This document shows positions 1 to 64,000 of a DNA stretch of 64,000 bases, in pieces. Position 1 is the stretch's first letter; each line of letters opens with the position of its first letter. The translations under genes were made by a program, and so were the position numbers. The notes under the pieces were generated by a model. It saw nothing but the letters and a program-made list of their open reading frames with translations, made no database searches and was not told the DNA's origin. The DNA is taken from positions 2,002-66,001 of the forward strand of contig UQRY01000001.1 of assembly GCA_900543675.1 (NCBI GenBank). The letters are read 5' to 3'. Source of the DNA: an uncultured Mycoplasmatota bacterium (GTDB lineage Bacteria > Bacillota_I > Bacilli_A > RF39 > UBA660).

Positions 1-89
1 ACTTCCAAAATCTCTACTAACTGATTAAGCGTTAACCCTTCTTCACCAACAACAAACAATAATCCCTCTACTACTGCTTCTAATTTCAT
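1..89 (-). CDS. scpB: Segregation and condensation protein B (ScpB), N-terminal fragment truncated by window start
   Basis: Reverse translation of 89..1 gives MKLEAVVEGLLFVVGEEGLTLNQLVEILE, a typical ScpB N-terminus. Its ATG overlaps the scpA stop (ATGA-type coupling). Confidence 0.6.
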   Translation of the reverse strand, partial: MKLEAVVEGLLFVVGEEGLTLNQLVEILE

Positions 90-805
90 GCAACCACCTC
101 GATCATAATTTGTGAAAAATCACTTTCTTGTTTAATCAATAGCTCCTGTTTTTTAGCCATCTCTAAAATAGCCAAGAAAGTAACGACAATATATTCTTTA
201 GTTACCACTTCAAATAATTCGAAAAAATCTACGCGTTTTCTTTTGGTTAAAATATCACGAATACTCTTTCTTCTTTCTTCCACCGTAATTTCTTTTTTGG
301 TTACTGTCGTCTGAAGTGGTTTTTCTAATTCCTTACGATTCAAAAACTTTTGAAAAGCAAGCATTAAATCTTCCAAAGTAACATCACTACTAGGGACGAC
401 CCCTTCTTCCACATATTCTTTTAAATTATCGGGAGCTTTGGTATAAAATTCTTGACGTAAAGATTCCAACTCTTTAAAATTCTTAGTTACCTCTTTATAT
501 TTCTGATATTCTACCAAACGTCTAATCAAACGTTCTTTGGGATCTTCTTCCTCTTCTTCCCCTACATCTTTTTCTTGACGAGGAAGTAACATTCTACTTT
601 TCATCTCGATTAATTCACTAGCCATCACTAAATATTCACTAGCAATATCCAAATTCAACTTTTCCATTTTCTGAATATAAGCCAAATACTCTTCGGCAAT
701 ATCCGCTATACTGATCTCCCATATATCTACTTTAGATTCTTTGATCAAATGTAACAACAAATCTAAAGGGCCTTCAAAATTATCTATTTTTACTTCATAC
801 TCCAT
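86..805 (-). CDS. scpA: Segregation and condensation protein A (ScpA)
   Basis: 239-aa ORF; the N-terminal EGPLDLLLHLIKESKVDIWEISIADIAEEYLAYI stretch is the conserved ScpA kleisin N-domain; immediately followed by scpB. Confidence 0.85.
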   Translation of the reverse strand: MEYEVKIDNFEGPLDLLLHLIKESKVDIWEISIADIAEEYLAYIQKMEKLNLDIASEYLVMASELIEMKSRMLLPRQEKDVGEEEEEDPKERLIRRLVEYQKYKEVTKNFKELESLRQEFYTKAPDNLKEYVEEGVVPSSDVTLEDLMLAFQKFLNRKELEKPLQTTVTKKEITVEERRKSIRDILTKRKRVDFFELFEVVTKEYIVVTFLAILEMAKKQELLIKQESDFSQIMIEVVA

Positions 806-907
806 GCTATCACCTATTAACTACTAAACATTATATCATAATACCGAAAAAAACTAAAAAAAGAAAGTCTCAGAAATAAAGATTTATGATATAATTACAT
901 ACAAGTT

Positions 908-998
908 GGAGAGTTGTCTGAGTGGTCGAAAGTGTAGCACTCGAAATGCTATGAACGGTTAAGCCGTTCCCAGGGTTCGAATCCCTGACTCTCCGCCA
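908..998 (+). tRNA. tRNA-Ser (anticodon CGA), type II with long variable arm
   Basis: Manual fold: acceptor GGAGAGT/ACTCTCC, anticodon stem TAGCA/TGCTA with loop CTCGAAA (anticodon CGA), long variable arm, T-arm CAGGG-TTCGAAT-CCCTG, discriminator G, encoded CCA. Confidence 0.85.
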
Positions 999-1058
999 TG
1001 AATAGAGATAAATACTAGAAAGACTAGTATTTTTTCATATCATAGAATGAGGTTAACG

Positions 1059-1364
1059 ATGAAAAAATTTACGATGCGCGATGAAGAATTTATTTGTGAA
1101 CACTGTCATAAACAAGTAGCTAAACTAAATTATACCGCTAGAGATCACTGTCCCTTTTGCCTATACTCTAAACATGTTGATATTTTTCCTGGAGATAGAG
1201 CCAATTCTTGTCATGGATTATTAAAACCAATCGGAATAGAAAAATTTAAAGATAGTTATAAAATTATCTATCGTTGTGAAAAATGTCATCAACAACATAA
1301 AAATATCATCGCCAATGACGATGATATGGATATCATTATCGAATTATCGAAAAACAACAATTAA
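1059..1364 (+). CDS. RNHCP domain zinc-ribbon protein
   Basis: Cys/His pattern CEHCHK...HCPFC...CHG...CEKCH fits the RNHCP domain; GAGG RBS precedes the ATG at 1059. Confidence 0.5.
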   Translation: MKKFTMRDEEFICEHCHKQVAKLNYTARDHCPFCLYSKHVDIFPGDRANSCHGLLKPIGIEKFKDSYKIIYRCEKCHQQHKNIIANDDDMDIIIELSKNNN

Positions 1365-1711
1365 TTTTGTGGTCTAAAGAATAAGCTAAAAATAAAGGTA
1401 AAGACAATAGCCGCCGTAATACCAGAAGCAGTAAGATCAAACATTCCCATTAGTAGTCCCATAATTCCCATATCACTAGCCTTATCTAATGCCCCATGAA
1501 TAAGGGAATGACCAAAACTAGTAATTGGAACTAACGCACCAGCTCCTACGCGATTAATAATCTGATCATAAATACTAAAAGTATCTAAAAAAGCACCAGT
1601 TACCACAAAAATACTAGTAATATGGCCAGCTGTTAATTTTGTATTGTCCAAAATCACTTGACCCAAAAGACAAATAAATCCACAGAACAAGAAAGAAGTT
1701 AAATAGATCAT
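1361..1711 (-). CDS. spoVAEB: Stage V sporulation protein AEB (SpoVAEb)
   Basis: 116-aa membrane protein with motifs ...GAGALVPITSFGHSLIHGA...TASGITAAIVF matching B. subtilis SpoVAEB; last gene of the spoVAC-D-Eb block. Confidence 0.8.
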   Translation of the reverse strand: MIYLTSFLFCGFICLLGQVILDNTKLTAGHITSIFVVTGAFLDTFSIYDQIINRVGAGALVPITSFGHSLIHGALDKASDMGIMGLLMGMFDLTASGITAAIVFTFIFSLFFRPQN

Positions 1712-2703
1712 TTGATAACCTCCAAACTGATTGCATGCGCAATACTTAAAATATTTTCATGTTGATAGACAAAGGTAGGAGAAAATAACGCTCCCGTTGC
1801 GACCAATAATACTTTTTTAATTTTCTTCTTTTTCAACAGTTCTAACACAACACTATAGTTCACTAAAGCACTACATACCGGTCCAGAGCCACCAGCTTGG
1901 ACCTCTTTTTGTTTTTCCAAGTCATAAAGCATAGTACCACAATCATTATAATTTCTACTGATATCTAATTCGTATTCTGTTTTCATGAAATCGATCAAAA
2001 TCTCTTTACCATAAGTCCCTAAATCACCAGTTAAAATCAAATCATAATAATCAGGAGTACGATTTAAATCCATCAAATGACGATGTATCGTATCCGCAGC
2101 AGCAGGCGCCATAACGGCTCCCATATTAAAGGGATCATTCTGTTCATAATCAACAATCCGTCCAATCGTAGAACTTTCTACTTTAATTCCTGTATTTTCA
2201 TTGGTTAATAAAATACTAGCTCCTCCAGTTGCGGTAAATGTTGCGGTCTTCGGTTTTGGTGCTCCATACTCAGTTGGATTACGGAATTGCTTTTCACTAG
2301 ACATATTATGCGATGAAGTAGAAGCAATCGCTCTGTTGACTTTACCACCATCAATTAAACTACTGCCTAAAATCATTCCCTCGACACTTGTCGCACAGGC
2401 ACTGTAAATGCCTAAGAAAGGGAAATTAAATTTTTCAGAAGAATAACAGGAAGAAGTAATTTGATTCATCAAATCTCCTGAAATGATGACATCGATATCC
2501 TCTTTTGTTTTCTTCGTTTTTTTAAGTAAAGCACGAATACTATCTTCTAAAATTTTCGCTTCTGCCGTTTCCCAAGACTTTTCCCCATGATACAAATTAT
2601 CAAATGTCTGATCAAAATATTTTTTTAATGGTCCTTTAGCTTCATAAGGTCCCGCGATCGTTGCTGCATCTTCAACAAATACTTGATTATATTTAAATGT
2701 CAT
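1708..2703 (-). CDS. spoVAD: Stage V sporulation protein AD (SpoVAD)
   Basis: 331 aa, thiolase-fold, N-terminus MTFKYNQVFVEDAATIAGPYEAKGPL typical of SpoVAD; 4-nt overlaps with neighbours. Confidence 0.85.
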   Translation of the reverse strand: MTFKYNQVFVEDAATIAGPYEAKGPLKKYFDQTFDNLYHGEKSWETAEAKILEDSIRALLKKTKKTKEDIDVIISGDLMNQITSSCYSSEKFNFPFLGIYSACATSVEGMILGSSLIDGGKVNRAIASTSSHNMSSEKQFRNPTEYGAPKPKTATFTATGGASILLTNENTGIKVESSTIGRIVDYEQNDPFNMGAVMAPAAADTIHRHLMDLNRTPDYYDLILTGDLGTYGKEILIDFMKTEYELDISRNYNDCGTMLYDLEKQKEVQAGGSGPVCSALVNYSVVLELLKKKKIKKVLLVATGALFSPTFVYQHENILSIAHAISLEVIK

Positions 2704-2706
2704 CTT

Positions 2707-3162
2707 CTAACCTCCCATAATAATCAATCTAAGCATTCCAAAAAACCAAGCCGAAACTACCCCATATAAAATTACACTACCCGCTAATTTAAAAATATTA
2801 CTACCTAATCCAAAAATAGGTCCTTCTTTTCGATATTCGATACCTGCACTCGTCATCGAATGAGCAAAACCAGTAATGGGAATAATTAATCCACACTTAC
2901 AGAAATTTACCCATTTATCAAAGAAACCTAGTGCAGTAAACAAACTAGCTAGAAAGATTAAAGTCACTAGCATAAAGGTAGAAGCATCCTTAGTGGAAAT
3001 CTCAAAAAAACCTGCATAAAACTCTGTTAACAACTGTCCAATTACTCCGACAATACCACCCGTCACAAATGCAATAAACGCATTTTGACTTCTTGTCTCC
3101 GTCGGTTGATGTTTTTTCACCAACTCTTTATATCTTGTCTTTTCCATCCATTTATCACCCAC
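2707..3162 (-). CDS. spoVAC: Stage V sporulation protein AC (SpoVAC)
   Basis: 151-aa membrane protein; ...PITGFAHSMTSAGIEYRKEGPIFGLGSNIFKLAGSVILYGV closely parallels B. subtilis SpoVAC. Confidence 0.85.
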   Translation of the reverse strand: MGDKWMEKTRYKELVKKHQPTETRSQNAFIAFVTGGIVGVIGQLLTEFYAGFFEISTKDASTFMLVTLIFLASLFTALGFFDKWVNFCKCGLIIPITGFAHSMTSAGIEYRKEGPIFGLGSNIFKLAGSVILYGVVSAWFFGMLRLIIMGG

Positions 3163-3214
3163 TAATAGTATGAGGAAAAGAAAAAAATTCTATACAAAAA
3201 GATAGCTACAATTC

Positions 3215-3877
3215 CTAGCTATCTGTTAATACACCTCGTAATTTTTTTAAAATCTTTGTTTCTTCTCGAGAAACTTTTACTTGATTGACCCCTAATACTT
3301 TACTCGTTTCACTTTGAGTCATATCTTCAAAGTAACGGCAAGAGATCAATTTTCTCTCTTCTTCATCTAAATCCTCTACTGCTTGTTTTAAATCAAGCAC
3401 ATCCGCATCATACCCAACTTCTTCATAAGCTAATGTATGATAAAGATTCATTTCTTTTCCTTCATCATCTTCATTTAAAGCATAATCTAAACTACGCACA
3501 AACTCCTGAGACAACATCACTTCTTCAATCACACTACGATCAATCTCTAAAAAATGACTAACTTCATCAATCGTTGGTTCTTTTTGTAGACGTTGTCTAA
3601 GTATCTCCCTAGCCCGCTCAATTGGTTTTACTAACGAAGATAATTCTTTACTGATCTTAATATTTTTATTTTCTCGTACATATTTTAAAATTTCTCCTTT
3701 AATATAAAGAAAAGCATAAGAAGAAAACTTCGTATTCTGGCTAGGATCATAATGATCCAAAGCATTTAATAACCCAATCCTACCTACTTGTATCAAGTCA
3801 TCCATATCATAGTAATAACGAAACTTATTCGCATACGCCACTATTCTTCCTTCATATTCTTGTAAATCGATAGCCAT
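3215..3877 (-). CDS. sigF: Sporulation sigma factor, SigF-like (sigma-70 group 3, short N-terminus)
   Basis: 220 aa; region 2 (YDPSQNTKFSSYAFLYIKGEILKYVREN) and region 4 HTH (QSETSKVLGVNQVKVSREE); position between spoIIAA and the spoVA genes matches the spoIIA operon layout. Confidence 0.6.
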   Translation of the reverse strand: MAIDLQEYEGRIVAYANKFRYYYDMDDLIQVGRIGLLNALDHYDPSQNTKFSSYAFLYIKGEILKYVRENKNIKISKELSSLVKPIERAREILRQRLQKEPTIDEVSHFLEIDRSVIEEVMLSQEFVRSLDYALNEDDEGKEMNLYHTLAYEEVGYDADVLDLKQAVEDLDEEERKLISCRYFEDMTQSETSKVLGVNQVKVSREETKILKKLRGVLTDS

Positions 3878-3933
3878 ATTTTCACCCTTATCTTATTTTA
3901 TTTAAGGACTGCGACCTACAACTACCTAATAAA

Positions 3934-4284
3934 CTAAATATGCATTAAACGAAAAGCACTTAATTCATCACTACTCCTTTCCACATCCGGCAAAGCTTGA
4001 TCTAATTCATCAGCTACTTTTTGATTTAAATGCGATCTATCCCCACAGACAATTAACCTTCCATCATGTAAGACAATATCATGGTAGTGACTCATAATCA
4101 CACTAACCCCTTCTTCATCAAGAAAAGATAAATCCTCCAAATTAATTACAAAATAACGTACTCCATGAACGTGAATCATCCGATCTAATACTTCATTTAA
4201 CTCTTTTGATGTCCGTTTACTAAGAACCCCTTCTAATCGTACAAACAACATCCCATGTACAAACTCCATATCGATTTGGAACAT
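3934..4284 (-). CDS. spoIIAA: Anti-sigma-F factor antagonist SpoIIAA (STAS domain)
   Basis: MFQIDMEFVHGMLFVRLEG...YFVINLEDLSFLDEEGVSVI aligns with B. subtilis SpoIIAA (VLNLEDLSFMDSSG). Strong RBS AAGAGGTGG before the ATG at 4284; the longer track ORF (to 4383) is an unsupported N-extension. Confidence 0.7.
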   Translation of the reverse strand: MFQIDMEFVHGMLFVRLEGVLSKRTSKELNEVLDRMIHVHGVRYFVINLEDLSFLDEEGVSVIMSHYHDIVLHDGRLIVCGDRSHLNQKVADELDQALPDVERSSDELSAFRLMHI

Positions 4285-4379
4285 AATCCACCTCTTATTC
4301 TTGTATATTAAATATAGACCACTTTTCAAAAAAATTATACAACTTCGACAAAACCTCCAAAAAGTTTTAAAAAAAGAAG

Positions 4380-5708
4380 TCATGACAACTTCTTATGAAA
4401 CTCTAAATTTTTAATTATTCTCTTACCTGGTACCTGATCTTGTAAAATTTCATTTAAATCACTTAGCTTACCAACCACTTCCTGTCTTTTCTGAATCAAT
4501 TTTTGTTTTTCTTGTTCTAACTTTCTAATCTCATCGAAACAATCAGGCGCTTCTTCAATTGCGGTTAACACATGGGATAAACGTCGATACTCTTTAGGAT
4601 TAGAAGCATTCTCTCTTCGTGCCACTAAACGCTCCATAACAAAAATTTTAAAATCAGGTCGTGGAAGAATTTTCTCTTGTTCACAAATTCTATCCATAAT
4701 TACAGGAACTAAATCCATAGTTATTTGAAAATTAGGTAGCTCAATAAAATTTAGTAAATCAGAAAACTGTAATTGTTGAACAATTGCTAAATCATTATTT
4801 TTTCTTATCCTAGCAGGTAACTTTTGATAACTAGGATCTTCATATAAACAGCGAAAAGGATAAAGATACTTTTCTTTAGCAATAAAACTAACGATTGAAA
4901 CATCGCCACATTCTCTTTTTAATTTCAAAGAAGAACTGTCCCAACAATACCTACTAACATCGATTCCCATCTTTTGAAAATGAACAAACCAACTATACAT
5001 TTTTTGATCCTTTAATTCATCGATAAACTCTGAAAAAGAGTAACTGCCTTCATCATTGACAAAGGCATCAAACAAAGCTTTTTTCTTTTCTATAACCTCG
5101 TCTTTTTTTCTTCTTTTTAAACCACGGCTATCTTGATCAAAAAAGTATTCTAAAAATTCAAGATTTCTCTTCTTTACCCCTTTCTGACACATCAACTCAA
5201 ATAACATTAACCGACGCTGAAAAGAAATATCAGAAAGTAATAATTCAACAGCCACAGAAAAAGAAGAATCATCTAAACATAAATCAGAAAAACTAAGTTC
5301 ACCAATATCATTTACTCGCCAAGATAATGATCTTAACATATCTAAAGCTTGCTCTCTTTTTTCAGAAAGAGAAAATTCCTTTTCTAATTCTACATCTGGA
5401 ACATGTTCTAGGTCTTCTTTCACATCTAAATACTCATTACATAAATTTTCAAGAATTTGAAAAGGGCCATCTTCTTCAAGTGGGATAAAGACCACATCAG
5501 GATCTTTCCAATCTTGAATTAATTTATCTACTAGTAAACATAAAAGAAAAGAATCTTTTAGTGGCTTTTTTGTAGAAGTCAAATGCTCATAAAGAGCAAG
5601 TAAATCATAAACTGTTTCCTCATTCTTCTTAAACACTTCTATTTTTTTCTCAAGTTCTTTTTTCTGCATATCAATATCCTTGGTATTTTCTACTTCTCCT
5701 ATTGTCAT
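4380..5708 (-). CDS. Hypothetical protein (442 aa), acidic and coiled-coil rich
   Basis: Long ORF co-directional with spoIIAA; no motif recognised by eye. Confidence 0.4.
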   Translation of the reverse strand: MTIGEVENTKDIDMQKKELEKKIEVFKKNEETVYDLLALYEHLTSTKKPLKDSFLLCLLVDKLIQDWKDPDVVFIPLEEDGPFQILENLCNEYLDVKEDLEHVPDVELEKEFSLSEKREQALDMLRSLSWRVNDIGELSFSDLCLDDSSFSVAVELLLSDISFQRRLMLFELMCQKGVKKRNLEFLEYFFDQDSRGLKRRKKDEVIEKKKALFDAFVNDEGSYSFSEFIDELKDQKMYSWFVHFQKMGIDVSRYCWDSSSLKLKRECGDVSIVSFIAKEKYLYPFRCLYEDPSYQKLPARIRKNNDLAIVQQLQFSDLLNFIELPNFQITMDLVPVIMDRICEQEKILPRPDFKIFVMERLVARRENASNPKEYRRLSHVLTAIEEAPDCFDEIRKLEQEKQKLIQKRQEVVGKLSDLNEILQDQVPGKRIIKNLEFHKKLS

Positions 5709-5761
5709 TATCTATTTCCCCCTATTAATACTATAACGAAACTTAAAGGAAAAAGCAATCA

Positions 5762-8149
5762 TTACTTCGTATGTAACCAACCTTTTTTCTCTAAATACGA
5801 ACCCACAGTTAAACTAAGTTTATTAAATACATATAAAGAAGAAAGTAACAATACCGCAAAAATAAGAGCAATCTCTACTGTAACTCCATGAATATTGAAG
5901 AAGTCAGATTGGAATATTGATCCATAAACAAAACCTAGAATTAAAAGAACAAATAGAATACGACGTAGACGATTAAATGGCTGACAAATTCGATAAAGTA
6001 AAATAAAACCTGTCATTGCTGTTAAAAAGATAACCAAACTAGAAATAATTTCATCAGATAAATGGAAAACATATTGAAAGAGTAGTACCATAATTACATT
6101 AAATGCTACTGTTAAAGCAGCTGGTAAACTTCGACTCAACACTTTTAATAAGAAGTTTCCTTCTACTAATTCATGATTTGGCTCTAACGCTAAGATAAAA
6201 GATGGGATTCCAATCGTAAACATGGTAATTAATGTAAGTTGAATTGGGATAAAGAAGTATTCAGAAGAAATAAAGACACAAATCGCAATTAGAAGTATTG
6301 TAAATATCGTCTTAGATAACAGTAGTGAACTACTTCGTTCAATATTATTAATAATTCTTCTTCCTTCGGCAACAATTTTAGGCATCGAAGCAAAGTTAGA
6401 GTCTAAAAGAACAAGTTCACTAACATTACGAGCAGCTTCACTTCCACTAGCCATCGCAATACTACAATCAGACTCTTTTAAAGCAAGTACATCATTTACC
6501 CCATCACCAACCATACCGACAGTATATTTCTTTCTTTTTAATGCTTGAACTAATTTCTTTTTCTGAATTGGTGTCACACGACCAAACACAGTATAACGAG
6601 TGACAATATCATCAAAATCTTCATCCTTAACCGTAGTCATATCAATTCCTTTTACGTCATCCATTCCGGCACGACGAGCGATACTTTCCACCGTCTGATA
6701 ATTATCTCCTGATATAATCTTTAGTAAAACCCCTTGTTCTTTAAAGTATTCTAAAGTTTCTTTAGCGTCTGGACGAATTCGATCCTGAATCAAAAGAAAA
6801 CCTAGTACTTTTAAATTTTCTGGATGTTCTGTTAGTAGTTTAAAATTTCTAACTACAACGAGTACCCGATAATCTCCAACATATTGTTCTAAAATATCTT
6901 GAACTTGTTGAATATCTTCCCCTAAAACAAACTCGGGTGCCCCAATATAAAATGACCCTTGTTCCGTGTAAGAAACAGCCGAGAATTTTCTCGCAGAAGA
7001 AAAAGGAATTTTTCCAGTTTCTGCATACTTGTCTTCCGTACCGAAAAAATCGATAATTGCGCGCATCGTTGGAGTATCTTCGCCAAAAGAATTTCCCAAC
7101 TCTTTTAAATAAGTAATTAACTCTTCCTTATCTTGCTTTTTATACGGAATAACATCCACAACATCCATTTTTCCTTCCGTAATTGTTCCTGTTTTATCTA
7201 AACATATCACATTAACACGTGCCAAAATTTCAATACAATATAGCTGTTGAACCAAGACTTTATACTTAGAAAGACGAATAACACTAACTGCCATTACTGA
7301 ACTAGTAAGTAGCACTAATCCTTCTGGAATCATCCCAATAACAGCCGCAACAGTAGAAAAAGTAGCCTCAGTCATACTTCCCATAATTGAATATTGATTA
7401 AAGAAAAATAAGATTCCAACTGGTACAATCAAAATCGATAATATCTTCAATAACTTCTCAAAGGAATGCATAATCATCGAATTTACTTTTTTCTTGTATT
7501 TAGCTTCACTAGAAATAACAGAGATATAATTCTCTCCACCAATGTGTTCTACTCTAGCTATACACTCACCACTCACAATAAAACTACCAGATAATAGCAT
7601 GTCCCCAGCTTTTTTCACAATTGGATCTACTTCTCCTGTTAAAAAGGCCTCGTTAACTTCTACTTCACCTTCTAAAACAATCGCATCAGTGACCACTTGA
7701 TTACCTAGTTTAAGAGATAAAACATCATCTAAAACAATCTCTTCAATCCCTACTTCAACTAATTTACTATCACGAATCACAGTCGCTTTATTTGAAGCTA
7801 GTACCGATAGACGATCAATAATCCGTTTGGAAATCACTTCTTGAATAATACTAATTATCGTATTACAGATAGCAACACCTAAAAACAAACAGTTTTTAAT
7901 TGCTTCAGTCATTTCCCCTTGAAAAGAACCAGCAACTAAAATCGCAAGACCTAAAGCAAAATTCAAAAAATTGAAATACGTAAATACGTTATCCCGAATA
8001 ATTTGAGGAATTGATTTAGTTGCCGGTTGATTATCATAATTAACTAATCCATTAGTTATTCGCTCATCTACTTGTTTCTGATTTAGCCCCTCTGTTGGAA
8101 GAGGCGAATAGCGCTTTATTCTACTTCCCATCAACACCACTCTTTTCAC
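5762..8149 (-). CDS. Cation-transporting P-type ATPase (P2/P3-like)
   Basis: 795 aa with DKTGTIT phosphorylation motif (ICLDKTGTITEG), PEGL motif in TM4 (IGMIPEGLV), hinge GDGVNDVLALKESD and ~8-10 TM segments. Confidence 0.85.
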   Translation of the reverse strand: MKRVVLMGSRIKRYSPLPTEGLNQKQVDERITNGLVNYDNQPATKSIPQIIRDNVFTYFNFLNFALGLAILVAGSFQGEMTEAIKNCLFLGVAICNTIISIIQEVISKRIIDRLSVLASNKATVIRDSKLVEVGIEEIVLDDVLSLKLGNQVVTDAIVLEGEVEVNEAFLTGEVDPIVKKAGDMLLSGSFIVSGECIARVEHIGGENYISVISSEAKYKKKVNSMIMHSFEKLLKILSILIVPVGILFFFNQYSIMGSMTEATFSTVAAVIGMIPEGLVLLTSSVMAVSVIRLSKYKVLVQQLYCIEILARVNVICLDKTGTITEGKMDVVDVIPYKKQDKEELITYLKELGNSFGEDTPTMRAIIDFFGTEDKYAETGKIPFSSARKFSAVSYTEQGSFYIGAPEFVLGEDIQQVQDILEQYVGDYRVLVVVRNFKLLTEHPENLKVLGFLLIQDRIRPDAKETLEYFKEQGVLLKIISGDNYQTVESIARRAGMDDVKGIDMTTVKDEDFDDIVTRYTVFGRVTPIQKKKLVQALKRKKYTVGMVGDGVNDVLALKESDCSIAMASGSEAARNVSELVLLDSNFASMPKIVAEGRRIINNIERSSSLLLSKTIFTILLIAICVFISSEYFFIPIQLTLITMFTIGIPSFILALEPNHELVEGNFLLKVLSRSLPAALTVAFNVIMVLLFQYVFHLSDEIISSLVIFLTAMTGFILLYRICQPFNRLRRILFVLLILGFVYGSIFQSDFFNIHGVTVEIALIFAVLLLSSLYVFNKLSLTVGSYLEKKGWLHTK

Positions 8150-8253
8150 TACTAATTAGTATAACACATTTAAGAAAACAAGGAGTAAATATGACAAAAC
8201 TGTAAGAAGAAAAAGATTTTTATAAAAGCGATTTAACTATTTTAATCTATTTA

Positions 8254-9900
8254 TTATCCAGTATAAACTACAACATTACCTGTTGAGTAAAGGCTAAGGA
8301 TATGATTCTGCATTACTACATCTTTCACATAGATAGTTACACCATCAGGAATATCATAAAACATATCTGTAGGAAGCAAATCAGAAAAATCTGCTTGCCG
8401 AAGATCAATAGATACTAAAGATTCACAGTTTCTAAACAGATTATCCAGCGTAGTCACATTTTGAAAGCTAAAATTTGCTAAACTAACAGAAGATAATACA
8501 AAGCAATCCTCAAACATTCTATCTCCTGTTAATAAAGCGCTATTTGTCCAACCAGTTAAATCTAAATTCACTAATGATTTACAATCGTTAAACAAACTAG
8601 TCATATTGGTAACACTAGAAACATCAAAATGCCGAAGATCCAACTCCGTAAATACACAATAACGAAACATTTGCTCCATTGTTGTTACTTTAGAAGTATC
8701 AAAATTACTAGTATCTAAATCGATAAGACTAGAACAATAATAAAACATGCTTTCCATTTGGGTAACATTAGACGTTACAAAAACACTTAAATCTAAAGAA
8801 GTTAGCGCTTCGCAATGAGCAAACATTCTTTTCATATTTTCCACAGTAGAAGTATCAAAATTTGTAAAAACAATACTTTCCAAAGCCGTACAATAGTCAA
8901 ACATAGACTCCATCGTAACCGCTTGCGAACTATTCCAATTCGTAAACTCTAAAGAGGTTAACATAGGATTTTCTTTAAACATAGAATAAAATGATTTTGT
9001 CTCACTAACATCTAAATACTCCAAACCTTCTATGGTAGTTAAATTAGAAAAACCACGGAACATACTATCAGCCTCTTCAGGTAAATAAATCTTTTTATCT
9101 CCCTGTAAATACAAAGTATTTGTATCAGAAACTAAATATGCCATTACGCTACCATTATTATCTACTGATACATCCCAGCTCTCATTTGCTTCAACAATAG
9201 GGGTTAAACTATTTTGAATAATAATTTTTTCTATACTATCACTATAAGCATAATAATTTTCAGTAGAACTAGAAGAATCTCTTTCTAATATTCTAGACAT
9301 TACCTGAGGAAGATCCTCACCACCTGATGCCACTTTTGCAGATGTATCTACTTCTACATTAAAACTTAGCGATAATCCCTGATCCTCATTTTGTAGCTCT
9401 CCTGCTTCTTGTAACCATATTTTTAAAAGATAGCTTTTACTTTCATTAACACTAAGCGGTAAATCAGTAACAATAACATATTCGCTATTTCCAGCAAGAT
9501 AGCCACTTGTTTGAGAAAAAGAGCCTTTTCTTACTAAATCACCTTCACTATAATCACTACTAGCATTATATAGTGCCCACATTAAATTAGAGCTAGTTAT
9601 ATTACCACCATTCTTTTGTAAAGAAATATTGATCATACTAATGTTATAGTTTGTATCTAAAGTACCAGTATTTGTTATAGTGAACTGATGAATACTAGCA
9701 TTTTCTTCCGTCGTAGGTACCATATTTGCTGCATTTATATTTAAAGTATTTTCATAAGTAATTTCTAATGAACCATTTTTTACTGATTGAACATCAGAAA
9801 TAGCACGAGCAGTAAAATAAGAATAACTAGCCCCAATAACTAGTATTGCAAAACCTAAAATAATAATTAGGAATATTATTTTTCTATTTTTATTAATCAT
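8254..9900 (-). CDS. Secreted/surface protein: TasA/camelysin-like N-domain with SipW-cognate-type signal, plus C-terminal DUF285 (Mycoplasma-type) repeat array
   Basis: N-terminus ...GASYSYFTARA...NGSLEITY...HQFTITNTGTLD resembles TasA (AAFND...ASGTLDL...FQFENNGSL). The C-half holds about 8 repeats of MF.xC.SL..LDLS.FDTS.VT.M..MF, the DUF285 pattern. Confidence 0.6.
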   Translation of the reverse strand: MINKNRKIIFLIIILGFAILVIGASYSYFTARAISDVQSVKNGSLEITYENTLNINAANMVPTTEENASIHQFTITNTGTLDTNYNISMINISLQKNGGNITSSNLMWALYNASSDYSEGDLVRKGSFSQTSGYLAGNSEYVIVTDLPLSVNESKSYLLKIWLQEAGELQNEDQGLSLSFNVEVDTSAKVASGGEDLPQVMSRILERDSSSSTENYYAYSDSIEKIIIQNSLTPIVEANESWDVSVDNNGSVMAYLVSDTNTLYLQGDKKIYLPEEADSMFRGFSNLTTIEGLEYLDVSETKSFYSMFKENPMLTSLEFTNWNSSQAVTMESMFDYCTALESIVFTNFDTSTVENMKRMFAHCEALTSLDLSVFVTSNVTQMESMFYYCSSLIDLDTSNFDTSKVTTMEQMFRYCVFTELDLRHFDVSSVTNMTSLFNDCKSLVNLDLTGWTNSALLTGDRMFEDCFVLSSVSLANFSFQNVTTLDNLFRNCESLVSIDLRQADFSDLLPTDMFYDIPDGVTIYVKDVVMQNHILSLYSTGNVVVYTG

Positions 9901-9922
9901 AAATATAGCCTCCTCAATAACA

Positions 9923-11572
9923 CTAATTCTTAATATCCCGTTTCGTATAAATAAAGACCGTAAGAAAATAAAGAATCAAGATAAAAACCAAACTGATAAT
10001 TAAACCGAACGGTTCATAAAGCCCAGTAAGCATACAAGACTCTAAATAATACTCACTATGATATGAGACCATCCAATAATCTAAATAAGGAATTGGTGTA
10101 TAACAGAAAAACTTTAAGAACGTAAGTCCAAAATTAGAAACTAATACCCATACCCAAATCATAATCGAAAATAAAGTTAAAATAGAAGTAATACTAGCCG
10201 TTAAAGCCGTACTTAAAGTAATACTAGATAAAAATAAAATTAAGCTTAAGAAGAAACATGCTGGAATCATACCAACAATCATATTACCTAAATACCACAA
10301 GAAGTAAGGGATTTCTCTAACTTCACCACCGATAAATAAAAGCTTAGAAGTAAAGAGTTCACCAAATCCATAAGAAATTCCCACTAAAATAAATAAGATA
10401 AGTGAAGCAATTAACCACAGAATAAAAGTTTCAATGATTAAATATAAGAATTTAGAAAGTAAGATTTTTGATCTTTTAACTGGCTTAGAAAGTAACAATT
10501 TTACAGTTCCACTATCATGTTCACGTGAAGTAATACCTGTATGGGTAATCGCCACAATAAAGATCACTACCACAATTAAATGAAGTCCCTGATTCATAAA
10601 ATTCTTAGCCGTTTGATAAGAATAGAGAGATTCATAATTCGATGGATAATATAAATCATGTTTTAAATCATGCTGAATGGCATAATGAAGAATTTGTTCT
10701 TTCGCATCAAAATCTTCATTTAACGTTCGATAATACGTCTTAACATTTTTATAACTAGCCTGACTAGGAGATTGATGATATTCCTCTAAAGTTGGTGCTT
10801 CAATTTTTCGATTAATTACATCTAAATATTGTTGGGCATTAACTACACGGTAATCACTATCATCCATGATTTTTTCATCGATAATCATCTGATAGATAGC
10901 TAAAGTATCAGAATTAATCTCTGTATCAAAAACAGTAGCATAATACAAATTCGTCTGATAAATAGCTTCAATATAAAGATAATAAGCATTCTCTTCTAAT
11001 GCCCTAGTCACTAAATCAACATACTCATGATAATATGTAAAATCACGAGAAAATTCGGTTGGTGACAAAGAAACCGCTTCTTTCAACTGATTCGTATAAC
11101 TAGCTACTGTACCATAATACAGTTCATAATGAGCATTTTCTGAAGGTAAAGAAGAAACTTCTTCTAAAAAAGAAGGATCATCTTGATAAGCTTGTACCTG
11201 TTCTAAAATAACCAAACGAGTAAGAGCCGAACTTAAATTAAATAAAGCATCCTGTTGCCAACAAGATTCAGTACTACCATTTCCCAGTAACTGAATCGTA
11301 TCTTGGTAAGGCTTTTCTAACCTAGAAAAAACTTCTGCTACTCCAATATTCACCAAATTAGTCTCTTCTTCTAATGTTTTATTTGCTCTCTGATAAGCTT
11401 CATCAAATTCTTCGATATAAATAGGTGAAATATAAGAACGATTAGAACCAAAGAACGATTCCATTTTTATCAAGCTAAAACAAGATAAGATCAAAACAAG
11501 AAAAATAACAATCGTTTTTTTCCAAGAAAAATGTTTAATAAATTCACAACGAATTAATCGTAATAACTGCAT
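9923..11572 (-). CDS. ABC-2 family transporter permease with large extracytoplasmic loop
   Basis: N-terminal TM, ~330-aa loop, then 5 TM segments with the ABC-2 signature EHDSGTVKLLLSKPVKRSKILLSKF. ATG at 11572 overlaps the stop of the upstream ABC ATPase gene. Confidence 0.55.
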   Translation of the reverse strand: MQLLRLIRCEFIKHFSWKKTIVIFLVLILSCFSLIKMESFFGSNRSYISPIYIEEFDEAYQRANKTLEEETNLVNIGVAEVFSRLEKPYQDTIQLLGNGSTESCWQQDALFNLSSALTRLVILEQVQAYQDDPSFLEEVSSLPSENAHYELYYGTVASYTNQLKEAVSLSPTEFSRDFTYYHEYVDLVTRALEENAYYLYIEAIYQTNLYYATVFDTEINSDTLAIYQMIIDEKIMDDSDYRVVNAQQYLDVINRKIEAPTLEEYHQSPSQASYKNVKTYYRTLNEDFDAKEQILHYAIQHDLKHDLYYPSNYESLYSYQTAKNFMNQGLHLIVVVIFIVAITHTGITSREHDSGTVKLLLSKPVKRSKILLSKFLYLIIETFILWLIASLILFILVGISYGFGELFTSKLLFIGGEVREIPYFLWYLGNMIVGMIPACFFLSLILFLSSITLSTALTASITSILTLFSIMIWVWVLVSNFGLTFLKFFCYTPIPYLDYWMVSYHSEYYLESCMLTGLYEPFGLIISLVFILILYFLTVFIYTKRDIKN

Positions 11573-11573
11573 C

Positions 11574-12295
11574 TTACTCACCATCCTGCTTAAGTGTCTT
11601 AGTCAAAAATTCATCTTCTAAACTAATGTTCTTATCTTTGATTTCCGATACCGCAATACTTTCAACGATTTTTCCTTCTTGAATCAAAATCACTCGATCA
11701 CAGACATTTTCTATTTCCGATAAAATATGACTGGAAATAAAAATCGTCATCTTGTATTCTTGGTTAATCCGTTTTAGTATTTCCCTAAGTTCTTTAATAC
11801 CTAAAGGATCTAACCATTCGTCGGTTCATCCAAAATAAGTAACTTAGGATGATTGAGTAAAGCCTGTGCCAATCCTAGTCGTTGTTTCATCCCTAATGAA
11901 TAAGTTTTTACTTTATGATGAATGGCATCCTCTAAATGAACTAAATTTACTAATACTTCTAAATTCTTAGGATGAGAAATTCCATTCATTAACGCACAAA
12001 TTTCAAGATTTTTCCACCCAGAAATATTCTGATACATATCTGGATTTTCTACAATACATCCAACATTTCTTAATGCTTTTTCAAAATCTTTTTTTACATC
12101 ATAATCACAAATACGAATACTGCCACCATCTAGATGATATAGTCCTAACACTGACTTAATAAAAGTAGATTTTCCTGCTCCATTCGGACCAACAAATCCT
12201 ACAATTTCTCCTTCTTCTAAAGTAATATCGATACCATGTAATACTTCTTTACGACGAAATTTCTTTCTAACTTCTACCGCTTCTAATACTTTCAT
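11574..12295 (-). pseudogene. ABC transporter ATP-binding protein interrupted by a 1-nt frameshift after Walker B
   Basis: Frame 1 encodes Walker A GPNGAGKST, signature LSGGMKQRL and LILDEPTNG, then stops. The +1 frame continues LDPLGIKELREILKRINQEYKMTIFISSHILSEIENVCDRVILIQEGKIV...DGE* (H-loop SSH). One T appears missing in GGT(T)TAGAT at ~11810. Confidence 0.5.
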
Positions 12296-12377
12296 AACCT
12301 TATTCTCCTACTATAAGATCATTATATCAGAAAAAAAGAAAGGTTAATACCTTTTTATCACCAATCATCTAAATATC

Positions 12378-13427
12378 TTAATTAAATAAATTTTCACTCA
12401 ATATCCTTTCTACCTCATTAATTAATTCCTCTCGATTAGGGATGTAATATGTGTAAGTAGAAGCAAACACTTTATTGGATAATCCTCCTAAAACATATTC
12501 CATAGTGACATCTTTCTTACCCGCACACAAAATAATTCCAATTGTCTCTTGATCAAATTCATCTTTTACTTCACTATTATAATAATTAATATACATATTC
12601 ATTTGACCAACATATTCTGGCTTCATTTTTTCAGTTTTCAAATCGATCAAGACATAAGATCTCAAAACTTTATTATAAAATACTAAATCAACATAATAGT
12701 GAGTATTATCATCTAAAGTAATTCTCATTTGATGACCAACATACATAAAGCCTTTCCCTAACTCTAATAGAAATGAAGATAAATGATGAATTAAATTCTT
12801 TTCTAATTCACTCTCTCGAACAGGCTTTTCTTCTTTAATTCCTAAAAATTCAAATACATAAGGTTCTTTCAATATATCCGTAGGACTACTGATCTCATTA
12901 CCTTTTTTCGATAATTCATAAACTTTCTCGATATTTTTCTTACCATTAGACAATAATAATCTTTGAAACAATAAAGAATCTATCTGCCTTTTTAACTCTC
13001 TTTTTGACCATCCAGAATTAATACATTCTTTTTCATAAAAGCTTCTTTCTCTATCATCTTCAATATAAATCAAATAGCAATAATGGGACCAACTCAAATT
13101 TCCAGCCAGTGGTTGGAAATTCTTATACCGAATATAAAATAGCCTCATATTATATAACCCTGACAAACTAAATCCTGTCCCATATTTATTCGTTAACCTC
13201 TTAGATAAATTTTTTAATACATCTTTACCGTATTCTGCACGAATATTACCATTTTGTTCATTTTCTACAATAATTTTACCAATAGTAAAATACGTATTCA
13301 CTAAAGTATGATTAATTTGATAAGTCATCTTAGTTTTATTTTCTACAATAATTTTTTCAATCTGATTAAATAATCCATCTACAATCTTTTCATCAATCAT
13401 TGGTTTTTCTGTTTTATTAGTATTCAT
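12378..13427 (-). CDS. YhcG-like DUF1016 protein with C-terminal PD-(D/E)XK nuclease domain
   Basis: 349 aa; C-terminal core ...YVDLVFYNKVLRSYVLIDLKTEK (D...IDLK = PD-(D/E)XK motif); N-domain typical of the YhcG family. Confidence 0.7.
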   Translation of the reverse strand: MNTNKTEKPMIDEKIVDGLFNQIEKIIVENKTKMTYQINHTLVNTYFTIGKIIVENEQNGNIRAEYGKDVLKNLSKRLTNKYGTGFSLSGLYNMRLFYIRYKNFQPLAGNLSWSHYCYLIYIEDDRERSFYEKECINSGWSKRELKRQIDSLLFQRLLLSNGKKNIEKVYELSKKGNEISSPTDILKEPYVFEFLGIKEEKPVRESELEKNLIHHLSSFLLELGKGFMYVGHQMRITLDDNTHYYVDLVFYNKVLRSYVLIDLKTEKMKPEYVGQMNMYINYYNSEVKDEFDQETIGIILCAGKKDVTMEYVLGGLSNKVFASTYTYYIPNREELINEVERILSENLFN

Positions 13428-13546
13428 ATAATTTCCTCCTATAATTTAGTTATTAGTATTGTAGTAAGAAAAACAATAAATGTCTTCCAAATTACAAAAT
13501 TTTCTATTCAACAATATAGCTTATTTAAAATCCAACATCTAACACA

Positions 13547-14551
13547 CTATTGACTTAATTCAAAATTTTTCTTTTCTTCCTCAACAGCAGCGATCAATTC
13601 TTGTTCAGTGGGTAAATGTAGTTGATAAGTAGTAGAAAAAATATTTTTGTTATCTTCTGGAAGTGTATATTTGACAACAGTTTCATTTTTAGTTGTGGAT
13701 AGTAATATTCCCACAGTTGAATTCTCCTCTTCCTGTTTAATTTCTCTATCATAATAATGAACATACATTTGCATTTGTCCAATATCTTGATGAGTTACTT
13801 TTCCTATTTTTAAATCTATAATAACAAAGCATTTTAATAATCGATTATAGAAAACTAAATCTGGATAAAAATGATCTTCCTCTAAAGTTAACCTTACCTG
13901 ATTACCAACATAAGTAAATCCTTTACCAAGTTCCAATAAAAACTCTTTTAAATGTTCTAATATATTCTTTTCTAAATCACTTTCTAAATACCGTGTATTT
14001 TCTTTGATATCAAAAAATTCTAATACAAATGGATCTTTTACTAGATCTTTACTATTCCTTAACACTTGTCCCTTTTCAGACAACTCTAGTATTTTTTTCT
14101 TATCAGCAGATAATAACAATCTTTCATACAACAATGAATCTCTTTGCCTTTGAAGTTCCCTCACACTCCATCTTGAATTTATACATTCGTGCATATAAAA
14201 TTTTCTTTTTGGCTCTTCCTCTATTTTTAGTAACTCTAAATAATGTGACCAACTTAATTACGACGACAGTGTTGTCGTAATTGGAAAATAGATATAAAAC
14301 TTTCTCATCCTCTCTAAATTTCTTTTAGAAAATCCTTTACCAAATTCAGCAGTTAATTTTTCTGACAATTTTTCTAAAACATAATCCCCGTAATTTGCTC
14401 TCTCATCCCCTTGTTGAATATCCATAATTGCTTTACCAATATTCCAATATAAATTAAGCATTTCCGTATTCACAACAGAATAAACTTTATTTCTACTACT
14501 AATAACTAATTCTTTAATATTATCAAATATATGATTAATTTGATTATCCAT
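13547..14551 (-). pseudogene. Second YhcG-like nuclease copy (tandem paralog) interrupted by an in-frame TAA
   Basis: The N-part (14258..14551) and C-part (13547..14194) are in the same frame: read-through gives ...FYIYFPITTTLSS*LSWSHYLELLKIEEEPKRKFYMHECINS..., colinear with copy 1 (...FYIRYKNFQPLAGNLSWSHYCYL...). The 5' flank (14570-14660) repeats the 5' flank of copy 1 (13440-13530). Confidence 0.55.
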
Positions 14552-14663
14552 TTTTACCTCCCTTTACTACTCTTAATTTCTTTTCATAGTCATTAGTATT
14601 ATAGTAAGTAAACACAGGAAAGTCTTCACAATTACAAAATTTTCTATTCAAAAAAAATACGAC

Positions 14664-17600
14664 TTATTTAGCCGCATTTTCTTTTTGTCTATAAGTAAGT
14701 AATAAAACGAATAAACCACCAATCAATGTACAAATACCAATAAAGATATACAATCCATTTACTTTAGTTCCTACCACCTTTCCAGGTAAGGAAGTATGAT
14801 AATAAGAATATAAAGCATAGTCTTGATAAATATTATCATTGATTGATTTATTGTAATCAACAGCTATCGTTTCTACTTTGCTTGACCCATTTAAATAACC
14901 TGATGCTTCATAAATATCATATGTCTTCTTGACTGGATCGTAGACTTCTACATATTCATAAGTGTCTTTTTCTTTAGAATCAATTACCTGTTCCAAAGAT
15001 TTTTCTTCTAACTTCGTAACTAGTTTTTGTGTTTCTTGATAAGCACTTTGATAACTTTCATCGAAAGTGTCTTGGTAAGTACTTCTTACTCGATCAGTAA
15101 AGTAATCGATAATAGTAACTTCTTTATCTATCGTAGAGATGATTCTTACTCCAGTTCGATAATCAAAGCCATAAATACTTCCATCTTCATATCTAACTAA
15201 GACAAAGCTACTATTTCCTAGAATATTACTACTCATTTCAACAATTTCTTTATTCTTGAAATCATTAGGATATTTGATCTCACTCTTTAAGGAATATAAC
15301 TTTCCATCCGAGCCTAAGACGAATAAGTAATCTTTATTATTATAAGAATCGATAATTAATTGATCCCCATAATACATCAAGTCAGACTTAAGCATAGTTA
15401 CTTTTCCATTTTTGATAAAGACTTGATTGTCAACTTCTTTTTCCTGATCAATTAAACTATAACTATAATACGTATCTATCTTCTGATTTTGATAAGTAAA
15501 ATTATAAAGCGGAATATTGTTTTGTCTACGAGAAAGATTGGTAATATTATTCTCTTGATAAACACCTGACTCTAGATCAAGAACCCTACCATCACTAGTT
15601 AAAGCATAGTGATCATATAGGTGGATGAAAGTATCATTATATTCTTTACTCTCATTAGTAATTAATTTTCCATCAGATAAATAGTAATAGTGATTTCCGA
15701 TAGTAAGTATTGTCTTCTTCACATCATCTGGAGTAAAGATATATTCCTTAGCATTTAATCCATCCGTGACTACTATTCTTAAATCTGTTTGATAATCATA
15801 ATAGAAAGTCATTGTCTTATCGGTTAATGAATATGGCGTATCGTTAACATAAACAGTTACATATTCATTTAATTCACTAAACTCTAAATTAACCGTATTA
15901 ATTCCTGATGAATAAGCAATTACTTGAGGTAGACTTCTCATATAATTCATCTGATAAGCAAGAGACATCGTGGATAGCTGAAAAGTAGAAGTTGGAAGTG
16001 GGATTAGCTCTTGACCTGGCGTATTTCTAAGAATTGGATAATAGCCAGTCGAAAGTGGCGAGAAATCAAATTCATTAGATGAAAATCCACGATTGGTATA
16101 AGTAATTTGCGTAGCCAAATCAGAAGCCGTTCCATAATTTTTTTCTTCAATACCAATAATATCTAAATCAGATACGATTTCTCCATTTAACTGAGAATTT
16201 TCATAAATCAAAGTATCTCTCATCGTAGTTGTCAATGCATCCCCATTTCCAACTACAATTCCAGCAGTAGATGGATCATTTACTGCCTCAACATTAGCGA
16301 CAATGATATTATTATAAATCTGATTAGCTGTTTTCATCGCATCGACTTGACCAACTAAACCACCAGCATTATAACTAGCTGAAATAGAGGAATTTTCTAT
16401 TAGGTTAGAATAAATGTAATGTAAACCTGAACCTGCCGTATCGATGTAATTATTTTGGTAATAGCCTAAAATACCACCTGCTCCACTACCAGATGCATTG
16501 ATCGTTGCTTGAATAGTATTATCTCTAAATGTTCTACCTGCATTTACACCATCAGTCATTCCAATAAGGCCACCTACATAATTATTACCAGAAATCACGC
16601 AATCTTGAATACTGTTTAAGTATATACTGCTAGCTTCCCCTCCTGTTATACCTCCTGTATAATTGCCAGGATTAACAATATTACTATGGTATATACCAGA
16701 ATTAAATACATTCCCACCTCCAATTCCTAAAAATCCACCAACATAAGTAGAGGTTGAATTTTTTCCAGAAATTTCAGAGTTTATTATATAACTATAACTA
16801 ATTGAACGATATCCATTTCCATAAATTCCACCCACATACTGATTACCTGATACTTGGGAATTTTCAATAATTACTTGTGAAATATCATATGCGCTATTAT
16901 AACCCGCTATACCACCGACTTGACTATATCCATCTACACTAGAATTTTTTATTGTTGAATTCGAGCATCCACCAGAACCATATAGAATACCATGAAAAGT
17001 ACCACCAGTTGATGTAACATGAACATCATCAGCATCAATATAAAAATGTTTAGCTTGAGTAGAGGTAATATTAGCAATATTTCCAACTAAGCCAGCTACA
17101 TTATTTGAACTACCTTTAACATTTACCGTTTTTAAAATAATATTTTTAACATCTGCTTCAGTCATTTGACCAACAAATCCTGCCGCTTGATTATTACCAC
17201 TTACTGTAACGTTATTCAAACGAATATTTTCAATTGATGTACTATAACTCTGAGATATACTTCCAACATAAGCCATTTTTGGAGCATTCACAATAATATT
17301 TTGAAAAGTCAAACCCTGCATGGTACCATAAGTATATTGAATAACAGCTGCATAGTTACCTGAAGCAGTAGAAGAAATATTAATATTATCAAAAATAACA
17401 TTAGAAATACTAGTATCAATTTGTTTAATCAAAGAAAGATTATTTTTAGTAGAAACAATTTCTAAATTCTTTAAGGTGTGTCCATTATCCGTTCCTTCTA
17501 AACGATTAAAAACTACTCCAGTATTTACATTAACCTTATCACTAAAATCAATATCTGCTATCAACCTATAATTTTCTGGATCTGTTGTACTAATCTTTTG

Positions 17601-20600
17601 CCAATCTTCAAAGGACTCTATGTCTTTATAGAATTGTAAATCAATCTTTACAGCAATATTATACGTCTGTTCTACTCCATCCTTTTGATAGACAATTTCT
17701 TGTAGTTCGTAACTATCATAAGCCTTGTCTGGTTTCACACTTAATTCTAAAGTTGTTACCCCATTCTCAGTGACATTCTTTCTGATTTCGGTTACTGTTA
17801 AACCATCAATTTTGGCATTGTTAACTGGAAGATTATCTTCATTTTGAAGACGAAGTAGTATATAAGCACTATCAATAGAAGGAAATACTTCTATTTCTGT
17901 TACTTCAAATTCATACTCAGTTAAATAATTCTTCGTTTGGTTAGGTAACAACTCCGCTGTATCTTTATAATAAAGGTATGGTAATTGATTTTCTTCTAAA
18001 TTATCTATTTTAAAAGCACTCCCTAATTGAATAAAGTTTTGATAGGTGAAAGGATCATTTAACTGTTCAGTAGTAAGTAAAGTTTCACCATTTGTTTGAC
18101 TGGTAATTAAACCGTTCATATGCTGATTATTCCAAGCATAATTATTTTGATTGACATTCATATTTCCTACTGTTCTTCGAACATTTTCACTACTAGATTT
18201 TGAATAAACATCACCTAAAACCAAAGTATTAGTTACTTGAGAAGAACTATAATTAATTAAATTACCGATTATTCCGCCAACATTTCCTTGAGTAGTATGG
18301 ATATTAACATTACTATAAACATTGGTTAAATTAATTGAACCAGGAACGTATCCTACTATTCCACCTACATTTTGACTATTTGCTTTTATTGTTCCGGTAG
18401 CATAAACATTTTGAATTGTTGCATAACTTGCCCAGCCAACTACGCCACCTATACCAGTTATAGAAGAAAATTCAGTTTCTAAATTTAAATCTTGTACATA
18501 ACAATTTTCAATTCTAGCATTATCTAAAGAGCCAACGATTCCTCCAATTCTTATATTTACTGCTGGTGTTAAACTATTATGTAATTTTACATTTGTAACT
18601 GAACAATTAATTATTTGTGTATTAAACGAAGCCGAACCTATAATACCACCCACATTAAGTGTAAGAGGAAGTTCGATATCTGAAACATGTACATTTTCGA
18701 TAACTGCCGGATTCGACTGAGTTGTATAGCCAATTAATCCATCATTGTCTAAATCATGTACTTCCGTTTTAAAAGCATGTTTTACATATAAGTTTTTTAC
18801 CGTACCCCGCAATTGACTAATAATTATTCCATTTCTAGTAGTCGTAGTAAGATTAGAAATTGTATGATTATTTCCATCTAGTACTCCGGAAAAATTTCCT
18901 AAATTTGGATTAATTCTATTTTGAAAATCTAAATCAGCAGTTAACATATAATTCTCACTTAAACTATTCTTGATATCTAACCATTCATCGACCGTGGATA
19001 CTTCTTTAAATAATTCGATTTGAAGTACTCTTTCGCCTTCTTCAAATTCTCTAGTATACGGTAAATTAAAACTATTTCTGGAAGTAATCGATTTAATAAA
19101 ATATTGTGATACATATCGAACGGGATTACTTACTTCAATAACTAAGGCAGTTGTTCCATTATTATCTTGTTGACTAATAATTGTTGTTGTTAAATCCTTT
19201 ATAGAAATATCTGTAATCTTTTCATTAGCAGGATTATGAACCGTTAAGGTTACTTTAGCTTTACTTCCTTGTTGATCTACCTTATCTACGGAAATAATAT
19301 CTACTAAATCTTCATCTTTTAATTCCGGTAAAGGAATATACTCTTGAGTTGGCATATCTTCATTCATAATTAACTGTGGATAATAACCATAAGATACAAA
19401 ATCATCAACATTAAATTGATTGGTACTACTATTTAATAAACGATCTTGGAAAGTGGTATTCCATAAAGCAGTTTTTGAAGTTTTCAAAGAATGAGACGTA
19501 TTATAGATAGAATTATTAATATAAAATGAATTTTGTGATTGAGCATTATTTATAATACCTAAATTAGGATCTGTATTTAAATCCCGATTTTCACCTTCTG
19601 CCACACTATATACATTTCTAACTGTACTTCGCTCGGAATATCCTATTAAATTTCCTACTCGATCATTAGAATCAGATTCCTCTAACAAATAGGCATCAAC
19701 ATCAATCAGTGAATATATATTTTCTAATACCGTATTTGAAGACGAAATTCCTATAACTGCCCCTACTCTTTGTTGATAACTAGAAATATTTTGATATGAA
19801 GCGATGATCTTTTCGCCGTACAAGTAACCATTTCGAATAGTTCCACGATTACTAGCTCTTGCAATAAATCCAAACTCGTGCGAAACATGAACATTATCCA
19901 TAATATGCACAATAAAATTTTCAATTATTCCATTATTATTACCACATAATAGAGAAAATTGATTAACTGGTGTTTCTGTTGCTTCTTCTAAGGTGATTTT
20001 TATATTTGAAATAATTCCATAATTCGAATACATTATACCATTATAGTACGTGGTATCAGAGCCTATCATATAAACATGTAAATCAAAATTTAATAATTTC
20101 CCTTCCGGTCCTAAGCCTGGATAAATCAATTGATCAAACTTATTTTCCATTAATAATTGATGTCCTTGAAAATCTAACGTAATATTAAATTGTTCTTCTC
20201 CTAAACTAGTATTTAAAGTTCTACTATCATTACGAATATCTAAATCTTCAACTACTAAATAAGTTCCATGTGTATGCATTCTAAAGAAATCATCTGGATT
20301 ATGAATACTTCTTATTTCTTCATTAGAATTAAACTCTAAACTATCCAAAGTATAAAAACGATCTCTGATTTTTATAGCTAATTCTATTCTATATTCTTTG
20401 TTTCTAGATAATTCTTTTAATATTTCAAAGTCCTCTATTTGATGATTTTCTAAATCATATTTGGTGTCACTAATCTTTTGATCGTTCTCATATAATCGAA
20501 TATAAAAATCGTTGGTAACTATTTCTTGTTTTGTATCTATTAAATTCACTTGAAAAGTAGCTTGATAATCTTCTTTCTCTGAATATTTCTGATAGTCAGT

Positions 20601-23438
20601 TTGGGTATTCCCTAACTCTACCTGAAAATCTTTAATTATTATAGATATAGGAATATTTTCACCTGTGGTATTTCTTAAATAAAAGCCAATATAACCACTA
20701 TCATTTAAGATCATTGTTCTCGAAAATGTGGTCCAGGTACCATCAGAATTTATATTCAAATCCGTCGCAGAATTTCCTGCATAGTGATTTACAAAATTAA
20801 CATCACCTATCTTTGAGCTTTCTTGATATTTAATTTGAAAAGATATCGTTACTTCTTGATTTCGGTATTCAGGTAAATAATAAGAAAAAGTTCTCCAATG
20901 ATTTATATTTGTTGTTAAATAAGACATATAAATCAAATTATTTTCTTCATCTATTTCTAGGGAATCCTCGGCATTGCTACCTTGTCTTCTCCATTTATCA
21001 CGATTTCCTATATCAATCAAGTTTCTACTTGTAATTTGTGGAAGTAAACTATCCAGAATTACTTCCCCATGAATACCTACTTCTGTAATGACTTCCTTTT
21101 CTAATAAAACTTTACTTTCTTCGTAACTAGAGTTTGTATATCCAGTATTGTATTCTTCAGCGATATAACGAAATACATAAGGGGTTTCTTTCTCTAACTT
21201 TTCTAAAGTGATTCTTTCATAGTCAGCATTGATCTTAATATCTTTCATTAACACCAAAGCTTCAGTATTTTTGTTTCTTACTTCTAGGATGACTCTATCG
21301 CTTTCAATAGATAAGTCACTATCTTCAATTCTTACATCAAAATCAATAAAGTCTTCCATGGTAAATTGGTTGATGATTTCTACTTTAGATTCTTTCTTTT
21401 TCGTCATGAATTCTTTTAAATTAGATAGAGTCGTTATATCATAACTGATATCTCCTTGTCTAATCTTTGCCGTTACTTCTATTTCGTAGTTCGTTTTTGA
21501 TTCTAGGTTTTCAATAACTACATCTTGAAAAGTTCCTGTCTTTAATTTATTTACTTCTTCACTACCCAATTGGATTCTACTAACTTCTTCTTTCGTATCC
21601 TGTTTTCTTGTAACGATTGTTACTTGATCTAATAATTCTATTAATCTCTTATCGGTATTATCAATATTTAAATAAAATCTATACCGAGCAGAATCAGAGG
21701 TAATACTCGCTTCTTCAAAAGTTACTCGAATAAATCCTAAAGAACTTAATGGATTGGTACTTACTTTAGTTTCTTTTAATAACTCATTTTCCCTAGTTCC
21801 TCTTCCATCTTCTAAATCATAATCTGCATAAATTCTAACAGTATAAATGATATTGGTATTTAAATTCTCTCCATTGATCTTATTATCTTTGATTTCTCCT
21901 TCTTGGACTAACTTACTGTTTTCATCATAAATTTCATATCTAAAACGATTTAATACAATATCATCTTTATTCTCTACTTCTACTCCTAAAGTAAATCTCG
22001 TAATATCTGTTTCTTCTACCTTGACATTCACAGTAGGTGCTTGCTTAGACGTTCTCGTCTCAAAAGAAGCATTCTCTACTTTCATTTCATTTCCTGCTTG
22101 ATCATAGATCGTAATGGTTCCTTGATAAGTCTGATTACTCTCTAAAGTTTCCCCAGTTTCATAAGTTACTTTTTCTAACCGTTTCATCTTATTAATTGTA
22201 CTACTCGATACTTGAAACTCATTATCTCCTACTTGAACAGTAATCTTCTTTATTCCTTTTAAAGCTTCACTTTCTTCACCATTTAAGAATCCAAATTCTT
22301 CTAACACAATCTTTTTCGCATAAATCTCTCCATTTTGATAAGTCAATTGAATAGGCTCCAAGGTAGACATATCTTTCGTATGAATTGTTTCTTCAATAAA
22401 AGTTCTTCTAATTTGTTTATTCTCTTCATTTAAATAATCATAAGTTCCTACTATCGTAAATTCCGTATCTGGATATAATCCGACTATCTCAATATCTCCA
22501 CTTCCATAGTAAGTCTTTCTTAAGAATAAATTTCCATTTTGATAGATTTCTATCGTTGGACTCTTCGTAATCCGATTATTTTTATCAGTAATCTCGATAT
22601 GTGCTTGTAGAGAATAAACATTCGCACGAATATTCGTTAAAGTAACTTCAGGTCTTACAAATCCCTCTTCTACTTCTTCTTCACTTGGTGGAGTTGTTTC
22701 CTCTTCTTGATTTCCATTATCCTCTGGAAGTTCTTCCTCTTCATCTGTTACTTCTTGTTTTTCTTTAATCTTAATCAAATCTAAAAAGTCTTCGTAAGTA
22801 GTTTGATTATTTTCTATTTCTATTATTGTTTTCTCATCTACTCCAGTTATCTCTTGATAAATCCATGTTTCATCTTTAAATTCATAATACCTAATTTCTT
22901 CTTCTTGAAAGTAAATAATACTGTATATCGGTATTTTTCTTTCTTCGGTTTCTGTAACTACTTTTATCGGAAGCGTATTCATCAGTAAATTTTCCTCTAA
23001 AAGTACAAAGCTATACTTTTCTTCATCTACCTTCAAATAATCAGAAGTATGATATAAATTACCAGAAGCGATAATCGTATTAGGAAAACCATCTACTTGT
23101 TCATAATCTAATTGGATAAATTTATTCGTAGAAGAAAGATTTAAAATCCTACTTCCATCTTTAGAGATTAATGGATAACTAGTGGAAATTTCTTCTTTTT
23201 TGTTTTCCCCTACATAAAGCTTATCTCCTTGTTGATAAATCTTATCCATCTCTTTTACTTGAGTAGTTTCTATTTTCTCTCTATCTTCATTATCCTCCTG
23301 ATATAAATTTGTGGTGATTTGGTTATTCTTTAATAAATAACCATCCATCTCAATAAAACCTACTTCTCTAAATCGCAAAAAGGTGATATAAAAACCTATC
23401 ACCAATACAACCACTAATATGCCGATTACTTTTTTCAT
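14664..23438 (-). CDS. Giant (2924 aa) membrane-anchored surface protein with GLUG-type beta-helix repeats
   Basis: N-terminal TM (MKKVIGILVVVLVIGFYITF) and C-terminal TM plus basic tail (GLYIFIGICTLIGGLFVLLLTYRQKENAAK). Two blocks of GLUG-like repeats (NVGGIIG, IGGIVG, GGVVGW, VGGIVGY, YVGGIYG, YVGGFLGIG, YVGGLIGM, AGGLVGQ). Last gene of the 11-gene operon. Confidence 0.7.
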   Translation of the reverse strand: MKKVIGILVVVLVIGFYITFLRFREVGFIEMDGYLLKNNQITTNLYQEDNEDREKIETTQVKEMDKIYQQGDKLYVGENKKEEISTSYPLISKDGSRILNLSSTNKFIQLDYEQVDGFPNTIIASGNLYHTSDYLKVDEEKYSFVLLEENLLMNTLPIKVVTETEERKIPIYSIIYFQEEEIRYYEFKDETWIYQEITGVDEKTIIEIENNQTTYEDFLDLIKIKEKQEVTDEEEELPEDNGNQEEETTPPSEEEVEEGFVRPEVTLTNIRANVYSLQAHIEITDKNNRITKSPTIEIYQNGNLFLRKTYYGSGDIEIVGLYPDTEFTIVGTYDYLNEENKQIRRTFIEETIHTKDMSTLEPIQLTYQNGEIYAKKIVLEEFGFLNGEESEALKGIKKITVQVGDNEFQVSSSTINKMKRLEKVTYETGETLESNQTYQGTITIYDQAGNEMKVENASFETRTSKQAPTVNVKVEETDITRFTLGVEVENKDDIVLNRFRYEIYDENSKLVQEGEIKDNKINGENLNTNIIYTVRIYADYDLEDGRGTRENELLKETKVSTNPLSSLGFIRVTFEEASITSDSARYRFYLNIDNTDKRLIELLDQVTIVTRKQDTKEEVSRIQLGSEEVNKLKTGTFQDVVIENLESKTNYEIEVTAKIRQGDISYDITTLSNLKEFMTKKKESKVEIINQFTMEDFIDFDVRIEDSDLSIESDRVILEVRNKNTEALVLMKDIKINADYERITLEKLEKETPYVFRYIAEEYNTGYTNSSYEESKVLLEKEVITEVGIHGEVILDSLLPQITSRNLIDIGNRDKWRRQGSNAEDSLEIDEENNLIYMSYLTTNINHWRTFSYYLPEYRNQEVTISFQIKYQESSKIGDVNFVNHYAGNSATDLNINSDGTWTTFSRTMILNDSGYIGFYLRNTTGENIPISIIIKDFQVELGNTQTDYQKYSEKEDYQATFQVNLIDTKQEIVTNDFYIRLYENDQKISDTKYDLENHQIEDFEILKELSRNKEYRIELAIKIRDRFYTLDSLEFNSNEEIRSIHNPDDFFRMHTHGTYLVVEDLDIRNDSRTLNTSLGEEQFNITLDFQGHQLLMENKFDQLIYPGLGPEGKLLNFDLHVYMIGSDTTYYNGIMYSNYGIISNIKITLEEATETPVNQFSLLCGNNNGIIENFIVHIMDNVHVSHEFGFIARASNRGTIRNGYLYGEKIIASYQNISSYQQRVGAVIGISSSNTVLENIYSLIDVDAYLLEESDSNDRVGNLIGYSERSTVRNVYSVAEGENRDLNTDPNLGIINNAQSQNSFYINNSIYNTSHSLKTSKTALWNTTFQDRLLNSSTNQFNVDDFVSYGYYPQLIMNEDMPTQEYIPLPELKDEDLVDIISVDKVDQQGSKAKVTLTVHNPANEKITDISIKDLTTTIISQQDNNGTTALVIEVSNPVRYVSQYFIKSITSRNSFNLPYTREFEEGERVLQIELFKEVSTVDEWLDIKNSLSENYMLTADLDFQNRINPNLGNFSGVLDGNNHTISNLTTTTRNGIIISQLRGTVKNLYVKHAFKTEVHDLDNDGLIGYTTQSNPAVIENVHVSDIELPLTLNVGGIIGSASFNTQIINCSVTNVKLHNSLTPAVNIRIGGIVGSLDNARIENCYVQDLNLETEFSSITGIGGVVGWASYATIQNVYATGTIKANSQNVGGIVGYVPGSINLTNVYSNVNIHTTQGNVGGIIGNLINYSSSQVTNTLVLGDVYSKSSSENVRRTVGNMNVNQNNYAWNNQHMNGLITSQTNGETLLTTEQLNDPFTYQNFIQLGSAFKIDNLEENQLPYLYYKDTAELLPNQTKNYLTEYEFEVTEIEVFPSIDSAYILLRLQNEDNLPVNNAKIDGLTVTEIRKNVTENGVTTLELSVKPDKAYDSYELQEIVYQKDGVEQTYNIAVKIDLQFYKDIESFEDWQKISTTDPENYRLIADIDFSDKVNVNTGVVFNRLEGTDNGHTLKNLEIVSTKNNLSLIKQIDTSISNVIFDNINISSTASGNYAAVIQYTYGTMQGLTFQNIIVNAPKMAYVGSISQSYSTSIENIRLNNVTVSGNNQAAGFVGQMTEADVKNIILKTVNVKGSSNNVAGLVGNIANITSTQAKHFYIDADDVHVTSTGGTFHGILYGSGGCSNSTIKNSSVDGYSQVGGIAGYNSAYDISQVIIENSQVSGNQYVGGIYGNGYRSISYSYIINSEISGKNSTSTYVGGFLGIGGGNVFNSGIYHSNIVNPGNYTGGITGGEASSIYLNSIQDCVISGNNYVGGLIGMTDGVNAGRTFRDNTIQATINASGSGAGGILGYYQNNYIDTAGSGLHYIYSNLIENSSISASYNAGGLVGQVDAMKTANQIYNNIIVANVEAVNDPSTAGIVVGNGDALTTTMRDTLIYENSQLNGEIVSDLDIIGIEEKNYGTASDLATQITYTNRGFSSNEFDFSPLSTGYYPILRNTPGQELIPLPTSTFQLSTMSLAYQMNYMRSLPQVIAYSSGINTVNLEFSELNEYVTVYVNDTPYSLTDKTMTFYYDYQTDLRIVVTDGLNAKEYIFTPDDVKKTILTIGNHYYYLSDGKLITNESKEYNDTFIHLYDHYALTSDGRVLDLESGVYQENNITNLSRRQNNIPLYNFTYQNQKIDTYYSYSLIDQEKEVDNQVFIKNGKVTMLKSDLMYYGDQLIIDSYNNKDYLFVLGSDGKLYSLKSEIKYPNDFKNKEIVEMSSNILGNSSFVLVRYEDGSIYGFDYRTGVRIISTIDKEVTIIDYFTDRVRSTYQDTFDESYQSAYQETQKLVTKLEEKSLEQVIDSKEKDTYEYVEVYDPVKKTYDIYEASGYLNGSSKVETIAVDYNKSINDNIYQDYALYSYYHTSLPGKVVGTKVNGLYIFIGICTLIGGLFVLLLTYRQKENAAK

Positions 23439-23451
23439 TCTATCACTTCCA

Positions 23452-24189
23452 TTATGAGAGATTATCTAAATAGTTTAAATTTTTCATTAATAATCTGGTA
23501 TTTTCACCATAGATAATACCATCAATACTGACATTTAACTGATACCCATTTCCTAAAACAAATACATCACCCGTAATATTTTCTTCTATGAATGCGTTAT
23601 CATTCTTATAATCATAAACCATAAGTTCACCATTATAATTAAAAACCAGATAAGAATAAGGAGAAAGCGGTATTGTTCTACCATCAGGTAATTGAATAGT
23701 TACTTCTTCTAAGAAGAAATATAGATCATTACCATCATAAAGAAAAGCATTTTCAATTAAATAATTAAGTCCCCTATTGGTTAAATAACTATCTACACCA
23801 GTACCATCTAAAACAGTAAAATAAGGAATCTTACGTTGTTGACCATTCGATTTAGGAAATACAACTGACATATCTTTAGGAAAGATTACTTTTTTTTCTT
23901 TTTGATAATAGAATGGATCAGAATCAAGTTCTACCACTTCATCATTGACTTTTAATTCCGTTATTTCTTGTTCATTACTAATCGTTAAAGAAGTATCATA
24001 CATAAACTTTTGAGTACCAAAATATTGATACATAGAAGCATCTTCTACTGTATAAGTTTCTAATTCTTTCTCTACTTGACGTAACAGTAAAACAACCCCA
24101 ACACCAATTAGTATAACTGCCAAACCAATCAAAAATTTAACGAAATGTTTCTTAAAAAACAGTCCTAATTTCTTCTTAAACTTTTTCAT
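23452..24189 (-). CDS. Membrane-anchored protein (N-terminal TM, extracytoplasmic domain), operon member
   Basis: 245 aa; basic N-terminus then TM (FLIGLAVILIGVGVVLLL); 13-nt gap to the giant gene, 1-nt gap to the upstream gene. Confidence 0.45.
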   Translation of the reverse strand: MKKFKKKLGLFFKKHFVKFLIGLAVILIGVGVVLLLRQVEKELETYTVEDASMYQYFGTQKFMYDTSLTISNEQEITELKVNDEVVELDSDPFYYQKEKKVIFPKDMSVVFPKSNGQQRKIPYFTVLDGTGVDSYLTNRGLNYLIENAFLYDGNDLYFFLEEVTIQLPDGRTIPLSPYSYLVFNYNGELMVYDYKNDNAFIEENITGDVFVLGNGYQLNVSIDGIIYGENTRLLMKNLNYLDNLS

Positions 24190-24190
24190 A

Positions 24191-24722
24191 TTATTTTTCT
24201 CCTTTTTTTAGTTTTCTTTGAATATGCTTATTTTTCTTCACTACATAATCAATATCCTTAATCGTAAAATAAGTACCATAAACAAACGTAAAAATAAGTA
24301 ATAGAATATAAATCAATACTACATACCAAACACTCTGTACTTGAAAAATATAATCATGAAAAATCATCTTAGAGAATAATACAAAATACAAGATAATAGA
24401 ATTTAAACTATCTAATAGTATATAAAAATATCTTTTGTTGAGTAAGTTATACAAAATACCTGGTATAAGTAAAAAATAGAAATGAACATCTTCAAAAATA
24501 GAAACATAATGATTTTGAAAAAGACAGTAAATAAAGAAAATATAACGAACAAGAAGAAGAGAAATGGATATGGTATTCATCGTAGTAAGTCCTAAGAAGA
24601 TACCATATATTTTTAATTTTCTTCCTTTGGGATTAAATTTCTTAAGGATTAAAAAGGTAAGAGCAATGATTAGAAAAACAGTAATGGAAAAGGTAACAAT
24701 GAAAGGAAAAAGATGAGCAATT

Positions 24723-24739
<17 letters not shown>
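24191..24739 (-). CDS. Polytopic membrane protein (about 5 TM), operon member
   Basis: 182 aa, hydrophobic throughout; overlaps the epsilon-like gene by 17 nt; not recognisably an F0 a-subunit. Confidence 0.45.
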
Positions 24740-27104
<2,365 letters not shown>

Positions 27105-27112
<8 letters not shown>

Positions 27113-28442
27113 TCTTCTTATCCTCTAAAAAGGAAAATTTCTGAATCATTTCACTCTCACTACAAGGAGAATATTTAGGTTGAATCAATTGATCAAGTAT
27201 CTTTTTTCCTTCAAATATTTTTGTTTGTAACTCTTTACTCATTTCGTCGATATTGGCCAATTCATAAATTTCTCTTGTTTCCAAATAACTAAGTAACTTA
27301 CGTCTTACTGTAGCTCCTAATTTTTTCATATCCTGAGTTTGAACTGAACCACCTAAACGGGAAACAGAAAGTCCATAATCGATAGCTGGTTTTTCTCCTT
27401 TTTGAAAACTCTTAGAAGATAATACAATCTGACCATCTGTGATAGAAATAATATTAGTCGAAATATAATCCGTAATATCTCCACCCTTAGTTTCAACAAC
27501 TGGTAGAATCGTTATACTAGCCCCATTTTTATACTGACAGCCTTTTTCTAATAATCTAGAATGTAAATAGAAGATATCTGATGGATAAGCATCTCTTCCT
27601 GGAGATTTTCCAGAAATCAAACTGATCTCTCGATAAGCATCAGCATGTCGTTTTAAATCATCTAAAATAACTAAAACATCATAACCTTGCTTCATATACT
27701 TTTCCGCTACTGATAAAGCATAATAAGGAGTTAAAACAAGTACTGGTGGCATTTCATCATTAAAAGCAGTAATGATAATCGTATAACTCATAGCGTTTTT
27801 CTTTAATAAATCATAATATATCTCTTTAACTTCTTTTTTTGTTTTCCCGATCGCACAATAGATACAGATCACATTTTTACCACGCTGATTAACAATCGTA
27901 TCTAAACAAATCTGACTCTTTCCTGTTTTTTTATCCCCGATAATCAATTGTCTTTGACCTCTACCAATCGGATAAATCAAATCAATTCCTGTTATTCCTG
28001 TCTGAAGTGGTCGTTTTACCGCTGTACGATCCATAATCGGAATAGGGTCTTCTTCAATTTTTACTTTTTCTTGATTTTGAAATTTCTTACCAATTAACTG
28101 ATCGATACCAAAAATATTAATCATTCTACCCAAGGCATCTTGAGAAAACTCCCCCATATATTCTTCATTAGTCTGATAAGCCAAATCTCCTATGGTAAGT
28201 TCCTCATCCTTATGTAAAATGGCAACAAATATACGATTGGTCTCAATCTTCGTTACATAACCAAGCGCTTTATTCGCTAAATTGATCTTTTCATAGAAAA
28301 AGACATCATCTAAGCCAACAACTTCGACGATAAACTCTTTCATATTGGTAATTTTCCCAACCCCAAATTGATTATTGTTACTTTCTATTCTCTGCATCTT
28401 ATCATTAACGATTCTGGTTAACTCATCTTCTTTTTCCACCAT
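27105..28442 (-). CDS. atpA: F-type ATPase alpha-like subunit
   Basis: 445 aa; Walker A GDKKTGKSQI; ...YREISLISGKSPGRDAYPSDIFYLHSRLLE...TDYISTNIISITDGQIVL near-colinear with canonical alpha; C-terminal domain shortened. Confidence 0.8.
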
Positions 28443-28453
28443 AGTATCACTCC

Positions 28454-29191
28454 TTATGTAAGACTGTAATCATATAATTTATCTTGATAACGAATCCGAA
28501 TCCCCTTGTATATTTTATCGTTATATATCGTCTTAATCCGTCTATCCAACTGATCATAATTTAAATCCTTATCCCCTACTTCAATATAGATAACAGGATC
28601 ACTCTTTCTGATTTCTACCTCTAAATATTCCAAAAAATCATTGACACTAAATCTCTTAGTTCCTAGATAATATTTTTCTATTTTCTCTCTAGAACTAGGA
28701 GATAATTTCTGGATAAGTTCTAAGAGTAAGTGTTTATCCTCTGATAGTTTGCGATAAATTTCATACTGTCCAATATACTGTTTTAAAGAGACAAGTTCTA
28801 AATAGATTCGATCATTTTCTTCTATTTGGTTTTCTCTTAAAAACATTGCAACGATTTTGTCATTATCCAAATCAAATTCTTCGTCAATTGTCTTCAATTT
28901 CTGTAATAAACCATCTACTTGATATTCAGGTAATTTATCTGAAACACAGACAACAGCCGCATCTTGAAAATTATCTCCTTCTTCTTCCAACCTTATTCTT
29001 TCTTTACTTTTCTCTAATTCAATTAACCTTTTTTCTCTTTCTTCTACTAGATCATCGTAATCTTGGAGTTTTAAAGCAAAATACTCTTTGGATTGATGAT
29101 TAATCTCTTCAACAATTTTCTTTAATAGAAGAACCATGACTAATGTTAAAACAAACAGTACGATAATAACGCCAACAATAACTTCTATCAT
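28454..29191 (-). CDS. Membrane-anchored coiled-coil protein, candidate b-like stator subunit
   Basis: 245 aa; N-terminal TM (IVGVIIVLFVLTLVMVLLL) followed by a charged coiled-coil; sits between the c-like and alpha genes as atpF does. Confidence 0.35.
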   Translation of the reverse strand: MIEVIVGVIIVLFVLTLVMVLLLKKIVEEINHQSKEYFALKLQDYDDLVEEREKRLIELEKSKERIRLEEEGDNFQDAAVVCVSDKLPEYQVDGLLQKLKTIDEEFDLDNDKIVAMFLRENQIEENDRIYLELVSLKQYIGQYEIYRKLSEDKHLLLELIQKLSPSSREKIEKYYLGTKRFSVNDFLEYLEVEIRKSDPVIYIEVGDKDLNYDQLDRRIKTIYNDKIYKGIRIRYQDKLYDYSLT

Positions 29192-29206
29192 GACTCTAAT
29201 CTCGTC

Positions 29207-29464
<258 letters not shown>

Positions 29465-30874
29465 TTATTCATTGATATATTTACTAGTGATCGGAAAATT
29501 GTTTACTAATTGGCCATTATAAACAAAATCCTCCACTCTAATTTCTATTAAATAGCCTAAATTACGATTATCAAAGCTTCCTGTATAAACACCGTTCGCA
29601 ATCTTAGAAACATCAATCGGTTGTTCACTAAGTACTTGATTATCAGAGTACAAGCGAATCGTACCACTTTCTAATTGATAAAGTGGATCAACTTTTAATT
29701 CATAATACAATTTACTAGAAGTAATCTTAGTAAAGGCAAGTTGATAATTAGGTTTCTTCGTCTTTATCTTGACAATATCATCTGTTACTTCTGTTTCTAA
29801 TTCATCCACTGACTTAGCTAGCTGATAACCAAAAGTTATTGTATACTCTGTATTAGGCGTAAGATCTCTAATTGTATACGAAGTGTTTTCCTTATTTAAA
29901 TAAATCTTTTTTGCTTCTACTCCCTCGCTTTGTAAAAGAAGAAAGATCGCATTATACTCATTGTTCGGATCAAAAACTTGATAATGAACGGTCAAACTGT
30001 TCACACTATTATCCACGGATTTCAACGAAACCCAACGAGTTAAATCAAGACGAATTTCATCTTCATTATCTTCTTGTTGTTGCTGTTCGTTCATATCGTT
30101 AATATTTCCTGTCAAATTATTAAAACTATTCACGAGTTGTTCAAAATAATCATCATAATAATTGGTATTATCTTCAGTAGTCGTATCGTCTTCTTCTACA
30201 ACTGGATCTTGATATTCATTACTACTACCAATAATATTTTTTAAATCAATTTCTCGATCAGCTAAAATTAACTTTTCATGAACAACATCGAAATCATACA
30301 AACTTCCCTTGATTACCATAGGATTAATTGTCTTCTCATACATCTCATGATTAGCCAATGTCGCATTCCCTTGTTTATCTAATTCGATAATCAAATACTC
30401 ATCAGTATTTAATCCACTAGTAGAAGTAAACGTACTATCGATCCACAAATACTTACGATCAGCTATCTTATAAAATTGAGGAACATTAGCTTTGACTACT
30501 TCTGTCATCTTGGTTAATTTAGTCACTTCTCCAGTTGTAGAAACTTGATAAAAAGTACCATATAAATACATCTTGTAATCGGTATCATTATAGACAACTG
30601 TACTTGGACCAATCTTATATTTTTCACTGACACCATCTGTTAACATCGTCAAGTAAAACGCATTAGCAAAACTTTTTTTCAATATAGCATCATCCGCAAC
30701 TTCGATATAATTAAAATCATCGTCATATAGAAAACTTCCCTTAGCTAAAGTATAAGTTGATGTATCTAAATTTAATACATAGCGGATCCCATAGAAGAAG
30801 ATCAATAAAATAACGAAAACCAATATAGCAAGTAATACAAACAAACGAATGTTTTTCATTCCTAATTTACGCAT
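29465..30874 (-). CDS. Membrane-anchored extracytoplasmic protein (469 aa), operon member
   Basis: N-terminal TM (IRLFVLLAILVFVILLIFFYG); acidic/poly-Q low-complexity stretch NEQQQQEDNEDE; 3-nt gap to the c-like gene. Confidence 0.45.
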   Translation of the reverse strand: MRKLGMKNIRLFVLLAILVFVILLIFFYGIRYVLNLDTSTYTLAKGSFLYDDDFNYIEVADDAILKKSFANAFYLTMLTDGVSEKYKIGPSTVVYNDTDYKMYLYGTFYQVSTTGEVTKLTKMTEVVKANVPQFYKIADRKYLWIDSTFTSTSGLNTDEYLIIELDKQGNATLANHEMYEKTINPMVIKGSLYDFDVVHEKLILADREIDLKNIIGSSNEYQDPVVEEDDTTTEDNTNYYDDYFEQLVNSFNNLTGNINDMNEQQQQEDNEDEIRLDLTRWVSLKSVDNSVNSLTVHYQVFDPNNEYNAIFLLLQSEGVEAKKIYLNKENTSYTIRDLTPNTEYTITFGYQLAKSVDELETEVTDDIVKIKTKKPNYQLAFTKITSSKLYYELKVDPLYQLESGTIRLYSDNQVLSEQPIDVSKIANGVYTGSFDNRNLGYLIEIRVEDFVYNGQLVNNFPITSKYINE

Positions 30875-30889
30875 CTGACCTTCTCCTTT

Positions 30890-33800
30890 CTAATCTACAA
30901 AGTTATATTGAATAGATTCTTCCGCAATTACTCGATCATCAGTTAAAAACTGCAACTGAATGTAATACACACCTGGCTCTGTAATAGAATCTGGCAATGT
31001 ATAAGTATAATAAGTAACACCACTAGCTGTACTCAAAACCGGAACAAACTCTGCCTGATTATCTATCGCATATCCATTATTACTATAAATAGAATAACGA
31101 ATATTATTAATCGAAGTTAATCGATAACTATCATAAAAAGCTAAATTTACTTTAGTCTTGTCATCTAAATTCGTAACCGCATAGATTTTACCAACGTCAA
31201 CTCCCGCATCATTTAAAGAAGAGGAGACATAAATTTTTTCTTGTTCAACTAAACTATCTGCATCATTAACAACATTCATTGTATATAAAATCTTTAATGT
31301 ATACTGTTTATCCGGTTCGATATTATTTACCGTAAACTTTTGATTATATTGGTCAGTATGATAATCTTTACCCTTATACTCATCAGGAATAATATCATTA
31401 CCCTCTTGATCTAAGATTTGAATACGATAATTATCGTTATAAATTACTTTTTGATAGTCATAAACACTAACTCTAAACGTTAAATCTAGTCCTTTAGAAT
31501 TATCTCTTGTTGAACTAATTCCAATATAGGGTTGACGCAACTGATTAAGCGTATAATAATAGCTACTTTCCGGTTGTAACTCGATCTCATAACTTTCATC
31601 ATTGTTATCAATCATAGTAAATGCTCGAATAACCACTACATATCGCTGTTCTGTTGTTACTCCACTACCTGGAGAAATTTTAATATACTTGGTCATTTCA
31701 CGACTAAATACATAATCTGGATCAATAGCCAAATCTAATTTAGTTAGAACTTCTTCTCCAACTTCATTCATATCTACTTTATATACTTCATAAACCAACC
31801 GATCAAAACCAGTTATTTCTTGTAATTGATAAGTAACTTTTAAATATTTTTCATCATAACTATCCGCTGTATATTCAATATGAATATCTGATGCCCCAAC
31901 ACTACCTAAAGTTTTAAAATAATAATTACGATTATTATTCTGATAATCAACATCGTATAACTGTGTACGTTCATAAGTACCACCATTATCAACATCAGCA
32001 AATACACGAATAAAATAATTTGTTTTAGGGATAAGTCCCTCAATTCGAACTGAACGATCTAAATCGCTAGTAGATACTTCCAAAGTCTGAATTAAATTAC
32101 TTTCTAACCCAGCTTCATCCGTTTGATAAACTTCAATATAAATCTTATCATTTAAAATTTGACTACCACTATCTCCATAAAGCTTAATATTTACATCCGC
32201 ATAAACTAATGCAGCTGCAATATTGGTATTACCATTTTTATCCATAATACTAATACCTGGGATAATCATATTAAATTCAAATTTTTCACTACCATCACTC
32301 GTTGCCTTTAATTGACCTAGTTGTTTAGGAAATAAATATTCGTAGTTGTAACTATAACCACCCTCATCTAATATCAAATCAACATCGACATCTTCTTGTT
32401 TATTTAAATCCGTTAAAGTAATGCGATTTTGTTTTTCCTGTTTTAATTGGAAATGGAATAAAGAACCATTAGCTTGAGGATTAGTCCGTAAATTCAACTT
32501 GCTATCTAAGGAATAATAACTACCATCATAAACACTATTTTCGATCATCTGTAACGCAAACTTATCCGTTTGAGTAGAATCATTAGGATTATATACCGTA
32601 TCGTACCCTAAAACTCCATTATCATAATATAAATATAATTCTGTAGTAACTTCTTGATTCATTAACTCTTCTAAGTCAGCTAAATCAACAACAATAGTAC
32701 CGTTATCAATAACTAAATTATCTAAAGTAACCGTCTTATCTCCAGTAAAAATTAATTTTGCACCCGCTACTCGATCATAAAAAGCAGTATTTTCAGCATA
32801 ATCTAACAAAGTAATAATCACACGATTGGTCTCTAAAGTAAGATTATATGTTTTATTGCTTGCCTTATATGGTAATTCAAAGTTTTGATAAACAAGTGAT
32901 TTTTCTTCTATCCTATCTGTAGTTTTAATCTTTGCTTCCCGAACATATAAAGTTAAATTGCCTGCTCTATTTAAAGGAAACTCTAATTTAGAAAAAGTAT
33001 CTGATACTTGAATATCTAAATTACCAAGAACACTATCATTAATCTTATAATACATCTTATCATCTACTAATACATGATCAATATCACTGTAACGATACGA
33101 CCAAACTAATTTGGAGTTCTGATAAGTAGACGGATAAGTATAAAAGTACGCAGACTGCTTTTCCGCATCGACATCAGACGAACGTAATACTACACCCGTT
33201 TCAGGTTTTGGATAAACCGTCTCCGTCGTACCATCAAAGTTCAAATCTAGATAAGCTTTATAAGTAAAGTAATAACGATTCCCTCGACGGAAGGTATCAT
33301 CCTGGACATTATATGGAGTACCATCTTCCAAATAGAATTCAACATAACCAATACTTCCATCTGATGGGATATCATAACTAAGCGTATCAACTACTTTACC
33401 AGTCACACTATCGATTACCTGATATTCGATTCGTTTCGCATATTTTTTAGAATTATCATAACCTGCTCGAATTCGATAACCAATAATCGTCTCTGGATCT
33501 AGTTCTTCCCGATAACGATCAGGATCACTATTATTACGGATAACATTCACTTCGATCGCATTATTCACATCACTAGGTAAATCTGGAATATAACCGTTAG
33601 TTTTCACCGTAATTACATTGTTTTTAATTGGGATATTATTCTGATATGTCGTATAATCGTAAGCATTAGTCACTTCAAGCGTATAGTATTCCGAAGTCAT
33701 ATCCTGATTTTTCAAACCGAAAAAGCTAGGATCTAACAAGAAAGACTGATCATAATATTCAGCTTTTAAATCACTTTCGTAATCATCGAGATTATGATCA

Positions 33801-36118
33801 ACTTTACGAACAGATTTTACTAAATTTCCATTAGTTGAAGTACCAGCATAAAGATTAAACATTAATCCCTCTAAAGTATTTGCTTCTAAAGTATTATCTA
33901 CACCATCTTCAGCTCCTAATCTAGAAGTAACAGAAAATGCTCGATCAATATCACTACTATCCACAGAATAATCTAAAAGGAAGGGTTGCGTAGGTTCAGT
34001 TTGAATAACGACACTTCCGATATAACAATTGTCAATTACCTGGTTTCCATCCTGTAAATTGACAGTAGCATAGACAGAAATCGTATAACTTTCATTAGCG
34101 CGTAAATTATTCACCGAGAATGGAATATTATAGCTTCCACTCGTCGTATAAGAATTAGAATTTCCAACAGAATCAGTATAAGTAATTGTCATAACACTGT
34201 TATCATCTAAACTAATTGTATTTCCATTATCGGTAATGATAATATTTCCAACAATTCGTTCAAAGGTTATTTCCTTACTTTCAAATCGAATTGAAGGGAA
34301 TTCAACACCATCCATCTGCATAACATTACTAAATTCTGTTTCATATTCATATTCTTTTTCGTTATCATTAAATGTTGCGATCATCTTAAACACATAAGGA
34401 ACGCCACGTAAAATTGTTACATTATCAACTGGTAAATCGACAGAAGACTTATTATTTTTTTCGATCACTTCAACACTAGTTGGATTATCCGCTAAAGTTC
34501 TCGCATCATAGATTTCATATCGATAGGAAACAATTCCATTATCAACATCGCTGATATTATTCACTTTCAACGAGAAGAGAGAATCCTTTTTATTTACAGT
34601 AAAACTAGTTGTACCTAAGAATGGTTTTTGCTTTAACGTTTTATAAGTATTTTCGATAGTAAAATTATCACTGATAATGGAATTGTCATATAAGAAATTA
34701 TAAACACGTACTTGATATTCTGTATTTGAAGTAAGTTCATCAAAAGTGACTTCTTGACGACGATTCGTTAAGTTATCTAATAAAACCTCTTGTGTTTCTA
34801 ATACTTCTCCAGAACTATTCATCAACATAACTTCTGCGCTTTTTACTCTAGAAGAATCATCAACCTCTAGATAGAAAGAAAGTTCTTCTGTCGTAAAATA
34901 ATTTTTAACTAATTCTACACCAAGTGATTCTGTCACAAAGGTTTTCTGAATAAAATCACGATTGTATTCCTTGCCATTCTTAGTATAGTCAGAATTAACT
35001 ACCAAAATATAATTTGTATTTGGCATTAAATTTTCTACCTCGATATGGAAATTACTCAATCCACTACTTTCACGAGTTTGATAAATAACTTTATTATTCG
35101 AAGTCTGAATAATCTTAACTAATAGATCTCCCGTAAGTAGACCGTCTTGATCTTCATACTCAATTGTAGCATCAAGGCGATTAGAAGATACCGTCATATC
35201 AACAACAGAGAATAATGGATCATTCACTTTTTCATCTTCATTTACTTCTTCTTCATTATCCTCTTGATTACCATTTAAAGATCCATCCGTCAAACCTTCT
35301 AGTGGATTATTACTATCCGTAGGCGTAGGCTCTACTTCCTCACTTTCTTCCTCTTCATCAGGAGTAATCTCAATATTATCATCCGAATCGATCGTCATTT
35401 GAGTTAAATTCAATTTTTTCTCTGTACCTAAAAATATATTCTTATCTGTTAGATTAATTTTCACACCATTATCTAATTCAATATAAATATCAGAGGCAAC
35501 ACTTTGAAAACTAGCTTCCTGATTATCCAAACGAATAATATTACCATCTAAAAATTCAAATTCTAAATAACTATTTTCAATGATTTTCGTTTCATCGTTG
35601 ATAATTAAATTAATCTTAGGAGCAACAATCATATACTTATTCTCGGATATCTTCATCAAAAAGTTTGTAAAACTTAACGTCTTTCCAAGATTTCTAATTT
35701 GATAATGACCACTATCTTGATAAGCTAATTTACTGCCCTCATAAAAACTATAGTAGCGAATAATCTCAGTATTTAAATTATCTAAATCCAAAATAGCTGT
35801 CTTACTTAAAGTAGAAATACCATTGTCCAAATAATGAATAAAGGAAGTTTTTACTACTTCTACTTCTTCTTGATCAGTATTTTGAAATAAATACTGTTCC
35901 TCATAGTTTTCTCTATACTTTGTTCCAGAAGAAAAGTAATACTTTGTGCTACTTTCCACCCCATTTTTTAGAGTACGAGCTAAAATATAACCATCACTAG
36001 AAAATTCTTTATATTTCGATTCATTAACACGAAAACCATACCAAAACAATAAACCAAGCATGGCTAAAACAGAAACGATAATAAAAATTACCTTTTTCAT
36101 CTCATCACTCCTAGACAC
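30890..36118 (-). CDS. Giant (1742 aa) membrane-anchored surface protein, first gene of the operon
   Basis: N-terminal TM (KKVIFIIVSVLAMLGLLFWYGF) then a ~1700-aa extracytoplasmic region rich in T/N/Y/D (beta-rich/Ig-like character); 15-nt gap to the next gene. Confidence 0.6.
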   Translation of the reverse strand: MSRSDEMKKVIFIIVSVLAMLGLLFWYGFRVNESKYKEFSSDGYILARTLKNGVESSTKYYFSSGTKYRENYEEQYLFQNTDQEEVEVVKTSFIHYLDNGISTLSKTAILDLDNLNTEIIRYYSFYEGSKLAYQDSGHYQIRNLGKTLSFTNFLMKISENKYMIVAPKINLIINDETKIIENSYLEFEFLDGNIIRLDNQEASFQSVASDIYIELDNGVKINLTDKNIFLGTEKKLNLTQMTIDSDDNIEITPDEEEESEEVEPTPTDSNNPLEGLTDGSLNGNQEDNEEEVNEDEKVNDPLFSVVDMTVSSNRLDATIEYEDQDGLLTGDLLVKIIQTSNNKVIYQTRESSGLSNFHIEVENLMPNTNYILVVNSDYTKNGKEYNRDFIQKTFVTESLGVELVKNYFTTEELSFYLEVDDSSRVKSAEVMLMNSSGEVLETQEVLLDNLTNRRQEVTFDELTSNTEYQVRVYNFLYDNSIISDNFTIENTYKTLKQKPFLGTTSFTVNKKDSLFSLKVNNISDVDNGIVSYRYEIYDARTLADNPTSVEVIEKNNKSSVDLPVDNVTILRGVPYVFKMIATFNDNEKEYEYETEFSNVMQMDGVEFPSIRFESKEITFERIVGNIIITDNGNTISLDDNSVMTITYTDSVGNSNSYTTSGSYNIPFSVNNLRANESYTISVYATVNLQDGNQVIDNCYIGSVVIQTEPTQPFLLDYSVDSSDIDRAFSVTSRLGAEDGVDNTLEANTLEGLMFNLYAGTSTNGNLVKSVRKVDHNLDDYESDLKAEYYDQSFLLDPSFFGLKNQDMTSEYYTLEVTNAYDYTTYQNNIPIKNNVITVKTNGYIPDLPSDVNNAIEVNVIRNNSDPDRYREELDPETIIGYRIRAGYDNSKKYAKRIEYQVIDSVTGKVVDTLSYDIPSDGSIGYVEFYLEDGTPYNVQDDTFRRGNRYYFTYKAYLDLNFDGTTETVYPKPETGVVLRSSDVDAEKQSAYFYTYPSTYQNSKLVWSYRYSDIDHVLVDDKMYYKINDSVLGNLDIQVSDTFSKLEFPLNRAGNLTLYVREAKIKTTDRIEEKSLVYQNFELPYKASNKTYNLTLETNRVIITLLDYAENTAFYDRVAGAKLIFTGDKTVTLDNLVIDNGTIVVDLADLEELMNQEVTTELYLYYDNGVLGYDTVYNPNDSTQTDKFALQMIENSVYDGSYYSLDSKLNLRTNPQANGSLFHFQLKQEKQNRITLTDLNKQEDVDVDLILDEGGYSYNYEYLFPKQLGQLKATSDGSEKFEFNMIIPGISIMDKNGNTNIAAALVYADVNIKLYGDSGSQILNDKIYIEVYQTDEAGLESNLIQTLEVSTSDLDRSVRIEGLIPKTNYFIRVFADVDNGGTYERTQLYDVDYQNNNRNYYFKTLGSVGASDIHIEYTADSYDEKYLKVTYQLQEITGFDRLVYEVYKVDMNEVGEEVLTKLDLAIDPDYVFSREMTKYIKISPGSGVTTEQRYVVVIRAFTMIDNNDESYEIELQPESSYYYTLNQLRQPYIGISSTRDNSKGLDLTFRVSVYDYQKVIYNDNYRIQILDQEGNDIIPDEYKGKDYHTDQYNQKFTVNNIEPDKQYTLKILYTMNVVNDADSLVEQEKIYVSSSLNDAGVDVGKIYAVTNLDDKTKVNLAFYDSYRLTSINNIRYSIYSNNGYAIDNQAEFVPVLSTASGVTYYTYTLPDSITEPGVYYIQLQFLTDDRVIAEESIQYNFVD

Positions 36119-36206
36119 ATCTCTATGTTTATTTTGGATAATTATCTATTGTTTTTATGCGCATCTTTGAAAAAAATAGACAGTTTTTATCCATAGAACC
36201 AACCAA

Positions 36207-36247
36207 AAATGGTGTCTGTTCTATTCTTACTAGAACAAGCACCATTT
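36207..36247. promoter_or_regulatory. 17-bp-arm inverted repeat in the divergent promoter/leader region between the XRE regulator gene and the giant operon
   Basis: AAATGGTGTCTGTTCTA-TTCTTAC-TAGAACAAGCACCATTT. On the minus-strand RNA it forms a 17-bp stem (one C.A mismatch, one G.U) followed by UUGGUUGGUU. Confidence 0.4.
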
Positions 36248-36443
36248 GTTACCCATAACGATAGCACAGTTTATCTATTCTATTTTATAAAAATCGTCTA
36301 AGTATTACTAATAGATTATTATCCGTTTTACTGCTTATCCTATTTTCTTATTTTCATAAACATTATAGCGCAAAATTAGGGGTAATGCAAGTATCTTATT
36401 TTAGAAATAGAACTGTTATACAATAAACGATAATGGAGGTGGA

Positions 36444-36689
36444 ATGATGATAAAAATCAACATTGAAGAGCTTCTGCGCCAACAAGGAAAAAGCAAATAT
36501 TGGCTTAGAACACAAATGAATTTAACATCTAGAAACTTAAATCATATTATTCGTAATCAAACCACATCTATTTCTTTTAAATATATAGAAGATTTCTGTA
36601 AGTTTTTAAATTGTACGCCAGGAGAATTAATCCTCCTCCAACCAACTGAAGAGTTCAAAGAAACAAAAAAGGATAAAATCCATTCGTAA
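36444..36689 (+). CDS. XRE-family (Cro/C1-type) HTH transcriptional regulator
   Basis: 81 aa; HTH region SKYWLRTQMNLTSRNLNHIIRNQ and ...FCKFLNCTPGELI typical of small XRE regulators; RBS GGAGGTGG; divergent from the giant operon. Confidence 0.6.
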   Translation: MMIKINIEELLRQQGKSKYWLRTQMNLTSRNLNHIIRNQTTSISFKYIEDFCKFLNCTPGELILLQPTEEFKETKKDKIHS

Positions 36690-36691
36690 AG

Positions 36692-37852
36692 TTAAAACAC
36701 TAACTGCCCAACAACGATATCTTTTAAATTTTCCCAAAACATAGATAAGAAATTTTTCTTTTCTACATCTTGATTAACGATTAAATCATAACTACCGACA
36801 AGTTGTTCTTGATCAAAAAGTTCAAGTTTACCAACAACACTTCCCTTTTTTATAGGAAGTTTAACCGGAGATAAAACTATTTTCTCTTGATATTGTTTAG
36901 CTTGTTCGGTTTTTTTTCGTAAAATACTAATTTCTTCTCCCACTACGACATCGACTTTATCTATATTCCCTCGTTCAATCTTCATTTCATCCACTACCGT
37001 ATCCTTCGTCTTAATAATATCTACTTGATAAGTATTAAAGCCGTAATCCAGTAACGCCGTCGTTTCTGCATTTCTCGTTTTACTAACTTCTTCTCCCAAA
37101 ACAATCGCCGTTAAACGCATACCATCTCTTTTCGCGGTAACCGCCATACAATACATGGCCGCATCAGTAAATCCTGTTTTCAATCCGTCAGCTCCAGGAT
37201 AAGTACGAACCAATTTATTGGTATTGACTAACCAAAACTTATTGGGCGTATCCTCTCGTAAATAATCTTCATAAAGGGAAGAAAATTCTAAGATCTTTTC
37301 ATGAGTTAATAATTCTTGAGCAATTAGAGCTAAATCACGTGCGGTAGAATAATGATTTTCTTCATCTAGACCTGTTGGATTAACAAAATTAGTATTTTTT
37401 AATCCCAATTCATTGGCTTTTGACATCATCATTTTCACAAATTCTGCTTCACTTCCAGCAACCCTTTCAGCAAGAGCAACTACCGCATCATTCGCACTCG
37501 CCATACTAACTCCCTTAAACAAATCTTCAACACTCATCTCTTCACCAGGCTGTAAATAAATCTGCGTACCACCATAACCAGCCGCATTAGCACTCACTTT
37601 TACCATCTCATCCCAAGTTAACTTTCCTGCTTCTATCTGTTCCAAAATAATAATCTGTGACATCATCTTAGTAAGAGAAGCAATAGCAACCCGTTCATCA
37701 GCATTTTTTTCAAACAATACCTTACCTGTTGTATTCTCGATCAAAATCGCACTCCTACTATTAGCCGCTAGCGTTGTATCTGTCACTTCTTCAGCATGAA
37801 CACTAAGAGGAAATAAGGATAATCCAATAAATAACCATATAAATAACTTTTT
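36692..37852 (-). CDS. dacA: D-alanyl-D-alanine carboxypeptidase (PBP5-type serine peptidase S11)
   Basis: Signal peptide then SxxK motif (IASLTKMMS), SxN (SANDA) and KTG (LKTGFT) motifs; C-terminal beta-sandwich domain. Confidence 0.75.
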   Translation of the reverse strand, partial: KKLFIWLFIGLSLFPLSVHAEEVTDTTLAANSRSAILIENTTGKVLFEKNADERVAIASLTKMMSQIIILEQIEAGKLTWDEMVKVSANAAGYGGTQIYLQPGEEMSVEDLFKGVSMASANDAVVALAERVAGSEAEFVKMMMSKANELGLKNTNFVNPTGLDEENHYSTARDLALIAQELLTHEKILEFSSLYEDYLREDTPNKFWLVNTNKLVRTYPGADGLKTGFTDAAMYCMAVTAKRDGMRLTAIVLGEEVSKTRNAETTALLDYGFNTYQVDIIKTKDTVVDEMKIERGNIDKVDVVVGEEISILRKKTEQAKQYQEKIVLSPVKLPIKKGSVVGKLELFDQEQLVGSYDLIVNQDVEKKNFLSMFWENLKDIVVGQLVF

Positions 37853-37957
37853 CATGAAACACACCACCTAATAAAAGATATGAGAAAAATAAAAGAACTT
37901 TCTTTTAAAATTACATACTTCAGAAAAAATTCCATACAGTTTAATAGGTGAAGCAAG

Positions 37958-38758
37958 ATGAGAAGAAAAAAAATACTTCTTCTACTACTTATTCTACTTT
38001 TGACTACTAGCTGTCATCAAAATAAAGAAAAACTAGACAAAAACCCATTTAGTCAAATTTCTTATTATCAAGAACAAAAACAAGAACGCTATTTTCGTTA
38101 TCAACAACAACATAGTGATCTTAGTGCTGAAGAAGTGGTCACAGCGGTCAATATAGGACTTGATCAAGCCCCATACACCAATACCAAAAAAACCCCTTAT
38201 CTCAATACAACTTATCTACTAGTCAATAAATATCGCTATCTACCACCAAGCTACATTCCTGAAAAGCTAGAGAGAATCGACCCCAAATATACGAATGGTA
38301 ACAAACAATTAGTTCAAGAAGCTAAACTAGCCTTTGAACAAATGGCTAACGACGCAGAAAGTGAAGGTTATACGATTCGCGCTGTCTCCGCCTATCGTTC
38401 CTATTCATATCAACAAGCCCTCTACCAAAATTATGTTCTTCAAGATGGAGAGAAAAATGCCGATACTTACTCCGCCCGTCCAGGTTACTCCGAACATCAA
38501 ACCGGATTAGTTGTCGATATCGATAATGGTAAACAAGATTTCAATCATTTTGAAGAAACAGAAGAATTCAAATGGATGCAGGAAAATGCCAAATATTATG
38601 GCTTTATTCTCAGATACCCCAAAGGAAAAGAAAATCTAACTGGTTACACCTACGAAGCTTGGCACTATCGTTATGTAGGAAAAAAAATCGCCCAAGAGAT
38701 GGCAAATAAAGACATCACCTTAGACGAATATTACGTAAAATATTTAGAAAACAGTTAA
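37958..38758 (+). CDS. M15B/VanY-like D-Ala-D-Ala carboxypeptidase lipoprotein
   Basis: Lipobox LLTTSC; zinc-peptidase motif YSEHQTGLVVDID and EAWHYRYVG typical of VanY/M15 peptidases. Confidence 0.7.
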   Translation: MRRKKILLLLLILLLTTSCHQNKEKLDKNPFSQISYYQEQKQERYFRYQQQHSDLSAEEVVTAVNIGLDQAPYTNTKKTPYLNTTYLLVNKYRYLPPSYIPEKLERIDPKYTNGNKQLVQEAKLAFEQMANDAESEGYTIRAVSAYRSYSYQQALYQNYVLQDGEKNADTYSARPGYSEHQTGLVVDIDNGKQDFNHFEETEEFKWMQENAKYYGFILRYPKGKENLTGYTYEAWHYRYVGKKIAQEMANKDITLDEYYVKYLENS

Positions 38759-40032
38759 ACGATTTCCTCTGATGCAATAGGTTTTGGCGCTTTTTCATCT
38801 TCTTGGAAAGTATAATAACTCGTTAAATCTTCCTGAATAAAAGGCGCTCCATCCCGTAAATAAAGCGTACATAAAACATCACCCACTTTGACATCGTCAC
38901 CAATTTTCTTTTTCAACACAATACCTACCTTAGGATCAATAGGATCTTCCTTAGTTCTTCTTCCTCCACCCAAATCAAGAGAAAGTTTACCAAAACGATA
39001 GGCATCCATATCAATAACATGACCACTCTTGGTAGAAAGAATATCTTGAGTATTAGCACTTACTCTAAGACCACTAATATCTCCCCCTTGAGCTTCTATT
39101 AACTCCATGAACTTTTTATACGCTTTACCAGAAGCCAAACTGTCTTCTACACGAGCAGCGGCATCTTGAATAGAAATTCCCAATCCAAGTTGAACCATTT
39201 TAGCCGCCAATGCTTTCGATAAAGCAACTAAATAATTATTCTCTTCATTCGATAGAATTCGCATTACTTCCAAAACCTCTAACGCATTTCCTATCGATGT
39301 ACCAAGGGGAATATCCATATAAGTAATCATCGTATCGACATCTTTTTGATAATGATGACCTATTTTTTTCATTAACCTAGATATTTCAATAGCTTCTTCT
39401 TGAGTTTTTAATAGTGCTCCTTTACCAACTTTAACATCTAACACAATCTTATCCGCACCAGATGCGATTTTCTTACTCATAATACTAGAAGCAATTAAAG
39501 GAATCGACTCAACAGTTCCTGTCACATCGCGAAGTGCATAAACTTTCTTATCTAATGGCGCAAGATGAGCTGTCTGACTGATAATCGCTACCCCTACAGT
39601 ATTTAACTGCTGAATAAATTCTTCTCTACTCAAATTAACACGAAATCCTGGAATACTTTCCAATTTATCAATTGTACCACCAGTATGACCTAACCCACGA
39701 CCACTCATCTTCGGCACTTTTAATCCAAGGGAAGCAACAATAGAAGCAACAATCAAAGTTGTTTTATCCCCGACACCTCCAGTTGAATGCTTATCGACAG
39801 TAATCCCATCGACATCACTCAAATCTAAAACTTCACCACTACGAATAAAAATATCCGTTAAATCAAGTGTTTCTTCATCAGTCATTCCTCTAAGACAAAT
39901 AGCCATTAATAAACTACTCATCTGATAATCCGGAATATTTCCTTGAAAATATCCCTGGAAAGCTTCTTCTAATTCCTCCCGTGATAGTACTTTTCCTAAT
40001 CTTTTTTTATTGATCGTATCGACCATACTCAT
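38755..40032 (-). CDS. pdp: Pyrimidine-nucleoside (thymidine) phosphorylase
   Basis: 425 aa; N-terminal MSMVDTINKKR...SSLLMAICLRGMT and DKHSTGGVGDKTTLI phosphate-binding motif. Confidence 0.8.
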   Translation of the reverse strand: MSMVDTINKKRLGKVLSREELEEAFQGYFQGNIPDYQMSSLLMAICLRGMTDEETLDLTDIFIRSGEVLDLSDVDGITVDKHSTGGVGDKTTLIVASIVASLGLKVPKMSGRGLGHTGGTIDKLESIPGFRVNLSREEFIQQLNTVGVAIISQTAHLAPLDKKVYALRDVTGTVESIPLIASSIMSKKIASGADKIVLDVKVGKGALLKTQEEAIEISRLMKKIGHHYQKDVDTMITYMDIPLGTSIGNALEVLEVMRILSNEENNYLVALSKALAAKMVQLGLGISIQDAAARVEDSLASGKAYKKFMELIEAQGGDISGLRVSANTQDILSTKSGHVIDMDAYRFGKLSLDLGGGRRTKEDPIDPKVGIVLKKKIGDDVKVGDVLCTLYLRDGAPFIQEDLTSYYTFQEDEKAPKPIASEEIV

Positions 40033-40094
40033 ACTATATCACCTCTATTTTATATAACCATTATATCGAAAACCAACCCATTTGTACAGAACGT

Positions 40095-41069
40095 TCAAAA
40101 TTTCTTTTTTAAGTGTACAGGAAGATCAAGAGTAAAGGCATAACCTTCTACTTCACTTTGATCCATACTGTAAGCCGTCGTATTGGTCATGAAAGATTCA
40201 ACGTCTCGTTTTCCACTCATTTCAACTAATTCTTTCTTTAGTTCCTCTAACTTTTCCAATGGACAACTAGCTAAACGAAAACCATCTCCATAACACTTCA
40301 TATTTTCTTCATTCGCTAAAACATATCCATTTTCAATCAATTCTTTCGCAAACGCTTGTTCTTTTTCACTAGTCAAAAAATACCCAGGATCGGGTTTAGT
40401 ATACTCTAAAGCCTCTTCATCATAATGATAATACATTCCTTCATGACACCGACTAGCCGAAAAAAACTGTTTGTAGCTCGCATCAACTAAAAACCAAGTA
40501 TCCGCTACCAGATGAGTATTTTCATCTTCAATAGGGAAACAAACACAACCAAACGAATGATGACCAGGCATCGTAGTAAACGCCGTTTGAAAACACTCCT
40601 CAGCTAAATTCTTGGTTACTGGTAATCCAACTCGCTCAAAGGGTAATATAGATACAATTTGTCCTAATTCACATAATCCATTTAAAGAGTTCTGTTTAAC
40701 ATCGATACCAAGTTGACGAATTCCCAGCCAAGTATTAGTTAATGACCAATCAAGTAAAGTTTTTACATCCTCAAAAGAAATTCCCCTATTGATTCCAGAT
40801 TGCCGATCCACTAATACTTGTTTTAAGTCAGCAGAAATTGTTTTTACTAAATCAATATTTACATCCTTTAGTTGAATATTATTATCAGTAATGAGATAAT
40901 TTTCACTAAGTAAAGTAAGCATTTCCGCACGAGTAGAAGCAACTACCTTCGGATAAATTGCCTTATAATATTCCGTCCACCATTTAGCTAGTTCCTTTCC
41001 ATTATCACTAGAATAATGGTTAGACATTATAATATTTTCGATTTTGTCTAAAATTTCACTTCTTTCCAC
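40095..41069 (-). CDS. Hypothetical cytoplasmic protein (324 aa)
   Basis: ORF only; no motif recognised by eye. Confidence 0.35.
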   Translation of the reverse strand: MERSEILDKIENIIMSNHYSSDNGKELAKWWTEYYKAIYPKVVASTRAEMLTLLSENYLITDNNIQLKDVNIDLVKTISADLKQVLVDRQSGINRGISFEDVKTLLDWSLTNTWLGIRQLGIDVKQNSLNGLCELGQIVSILPFERVGLPVTKNLAEECFQTAFTTMPGHHSFGCVCFPIEDENTHLVADTWFLVDASYKQFFSASRCHEGMYYHYDEEALEYTKPDPGYFLTSEKEQAFAKELIENGYVLANEENMKCYGDGFRLASCPLEKLEELKKELVEMSGKRDVESFMTNTTAYSMDQSEVEGYAFTLDLPVHLKKKF

Positions 41070-41174
41070 AATATCCTCCTTAAATCAACTGAACATAGTC
41101 TAACATAAAATATAAAAAAGAAAAAGAACTAACTCTAGCTCTATCACAAAAATAATTAAATAAATATCAAATTT

Positions 41175-42443
41175 TTATAATTCATTGATTTCTTCTAATA
41201 TTGCATTAGCTAAAATACGATATCCCGCTTCTGAAGGATGAGGATCCCAATTAACTGGACTATAGATGTTTTCTTTTCCCTTAAACAAAGAATAACCACT
41301 AATATAATTAATATTAAGCTCTGATGCAATTTGCTGCATACCATTATCATATACTTGATACAAAGAATCAATCTGCTCAGGCCAATCGCCAAAATTAACT
41401 CCTGTTAAATGATTATGAAAACCAATTAAATATATTTGGGGATTAGGGGCTCTTTTTATCGTTTCTTGCATTAAAGTCCTAACAGAATCCAACATTGCGT
41501 TAATTTGTATTACCGCTTCATCATAGGAAATACTACTAGAAGTAAAAGAAGATAAAATCGGAGCAAAATTATTAGCAGAAACAGCAAAAGTTAAAATATC
41601 TTCGGTAGTTAATTGACTTAAATCCCACAACAACCAATTCATATCAGTTACCTGATTACCATAATCAATTGTACCGTTTATCATAACATCAAGCCATTGT
41701 TCAATCGTAGATCCAGATAACGATTGGTTTTTATAATTTTCTAATTGATAAGAAGCCTCCAAAGCATCCTTGATCATATCATTAAAACCACCACTATAAA
41801 TAGAACTCTCACCAGATGCTAATTTGCCTGCTCCAATAGAGTCTCCAATTCCATAAATATAACGAGCTACAGTATTATCTGGTTTATTGGTATTCACCGC
41901 CACCTCTGTTTCAAATTCTAAATTTTGATCTTCATTTTGAATACTTCCAGTTTCTTGTAACCATATTTTTAAAACATAATACTTCGTCGTTTTAGCAGGG
42001 AGATCAATATTTTCTTCTAAAAGAAGTTTAGTATCTCCACTTTCATACAAACTTTCTATTCCAAATGATCCTATCGCAATAGGATTCCCCTGAACAGTAT
42101 AATTTTGATCAGCTTCATACAAACGATATTTTAAATTATTGGAAATAACTGGACTACCATCTTTCACTAAGCGAATATTATTTAAATATAAATAATAATT
42201 AGCATCAAGTGTACCTACATTTTCAACAGAAAATTGATGAAGTTCTGCATTATTCTCAGTAGTAGGCAACATTCCAACACGAGTAATTTCTTTTCCCGTA
42301 TGATAAGTTAATTCCAAAGTACCACTTTTTACTACCTGTTCGTTAGAAGTAGCTACTGCAGTAAAATACGCATAACTTACCCCTGTTACAATCAAAGCTA
42401 TTGCTAATAAAATTACAACAAAAACATATTTTTTTCGAGCCAT
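41175..42443 (-). CDS. Secreted protein: TasA/camelysin-like N-domain (paralog of 8254-9900) fused to SGNH/GDSL hydrolase domain
   Basis: N-terminus VSYAYFTAVA...SGTLELTY...MLPTTENNAELHQFSVENVGTLD...KIWLQETGSIQNEDQ colinear with the DUF285 protein N-domain. C-domain has IYGIGDSIGAG (GDS block I) and a catalytic DPHPSEAGY (DxxH block V). Confidence 0.6.
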   Translation of the reverse strand: MARKKYVFVVILLAIALIVTGVSYAYFTAVATSNEQVVKSGTLELTYHTGKEITRVGMLPTTENNAELHQFSVENVGTLDANYYLYLNNIRLVKDGSPVISNNLKYRLYEADQNYTVQGNPIAIGSFGIESLYESGDTKLLLEENIDLPAKTTKYYVLKIWLQETGSIQNEDQNLEFETEVAVNTNKPDNTVARYIYGIGDSIGAGKLASGESSIYSGGFNDMIKDALEASYQLENYKNQSLSGSTIEQWLDVMINGTIDYGNQVTDMNWLLWDLSQLTTEDILTFAVSANNFAPILSSFTSSSISYDEAVIQINAMLDSVRTLMQETIKRAPNPQIYLIGFHNHLTGVNFGDWPEQIDSLYQVYDNGMQQIASELNINYISGYSLFKGKENIYSPVNWDPHPSEAGYRILANAILEEINEL

Positions 42444-42817
42444 AATAAATCCCCTTTACTTTCCACATATTTTAACACACTTAATTAATTTTTCTGGTAT
42501 TAAAAACATCCCATCATGTACTAACCTATATTAATTATAATATCATAGAACGATTAAATCCAAAAGAGAAAAAGCAACAAATGCTAAAAATCAGAATATA
42601 TGAATGTAAAGTTAATATAAATGATGCAAAAATTATAACAATACAATCATCAATTAATCCTAGATAAAATTAAATATTCAACTCAATCATCCAAAAAGTA
42701 TAAACTATGTGAACTTTCAAAATTTAATAAATTGGTTAAATCATAGTTTGCTGTTATAAAATATATAAGATCTAAAAACAGAAAGAAAAAAACATACAAG
42801 TATTTACGCTTGTATGT

Positions 42818-43174
42818 TTAACGCATTTTCATTTCAATTAAATCAATTGTTCTTTTAGGGTCATCTAATAATTTTTCATAAAGGCGAATATGTTTTCGTA
42901 ATTCTTTGATTAATGTAATTTCATCTTTGGCAATATTAATGCCATACGTAGCATCATCACTTGCCACTAAATAACAATCAACACCTAGAAAATAGGCAAG
43001 TTCGACATTTAATGCATTAGCTAGATCAATTAAAGTATCTAATGTTGGTGTTCTTGTCCCATTTTCATAGCAACAAATACTTGTTTTGGTTAATCCAACC
43101 ATACTAGCTAACTGCTCTTGTGTCAAATGATTCTTTAATCTAGCTTCTTTCAATCTACGATCAAACAATAACAT
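42818..43174 (-). CDS. XRE-family HTH transcriptional regulator
   Basis: LTQEQLASMVGLTKTSICCYENGTRTPTLDTLIDLANAL = canonical Cro/C1 HTH; ATG at 43174 preferred over the GTG at 43183. Confidence 0.6.
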   Translation of the reverse strand: MLLFDRRLKEARLKNHLTQEQLASMVGLTKTSICCYENGTRTPTLDTLIDLANALNVELAYFLGVDCYLVASDDATYGINIAKDEITLIKELRKHIRLYEKLLDDPKRTIDLIEMKMR

Positions 43175-43254
43175 GTTGCCCACCCCATATCATCTTATAG
43201 GAACATTATAGGGAAATCGTGTCGTAAATTGACGTAAGTTAACTAAAAAGAAAC

Positions 43255-43590
43255 TTAAGGGGTAACATCCTTGGATTTAGAAGATAAGAAAGTTACTTTT
43301 TCAGCAATTACATCTAATTGGGTTCGATTTCCTTCTGGCTTTTCGACAACACGACTTTGGATTCTTCCTTTAACCCCAACAATATCTCCTTTACCACAAT
43401 AATCCACAGTCGAAATAGCGACACTATCCCAAAGAGTACAGTCGATAAAATCAGTTTCGTACTCACCAGCCAAATTTTTAAAACTACGAGGAACTGCTAA
43501 GGTAATAAAAGAAAGTTTCTTTCCATTTTCTAACTCTTTTAATTCTGGCTTTCTAACTAAACGGCCAACTAAAACAATCTGATTCAACAT
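43255..43590 (-). CDS. Single-stranded DNA-binding protein, short form lacking acidic C-terminal tail (SsbB-like)
   Basis: OB-fold start MLNQIVLVGRLVRKPELKEL..., 111 aa, ends ...LSSKSKDVTP with no D/E-rich IPF tail; strong RBS AAAGGAGGG. Confidence 0.7.
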   Translation of the reverse strand: MLNQIVLVGRLVRKPELKELENGKKLSFITLAVPRSFKNLAGEYETDFIDCTLWDSVAISTVDYCGKGDIVGVKGRIQSRVVEKPEGNRTQLDVIAEKVTFLSSKSKDVTP

Positions 43591-43783
43591 AATCCCTATC
43601 CCTCCTTTCCAGGCTAAGCATAAACAAAAGAAAGCCAAATGACAAATGAGTCAAAAGGAAAAACTAAATTAAAAGGAAGAAGAAAAAAATAAAATAAAAA
43701 CCTAATTTTTAAAATTAAGCACAAAAAAAAGAAAGAATAATAAGTTTACTAGATAAGTAAATTTTTTCATCTTCCTTGAAATT

Positions 43784-44203
43784 CTACATTTTTTGTAATA
43801 CTTTACGCAATGATTCGAACGGTAAATAAGCACAGCGTTTCCGATTTGGTTGCTTACCAATATCTTCATAAACAATAAGTTCACCCAACTTAGTGGCGTC
43901 ATATTCTTCACCAGCAAGCATTTTCTCATAATTGGTCAAAATATCTAAAACTTCATTTTTCGTTTTCCCAATAAACGTCTTAATCATCAAACTAGCCGCA
44001 CTCGTACTAACCGCACAAGCCTCTCCATCAAAACGAATATCCGAAATAACTCCATCCTTAATCTGATATTGAATATCTAAATTATCAATACAACTTTCAT
44101 TATTCGTATTAAACAAAAGATAATCCTCTTCTTGAACTAATCCTCGATGATAAGGATTTTGGTAATTCTCTAACATAATATTTCTACGACTTAAAGCATC
44201 CAT
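43784..44203 (-). CDS. sufU: SUF Fe-S cluster assembly scaffold SufU (NifU/IscU-like)
   Basis: NYQNPYHRG start and GEACAVSTSAASLM (cf. GEGCSISMASASMM), with the conserved C...D...C...C pattern; directly downstream of sufS. Confidence 0.7.
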   Translation of the reverse strand: MDALSRRNIMLENYQNPYHRGLVQEEDYLLFNTNNESCIDNLDIQYQIKDGVISDIRFDGEACAVSTSAASLMIKTFIGKTKNEVLDILTNYEKMLAGEEYDATKLGELIVYEDIGKQPNRKRCAYLPFESLRKVLQKM

Positions 44204-44218
44204 AAGTACCACCCTTTT

Positions 44219-45412
44219 CTACAACACAATTCTAAAAATATCTTTACTCTGTTTTAAGACTCGAATCACTTCATCGATCTCTTCTTTTGTATTATAAAAA
44301 TAAAGACTAGCTCGACAAGTATTCTTTACTTGTAAATCTTCTTTTAAAATCTTCGCACAATGATTTCCTGCCCGAACACAAATATGATAATGATTCAAAT
44401 AGATGGCAGTATCTTGACTAAAAACATCATCAACATTAAACGCAACAATGCTACCACCCACATCTTTATTATATACCGTAACATTATCAATCGTCGCTAA
44501 TTGAGATAAGAAATATTTTTTTAATGAACACTCATACTGATAAATATTTTCCATCCCAATACTCATCAAATAATCAAGAGCAGCTCCAAAACCAATTACT
44601 CCCGCAATATTAGGCGTACCTGCTTCTAATCTAGAAGGTAAACTTTTATACTCCCAAGAACCTTCACTACTAAACGTAGCATTCATGCCGCCACCAACGA
44701 TTGTGGGATGTAACTCTTCTAATAACTCTTCCTTCCCATAGAGAACACCAACTCCAGTTGGACCTAACATTTTATGTGCGGAGAAAGCCAAGAAATCAAG
44801 ATGAAGATCTTCTACATCAACTGGGCGATGTGGAACACTCTGTGCACCATCTACAACAAAATAAATTCCCTTTTCTTGACATAATGCACCAATTTCTCGA
44901 ATAGGTCGCTCATCCCCTAAAACATTAGTCACATGAGCAAGGGAAATGACTTTTGTCTTATCCGCAATACTTTCTAAAACATGTTCTAATACAACTTGAT
45001 GATTTTCTAAAGGAATGTACTTAACTACAATACCAATCTCTTTTTCTAATTCCAACCAAGGTAAAATATTAGAAGCATGTTCTGCTTTCGTTAATAACAC
45101 TTCATCTCCTGCTTTTAAATGAGTTTTCATAAATCCAAAAACAATACGATTTAAAGAATCCGTTGTTCCAGAAGTAAACACAATCTCTTTACTACTTTTT
45201 GCATGAATAAAATCTCGAACTTTATCTCTTACTCCCTCATATAACATATCTACCTTTAAACTATTATCGTAATCTCCTCGATGAGCATTCGCCGTATATT
45301 TTGTATAATAATCCACAGTCGCATCCACAACGCATTTAGGCTTTAAAGTTGTCGCCCCATTATCTAAATAAATAATCCCAGTATTTAAAATTTCAAAATC
45401 TTCTCGATGCAT
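44219..45412 (-). CDS. sufS: Cysteine desulfurase SufS (class V aminotransferase)
   Basis: 397 aa; PLP lysine motif SAHKMLGPTGVGVLYGK; C-terminal active Cys region HHCA (RAGNHCA). Confidence 0.8.
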   Translation of the reverse strand: MHREDFEILNTGIIYLDNGATTLKPKCVVDATVDYYTKYTANAHRGDYDNSLKVDMLYEGVRDKVRDFIHAKSSKEIVFTSGTTDSLNRIVFGFMKTHLKAGDEVLLTKAEHASNILPWLELEKEIGIVVKYIPLENHQVVLEHVLESIADKTKVISLAHVTNVLGDERPIREIGALCQEKGIYFVVDGAQSVPHRPVDVEDLHLDFLAFSAHKMLGPTGVGVLYGKEELLEELHPTIVGGGMNATFSSEGSWEYKSLPSRLEAGTPNIAGVIGFGAALDYLMSIGMENIYQYECSLKKYFLSQLATIDNVTVYNKDVGGSIVAFNVDDVFSQDTAIYLNHYHICVRAGNHCAKILKEDLQVKNTCRASLYFYNTKEEIDEVIRVLKQSKDIFRIVL

Positions 45413-45595
45413 AATATCCTCCTTTATCCTTCTTAACTTTATCTATAATATCTTATGATAATAACCACAAATCACCCACATCATTTACCCAAAAATTCAT
45501 TTCTACTTAATATTATACTAAAAATCAGACAGACAGAAAAGAAAATGTATAAATCTTCTCCTACTACACAAGCTATAAAACGAGGAGGAAAGAAA

Positions 45596-45808
45596 ATGAA
45601 TCAAGTACCACAAATGATCTCCACTAAAGATCTTGCCTATTTAAAAGATATTTTCGAGTGGAATCTTACGACTTCTAAAAAAGCCTACCACTACTATGAA
45701 ACAACAACCGATGGACAATTAAAAATCGCATTTGAACAGGTCTATCAAATGCATAAAACAATCTGTAATACCATTTTAACTATTTTAAAAGAAGGTGAAT
45801 CTCTATGA
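45596..45808 (+). CDS. Small hypothetical protein co-transcribed with cotF-like gene (possible coat-associated)
   Basis: 70 aa from the ATG with RBS GAGGAGGAAAG; its stop overlaps the next start (ATGA). Confidence 0.3.
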   Translation: MNQVPQMISTKDLAYLKDIFEWNLTTSKKAYHYYETTTDGQLKIAFEQVYQMHKTICNTILTILKEGESL

Positions 45809-46122
45809 ATAATCAAAAAGTACAAAATCCAAAAACAGAAACACCAAAAACAATCGAGTTAAACGATAAAGATATGATTACGGATTTACTAGCTACCGAA
45901 AAAAATATGAATGTTAATTTTGCGATTGCGTTAAATGAAGCTAGTAACGAAATTTTATGCCAAAAGTTAATGGAATGCGCAAATCAAATTCGAAATGCCC
46001 AAAGAAGTCTTTATGAATTATCGTTTGCGAAAGGATGGTACACACTAGAAAAAGCAGAAAAACAAAAAATCACAGAAGCATATACCGAACATCAAACTTG
46101 TATAACAGAATTGAGTGCTTAA
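45805..46122 (+). CDS. Spore coat protein F-like (Coat_F domain)
   Basis: LLATEKNMNVNFAIALNEASNEILCQKLMECANQIRNAQRSLYELSFAKGWY matches the CotF/YraF family. Confidence 0.6.
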   Translation: MNNQKVQNPKTETPKTIELNDKDMITDLLATEKNMNVNFAIALNEASNEILCQKLMECANQIRNAQRSLYELSFAKGWYTLEKAEKQKITEAYTEHQTCITELSA

Positions 46123-46263
46123 TGTGAATAAATCCTATTCAAAACGATCTTAATATTAATGAATACTCGCTGTATTCACAAAAATGCTTTTCGCATTTTT
46201 TCTTTTTGTCTAATTTACTTCAACTAAAGTTTCTGATAGAATACAAGTAGGAAGGTGAAAAAA

Positions 46264-46656
46264 ATGGATTGTTTATTTTGTAAAATTATTAAAGGAGAAA
46301 TACCAAGTTTTACGATCTATGAAGATGAACAAGTAAAAGTATTTTTAGATATTAATCCAAATACAAACGGACACGCACTAATCGTACCCAAAAAACATAT
46401 TGTAACCATAAATGATGTTGATGAGGAATTAGCCAAACACATCGTTAAAGTAGAAAAAATTATCTATCACAAACTAAAAGAAAAACTTCATATCGAAGGA
46501 TTAACTATCTGTCAAAACAATGAATTAGGACAAGATATCAAACATTATCATGTTCACATGATTCCAAGATACCAGGATGACAATTGGAAGATGCAATTTA
46601 ATCAAGAAAGTTTAAAAGAACCTGAAGAAGTATTTAAACAAATCACTACAAAATAA
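46264..46656 (+). CDS. HIT family (histidine triad) nucleotide hydrolase
   Basis: MDCLFCKIIKGEIPS... and histidine triad HYHVHMIP. Confidence 0.75.
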   Translation: MDCLFCKIIKGEIPSFTIYEDEQVKVFLDINPNTNGHALIVPKKHIVTINDVDEELAKHIVKVEKIIYHKLKEKLHIEGLTICQNNELGQDIKHYHVHMIPRYQDDNWKMQFNQESLKEPEEVFKQITTK

Positions 46657-46809
46657 AAAACCAAAAAGGGCAATTTTTTGTCTTTTTTTATTATCTAAAC
46701 TCCACTATCACTACCATTAAGTACTCACAAAACAAATAATATTTCAAACAAAAAAGAGTTGCTGAAAAATAGCAAAGCTATAAACTAGACAACAACTCTT
46801 CTTATCCTA

Positions 46810-46935
46810 TTAGCAAGATCGCCAAGCACCTAAAATGATAGCTAATAAAATATATAAAACGATGATAATAACATAACCACTACCACCAGTAGTAGGTACT
46901 TGAGTATTGCATGTATTTTCATGATTGCAAGCCAT
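46810..46935 (-). CDS. YjcZ-like sporulation micro-protein (41 aa)
   Basis: Not in the ORF track. rc encodes MACNHENTCNTQVPTTGGSGYVIIIVLYILLAIILGAWRSC with GGAGG RBS; the GG..VLYILLAIILGA core matches the YjcZ family. Confidence 0.45.
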   Translation of the reverse strand: MACNHENTCNTQVPTTGGSGYVIIIVLYILLAIILGAWRSC

Positions 46936-46952
46936 TATAACACCTCCTTACA

Positions 46953-47033
46953 CTAAATCCATGCCCCAAGAATAATTACTAATAAAATAAATAAAACTAA
47001 TACGATAGCGGAACTTGATACGTAATTACCCAT
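46953..47033 (-). CDS. YjcZ-like sporulation micro-protein (26 aa), tandem paralog
   Basis: rc encodes MGNYVSSSAIVLVLFILLVIILGAWI with AGGAGGAA RBS; same hydrophobic core as its neighbour. Confidence 0.4.
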   Translation of the reverse strand: MGNYVSSSAIVLVLFILLVIILGAWI

Positions 47034-47177
47034 AACTTAATTCCTCCTTTTTTGATTACTCATAGTATTTTATGGAAATAGTAGAAAAAAGGTTCTAGAC
47101 GTTTAGGAAATTTAGATAAAATATTGTATTTTATATAGAGATTTGTTATGATAATAAATGTTGAGAAGGAGGACAAA

Positions 47178-48173
47178 ATGAAAAAAGTACTAATTAGTAT
47201 ATCAACTATGGTAGTTGTATTAGTCCTAGTAACAGGTTGTGGAAAAGTACCAAAACTAGAAAATGGACAAGATGCCGTTGTAACACTAGAAGGTAACGAT
47301 ATTTCGATTGATAATTTATATAATGAAGTTAAAGAAAGATATGCTTTAAGTGCACTAATCGATATGATCGATACTGAAATTTTAAATAAAGAATATGAAG
47401 ACACCGAAGAACAAGATGATGAGATTGAATCACAAATCAATTCATGGATTACACAATTCGGAAATGAACAAATCTTACTTCAACAAACATACAGTGCTTG
47501 GGGAATTAGTAGTATGGATGAACTTCGTGATTATCTAAAGCTACAATATAAAAGAAATCTCGCAGTAGAAGACTATGCGAAAGAAATTGTTACTGATGAT
47601 GAAATCAACAAATTTTACGACGAAAAAATATTTGGAGACATCACTGCTAAACATATTTTAATTAAACCTGAAGTAAATGATGATATGACGGATGAAGAAA
47701 AAACAGCTGCTGAAGAAGAAGCTTTAAAACAAGCCAAAGAGATCATCACAAAATTAAAAAATGGTGAAGATTTCGATGAACTTGCCAAAGAAAATTCTGA
47801 TGATGAAGCAACTGCAGCTGACGGCGGAGCACTAGATCCATTTACACACGGAAGTATGTCTGAAGAATTTGAAGAAGCTGCTAAAAATCTAGAAGTCGGA
47901 GCTTATACAACGGAACCAGTTAAAACTGAATATGGATACCATATTATTCTAAAAGTAAGTCAAAAAGATAAACCTGAATTAAAAACAGTAAAAGATGACA
48001 TCATCGAAGAAATCGCCAGTGATAAGACAACTGAAGATGCAACGCTTCAAATTACTGCTTTAGAAAAACTAAGAGAAGAATACAAAGTGGAAATCCAAGA
48101 TGATTCATTAAAAACACAATACGAAAACTACTTAATTAATGCTAAAGAACAAGCAAGTAGTAGTGCATCATAA
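47178..48173 (+). CDS. prsA: Foldase PrsA-like lipoprotein (parvulin-type peptidyl-prolyl isomerase)
   Basis: Lipobox LVTGCG; PpiC domain ...ITAKHILIKPE...GGALDPFTHGSMSEEFEEAA...GYHIILK; RBS GGAGG. Confidence 0.75.
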   Translation: MKKVLISISTMVVVLVLVTGCGKVPKLENGQDAVVTLEGNDISIDNLYNEVKERYALSALIDMIDTEILNKEYEDTEEQDDEIESQINSWITQFGNEQILLQQTYSAWGISSMDELRDYLKLQYKRNLAVEDYAKEIVTDDEINKFYDEKIFGDITAKHILIKPEVNDDMTDEEKTAAEEEALKQAKEIITKLKNGEDFDELAKENSDDEATAADGGALDPFTHGSMSEEFEEAAKNLEVGAYTTEPVKTEYGYHIILKVSQKDKPELKTVKDDIIEEIASDKTTEDATLQITALEKLREEYKVEIQDDSLKTQYENYLINAKEQASSSAS

Positions 48174-48332
48174 AATAAGTAATGCCAAATACATGGCATT
48201 CTTTTTTTGACAAAATTCACAAATTACAAATTGCAAAAAAGAATAGACAAAACACAAGTTTCATAGTATAATTTTATCGATTAGTTCTTGATCATGATTA
48301 AAAAAAAAACAAATTTAAAGAAAGGAGAAATA

Positions 48333-50054
48333 ATGAGAATAAACAAACCTGCAGAAACAAAAATTATTGTTTTGGGAGGTTTAGGAGAAGTAGGAAAAAA
48401 CATGTATTGTTTAATGCATGAAAATGAAATTATTATCATTGACGCGGGAATTAGTTTTCCAGAAGGAGAACTTTTAGGAATAGATTATGTTTTACCAGAT
48501 TATACTTTTTTAAAAGAGAATCAAGAAAAAATTAAAGCTTTGATTATTACGCACGGGCATGAAGACCATATTGGTGCGATTCCTTTTTTATTACAATCAA
48601 TCGAAATACCGGCAATTTATGCGCCTAATCAAGCGAAAGAATTAATTGCCTTAAAATTACAAGATCGAAATATTCGTTATGATCATTTATACGCTTATGA
48701 TGATCAAACCAAATTAAAATACAAATATTTTGAAATTGAATTCTTTAGAACGACCCATTCTATTCCTGATTCCCACGGAATCTACTTAAAAACCCCCAAT
48801 GGCACTGTCGTAACGACAGGTGACTTCAAATTTGACTTCACACCGATCGGACCAATGGCCGATCTTCATAAAATGGCTGAACTTGGAAAAAGAGGTGTCG
48901 ATCTACTTATTAGCGATTCCACAAATGCGTTAAATGAAGGAATATCCGCAAGTGAATCCAAAGTAGATAGTGCACTTACCGATATTTTTGATCAATATGC
49001 AAACAATCGAATTATTATTGCCACCTTTGCTTCTAACATCTACCGTCTAAAACACATTGTAGAAACATGTTATAAACATAATCGTAAAATTTGTGTATTT
49101 GGTAGAAGTATGGAAAACAATATTCAAATTTCCATAAATGGTGGATACATCGATCATAAAGAACTATTCATTAATGCAGATGAAGCTAATCATTTAAAAC
49201 CAAAAGAAGTAACTATTCTATGTACTGGTTCTCAAGGAGAACCATTAGCTGCCTTATCTCGTATAGCTGAGGGAACACATAAACAAATTTCCTTAAGACC
49301 AGATGACATCGTCGTATTTTCTTCTTCCCCTATTCCAGGAAATGCTTTAGCTATCTCAAGAACCATTAACAAATTATATTTAAAAGGAGTTAAAGTATTT
49401 ACGAATAGTACTTCAGATGCTGACTTACATACATCAGGGCATGCTAATGAAGAAGAATTAAAATTAATGATTCGCTTGTTTATGCCAAAGTATGTAATGC
49501 CTTTTCACGGGGATTACCGAATGTTAAAAAAGCATGCCAATATTGCGATTGAATGTGGAGTACCTAAAGAAAATACTTTTGTTATCGAAAATGGTGAAAT
49601 TCTAGAAATGAAAAACCATGTCATCACCAAATCGAAAGAACGAGTTCCAGGAGAAGACATTTACGTGGATGGAAATCGAATTGGTGAAATCGGTAGTGTC
49701 GTTATCCGTGATAGAAAGATCATGTCTAACGATGGTATTTTAGTAGTCATTGCCAATATCGATGTAGAAAAAAGAAAACTATTAATTAAACCAAATATTA
49801 CAACTCGTGGCTTTATCTTAGTCAATGAAAATGAAGAACTAATTAAAGAGATTGAAATTCTAAGTGAAAAAATAATTCTCGATCGTTTACAAAATAGTAA
49901 AGATACCACGAATGAGATAAAAGTAAAAATTATTAGTGAACTAATTACTTACATCGAAAAGAAAACAGGTAGACGACCAATTATCCTACCAGTTATTATT
50001 GATGTTAAAAAAAATGAAGTCAAAAATGAAACGAAAAAAGAGTGTTCAGTTTAA
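48333..50054 (+). CDS. rnj: Ribonuclease J (metallo-beta-lactamase / beta-CASP)
   Basis: MRINKPAETKIIVLGGLGEVGKNMY start; HxHxDH motif THGHEDHIG; ~574 aa. Confidence 0.85.
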   Translation: MRINKPAETKIIVLGGLGEVGKNMYCLMHENEIIIIDAGISFPEGELLGIDYVLPDYTFLKENQEKIKALIITHGHEDHIGAIPFLLQSIEIPAIYAPNQAKELIALKLQDRNIRYDHLYAYDDQTKLKYKYFEIEFFRTTHSIPDSHGIYLKTPNGTVVTTGDFKFDFTPIGPMADLHKMAELGKRGVDLLISDSTNALNEGISASESKVDSALTDIFDQYANNRIIIATFASNIYRLKHIVETCYKHNRKICVFGRSMENNIQISINGGYIDHKELFINADEANHLKPKEVTILCTGSQGEPLAALSRIAEGTHKQISLRPDDIVVFSSSPIPGNALAISRTINKLYLKGVKVFTNSTSDADLHTSGHANEEELKLMIRLFMPKYVMPFHGDYRMLKKHANIAIECGVPKENTFVIENGEILEMKNHVITKSKERVPGEDIYVDGNRIGEIGSVVIRDRKIMSNDGILVVIANIDVEKRKLLIKPNITTRGFILVNENEELIKEIEILSEKIILDRLQNSKDTTNEIKVKIISELITYIEKKTGRRPIILPVIIDVKKNEVKNETKKECSV

Positions 50055-50062
50055 CACTCTTT

Positions 50063-51007
50063 TTATTTTAACATCGTTTCTACTTCTGTCGTGGAATTAG
50101 GCGTTACTTTTTCCTGACTCCATTCGCTCCACTCGCTCCATATCGTCTCTTTACAAACGTTGTAACAAGTTTGACAACACTGTCCTTGATCATTCATCGT
50201 ATACCCACTTGGGCAAACACCAGTACTAGAAGTAATACACTTACATAAATATGGATCACATTGAACTGTTTTAAAAGTAGCAGTTCGGTAACGATAATAC
50301 GTTCTACCAACAATATCTTGAACAATAATGTTTCTTGATTTTTCTGTAAAGTTACCTGCTTTATCAAAGACAGAATAAACAAGCGTATATTGTCCTTCTT
50401 TTGAAGTATCAATCGTATCAGGAGTAACCGTATAATCACTATTTAATCCAGAAAGATTATCTGATGCCTGGACACCATTACGAACAGAAAAATTTGATCC
50501 CATTTGAACAGTAGTCGATGATTCAAAATCAATCGTTGGAGGCTCTTTATCAATATTAGAAACCGAAATCACATTTTCCTTGCTCTCACGTCCATTGATA
50601 TCTTTAACCTTAACCAAAAAAGTACCATTACGATTAACTGTCAATTGATTACTTTCTTGCCATCTTCCTTCATACAAATCAATACCTTCTACTCCTTCTT
50701 CACCATCTTGTAACTGACAATCTGTACATTCAAAATAATAAGAAGAAACTTTACTATCATCTGTCTCAACGGTTAAAACAACTTCCTTACTCGTCCAATC
50801 TTCAGTAGATAAAACTACATTAGGAAAATCAATTAAAGGACGACTGTCTAAATAAAAATATAACCCGACACCTAAACCTATAATACCTAGACAACAAACA
50901 CCGATAACGATATATAGAATTTGTTTTTGTTTTTTATTAGAAACTCGCTTTAAAATTTGCTCGTCATTATACATAAAATCACGCTCCGTATAGGATAAAT
51001 ATATCAC
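50063..51007 (-). CDS. Membrane-anchored protein with Ig-like (DUF5011-like) domain and Cys-rich C-terminus
   Basis: N-terminal TM (ILYIVIGVCCLGIIGLGVGLYFY); Ig-like segment PPTIDFESSTTVQMG...YTLVYSVFDKAGN; 10 Cys in the last 60 aa, followed by WSEWSEWS. Confidence 0.45.
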   Translation of the reverse strand: MIYLSYTERDFMYNDEQILKRVSNKKQKQILYIVIGVCCLGIIGLGVGLYFYLDSRPLIDFPNVVLSTEDWTSKEVVLTVETDDSKVSSYYFECTDCQLQDGEEGVEGIDLYEGRWQESNQLTVNRNGTFLVKVKDINGRESKENVISVSNIDKEPPTIDFESSTTVQMGSNFSVRNGVQASDNLSGLNSDYTVTPDTIDTSKEGQYTLVYSVFDKAGNFTEKSRNIIVQDIVGRTYYRYRTATFKTVQCDPYLCKCITSSTGVCPSGYTMNDQGQCCQTCYNVCKETIWSEWSEWSQEKVTPNSTTEVETMLK

Positions 51008-51039
51008 AGAATAGAAAAAAAGTATAGAAAAAGAAGAGA

Positions 51040-52599
51040 CTACCTTGCCTCTTCTTGAGCTCGAACTTCTCGAATAACTGTAACCTTAATCGTACCAGGA
51101 TACTGCATCGTACTTTCGATTCTTTCTTTGATATCTCGTGCTACACGATGAGCAGTTAAATCATCAACTTCTTCTGGTTTTACCGCAACTCTAAGTTCAC
51201 GTCCAGCTTGAACTGCATACGTTTTTTCAACACCAGGAATATCGTTACCGATTTTCTCCAATTGTTCTAAACGTTTAATATAGTTTTCTAAAGAATCATT
51301 TCTAGCTCCTGGACGAGATGCCGATAAACTATCTGCAATCGCAACAATTACGGAAATAATAGACGTTGGTTCTGTATCACCATGATGAGAAGCGATCGCA
51401 TTCACAACAATGGAATTCTCGTGGAATTTCTTAGCTAAATCAACACCGATTTCTACATGACTACCTTCTACTTCATGATCGATGGCTTTACCAATATCAT
51501 GTAATAAACCAGCTCGTTTAGCCAAAGTCACATTTTCTCCCAACTCTCCCGCTAAAACTCCTGATAAATGAGCAACTTCGATCGAATGCTGTAAAGCATT
51601 TTGTCCATAACTTGTTCTAAATTCTAGCTTTCCAAGGATCTCTACTAACTCTGGATCCATTTTGGTAATCCCAAGTTCAAATAAAGCATTATTTCCATAT
51701 TCAATAATCTTATTACGCATATCTTTGCATACTTTGTCGTATAACTCTTCAATCCTAGTTGGATGAATTCTACCATCTTTTAATAATGTCTCTAAAGTAA
51801 CACGGGCAATTTCTCTTCTTAGTGGATCAAAACTAGATAACACGACAGCTTCAGGCGTATCATCGATAATTAGATCTACTCCAGTAATTGCTTCAATCGT
51901 TCGAATATTTCTTCCTTCGCGACCAATAATACGACCCTTTAAGTCATCATTCGGTAAGTTAACTACCGTTACTGTCTGTTCATTAGCTACATCTGATGCA
52001 AATTTCTGCATTGAACTAACTAACATTTCTTTTGCTTTACGATCAACTTCTAACTTTGCTTCATTCTCTGACTCTTTGATATAGGCCGTAATTTCTTTCG
52101 TCATCGCTTCACGAACTTTAGCCATTACCATTTCGCTAGCCTTATCTTTACTAATTCCTGATATCTCGTGTAACAAATCTAGTTGTTGTTGTTTTATTTC
52201 TTCCACTTTCACCTGTTCGTCTTGGATTTCTTTTTGTTTATCAAACAACTTGTTTTCACGTTCGTCTAAAGTAGACTCCCTCTTTTGATAAAGTTCGTCT
52301 CTTTTATCCATATTTTTTTCACGCTGAATCAAGCGTTCTTCCGAATCTTTTAACTCCGCTTTCTTCTCTTTCAACTCTTTTTCATAATCCAATTTTAATT
52401 TATGAATTTCTTCTTTCGTCTCTAAGATAGATTCACGTTTAGCTTTCTCTGCTTCTTTTTTTGCTTTTGTAAGTAATTCTTCTATCCGTTTAGAAGTATT
52501 ATTTTCTCGAAAATAATTAACAATTACACATAAAATAAACCCTAAAATTAATCCAACAACCATAGGTAAAATGGAGAGTATTATTGGGTCCATGACCAC
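51040..52599 (-). CDS. rny: Ribonuclease Y (N-terminal TM, KH and HD domains)
   Basis: 519 aa; KH motif [13 protein letters not shown]; HD domain LLHDIGKA; conserved position downstream of recA. Confidence 0.9.
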
Positions 52600-52741
52600 A
52601 CCTCCATTTCTGTATGTACAATTTATAAAATCATAACATCTATCTCTATTGTAAAATTAATAGAAAAATAAGTCAAGAATTTATCCGAGCTAGTTCAAGA
52701 TTTTAAAAATTGTTCTTATAAAAGGGAAAGAAAAAAGAAAA

Positions 52742-52773
52742 AAGAATATTTTAAATATAATATTCTTTTTTTG
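52742..52773 (-). terminator. Putative intrinsic terminator downstream of recA (AT-only stem)
   Basis: AAGAATATT...AATATTCTT 9-bp stem; on the minus strand it is followed by UUUUUCUUUUUUCUUU. Weak A/T-only stem, so low confidence. Confidence 0.3.
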
Positions 52774-52967
52774 ACTACTTATCTCAAAAGTTTATCTTCG
52801 TAGTTAAGGGCAAATACTTTACACTAATAAACTAAGAATATTGACAGCTTAAAAAGACAGATTAGATGTCAAATATTGTCGAATACTAATATAAGTCTAT
52901 ACTTAAAAATCAAGGACCAACCATGAATATATTCCTTTAAAATAAAGAAAAAACAGTTAGCTATTTT

Positions 52968-53984
52968 CTAACCATTTTTCTTTTCTGACTGACTAATTCC
53001 ATAATATTCACGAATTTGTTTTTCAATATCATCAGCAATGTTCGTATGCTCTTTTAAAAATAACTTGACATTTTCTTTACCTTGGCCCAACTTTTCCCCA
53101 TGATAAGCATACCAAGCACCACTTTTTTCTAATATATTCGCATCTGTCGCTAAATCGATCAATTCTCCTTCATGAGAAACACCTTCGCCATACATGATAT
53201 CCACAACTGCACTTTTAAATGGTGGTGCAACTTTGTTTTTCACTACTTTAACTGTAGTTCGATTACCAACAATACCATCGCCTATTTTTAACGCTTCATT
53301 ACGACGAACTTCCAAACGAATAGAGGCATAGAATTTTAAAGCTCTACCACCTGGTGTTGTCTCCGGATTACCAAACATAACCCCAACTTTTTCTCGTAAT
53401 TGATTGATAAATATAGCGGTTGTTTTGGTCTTACTGATCGTACCAGAAAGTTTACGAAGAGCCTGACTCATTAGTCTTGCTTGTAAACCCACATGAGAAT
53501 CTCCCATGTCCCCATCAATCTCTGCCTGAGGCACTAGCGCAGCAACAGAATCAATGACAACAATATTCACTGCCTCACTTCGTACTAACGCTTCACAAAT
53601 CTCCAAAGCTTGTTCTCCCGTATCCGGCTGAGCAAGTAACAACTCATTGATATCTACACCTAAGTTCTTAGCATAAACAGGATCTAAAGCATGTTCAGCA
53701 TCGATAAAAGCCGCTCTTCCACCCCGTTTTTGAACTTGGGCAATCGCATGTAAGGCAAATGTTGTTTTACCACTAGATTCGGGACCATAAATTTCAATAA
53801 TTCTTCCCTTAGGATATCCACCTACCCCCAAAGCAATATCTAAAGTCAAACTACCGCTTGGAGTTACATCTAATTCCATATGCTTGTTTTCCCCAAGGCG
53901 CATAATGGAACCCTTACCAAATTGTTTCTCAATATCACTTAGAACTTTCTCTAATGCAATATCTTTAGCATCATTTTTACTCAT
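52968..53984 (-). CDS. recA: Recombinase RecA
   Basis: 338 aa; Walker [10 protein letters not shown] and the highly conserved [11 protein letters not shown]...; near full-length colinearity. Confidence 0.95.
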
Positions 53985-54129
53985 AAAACCCTCCTATGTT
54001 TGGCATATATACACATCATATCGCATTTTTTGAAAAAAAGCAATACTTTTATCAAACAAATGTTTTATATTGAAAAAGTAAACAAAAAAAGAGAAATTGA
54101 ACTAACCAATTTCCCTTTTTCTTCCCTTT

Positions 54130-54717
54130 TTACTTTTCAAATATAATTTTCTTATTTAATGAATAATACTGTACCATTGAAATCAATGACATTAACGTTG
54201 CAAAATAGATTAAGAATAAATCTACTCTAATATTAATTAACTCAAATGGCATATTACTAAAGAATAATAATACCATACCTGTCATTAAACTAGCTGTTTT
54301 AATTTTTCCAGATTTAATAGCAGCCACTACTTTTCCTTTAGATGCAGCTTCCATCTTGATCGTATTAACGACAATATCACGTGCAACAACGATAACAGGT
54401 ACAATTGGACTAATTAATCCTTCAGCAGAAAAAATAATTAAAACAGGATTAACTAACATCTTATCCGCAATGGCGTCTAACATTTTACCAGTATCGGTTA
54501 CTTGATTATTCCGTCTAGCAAGATAACCATCTAAAAAATCAGTAAAGCTAGCAATTAAGAAAATTACTCCGGCAATAATATAGCGTAAATCCATATCAAT
54601 TGTCGTACGAATGACTGGAATGGAAATACCGACCGCTTCAAATGGAAACATCAATAGTACCATAACAACAATAGCCAATATAATTCTAAGTACGGTCAAC
54701 TTTGTAGGTAAATTCAT
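54130..54717 (-). CDS. pgsA: CDP-diacylglycerol--glycerol-3-phosphate 3-phosphatidyltransferase
   Basis: CDP-alcohol phosphatidyltransferase motif DFLDGYLARR...G...DAIADKM; 195-aa membrane protein; conserved position next to rodZ-like and recA. Confidence 0.85.
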   Translation of the reverse strand: MNLPTKLTVLRIILAIVVMVLLMFPFEAVGISIPVIRTTIDMDLRYIIAGVIFLIASFTDFLDGYLARRNNQVTDTGKMLDAIADKMLVNPVLIIFSAEGLISPIVPVIVVARDIVVNTIKMEAASKGKVVAAIKSGKIKTASLMTGMVLLFFSNMPFELINIRVDLFLIYFATLMSLISMVQYYSLNKKIIFEK

Positions 54718-55217
54718 AATATATACACCTCTTCTTTACTACCCATCAATTCACTAGTTATAGCTTCTTCCTTATCCATGAATTGAATGATTACAAATAC
54801 GACAATCAAAAGGAAAAATAAAAGAGAAAGTCCGATAATAATCGGTTTTAAATTCCAATTTTTTTTACTTTTAATCCGCGTATAAGGAGAGGCAATCTTA
54901 TCTTTTTCCTCTTCTTGTGGAGCCTTAGCTACCCTTGCTTCGATAATATCTGTAAGTGAAATTTTAGAAGTATGTTCAAACATAAAATCATTGAACTCTT
55001 CCATTACTTGTTCAATTTCAACACCCAAATATTTTGCATAATCTCTCACCAATTCTCGCAAGGTAAAGACATCTTTAAAAGCCCTAACGTTGCCTTCTTC
55101 TATATTTTCCAGTTGTAATACAGACAGATTTAAATCCTCACTAGCTTCTTCTAGACTGACCCCATTATGAATCCTAGAATTCTTAAGAAACTCACCTATC
55201 TCCTTCACTGAATACAC
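54714..55217 (-). CDS. RodZ/YmfM-like membrane protein with N-terminal XRE HTH
   Basis: HTH (KNSRIHNGVSLEEASEDLNLSVLQLENIEEGN) plus single TM (IIIGLSLLFFLLIVVFVII); 4-nt overlap with pgsA as in the Bacillus ymfM-pgsA arrangement; shorter than RodZ (167 aa). Confidence 0.55.
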   Translation of the reverse strand: MYSVKEIGEFLKNSRIHNGVSLEEASEDLNLSVLQLENIEEGNVRAFKDVFTLRELVRDYAKYLGVEIEQVMEEFNDFMFEHTSKISLTDIIEARVAKAPQEEEKDKIASPYTRIKSKKNWNLKPIIIGLSLLFFLLIVVFVIIQFMDKEEAITSELMGSKEEVYIL

Positions 55218-55227
55218 CTCAATCTAT

Positions 55228-55594
55228 TAATAATAATACTTTATAAGCCATGTTCTGTACCTATTACTAGGTGGCAAACATTTATCTACTGATTTCTCAG
55301 TCCTCGATTTAGTTTTTATTCCCTCCTCGAAGCTCCCCTACCATTATTTGGGTTTCTCACTCGTGGGGTTTACCGCGTTTCACTCTTTTATTTCTAAAAG
55401 AAATCGTCACTGTGGCACTTTACAACTACTATATTCTTATCTTACGACTTAGAATACCTCGTCGCCGTTAGTTTAATAAAACTACCCAAGGTTATTTTTT
55501 CCCTTGGCACGAACACGAAAAGCATTACAGCTTTTGTGAGCATGGACTTTCCTCTATTTCTTTTAAGAAACAGCGTTTGCCCAAGTATTATTAT
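55228..55594 (-). ncRNA. rnpB: RNase P RNA (rnpB), bacterial type B
   Basis: Minus-strand sequence has GAGGAAAGTCCATGCTCAC...GTGTTCGTGCC...AAGTGCCACAGTGACGA...AACGCGGTAAACCCC...GAGAAACCCAAA..GGTAGGGGA...ACAGAACATGGCTTA, matching B. subtilis rnpB blocks. P1 forms from ATAATAATACTT (5') and AAGTATTATTAT (3'). Abuts the gpsB stop, as in B. subtilis. Ends approximate. Confidence 0.75.
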
Positions 55595-55968
55595 GCATCT
55601 TCTTCTTCGCTAGATTCGTCCTCTTGTGTTTCATCAAGTACAGAAGAATTTCCTTTTCCATACACGATCTTTTCCAAGTTAGAAACTCTCCTGATAATAT
55701 CGACATTCGTAATTTCTTTATCTTCAGATTTTGCGATATCGATACTCATCTTCACATTACGAAGTTCTTGCTTCAAATTCATGATTTCACGCATTAACTC
55801 TTCTTTTTCTTTTTCAAGAGCCTTAATGATTTCAAAGAACTGTTCATAATCCCCAATAATCACATCTAAAAAGGCATCTACTTCTTTTAATCGATAGCCT
55901 CTAGTGTCAATTTTAAACTCTTTTTCTAAGATATCTTGGGGTGTTAATGAGATTTTACTTTGTACCAT
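55591..55968 (-). CDS. gpsB: Cell cycle protein GpsB (DivIVA-domain)
   Basis: MVQSKISLTPQDILEKEFKIDTRGYRLKEVDAFLDVIIGDYEQF is the DivIVA/GpsB N-domain; coiled-coil; acidic C-terminus. Coordinates follow the ORF track. Confidence 0.7.
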   Translation of the reverse strand: MVQSKISLTPQDILEKEFKIDTRGYRLKEVDAFLDVIIGDYEQFFEIIKALEKEKEELMREIMNLKQELRNVKMSIDIAKSEDKEITNVDIIRRVSNLEKIVYGKGNSSVLDETQEDESSEEEDA

Positions 55969-56009
55969 ACACTTATCACCCAATCCCTTACGTTTCTATT
56001 ATCACAGAT

Positions 56010-56735
56010 TTAAGGTAAAAAGTCAATGCAAAACCTTGCCATATGAGCAATAAAGCTATCCGCATAAAGCTTCGCAAATTCAAGTTCAGAAGGCTTAGTA
56101 ATTGTCCAAACAAAAATAGGAATTTGTCTTTTTCTGAGTTTGGAAATAAAAGTTGACGTTAAGCCTTCAAAATCAACAGAAACAAAATCGACATTGAGTA
56201 ATTGATCAACAATAAAAACAGAATGGACAATTGGATAATAAAAAACACTCTGTAATTTCCGGTTACTACTAACCAATAACCCAGTCGGATAATTTGTTTT
56301 TTTCTTCCACCACCAAACAACGCGAATATCAAAAGACTGAATCATCACTTCACCTGAATAGTTTTTTAATAAATCATAAACTTTTCGAGATAATAACGCA
56401 AAATTTCTCCCTCTTTTAATCTCAATTAATAAAAGTACTTTTCCTTTTACCAAATCGAGGACTTCCTTTAGAGTAGGAATCTTTGCTGGAGAAGAAGATA
56501 ATTTAAGTTTTCGTAACTCTTGAAAAGTAGTTTTTTCTACTTCTAAAGAAACTCCCGTCATAGAAAGAGTATTTTTATCATGAAAAACAACAACCTCTTC
56601 ATCCAATGACAATTGAACATCCAACTCAATCGGAATAGAGTTCTCTACACACTGATAAAAAGCAGGCAAACTATTTTCAGGATGAGTTTTATCCCAACAA
56701 CCCCTATGCGCAATGATCAAATTCTGGTAATTCAT
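56010..56735 (-). CDS. Glycerophosphodiester phosphodiesterase family protein
   Basis: GDPD motifs HRG (IIAHRGCW), ENSLPAF, ELDVQLSLDEEVVVFHD. Confidence 0.7.
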   Translation of the reverse strand: MNYQNLIIAHRGCWDKTHPENSLPAFYQCVENSIPIELDVQLSLDEEVVVFHDKNTLSMTGVSLEVEKTTFQELRKLKLSSSPAKIPTLKEVLDLVKGKVLLLIEIKRGRNFALLSRKVYDLLKNYSGEVMIQSFDIRVVWWWKKKTNYPTGLLVSSNRKLQSVFYYPIVHSVFIVDQLLNVDFVSVDFEGLTSTFISKLRKRQIPIFVWTITKPSELEFAKLYADSFIAHMARFCIDFLP

Positions 56736-57004
56736 GTTCTACTTCCTCATCTATACAACTATTCTTATACTTTCTAGTATAAGTGACTAACTTAATATAG
56801 TTCATTTTCTCTTCCATACGAGACAACACCTCTATCACATCTAAATAATTCATATAATCACCAATTATACTGTACTACACTTTTTTAAAAGAAGAAATAA
56901 ATTCGACAAAACTTCTAAAAATTTGCAGGTAAACAAAAGAGTTTTTTTGCGATAAATATGGTAAATTTTTCTTATCTATAGTATAATAAACCATAGGTGA
57001 AAAA

Positions 57005-57586
57005 ATGAAGGTCCAAAACGAATTACAATTACTTTTAAATAATAAAAACATCCAATATGGAAATCGTGGTACCAGCCTAGAAAACGATATCAATTTATCT
57101 AATAAATATTATATAGATCAAAAACAAGCTTATATCTACAAGAAACCAACTCCCATAAAGATCAGCAAAGTAGATTACCCAAGTAAACACAATCGAGTAA
57201 GCAAAGTCGTCATCAGGGAAGCCTACTTCGAATCTCCCTCAACGACAGACTATAATGGGATATATAAAGGAAAATATATCGATTTTGAAGCCAAAGAAAC
57301 GCAAAATAAAAACGTATTTCCTTTAGAAAATATTCATAAACATCAAATTGAACACTTGAGAAACATTACATCTTGTGGAGGTATCGGTTTTCTAATCGTT
57401 AGATTCACCGCACATCAAAAAAACTTTCTTTTACTCGCTAAAGACCTATTTTCTTATCTAGAAACATCAAGTCAAAAATCAATTCCTCTTAGCTATTTCG
57501 AAGAAAAGGGTTACTTAATAGAAGAAAGTTATCTACCAAGATTACCTTATTTAAAAATCATAGATAAAATTATGGAGGTGTCATAA
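57005..57586 (+). CDS. recU: Holliday junction resolvase RecU
   Basis: NRGTSLENDINLSNKYYIDQKQAYIYKKPTP...STTDYNGIYKGKYIDFEAKETQNKNVFPL near-identical in pattern to B. subtilis RecU; followed by ponA as in Bacillus. Confidence 0.8.
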   Translation: MKVQNELQLLLNNKNIQYGNRGTSLENDINLSNKYYIDQKQAYIYKKPTPIKISKVDYPSKHNRVSKVVIREAYFESPSTTDYNGIYKGKYIDFEAKETQNKNVFPLENIHKHQIEHLRNITSCGGIGFLIVRFTAHQKNFLLLAKDLFSYLETSSQKSIPLSYFEEKGYLIEESYLPRLPYLKIIDKIMEVS

Positions 57587-60490
57587 ATGGCAAAAGCAAA
57601 AAACAACAAAAAAGAGACAAAAACAAGTAAAAAAACAACTACCACGGTTAGTAAAACAGAAAATAGAAATTTTATGCTTATTGTATTAGGCGTTGTCCTC
57701 GCCTTATTAATTGTCAGTTATTTTATTATGGGACTAACATTAACCATTGTATTAGGTGTAGGAATTTTAATCATTTTAGGAGTAGCTAGAATTCTAGATA
57801 AAATTAAAAACAAACCTAAGCAAAGAAAAATATTTAATATTATCTTAATTATTTTCTTAACGATAGCCCTATTATGTTGTGGATTAGTTATTGCTTTCTT
57901 TGCTTATATCGTATACGAAGCTCCAGAGTTTAATATTGAGGAATTAAATAAACGAGAAGCAAGTATCGTCTACGACAAAGATGGAATAGAATACGCAAGA
58001 ATTGGTTCGGAATTAAGAGAAAACGTTACCTACGATGATTTACCAGAAGTTTTCATCGATGCCTTAATCGCAACAGAAGATTCAAGATTCTTCCAGCATA
58101 ATGGATTCGATGCTCCACGTTTTGTAAAAGCTAGTGTTCAACAATTATTAGGTAACAAGAATGCCGGTGGTGCTTCTACTCTATCGATGCAAGTAGTAAA
58201 AAATACCTATACTGATGCTACTTTAGACTCAGGAATAAAAGGAATTATTCGTAAATTTACGGATATCTACTTAGCGGTATTTAAACTAGAAAAAGATTTC
58301 ACTAAAGAAGAAATTATCGAATTCTATGTAAATAATCATGAATTAGGAAGTAACTCTTTCGGTGTAGAACAAGCATCCCAAACCTACTTTGGAAAAAGTG
58401 TCAGTGATTTAAATCTATCCGAAGCATCCCTTCTAGTAGGAATATTCAATGCACCTACTGCTTATAGTCCAATCTACCATCCAGATAAAGCTTATGAACG
58501 TAGAAAAACCGTTTTATCGCTAATGGTGAGACATGGATATATTACTCAAGCAGAAGCGGATGCAGCTAACGCAATACCAGTCACTTCATTATTAAAGGAA
58601 CAAGATAAACAAGGAGCAGCATATGCAAGCTATATTGATACAGTAATCGAAGAATTACAAGAAGTACATGGGATTAACCCATACACAACACCAGTAGAAA
58701 TTTACACCAATATGGATAGTGAAAAACAAAGAGCAATCGATGATATTTTCAATGGTGTTACTTATAAATGGAAAGATGACAAAGTACAAAGTGGTGTTGC
58801 CGTTATCGATGTTGACACCGGAAAGATAGTTGCTGTCGGTGGTGGACGTTTTAAATCAAGTCCACAAACAACCATGAACTATGCCACGCAAGCAAAAAAA
58901 CAAATCGGATCAACCGCAAAACCAATATTCGACTATGGTCCAGCCATTGAATATAATAATTGGTCTACTTACACTCAACTTGAAGATGCCCCATACACTT
59001 ATTCAGATGGAACATCAATCAACAACTCTGACCGTAAATATATGGGATGGATCAGTCTTAGAACTGCTCTTGCAGAATCTAGAAATATTCCAGCACTAAA
59101 AGCATTCCAATCCGTAGATAATCAAAAAATTATTGAATTTGCTAGAAACTTAGGAATCGAACCAGATGTACAAAATGGTAAAATCTATGAAGCTCACTCA
59201 CTTGGTGCTTTTGATGGTACTACACCAATGATGATGGCTGCTGCTTACGCTGCCTTCGCAAACGGTGGTACTTATTATCAACCATTAAGCGTTAACAAAG
59301 TTGTTTACCGTGATAATGGTGATGTTGTTAACTTCCAAAGTGAATCTCGTCGTGCAATGAGCGACTCTACTGCATTTATGATTACCGATGTGTTAGTCAC
59401 TTCAGCAGAAACTGGGTTAAGTAGCGGTGCTAAAGTAAAAGGTGTCAATATGGCAGCCAAGACTGGTACATCAAGCTATACCGATGAAGAAAAAGAAAGA
59501 TACGGTTTCCCAGCCGATGCTGTTAAAGATGCATGGGTAGTCGGATATGATCCAGAATATGCCATTTCCCTATGGTATGGTTATGAAGATGCTAAACAAG
59601 GATATAATACCAATATTCAAGCAGTAAATGGTAGAAGTAGTTTATTTAAAGCAATTGGTAATGCCGTATTCAATAAAAATGGACAAAACTTTGAAGTACC
59701 AGATAGTGTAGTAAAAGTCGCTATCGAAAAAGGAAGTAGTAATCCAGGAGCCCTTGCTAGTAGTAATACGCCAGCTGATCAAATCACTTACGAATACTAT
59801 AAGAAAGGTACTGAACCTACTGAAACTTCTTCTAAATACAATAGATTAGATACACCTACTGGATTAAAAGTCACTTACTCTGAAAGTAAACAACAAATTT
59901 CTATCACTTGGAACAAACAAACCACACCTACTGGAAACGATAGTTACGGTCCATTCGGATATAACGTTTACTATGGAAATGTTCTTTTAGGATTTACCAC
60001 GGAAAATAGTTATACTATCGATGCCAATACCAATATTTCAGGAACTTATCGAGTAGTTGCTACTTTCCAAAATTATAGTGCTAATCAAAGTGAAGCTGCC
60101 GTATATGAATTCGAATATAAACCATCCGGTGGTGGAAACACAGGTGATAACGAAGGAGACAATAACGGAGAGGAGGAAGGATCAGATACTGTTGATGAAA
60201 GTAAAATTATTATTTCAATCAACGGAACCAATCCTCAAACAATAAGTGCTACTTCAATCTATACTGATGTCAGCAATCCAGTTACTATTCGTGAAAACGG
60301 TGACGTAATTTCTACTAGTCAATATACAGTAAAATCAACTTATAAAGACCCATCAGGAAAAGTAATTACAAGTATTAGTGGTAGTATAGAAAACCCATTA
60401 GCTAGTGGAACTTACACAATCACCTATACCATCACTTATAAAGGAAAAACATTAAAGAAAACCGCAACTAGACAAGTTATTGTTCCATAA
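57587..60490 (+). CDS. ponA: Penicillin-binding protein 1A/1B (bifunctional glycosyltransferase/transpeptidase) with C-terminal FN3/Ig-like extension
   Basis: GT51 motifs EDSRFFQHNGFD and GASTLSMQ; transpeptidase SxxK (GSTAKP), SxN and KTGT (AAKTGTSS) motifs; 967 aa; RBS GGAGGTG. Confidence 0.85.
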   Translation: MAKAKNNKKETKTSKKTTTTVSKTENRNFMLIVLGVVLALLIVSYFIMGLTLTIVLGVGILIILGVARILDKIKNKPKQRKIFNIILIIFLTIALLCCGLVIAFFAYIVYEAPEFNIEELNKREASIVYDKDGIEYARIGSELRENVTYDDLPEVFIDALIATEDSRFFQHNGFDAPRFVKASVQQLLGNKNAGGASTLSMQVVKNTYTDATLDSGIKGIIRKFTDIYLAVFKLEKDFTKEEIIEFYVNNHELGSNSFGVEQASQTYFGKSVSDLNLSEASLLVGIFNAPTAYSPIYHPDKAYERRKTVLSLMVRHGYITQAEADAANAIPVTSLLKEQDKQGAAYASYIDTVIEELQEVHGINPYTTPVEIYTNMDSEKQRAIDDIFNGVTYKWKDDKVQSGVAVIDVDTGKIVAVGGGRFKSSPQTTMNYATQAKKQIGSTAKPIFDYGPAIEYNNWSTYTQLEDAPYTYSDGTSINNSDRKYMGWISLRTALAESRNIPALKAFQSVDNQKIIEFARNLGIEPDVQNGKIYEAHSLGAFDGTTPMMMAAAYAAFANGGTYYQPLSVNKVVYRDNGDVVNFQSESRRAMSDSTAFMITDVLVTSAETGLSSGAKVKGVNMAAKTGTSSYTDEEKERYGFPADAVKDAWVVGYDPEYAISLWYGYEDAKQGYNTNIQAVNGRSSLFKAIGNAVFNKNGQNFEVPDSVVKVAIEKGSSNPGALASSNTPADQITYEYYKKGTEPTETSSKYNRLDTPTGLKVTYSESKQQISITWNKQTTPTGNDSYGPFGYNVYYGNVLLGFTTENSYTIDANTNISGTYRVVATFQNYSANQSEAAVYEFEYKPSGGGNTGDNEGDNNGEEEGSDTVDESKIIISINGTNPQTISATSIYTDVSNPVTIRENGDVISTSQYTVKSTYKDPSGKVITSISGSIENPLASGTYTITYTITYKGKTLKKTATRQVIVP

Positions 60491-60499
60491 AATAATTAT

Positions 60500-60527
60500 C
60501 CACTAGCTAAGCTAGTGGTTTTTCTTT
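60500..60527 (+). terminator. Rho-independent terminator of ponA
   Basis: CCACTAGC-TAA-GCTAGTGG perfect 8-bp stem followed by TTTTTCTTT, 10 nt after the ponA stop. Confidence 0.6.
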
Positions 60528-60529
60528 GG

Positions 60530-61222
60530 CGCCTATAAGGCTCGTTCTCTGGCGTCGCTTTAAAGCGATACTACGATCCGCCACTTGCATAACCTATTTC
60601 TTGCTACCCGTAAACGGGTCTATTTGATCTATTGTTAATTGTTCTGCTATTTCGTCTTCTTTCAATTGATTCTCTATATATCTCTGTATTGCAATGGCAT
60701 TTTTTCCTGCCGTATCTACATAATAGCCTCGACACCAAAATTCTCGATTCCTGTACTTATATTTCATATTTCCCCATCGTTCATATATCATTATACTGCT
60801 TTTCCCTTTCAAGAATCCCATAAAAGAAGAGACACTCATCTTTGGTGGAATTTCTACAAACATATGCACATGATCTATACATACTTCTGCTGTTATTATA
60901 TTTACACCTTTCCACCTACATAACTCTCTCAATATCTTTCCTATTTCCAAACGATTATTTCCATAAAATACTTTTCTTCTATATTTAGGTGCAAAAACAA
61001 TATGATATTTACAATTCCACGATGTATGTGATAAACTATTTATGTCATTTTTCATAAATTGACCTCCTTCTGCTTTTTATTTGCAATGGCGAATCGCAAA
61101 TTTATTATAGCAGAAGGAGTTTTTTTATCAAAGACTCATCGCTAAAGCTCCATTGAACCACCAGACTATCTGGTGGTTTTCTTTATACAATTAACCTCTG
61201 CATTAAGCAGAGGTTTTTAATT
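60530..61222 (-). mobile_element. IS200/IS605-family insertion sequence (IS200-like, ~0.7 kb) filling the ponA-zupT intergenic region
   Basis: Complete tnpA plus subterminal hairpins: TCGCTTTAAAGCGA and ACCCGTAAACGGGT on the right side; CCACCAGACTATCTGGTGG and CCTCTGCATTAAGCAGAGG on the left. Element size matches IS200 (~700 bp). Exact ends not determinable by eye. Confidence 0.55.
60594..61055 (-). CDS. tnpA: IS200/IS605 family transposase TnpA (HUH Y1 transposase)
   Basis: 153 aa, near-colinear with Salmonella IS200 TnpA: HTSWNCKYHIVFAPKYRR..., HUH motif IDHVHMFVEIPPKMSVS, catalytic Tyr region NREFWCRGYYVDTAG, C-terminal ...QLTIDQIDPFTGSKK. Confidence 0.85.
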   Translation of the reverse strand: MKNDINSLSHTSWNCKYHIVFAPKYRRKVFYGNNRLEIGKILRELCRWKGVNIITAEVCIDHVHMFVEIPPKMSVSSFMGFLKGKSSIMIYERWGNMKYKYRNREFWCRGYYVDTAGKNAIAIQRYIENQLKEDEIAEQLTIDQIDPFTGSKK

Positions 61223-61223
61223 T

Positions 61224-61979
61224 CTAGAAAAAGAAAAAATGAGAAATCAACATAAATAAACATCCAGCGAAAAAAGAAAAATAAGTTAATCTCCTTTTAT
61301 GATAAGATAACGATTCCGGCAACAACTCACAACCAGCAATATACATCATCAATCCACCTATAAAAGCATATAAAACACCCATCATCACATCACTAACCAA
61401 GTAAGAGAACAAAAGAAAGGCCAAAATCGCTCCTATCGGTTCAGAGATAGCGGAAATAAAAGTATATTTTAATGCCCTTTTGCGACTACCAGTACTATAA
61501 TAAATCGGAATAGAGATACTGATTCCCTCCGGAATATTATGTAGGGCGATCGCTATTGCCAAATGAATTCCTAGCTTAATATCTTGATTAGACGCAATAT
61601 AAGTAATCATCCCTTCAGGAATATTATGTAATACAATAGCTAAACATGAAAAAAGCCCTACTCGATACAAATGATAATTTCCTTGATTAGAACTACTCAT
61701 ATCTAAAGTTGGTAAATAATGATTTAACCCTAATGAAAATAAGGCTCCAAGTCCAAAAAACAACAATAAAATTAATAAAGCTGGCAAAACATAATAAGAA
61801 GTGGTTAAAAAAGAAAAAGAAGTTGGCAATAAGTCCACAATCGAAATCATCATCATCACCCCACTCGCAAAGCCAAGAGAAGAGATTAATACTTGCTTAG
61901 AATATTGACGTTTAAAAATTAAAAAAGTACCCACCAAAGTCGAAAAACCAGCCATACAAGTAATCAAAAAAGGATTCAT
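61224..61979 (-). CDS. zupT: ZIP-family zinc transporter ZupT
   Basis: 251 aa, 8 TM; duplicated HNIPEG metal-binding motifs (LHNIPEGMITY, LHNIPEGISIS). Confidence 0.8.
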   Translation of the reverse strand: MNPFLITCMAGFSTLVGTFLIFKRQYSKQVLISSLGFASGVMMMISIVDLLPTSFSFLTTSYYVLPALLILLLFFGLGALFSLGLNHYLPTLDMSSSNQGNYHLYRVGLFSCLAIVLHNIPEGMITYIASNQDIKLGIHLAIAIALHNIPEGISISIPIYYSTGSRKRALKYTFISAISEPIGAILAFLLFSYLVSDVMMGVLYAFIGGLMMYIAGCELLPESLSYHKRRLTYFSFFAGCLFMLISHFFFF

Positions 61980-62035
61980 ACACTATTCCCCCTATAAGAT
62001 CATTACTAGTATATGAATCCTTTTTTCTTTATAGA

Positions 62036-62680
62036 TTATTTTTTATTTAACTTTTGTACATAACTACATGCTTCCTTCATCTTACACTGATCACATTCTG
62101 GCTTCATTGCCTTACAATGATATCTTCCAAATAAAACCATCTGATGATGGCGCCTAGCCCAATTCCTTTTCGCATATAGTTTCTGTAACTTTACCTCAAC
62201 CTTTCGTACATCATCACTCTCTTTACAAAATCCTAATCGCTTACTTACTCGTTCAACATGTGTATCAACCGCAATAGCTGGATAATCGTAAAGATTAGAT
62301 AGTACCACATTCGTTGTCTTTCTTCCAACACCAGGCATCTTCTGTAAAGAAACTGGATCATTAGGGACATGACCATTATACTCTTCTAACAATACTTCCG
62401 CAATTTTTTGAACAAATATTGCCTTTTTATGAAAAGTACCGATAGGTCTCAAGATTTCTGCTACTTCTTCTAAATCCGCAGTAGCCAGAGCTTCTAATGA
62501 AGGATAGCGTTCAAATAATACACGAGTAACCTGATTAACTCGTTTATCTGTCGTTTGCGCACTCAACACAACCGCAATCAACAACTCATAATCTTTACTG
62601 TACTCTAACTCACAACGAGGATTAGGAAAAAGTTCCTCTAAATATTCCTCAAATAATTTAACTCTGTTCGCTTTCTTCAT
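62036..62680 (-). CDS. nth: Endonuclease III (DNA glycosylase/AP lyase, HhH-GPD, 4Fe-4S)
   Basis: LFPNPRCELEY start region; HhH-GPD lysine (TDTHVERV... region); C-terminal [4Fe-4S] ligands C-x6-C-x2-C-x5-C (CKAMKPECDQCKMKEAC). Confidence 0.85.
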   Translation of the reverse strand: MKKANRVKLFEEYLEELFPNPRCELEYSKDYELLIAVVLSAQTTDKRVNQVTRVLFERYPSLEALATADLEEVAEILRPIGTFHKKAIFVQKIAEVLLEEYNGHVPNDPVSLQKMPGVGRKTTNVVLSNLYDYPAIAVDTHVERVSKRLGFCKESDDVRKVEVKLQKLYAKRNWARRHHQMVLFGRYHCKAMKPECDQCKMKEACSYVQKLNKK

Positions 62681-63335
62681 CGTCAAACCAGTCATAATCA
62701 AACAACTCCAACTTCTTACTTTCCTTCTTTTCCTCTATAAAACGCGATTTAGCCTTTTCAACATCATCACTTGTCTTATATCCTTTTCTCGTCCAATCAT
62801 ATAAAATTTTATCCATATAACGAAGATTAGTTACTCCATTAAATACGGTTTCCTTTAATGCTGCCAATACCAGATCTTCACTAACCCCATTCTCTAACCA
62901 CGATTTAATAATTTCATACTCAATCGAAGTAAGAGGACGAGCAAATCCTTCTTCTATTTTCTCATAAATCGATTTAGTAACAACTGGATCTTCTTCATTA
63001 ATTTCATCAATCAAAAGCTTTGAAATCTTCTCATAAAAGCGTGTCAAAACAATATACTCTTCTCGAATTCCTTTTTCATTTTTAACAACATCGAGACTAA
63101 CCAATCCCTTTTCACTAAGATCATCACTAAACGTCATCACATCTTCTAAAGATAAATTTAAATCCGCTCCTAATTTTTCAGGATTAAATACAATTCTCTC
63201 CCCTAAATTCATCAAATAAACCAAAAACATAAACTCCTCTAAAGATAGAGAAAACTTATCCCGCAACTGAAACAAGTAAAGAGGAACAACAAAATTTCCC
63301 TTTTTCAACAATTCTAATAATCGACTAGACTTCAT
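62658..63335 (-). CDS. dnaD: DnaD-domain replication initiation / membrane attachment protein
   Basis: 225 aa; DnaD/DnaB C-terminal domain signature ...TNLRYMDKILYDWTRKGYKTSDDVEKA; position immediately upstream of nth matches the Bacillus dnaD-nth synteny. Confidence 0.65.
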   Translation of the reverse strand: MKSSRLLELLKKGNFVVPLYLFQLRDKFSLSLEEFMFLVYLMNLGERIVFNPEKLGADLNLSLEDVMTFSDDLSEKGLVSLDVVKNEKGIREEYIVLTRFYEKISKLLIDEINEEDPVVTKSIYEKIEEGFARPLTSIEYEIIKSWLENGVSEDLVLAALKETVFNGVTNLRYMDKILYDWTRKGYKTSDDVEKAKSRFIEEKKESKKLELFDYDWFDDEESEQS

Positions 63336-63391
63336 TTCTTCCTCCTCCTTTTCGCATCTATTATATAATTAATTTTAGAAAAAGTACACAA

Positions 63392-64000
63392 TCACTGTGT
63401 ACTACGATAATTTTCAGCAATATAATCTAAAAGAACCTGATGATCATTGGGTAAATCCAGATCTATAATCTTGTTTTCTAAATCATCAATAATTTCTCGA
63501 ATATATTTACCCGGCTTACGATCTAAAACTTGCGCAATTTCTAAGCCATCAACAGCAATCTCACTACGACTTTTAATCGGTAAAGTACTATACTGGTAAC
63601 TGACATCTTTTTTAGAAATTCCTTTGATCGTCGCAGCCAGACTATTTACATATAATCCATATTGATAAAGAACTCGATGATTTAAATTATTCAGCTTTAA
63701 AACCGTCTGAATATTCTTAATTAAAGACTTTTCATTATTCGTAAAAGGGTAAAGACCAACTACGTCCAATTGTGCCCAAACACCAACTAAATCATCAAGT
63801 AAAACGACATCTTTTAACTTAGGTAATTCTAATTCCTGATCCAAACCTAAATCAAGTAATAAATGAATACCATAATCCGCATACACACTAGAAAAGATCT
63901 TATCTAATTCTTCTTTTTTTCGCTCATAAGAGATATCTTTCAATAAATGCTTAGTTCTAAGTATAGCTAGCTTAACATCTTCACTCAACTGAAAATTCAG
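63392..64000 (-). CDS. cca: CCA-adding tRNA nucleotidyltransferase, C-terminal part (gene continues beyond window end)
   Basis: The ORF is open to the window edge; the C-terminal ...EIAVDGLEIAQVLDRKPGKYIREIIDDLENKIIDLDLPNDHQVLLDYI resembles the Bacillus Cca C-terminus; synteny cca-(…)-dnaD-nth. Confidence 0.55.
   Translation of the reverse strand: MNFQLSEDVKLAILRTKHLLKDISYERKKEELDKIFSSVYADYGIHLLLDLGLDQELELPKLKDVVLLDDLVGVWAQLDVVGLYPFTNNEKSLIKNIQTVLKLNNLNHRVLYQYGLYVNSLAATIKGISKKDVSYQYSTLPIKSRSEIAVDGLEIAQVLDRKPGKYIREIIDDLENKIIDLDLPNDHQVLLDYIAENYRSTQ

Follow-up and report, generated by a model that had tools for sequence, protein, structure and literature searches.

Locus organization

The window (the whole stretch of DNA analysed here, 64,000 nucleotides) belongs to uncultured Bacilli of the host gut, a lineage once binned as 'Tenericutes'. 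Among named taxa Ca. (Allo)scybalousia stands nearest to it, and its order is probably RF39 or RFN20. It contains a gene for a STAS-domain protein followed directly by a gene for a sigma factor, and then by three spoVA genes. The genes of the locus are as follows:

4380-5708: gene for a 442-aa protein, upstream of the STAS gene, with no Pfam or NCBIfam match
3934-4284, minus strand: STAS gene (SpoIIAA-derived, 116 aa; PF01740, E = 9.7e-11, 41.8 bits)
3878-3933, minus strand: STAS/sigma intergenic spacer, 56 nt, the position of spoIIAB in canonical operons
3215-3877, minus strand: gene for a 220-aa sporulation sigma factor of the sigma-F type, in which Pfam recognises sigma-70 regions 2, 3 and 4
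2707-3162, minus strand: spoVAC, ancestral downstream neighbour of the spoIIA operon
1708-2703, minus strand: spoVAD, likewise an ancestral downstream neighbour
1361-1711, minus strand: spoVAE, likewise an ancestral downstream neighbour

The start codon of the STAS gene lies at 4284, preceded by the ribosome-binding site AAGAGGTG at 4289-4296; the upstream ATG at 4383 is not the true start, and all homologues begin with MFQI or MLEI. A sequence-only reading of this DNA had described a 56-nt gap without spoIIAB between the two genes, and this is indeed what we find: the spacer holds the ribosome-binding site of the sigma gene, AAGGGTGA, and is free of open reading frames. The gene order is dacF - STAS - sigma - spoVAC/AD/AE - RNHCP - scpAB, with dacF moved 32 kb away in the window by an insertion. 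The STAS gene thus occupies a position orthologous to that of spoIIAA, with dacF upstream and sigF and spoVA downstream. The spoVA genes (1361..3162) match PF03862 and PF07451, and two NCBIfam models are matched above their cutoffs (TIGR02845, 414 bits; TIGR02839, 131.6 bits). The SpoVA and CotF genes announced by the sequence-only reading are present, as SpoVAC, SpoVAD, SpoVAE and a Coat_F protein.

The STAS protein

Searches of sequence and structure consistently place the STAS protein closest to SpoIIAA. Its score against the SpoIIAA family (TIGR02886) is 51.7 bits, under the equivalog cutoff of 114.75. When a profile of the STAS family was compared with PDB sequences, SpoIIAA was the best match (1TH8_B, E = 2e-18; 1AUZ_A, 1.7e-16). 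A Foldseek search with the AlphaFold model (pLDDT 70.7) gave the SpoIIAA chains of 1THN and 1TH8 as top matches with a probability of 1.00, over an alignment of only ~65 residues, and RsbV (6M36) ranked after SpoIIAA.

The register of the phosphorylation loop was obtained by MAFFT, by alignment of the profile with 1TH8_B and 1AUZ_A, by hmmalign, and from the AlphaFold model. D56-E57-E58-G59 of the STAS protein correspond to D57-S58-S59-G60 of SpoIIAA, and the four independent alignments agree with the earlier claim of a Glu-Glu pair at Ser58-Ser59 of the B. subtilis protein. Glu57 takes the position of the phospho-acceptor Ser58, at the N-terminus of helix alpha2, and caps helix 57-66 in the model. 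The S58D variant of SpoIIAA is reportedly inactive, a result attributed to Diederich et al. in 1994. A second hallmark residue is also replaced: Val20 stands where SpoIIAA has Glu21, which displaces sigma-F from SpoIIAB by clashing with sigma-F Asp148 (PMC7340262). In the loop (D56 and G59) and over much of its core the STAS protein is still SpoIIAA-like, which is compatible with its docking on a conventional partner.

The sigma factor

The sigma factor scores 171.6 bits against the SigB/F/G subfamily model. Among the narrower models, the SigF equivalog (TIGR02885) gives 154 bits, more than SigG (117 and 107) or SigB (107), with all scores under the curated cutoffs (321.45 for TIGR02885). The best match in the PDB is sigma-F (1L0O_C, 118.9 bits; the next match has 89). 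The NCBI label is only 'sigma-70 family', and a search for homologues of the protein returned proteins of the clade and no canonical SigF. The HMM score, the best PDB match and synteny together bear out a grouping with SigF, as the sequence-only reading had it. That reading had also stated that the sigma factor lacks region 1, which needs to be narrowed. The alignment shows an N-terminus that is ~33 residues short relative to B. subtilis sigma-F throughout the clade, so that region 1.2 and the first part of region 2.1 are absent. Region 1.1, to our knowledge never present in group-3 sigmas, was not to be expected. The identical sigma protein was found on 61 contigs.

Promoter, candidate operator and terminator elements

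The regulatory elements around the two genes are the following:

4370..4394, minus strand: probable terminator, AAGAAGT-TGTCATG-ACTTCTT TTTTT, a hairpin and T-run over the stop codon of the 442-aa gene, read from the sequence
4334..4362, minus strand: promoter core, with a weak -35-like element (TTTGGA region), TTTGTCGAA in the spacer and a TATAAT -10 element at 4334-4339
4344-4350, minus strand: Spo0A-box heptamer, a perfect match within TTTGTCGAA, inside the promoter spacer
4303..4317, minus strand: palindrome CTATATTTAATATAC, a conserved candidate operator between the -10 element and the ribosome-binding site
3200..3224, minus strand: intrinsic-terminator-like hairpin (9-bp stem and T-run) overlapping the end of the sigma gene, from the terminator scan
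3166..3195, minus strand: forespore-type promoter before spoVAC, GTATA-N18-CATACTA, a consensus match

With fewer than 3 G-C pairs, the hairpin at 4370..4394 falls outside the list of the terminator scan. It is conserved in four related loci (L005-L007 and L029), and would probably insulate the STAS operon from the 442-aa gene. At the other end of the operon, the hairpin after the sigma gene makes STAS-sigma a bicistronic unit, and an equivalent hairpin lies upstream of spoVAC in related loci.

In 22 of 26 sequences, an exact TGTCGAA precedes the STAS start codon by 61-69 nt. The surrounding block, TTTTG..A...TTTGTCGAA..tGT ATAAA, can be aligned from locus to locus, even at the distant L031, L033 and L037. 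Since TTTGTCGAA occurs twice in the whole window, where it is not enriched, its significance comes from positional conservation and not from its frequency in the window. The predicted Spo0A box suggests that Spo0A may bind here. The palindrome has the consensus cTATATT.AAtatA, at 60-80% or more over 27 upstream regions.

The promoter before spoVAC fits the motif GHATR-N17-18-CAHWHTA, which we take to be the forespore consensus of B. subtilis. There are only 2 matches to this motif in the window, one of them being the site before spoVAC. The strict motif is present at spoVAC in 9 of 24 loci, with near-matches visible in most of the others.

Conservation and selection in close relatives

The two-gene layout is not peculiar to this genome. 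We compared species-representative genomes of uncultured gut Bacilli, and found the layout, in its ancestral dacF...spoVA context, in 25 species. The gut samples that yielded relatives are from human, mouse, chicken and rabbit. The sigma gene comes directly after the STAS gene in 25/25 genomes, with a gap of 8-62 nt, mostly 8-14 nt; in loci L031 and L035 the two genes overlap. Reading frames are intact in every species. The position of Ser58 is occupied by E (21 species), C (2), D (1) or Q (1), with Ser or Thr in 0/25, and that of Glu21 by V (11 genomes), I (9) or K (5), with Glu in 0/25.

The STAS gene has dN/dS values of 0.03-0.065 at dS up to ~1.3, as low as those of the sigma gene (0.025-0.105); the values of the neighbouring 442-aa gene are 0.16-0.26. 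The kinase-less STAS-sigma operon is thus a trait of the lineage and not a product of decay. The sequence-only reading had spoken of a 'remodelled or decayed' module. The first word holds, as there is no operon kinase gene in any relative examined and both the Ser and Glu21 are gone. The second finds no support: the STAS gene has a low dN/dS, and its promoter, its close linkage to sigma and the terminator are all conserved. A mirror-tree comparison of STAS and sigma, controlled for SpoVA, gave partial r values of 0.60-0.66. These could hint at co-evolution of the two proteins, a weak and non-discriminating signal that one control pair (sigma-SpoVAD, 0.56) matches.

The wider clade of STAS proteins

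With a profile as query, 1.84 billion proteins yielded 892 matches. Among the best 150 of these 892, only 4 are canonical (Glu21 and DSSG); the phospho-site varies among the remaining 146, and in the wider clade it is K, E, S, L, N, I or M. The earlier description of the STAS protein as 'constitutively phosphomimetic' is too narrow because the phospho-site varies in this way in the wider clade: Glu is common only in the subfamily (21/25). The variability looks like a constraint released after the loss of the kinase, rather than a negative charge maintained by selection. Four of five distant members that we sampled (P0101, P0077, P0172, P0094) lie directly upstream of a sigma gene with the kinase gene absent. 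The fifth, P0044 (locus L037, a 2-kb contig), has no sigma gene downstream.

Search for a kinase, a phosphatase or a substitute partner

No HATPase_c gene was found at the locus, elsewhere in the 64 kb of the window, or in the 10-kb flanks on either side of ~30 related loci. A tblastn search with B. subtilis SpoIIAB as query (E <= 10) gave no match in the ~0.55 Mb formed by the window and these loci. That this query can succeed was confirmed on a canonical STAS gene, whose downstream neighbour it matched with 64% identity. The window ORFs scanned with Pfam contained no PP2C phosphatase (SpoIIE). According to a recent survey, spoIIAB and spoIIE are largely missing from RF39 genomes by KO annotation and many sporulation genes are kept (Field, Bowerman & Hugenholtz 2024, PMC10868615); this would apply to the window if its order is RF39 and not RFN20. 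We infer that SpoIIAB and SpoIIE are absent genome-wide in this lineage.

We considered whether the 442-aa gene could encode an obligatory replacement anti-sigma factor, and rejected it. It belongs to a narrow, fast-evolving family, and the terminator and the promoter stand between it and the STAS gene. Elsewhere, the upstream genes are dacF or belong to at least three groups without detectable mutual homology. The AlphaFold model of the protein is all-alpha (pLDDT 69) and has no significant fold match in the PDB.

Comparison with known systems

The locus resembles the spoIIA operon of B. subtilis and Geobacillus in having dacF upstream and spoVA downstream. Further likenesses are the best matches of the STAS protein (SpoIIAA 1TH8_B, 1THN_B and 1AUZ) and of the sigma factor (1L0O_C), and the Spo0A-box heptamer in the promoter. 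In contrast to the spoIIA operon, the unit is bicistronic and lacks spoIIAB, Ser58 is replaced (by Glu here) and Glu21 is V, I or K in the 25 species, the sigma factor is shorter by ~33 N-terminal residues, and both proteins score under the NCBIfam equivalog cutoffs.

With RsbV-RsbW-sigma-B and other switches made of a STAS protein, a GHKL kinase and a sigma factor, the locus shares a STAS antagonist gene beside a gene for a group-3 sigma. However, switches of the RsbV-RsbW-sigma-B type need a GHKL anti-sigma kinase, a phosphorylatable Ser (Ser56 in RsbV) and an acidic residue 21, whereas the STAS protein described here has neither the Ser nor the acidic residue and there is no GHKL gene at the locus. 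A third comparison is SypA, which controls biofilm formation in V. fischeri: it is a single-domain STAS protein, does not act by freeing a sigma factor from an anti-sigma of the GHKL type, and is an example of how such proteins can have direct targets of another kind. SypA is switched by phosphorylation of Ser56, and its S56D mimic is inactive (PMC10120452); here, in contrast, there is no phosphorylatable residue and the STAS gene is tied to a sigma gene. Finally, the survey of RF39, RFN20 and ML615J-28 (PMC10868615) describes the same phenomenon as gene presence and absence. The term 'spoIIAA' is absent from its main text, and in the part consulted there is no description of the retention of spoIIAA, the loss of the phospho-site and of Glu21, the purifying selection or the conserved promoter.

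Proposed explanation and alternatives

It seems that this lineage gave up the phospho-switch and retained the STAS-sigma pair. We consider it probable that the locus is orthologous to the spoIIA operon, with the phosphorylation-based partner switch dismantled and the STAS-sigma-F bicistron kept under strong purifying selection. With the kinase gene and the phospho-Ser lost, the lineage would have to control the sigma-F step otherwise. In the scenario that we propose, spoIIAB would have been deleted from the operon, and the STAS protein has lost Ser58 and Glu21. Spo0A would turn on the STAS-sigma operon, and the output of sigma-F would be set chiefly by operon transcription. The STAS protein might then act on sigma-F stoichiometrically and free of phosphorylation, either by direct binding or through a non-GHKL partner. 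Against this scenario stand the scores of both proteins under the equivalog cutoffs, the fact that these organisms have never been seen to sporulate, and the 0% sporulation probability that one predictor assigns to RF39 MAGs (PMC12536801).

One alternative is that the module has been relocated: a SpoIIAB- or RsbW-like anti-sigma factor would be encoded elsewhere, with the STAS protein as its non-phosphorylatable or permanently inactive antagonist. Such antagonists of GHKL anti-sigmas exist, as illustrated by RsfA of M. tuberculosis, a non-phosphorylatable anti-anti-sigma factor that still acts on a GHKL-type anti-sigma. The conservation of the D-x-x-G loop and of the STAS core would also fit, and our search covered the 64-kb window and 10 kb on either side of the related loci. 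However, both Glu21 and Ser58 are lost in 25/25 genomes, and the bulky or charged residues at this site in the wider clade (K, L, I, M, E) are hard to square with docking against the ATP lid of a kinase. In addition, the three spoIIA genes are contiguous in all known spore-formers (PMC3533761; PMC13492147), and the KO annotation of the RF39 survey has spoIIAB and spoIIE missing (PMC10868615). We therefore judge a relocated anti-sigma unlikely.

It is also unlikely, in our view, that the STAS protein has a job unrelated to sigma-F, with another target as in SypA, its adjacency to sigF reflecting shared transcriptional timing only. The partners of STAS proteins are diverse, SypA acting on a non-sigma target downstream of its kinase (PMC10120452), and P0044 has no sigma gene after it on its short contig. 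Yet the adjacency to sigma holds in 25/25 genomes and in 4/5 of the distant samples, the gap is mostly 8-14 nt and gives way to gene overlap in two loci, and the STAS and sigma distances remain correlated, weakly, after the control for SpoVA.

We regard as quite improbable that the sigma factor is of the SigG or SigB type, or a merged forespore sigma, in which case the missing SpoIIAB would be no loss from a spoIIA operon. Its 154 bits are far from the SigF equivalog cutoff of 321.45 and NCBI labels it merely 'sigma-70 family', but the SigF model outscores those of SigG and SigB, the best solved structure is a sigma-F, the dacF-...-spoVA synteny is that of spoIIA, and the partner STAS protein is closer to SpoIIAA than to RsbV. 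Most improbable, in our view, is a remnant locus in decay, left in a lineage that has ceased to form spores: stepwise loss of sporulation genes in related orders (PMC10868615), a predictor that scores RF39 MAGs at 0% sporulation probability (PMC12536801) and the scores of both proteins under curated family cutoffs speak for it, but dN/dS is low over dS up to ~1.3 with intact frames in 25/25 species, the promoter, ribosome-binding site and terminator are conserved, and spoVAC/AD/AE, Coat_F and dacF are intact, spoVAC with a forespore-type promoter.

Beyond the loss of the phosphorylation switch with retention of the STAS-sigma-F pair, a bolder proposal is possible, if doubtful: that these widespread gut Bacilli sporulate without SpoIIAB and SpoIIE, the STAS protein being a direct, phosphorylation-independent regulator of sigma-F in a two-protein module, and that the forespore-specific activation of sigma-F, the first compartment-specific sigma factor, proceeds by a mechanism other than the one held to be universal among spore-formers.

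A common gut lineage has thus kept sigma-F and a strongly constrained homologue of SpoIIAA; the operon kinase, the phospho-site and the residue that displaces sigma have been discarded. Sporulation-predicting tools find spoIIAB in every predicted spore-former (PMC12536801), and caution is needed when sporulation of uncultured gut bacteria is predicted from gene markers. The first cell-fate switch of sporulation may be workable without phosphorylation, or else the locus may show what role the STAS-sigma pair has once the control of sporulation is simplified. Either way, the lineage would provide a natural experiment on the minimal regulatory circuit of sigma-F.

Organization of the operon

The system in this window is an altered version of the SpoIIA partner-switching system, which B. 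subtilis encodes as spoIIAA-spoIIAB-sigF. Its genes for a STAS protein and a sigma factor are in tight translational coupling.

Features of the locus (positions, strand, description)
5708-4380, minus: 442-aa ORF, first of the minus-strand series
4303-4317, minus: palindrome CTATATTTAATATAC, between the -10 element and the STAS ribosome-binding site
4284-3934, minus: STAS protein, 116 aa
3877-3215, minus: sigma factor, 220 aa
3166-3195, minus: GTATA-N18-CATACTA, forespore (sigma-G/F-type) promoter match directly upstream of spoVAC
3162-2707, minus: spoVAC
2703-1708, minus: spoVAD
1711-1361, minus: spoVAE
1047-1364, plus: RNHCP zinc-ribbon gene, convergent with spoVAE, with scpA beyond

The 56 nt from the end of the STAS gene to the beginning of the sigma gene hold a ribosome-binding site and nothing else, which bears out the sequence-only reading that the operon lacks spoIIAB. 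In the automatic ORF list the STAS frame runs on to an upstream ATG, at 4383. We regard the 116-aa product as the real one because the start codon at 4284 has a strong ribosome-binding site (AAGAGGTG) just 5' of it, conserved promoter sequence fills 4285-4379, and all homologues start with MFQI or MLEI.

Conservation in this upstream region exceeds that of the coding sequences. Its elements are a -35-like TTGaca (weak in the window), TTTGTCGAA in the spacer, and TATAAA or TATAAT. The Spo0A-box consensus of B. subtilis is TGTCGAA. Of 26 sequences, 22 have this exact heptamer 61-69 nt before the start codon, and three distant loci (L031, L033 and L037) have it too. The 9-mer TTTGTCGAA has 2 matches in the window versus 1.1 expected, with no overall enrichment; the significance of the box lies in its conserved position. 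A glycerophosphodiester phosphodiesterase gene (56010-56735) begins some 170 nt downstream of the other exact match (56902-56910, minus). The palindrome, CTATATTwAATATAC, stands some 15-20 nt before the ribosome-binding site. Almost all related loci keep it, with stronger conservation than in the coding sequence, and it is a candidate operator for a regulator of the operon. A terminator-like hairpin overlaps the end of the sigma gene, and motifs similar to the spoVAC promoter are found in most related loci. Given the conserved promoter, the hairpin after sigma and the separate spoVAC promoter, the two genes form a bicistronic operon. It is probably driven by Spo0A, while the downstream spoVA operon looks still dependent on a forespore sigma factor.

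Conservation and genomic neighbourhood

A scan of one genome per GTDB species identified this STAS family in 25 species, all of them MAGs of uncultured 'Bacilli', 'Tenericutes' or 'Bacillales' from the gut of human, mouse, chicken and rabbit, among them Ca. Scybalousia (now Alloscybalousia) intestinigallinarum. The sigma gene directly follows the STAS gene in every one (gap of 8-62 nt); the kinase-less arrangement is a lineage trait. The shared order, dacF - (variable gene) - STAS - sigma - (in one subfamily, a 245-aa protein) - spoVAC/AD/AE - RNHCP - scpAB, places the operon in the same neighbourhood as the canonical one.

Several other features of these regions are worth recording. The RNHCP gene lies between spoVAE and scpA in all the related loci that were examined, the distant L033 among them. 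In the subfamily with a 114-aa STAS protein, a Cys-rich protein of 241-250 aa lies between sigma and spoVAC (7499-8233 in locus L002, equivalents in L017-L028); it has a hydrophobic N-terminal segment and no Pfam match, and is not in the window. B. subtilis has spoVAA/AB at this place. The dacF gene is about 2 kb upstream in loci L001 and L008; in the window dacF, VanY and pdp (36.7-40 kb) are 32 kb from the STAS operon because of an inserted block of about 31 kb (5762-36118). The block carries genes for a P-type ATPase, a DUF285/BspA-LRR protein and an ABC transporter, ORFs of 2924 aa (GLUG motif) and 1742 aa (fn3), and an F1-like ATPase alpha/beta/gamma cluster (24985-28442), reminiscent of the extra F1-like ATPases of mycoplasmas. 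Two neighbouring YhcG/DUF1016 PD-(D/E)XK nuclease genes occupy 12378-14551 (minus): one is intact (12378-13427), and the other, split into a C-terminal (13547-14194) and an N-terminal ORF (14258-14551), is probably a frameshifted pseudogene. Finally, directly 5' of a gene for an IS200-type Y1 transposase (60594-61055, minus), an Rfam STnc490 match (61065-61178, minus; 58.6 bits, gathering score 56) probably represents the insertion sequence's structured leader.

Hallmark residues of the STAS protein

The STAS protein clearly descends from SpoIIAA, but departs from the canonical protein in several of its defining features. Pfam STAS matches it with 41.8 bits, and its best NCBIfam model is the SpoIIAA equivalog (51.7 bits, far under the cutoff of 114.75). 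The best solved relatives of the family profile are SpoIIAA of Geobacillus (1TH8_B, E 2e-18) and B. subtilis (1AUZ_A, 1.7e-16). The AlphaFold model (pLDDT 70.7) shows the beta-alpha pattern typical of STAS domains. Its top Foldseek matches are SpoIIAA chains from SpoIIAA-SpoIIAB complexes, with superposition limited to the N-terminal ~65 residues.

Every alignment method used pairs D56-E57-E58-G59 with D57-S58-S59-G60 of SpoIIAA, so the register first proposed, with Glu in place of the phosphorylated Ser58, was right. In the model, Glu57 caps helix 57-66, the place that we take Ser58 to occupy in published SpoIIAA structures. Among the 25 genomes this position is E in 21, C in 2, D and Q in 1 each, and never Ser or Thr; in place of Glu21 they have V (11), I (9) or K (5), and at the Asp23 position S, D, N or T. 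Glu21 of SpoIIAA clashes with Asp148 of sigma-F, freeing it from SpoIIAB, and the RsbV loop with Asp23 is among the RsbV-RsbW contacts (PMC7340262). From these tallies, the STAS protein has lost both the kinase handle and the switching residue, and as judged by its residues it is non-phosphorylatable and devoid of the sigma-displacing side chain.

Searching 1.84 billion cluster representatives with a profile yielded 892 matches. Of the best 150 of these, 4 have the canonical GELDHH...FMDSSGL signature; the remaining 146 retain D-x-x-G with varied residues at the phospho-site (K 22, E 21, S 17, L 16, N 13, I 13, D 9, M 8, and others). Five non-canonical members were sampled for gene context. 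Four, P0101 (Leu at the site) and P0077, P0172 and P0094 (all Ser), either immediately precede or overlap a short sigma gene, without an intervening kinase gene, and spoIIAB is thus missing from the operon even in sampled members with Ser at the site. P0044 (Lys), on a 2-kb contig, has no sigma gene after it. The pattern is that of a site released from constraint after kinase loss, and Glu became fixed in the subfamily of the window; hence we consider 'constitutively phosphomimetic', the initial description, too narrow.

Alternative explanations

It is unlikely that a GHKL anti-sigma factor is encoded elsewhere in the genome, beyond the sequence covered. Within that sequence, a B. subtilis SpoIIAB query gave no tblastn match at E<=10 in the ~0.55 Mb of the window and related loci, and Pfam scans of most window ORFs of at least 90 aa revealed neither a GHKL kinase nor a PP2C phosphatase. 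As a control, the same query picks up the gene that follows a canonical STAS gene (64% identity), which shows that the method and the query sequence are sound.

Just as improbable is a sigma-independent job for the STAS protein. With the SpoVA proteins controlled for, the mirror-tree partial correlation is 0.60-0.66 for STAS-sigma, which weakly supports a STAS-sigma link; STAS-SpoVA pairs give -0.05 to 0.38, but one control pair, sigma-SpoVAD, comes to 0.56.

Mis-assigned orthology of the sigma factor is rather less probable still. It scores best with the SigF equivalog (154 bits, versus 117/107 for SigG and 107 for SigB), all under their cutoffs, and its closest solved structure is sigma-F of the SpoIIAB-sigma-F complex (1L0O_C, 118.9 bits versus 89 for the next). 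Regions 2, 3 and 4 are present. Throughout the clade its N-terminus lacks about 33 residues relative to B. subtilis sigma-F, an offset consistent with family-model and PDB-profile alignments. What had been called a lack of region 1 therefore means, more narrowly, the loss of region 1.2 and the beginning of 2.1.

Decay of the locus is hardly credible: in comparisons among the window and the four nearest relatives (dS 0.15-1.3), dN/dS is 0.03-0.065 for STAS and 0.025-0.105 for sigma, and both genes are thus under purifying selection. Of the proposed 'remodelled or decayed' module, only the first half holds, in the kinase-less operon and the lost hallmark residues. The 442-aa neighbour has a dN/dS of 0.16-0.26. 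This fast-evolving protein (4380-5708, minus) has an all-alpha model (pLDDT 69) with no family or fold match, and its family is limited to the closest relatives and two remote homologues (24-26% identity); elsewhere in the clade unrelated Pfam-less genes of 390-470 aa fill the slot upstream of STAS.

Implications

We propose that the phosphorylation switch (SpoIIAB kinase, SpoIIE phosphatase and Ser58) was given up as one unit. Transcription of the operon would then be the main determinant of sigma-F output, and the STAS protein would still act stoichiometrically on sigma-F, directly or via a partner other than a GHKL kinase.

The canonical genes are described as highly conserved across all firmicute lineages (bioRxiv 10.1101/2022.02.25.481979), and Turicibacter has all three consecutively (PMC13492147). 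The RF39/RFN20 gut lineages include human-gut MAGs labelled 'uncultured Tenericutes', UQOS01 (our locus L022) among them (PMC7301438). RF39 alone is reported without spoIIAB, in a gene-content survey of RF39, RFN20 and ML615J-28 whose main text does not contain the term 'spoIIAA' (PMC10868615); this makes RF39 the likelier order for the window. Our literature searches found no description of a retained, Ser-less, strongly constrained SpoIIAA homologue. While the gene absence was already known at survey level and the new mechanism is one that we propose for uncultured organisms, a 'universal' of sporulation genetics is contradicted in a common gut lineage.

Follow-up and report, generated by a model that had tools for sequence, protein, structure and literature searches.

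An 11-gene operon joins an ATP-synthase-like motor to very large surface proteins in uncultured gut Firmicutes

Results

The giant gene ends a run of 11 tightly packed genes

The window analysed here is a 64,000-nucleotide stretch of contig UQRY01000001.1 (assembly GCA_900543675.1), from an uncultured Mycoplasmatota bacterium of the RF39 lineage. It carries a gene for a 2924-residue protein, referred to below as the giant, which ends a same-strand run in the order g1-g2-c-g3-alpha-gamma-beta-epsilon-g7-g8-giant (Table 1). Because the junctions within this run are at most 15 nt long or short overlaps, the 11 tightly packed genes suggest one transcription unit. A run of nine T residues lies 3´ of the giant stop codon, followed by a new ribosome-binding site and gene; promoter and terminator scans of both ends of the operon did not exceed the expectation from shuffles. 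Genes for PBP5 and VanY adjoin the operon, so the organism seems to possess peptidoglycan enzymes. Two of the small genes, the c-subunit-like ORF and the 89-codon ORF, had not been listed in the original prediction made for this locus.

Table 1. Operon genes and predicted parts of the giant, with positions in the window
Feature	Positions	Strand	Basis and remarks
g1, 1742 aa, N-anchored, FN3-rich, first operon gene	30890..36118	(-)	hydropathy; weak fn3 match
g2, 469 aa, N-anchored, FN3-like region	29465..30874	(-)	N-region related to that of g1
c-subunit-like protein, ion-binding Glu/Asp replaced	29207..29461	(-)	PF00137, 32.2 bits
g3, 245 aa, b-like stalk candidate	28454..29191	(-)	N-terminal membrane helix, charged, probably helical stretch, conserved C-terminal domain
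F1 alpha-like subunit, C-terminally shorter than canonical	27105..28442	(-)	PF00006; below atpA cut-offs
F1 gamma-like subunit	26324..27112	(-)	PF00231, E 7e-22
F1 beta	24985..26334	(-)	TIGR01039, 477.4 bits (cut-off 462.85); P-loop, GERSREG and DELSNED kept
89-aa conserved protein, epsilon position	24723..24992	(-)	ORF; conserved in 53 distinct sequences
g7, 182 aa, polytopic membrane protein	24191..24739	(-)	hydropathy, 4-5 hydrophobic segments
g8, 245 aa, N-anchored	23452..24189	(-)	directly before the giant in most related loci
Giant gene, 2924 aa, terminal operon gene	14664..23438	(-)	ORF from ATG to stop; SD-like GGAAGTGA 5 nt 5´ of the ATG
Giant: N-terminal membrane helix, residues 3-21	23376..23432	(-)	predicted signal anchor; hydropathy 2.59; model helix 2-20
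Giant: family-specific all-beta juxtamembrane N-domain, residues 22-232	22743..23375	(-)	pLDDT about 85
Giant: acidic, predicted disordered linker, residues 227-258	22665..22760	(-)	pLDDT <50; E/D/T/P-rich
Giant: rod of FN3/Ig-like beta-sandwich domains, residues 264-800	21039..22649	(-)	AF2 pLDDT 80-90
Giant: beta-rich domain, possibly a CBM4-like jelly roll, residues about 800-945	20604..21041	(-)	family profile and model strands
Giant: putative first beta-helix-like block, residues about 1058-1330	19449..20267	(-)	sequence pattern, invariant N/G columns; degenerate turns
Giant: second block with true GLUG array, residues about 1496-1760	18159..18953	(-)	Pfam Glug
Giant: third, longest beta-helix, residues about 1939-2409	16212..17624	(-)	9 GGxxG turns; AF2 pLDDT about 90
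Giant: beta-rich C-terminal region, possibly propeller-like, residues 2506-2768	15135..15923	(-)	pLDDT about 40-78, low confidence
Giant: C-terminal membrane helix, residues 2896-2914, and basic tail	14667..14753	(-)	hydropathy 2.63; model helix 2895-2923

The motor genes encode an F1 head and a c-like subunit lacking the ion-binding carboxylate

The beta subunit is an atpD equivalog by TIGR01039, and its best PDB match was a Bacillus-type F1 beta (398 bits). The alpha-like subunit aligns to residues 5-428 of the 502-residue Bacillus alpha and scored higher against the alpha subunit of G1-ATPase (9io5_D, 291 bits) than against E. coli or mitochondrial alpha. When the c-like protein is aligned with c2 of A. 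woodii, a Thr stands where c2 has the Glu of AVAETTG. None of 60 distinct c-like sequences has D or E in the core of helix 2; the carboxylate position is taken by T, A, S, M, V or N. The loop GRNPETK, which we take to be the one facing gamma and epsilon in F-ATPases, was invariant in a nine-sequence alignment. A c-like ring without the carboxylate could equally be a static anchor.

No match to the Pfam families of subunit a, delta or b was detected in the operon, and g7 and g3 did not match ATP-synt_A, ATP-synt_B or OSCP even at E values of up to 10. The likeness of g3 to b is one of topology only, and the 89-residue protein was assigned to epsilon by position and size only, since it has no Pfam match. 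We also considered g7 as a candidate subunit a, to which it shows no similarity; it has no Pfam match and just one moderately conserved Arg (in at least 60% of sequences), and may be part of the stator.

Four operon proteins are predicted to be membrane-anchored

The 1742-residue product of g1 had been described as N-anchored, and a membrane helix was indeed found, together with a weak fn3 match. The N-terminal regions of all four anchored proteins (g1, g2, g8 and the giant) were compared for a shared domain, as had been suggested, and only those of g1 and g2 match each other (85-96% in hhalign). The comparison of g8 with the giant N-region gave 88% with the membrane helices included and E 0.014 over 59 columns without them, and cross-family HMM searches of the anchored proteins gave no match at E <1e-3 other than g1 with g2. 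The Pfam search of g8 gave no match, and Pfam and NCBIfam searches of the operon proteins revealed neither Ig-binding nor protease domains.

The giant is predicted to be a beta-stranded fibre held at both ends

We predict that the giant is a mostly beta-stranded extracellular fibre with a membrane helix holding each end. Running from the N-terminus, the prediction places an all-beta N-domain after the first membrane helix, then an acidic linker, an FN3/Ig-like rod and a possible CBM-like jelly roll; three blocks of beta-helix follow, and after them a beta-rich C-terminal region and the second membrane helix. Full-length homologues span 2800-5088 residues.

The original prediction held that the protein is anchored at both ends, that it has no zincin motif and that its SLPGK sequence is not a canonical LPxTG, and on all three points it was borne out. 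Kyte-Doolittle hydropathy gave a hydrophobic helix at each terminus. The N-terminal one has no lipobox Cys, and the family consensus keeps this hydrophobic stretch; the C-terminal one is followed by the tail TYRQKENAAK. A motif scan of the giant found no HExxH, and a regex scan for LPx[TASG][GASN] returned zero matches. SLPGK is present in the giant and is not kept by the homologues, whose C-termini have the helix and basic tail with no common motif before the helix. We therefore rejected a sortase signal. Searches of the giant with Pfam, NCBIfam, PADLOC and a PDB sequence profile detected no enzyme domain, and the family as a whole has no invariant His.

The motif [VIATNYF][GA]G[ILVFM]xG occurs 14 times in the giant, against 0.09 copies expected from shuffles. 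They fall into two arrays of GGxxG turns, at residues 1596-1720 and 2085-2358, with a spacing of 27-38 residues apart from one gap of 60. Both arrays had been called GLUG repeats. This stood for the first: Pfam Glug (PF07581) scored 23.8 bits on the whole protein (cut-off 20.5) and 67.9 bits (E 4.6e-19, four stretches) on the piece 1581-1760. The second did not reach the cut-off, with 14.4 bits on the piece 2071-2400. Structure modelling leads us to predict that the GGxxG repeats form a right-handed beta-helix.

The N-domain has no Pfam match, and its profile covers at least 401 clusters at 50% identity; among the 150 matches listed, proteins of up to 5088 residues carry the domain close to the N-terminus. 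Foldseek matched the rod to titin/MyBP-C, fibronectin FN3 strings and alpha-2-macroglobulin MG domains (E 1e-14 to 1e-9). The family profile of the CBM4-like region matched the laminarinase CBM 1gui_A with borderline significance (E 1.4e-3), and in relatives this region is a site of domain swapping, with PF12810 or a LamG insert in subfamilies. For the first beta-helix-like block, the Pfam search gave no GLUG match. The GLUG array of the second block is preceded by the motif YxLxADLDF, and the family profile of this block matched 3n6z_A, annotated as a "putative IgA1 protease" (E 3.3e-5). The third block has short regular strands in the AF2 model of residues 1939-2409, with the S. pneumoniae IgA1 protease (7uvl_P, E 2.4e-4) and isopullulanase (E 2.6e-3) as top Foldseek matches. 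Matches of the C-terminal region to BamB/WD40 were weak (E about 6e-3), and the region is partly absent from a third to a half of relatives. The fold searches covered multi-domain models, and TM-scores were low.

The giant and the ATPase genes are linked across several Firmicutes classes

A colinear 11-gene operon adjoins the giants in 35 of 48 assemblies, which are labelled Bacilli, "Mollicutes", Clostridia or Peptococcia, and the giants in the conserved operons are only 27-45% identical. The same operon is occupied by distant giants of 5088 and 3791 residues. Seven loci are permuted, with the giant before g1 and adjacency kept. On metagenome contigs seeded with the c-like gene, the giant N-terminus was found downstream in 24 and a giant upstream in three; of the others, the three that extend 8.5 kb or more downstream are accounted for by truncation or belong to a variant form. 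The gene order was seen in every informative contig of this set. The claim that the giant is the terminal gene of an ATPase-associated operon is thus upheld by the same-strand run and by conservation of the whole operon across several class labels, and this conservation makes the link between giant and ATPase much stronger than could be seen when the claim was made.

Five loci have no ATPase gene within 10 kb, four of them on the record OZ006978. Some giants form tandem arrays, and the long records OZ006978 and an ERZ24879769 contig carry arrays with no ATPase nearby. These giants, in arrays or more than 10 kb from ATPase genes, indicate that not every copy needs its own motor.

Discussion

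A possible ATP-driven surface machine

The reading that we favour, and to which we would give an even chance, is that the giant is an integral, conserved component of an ATP-driven, non-ion-pumping machine derived from an F-type ATPase, and serves as its surface effector arm. We infer the coupling of the giant to the ATPase from gene linkage alone. The F1 head would hydrolyse ATP without pumping ions, hydrolysis would move the membrane sector, and the anchored surface proteins would receive this movement through their membrane helices and juxtamembrane domains. The working arm would be the giant, which has an FN3 rod, a possibly CBM-like head region and three blocks of beta-helix; powered by ATP, it would bind and release, pull or move on a glycan or cell surface outside the cell. 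By analogy, the F1-like ATPases of mycoplasma type 2 (gliding) and type 3 (MIB-MIP) have been proposed to follow the same logic. It counts against a working arm that fibre movement by a membrane motor would have to pass a wall, as the PBP5 and VanY genes suggest.

More tentatively, and with clearly more doubt than belief, we suggest that the operon represents a third class of mechanochemical surface machine derived from F-type ATPases, which would be the first for Firmicutes with an apparent cell wall. In it, a complete F1 head and a c-like ring without ion transport would use ATP hydrolysis to move giant membrane-anchored fibres for motility, attachment and release, or the handling of prey or host surfaces. 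Since the c-like subunit and the alpha-gamma-beta order are retained, the operon may also resemble an intermediate that gave rise to the F1-like X0 motors of mycoplasma types 2 and 3.

Several other readings have to be weighed. The giant could be a static coat or adhesin, a passive fibre merely co-expressed with an ATPase of other purpose, with nothing mechanical passed between them. An FN3 rod, a beta-helix and a possible CBM-like module are typical of passive Gram-positive adhesins, and the tandem paralog arrays away from ATPase genes look like diversifying adhesin families. However, co-expression does not explain why 11 genes have been kept together while the giants diverged to 27-45% identity, under several class labels and in permuted order, and it leaves the loss of the motor's ion site unexplained. 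We regard this reading as unlikely.

We give still less weight to an export or assembly motor, in which the F1-like ATPase would energise the translocation or folding of ectodomains of roughly 2900 and 1700 residues and the giant would be its cargo. FliI/SctN are F1-related ATPases of type III export, and both alpha and beta match FliI/YscN models, though far below the cut-offs. The surface proteins also look like cargo, with uncleaved-looking signal anchors and very long ectodomains, and one exporter could serve the extra giant paralogs. But the retention of gamma, the epsilon-position protein and the c-like subunit fits a rotary F-type architecture better than an export gate, and there is no FlhA/FlhB-like or other channel in the operon, where g7 has just 4-5 hydrophobic segments. 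Moreover, N-terminal signal anchors are ordinarily handled by Sec/YidC, which would make these proteins ordinary substrates of that route.

The original prediction had drawn a speculative functional parallel with MIB-MIP; on this reading the giant would bind or cleave host IgA, as IgA1 proteases or MIB-MIP do, energised by the ATPase. The best beta-helix matches are indeed the S. pneumoniae IgA1 protease and the "putative IgA1 protease" fragment, many of the related contigs are labelled as human-gut or animal-gut, and type 3 ATPases power MIB-MIP (PMC12994834). Against this, the operon proteins have no HExxH, M26 or other protease domain, the giant family has no invariant His, and the matches are weak (E 2e-4, TM-score about 0.08) and limited to a generic beta-helix scaffold. 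The giant family is also found in activated-sludge and other MAGs, including some labelled Peptococcia. Such an arm therefore seems highly improbable. Finally, SLPGK followed by a hydrophobic stretch and basic tail superficially suggests an ordinary sortase-anchored adhesin of the wall that lies beside ATPase genes by chance in this one genome. This reading is scarcely credible: the giant has no LPxTG-type motif, the homologue C-termini share none before the helix, and the ATPase neighbourhood is the rule rather than the exception, contradicting what the original prediction had named as its refuting case, such an adhesin with homologues lacking the ATPase.

Rotary ATPases are textbook ion-coupled energy converters. 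To our knowledge, the two mycoplasma systems are the only accepted instances in which an F1 motor has been turned to work at the cell surface. If a surface machine is indeed encoded here, it would offer a second, independent and structurally simpler system for asking how an F1 motor drives extracellular proteins, and hypothetical proteins of 2800-5000 residues, a large family in uncultured gut Bacilli and Clostridia, would gain a role. The operon is widespread and unannotated, has a recognisable c-like subunit without an ion site and encodes the surface partners in the same unit. A literature search on F1-like ATPases with a c-ring or surface proteins in Firmicutes/Bacillota/RF39 yielded only the mycoplasma and Omnitrophota cases and nothing on the present operon, which on this basis is undescribed.

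Comparison with known systems

The F1-derived motor of the mycoplasma type 2 ATPase is proposed to transmit force across the membrane to anchored surface proteins of great size (PMC11864180, PMC12994834). The operon resembles the type 2 system of M. mobile (G1-ATPase; Gli349, Gli521 and Gli123) in combining an alpha/beta/gamma motor with very large anchored surface proteins. The type 2 cluster includes a membrane protein of 12 helices but lacks a c subunit, with gamma and epsilon before alpha and beta, and the M. mobile Gli genes are located elsewhere in the genome, whereas the operon keeps a c-like subunit, the order alpha-gamma-beta and surface proteins inside the operon. Its host, unlike the type 2 mycoplasmas, also appears to have peptidoglycan enzymes. 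The gliding models scored below their cut-offs against the operon alpha and beta (MMOB1660, 399.1 for a cut-off of 600; MMOB1670, 393.2 for 850), and Pfam and NCBIfam searches of the surface proteins returned no match to Gli349, Gli521 or Gli123.

The type 3 ATPase powers MIB-MIP and is required for effector function (PMC12994834). The likeness of the operon to this F1-like X0/MIB-MIP system is that an ATPase cluster lies beside surface effector genes. Type 3 is a seven-gene cluster with a 12-helix membrane protein and with the MIB and MIP genes alongside; in place of that membrane protein the operon has a c-like hairpin and a protein of 4-5 hydrophobic segments. The NCBIfam type 3 models scored 308.1 for alpha (MSC_0619, cut-off 520) and 412.3 for beta (MSC_0618, cut-off 570), and the operon proteins gave no NCBIfam match to the accessory families MSC_0620-0624. 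We rejected the operon as a mycoplasma type 3 cluster, as the MSC models score below cut-off, the order alpha-gamma-beta is that of true F1 and the operon has a c-like subunit. MIB-MIP pairs occur in tandem copies, as do the giants, whose paralogs are arrayed in tandem. The operon proteins showed no domain like those of MIB or MIP, and with no Ig-binding or protease domain among them either, the MIB-MIP parallel reduces to a functional analogy.

The motor genes are like Bacillus-type F1Fo in that beta passes atpD, alpha-gamma-beta is followed by a small gene, and the c-like protein has a GxGxGxG helix and an RNPE loop. They differ in that the c carboxylate is absent from all 60 sequences, no a, delta or b family was detected, alpha is short and four large surface-protein genes lie inside the operon. 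Among GLUG surface proteins (the streptococcal IgA1 protease ZmpA, PDB 7uvl and 6xja; 3n6z), the giant shares the GLUG array and a predicted beta-helix with GGxxG turns. Unlike ZmpA, it has no M26 domain, HExxH or wall-sorting signal, and it differs from GLUG proteins in its three beta-helix blocks per chain, predicted membrane helix at each end, family-specific N-domain and ATPase neighbourhood.

In Omnitrophota, non-respiratory F-type ATPases lie beside type IVa pilus loci and have been proposed to act in attachment or motility (Seymour et al. 2023, PMC10066038). These are likewise F-type ATPase homologues outside the Mollicutes that neighbour surface-appendage genes, although the phylum is another and the appendages are pili rather than giant anchored fibres; the likeness is one of description. 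F1-like ATPases that work with surface proteins have precedent (PMC12994834, PMC11864180, PMC3369863, PMC10066038).

The giant is a conserved component of an ATPase operon

The gene for the 2924-residue protein (the giant) closes a run of eleven same-strand genes that overlap or are separated by gaps of at most 15 nt (table). The c-like gene, encoding a c-subunit-like protein, is an addition to the gene list of the original prediction. The mechanical beta ORF (24985-26439, minus strand) opens with a TTG and shares 116 nt with gamma; translation more probably begins at the ATG at 26334, which gives ~450 aa, in line with the call on contig L003.

Genes of the giant's operon in the window
Gene	Position	Strand	Product	Description
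g1			1742 aa	N-anchored, FN3-rich
g2			469 aa	N-anchored
c-like	29207-29461	-	84 aa	c-subunit-like
g3			245 aa	membrane helix and charged stretch
alpha			445 aa	F1 alpha-like
gamma			262 aa	F1 gamma-like
beta			449 aa	F1 beta
epsilon-position gene	24723-24992	-	89 aa	conserved, between beta and g7; assigned by position only
g7			182 aa	polytopic membrane protein
g8			245 aa	N-anchored
giant	14664-23438	-	2924 aa	ATG to stop

One genome per species was scanned, which gave 76 loci. Searches by tblastn with the operon proteins of the window covered 79 loci, of which ~28 have the complete colinear operon upstream of the giant. ATPase genes adjoin a giant in 35 of 48 assemblies, titled in their records as Bacilli, 'Mollicutes' (among them Mycoplasma sp. 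CAG:956), Clostridia and Peptococcia; this bears out the predicted place of the giant as terminal gene of an ATPase-associated operon. Exactly the same gene order, with an annotated ATP-synt_C gene, is seen for a relative of 36% identity, and giants of 5088 and 3791 residues, both very distant, likewise terminate this operon. The order is permuted in seven loci, with the giant before g1 and adjacency still kept. Giant loci lacking ATPase genes correspond to short contigs or to giant paralogs arrayed in tandem; on at least one contig (loci L025 and L077) the operon's own giant is directly followed by further tandem copies, and in two long records with giant arrays no ATPase gene was detected within 10 kb. 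As a reverse test of the linkage, a metagenome scan was seeded with the c-like protein. The giant N-terminus followed g8 in 24 contigs and the giant preceded g1 in three, while the three other contigs of sufficient length were explained by truncation or carried a variant form. These results establish the giant as a conserved, dedicated component of the operon.

We also noted variation among loci. Tandem arrays of 2-5 paralogs with ~30-35% identity to the giant of the window occur in Clostridia-labelled MAGs (L025 and L077 on the same contig, L042, L010, L015/L032, L023/L067 and L001). At the locus of the 5088-aa giant, gamma and beta are separated by an inserted gene for a ParA/MinD-like ATPase (L160 6167-6937), and alpha is extended to 688 aa at another locus (L002 4286-6352). 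Two loci (L136 61-3454 and L146 1258-4366) have a divergent c-like gene (58-59% identity), followed after ~1.1 kb by an ORF matching only residues 2015-2769 of the giant, and may represent a reduced system. In some lineages, g8 and the giant are separated by extra genes (L098 9933-11405, L083 6132-7559), of which one contains a g8-like module (E 4e-22) and another a module like the giant N-domain (E 6e-8); juxtamembrane domains of the g8/giant type seem modular.

The giant is predicted to be doubly anchored and rich in beta structure

Among ~5.8 billion proteins searched, 176 homologues emerged; those listed (120) span 2792-3524 residues, are collinear with the giant and essentially lack names. 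A set of 1.84 billion representatives yielded 401 clusters (50% identity) matching a profile of the N-domain alone, and in the 150 listed, which include full-size proteins of up to 5088 residues, the domain is near the N-terminus. This placement marks it as a family-specific module next to the membrane.

Hydropathy scans revealed a helix at residues 3-21, preceded by MKK, and another at 2896-2914, followed by TYRQKENAAK, as expected from the predicted anchor at each end. The orientation of both fits the positive-inside rule, such that ~2870 residues are predicted to be extracellular. Motif scans of the whole protein detected neither HExxH nor an LPxTG-type motif, in agreement with the original prediction of no zincin site and a non-canonical SLPGK; the latter is present, and homologue C-termini have in common only the hydrophobic helix and basic tail. 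GGxxG-type turns occur 14 times (0.09 in shuffles) in two arrays, at residues 1596-1720 and 2085-2358, spaced 27-38 residues apart except for one 60-residue gap. Both arrays had been read as GLUG repeats. Pfam Glug passes on the whole protein (23.8 bits, cut-off 20.5) and strongly on residues 1581-1760 (67.9 bits, four stretches), but the second, longer array scored below the cut-off (14.4 bits), so that by the Pfam criterion the assignment holds for the first array only. The original description is otherwise accurate.

Two AlphaFold2 models were built using small homologue-fragment alignments. The first (residues 1-1100, mean pLDDT 79.6) starts with the membrane helix, an all-beta domain (24-221) and a disordered acidic linker (227-258), followed by a long chain of beta-sandwich domains with Foldseek matches to titin/MyBP-C, fibronectin FN3 strings and alpha-2-macroglobulin MG domains (E 1e-14 to 1e-9). 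The region at ~800-945 is beta-rich, possibly a jelly-roll, with two further sandwiches after it; here the family profile matches a laminarinase carbohydrate-binding module at only E 1.4e-3. Relatives bear a glycine-rich (PF12810) insert, and may bear a LamG one, in this region, indicating that it is variable and a candidate ligand-binding site. One subgroup (P0011-P0021, 3200-3280 aa) has the PF12810 domain in a ~290 aa insert near residue 940, and P0118 carries LamG (PF13385). The second model (1750-2924, mean pLDDT 71.5) begins with an Ig-like domain. Next comes a confident beta-helix at 1939-2409 (pLDDT ~90), which Foldseek matches best to the Streptococcus pneumoniae IgA1 protease (E 2.4e-4) and to isopullulanase. 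Beyond it, a beta-rich stretch modelled at low confidence gives weak propeller-like matches, and helices lead to the membrane helix at the C-terminus. A further match of the family profile, at 1591-1735, is to PDB 3n6z, a 'putative IgA1 protease' fragment (E 3.3e-5). Domain searches found no catalytic domain, conservation is fairly even over the whole chain, and no invariant His/Cys/Ser set was found across the family.

The ATPase lacks an ion-binding carboxylate

Beta scores above the atpD equivalog cut-off, with Bacillus-type F1 beta as its nearest match, and has intact P-loop, GERSREG and DELSNED motifs. Alpha and gamma are clearly homologous to their F1 counterparts, though they score below the equivalog cut-offs. 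The 89-aa epsilon-position protein had no Pfam or family match. The c-like protein matches PF00137, and its GRNPETK cytoplasmic loop is invariant in a nine-sequence alignment (A3). Alignment to the Acetobacterium woodii and Ilyobacter tartaricus c subunits places Thr at the ion-binding Glu. Among 60 distinct family sequences the residue at this position is T, A, S, M, V or N, and the helix-2 core is devoid of Asp and Glu in all of them. Given also that no subunit a, b or delta family was detectable in the operon, this looks like an F-type assembly unable to carry ions the usual way. Membership of the mycoplasma F1-like X0 families was rejected, as all type 2 and type 3 models fell below their cut-offs on the operon proteins and none of the accessory families matched.

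Directly upstream of the operon are genes for a PBP5-type D-Ala-D-Ala carboxypeptidase and VanY (36692-38758). These indicate that the organism makes peptidoglycan and is probably walled, despite the 'Mollicutes' label of related MAGs. A mechanical model of any kind has to allow for such a wall. Just downstream are two adjacent YhcG/DUF1016 PDDEXK nuclease genes (12378-14194, minus strand), the second without the N-terminal domain; further on, a 548-aa protein (8254-9900, minus strand) has DUF285 ('Mycoplasma protein of unknown function') and BspA-type LRR repeats, with a weak camelysin-like match at its N-terminus.

A possible surface-coupled motor

We infer that the ATPase would hydrolyse ATP, that its membrane sector would transmit movement to the anchored surface proteins, and that the giant would serve as the working arm. 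This reading follows models put forward for the gliding motor of M. mobile and its giant Gli proteins, and for the type 3 ATPase required by MIB-MIP (PMC11864180, PMC12994834, PMC3369863). It also follows what has been proposed for Omnitrophota, where non-respiratory F-type ATPases adjoin pilus loci (PMC10066038). Alternatively, the giant may be a passive adhesin merely co-expressed with the ATPase, or the ATPase may export or assemble giants. The giant may also have an immunoglobulin-directed function, as its beta-helix weakly resembles IgA1 protease, but no protease was found in the giant or the operon. A routine sortase adhesin is contradicted by the missing LPxTG-type motif and the conserved ATPase neighbourhood.

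Literature searches found no description of the eleven-gene operon. The architecture of the giant is a new variation on GLUG/beta-helix surface proteins, and the system as a whole varies the 'F1-like ATPase plus surface effector' theme in a new way. It is set apart by keeping a c-like subunit, albeit ion-blind, by encoding its giant partners in the operon itself, and by residing in Firmicutes that are apparently walled.
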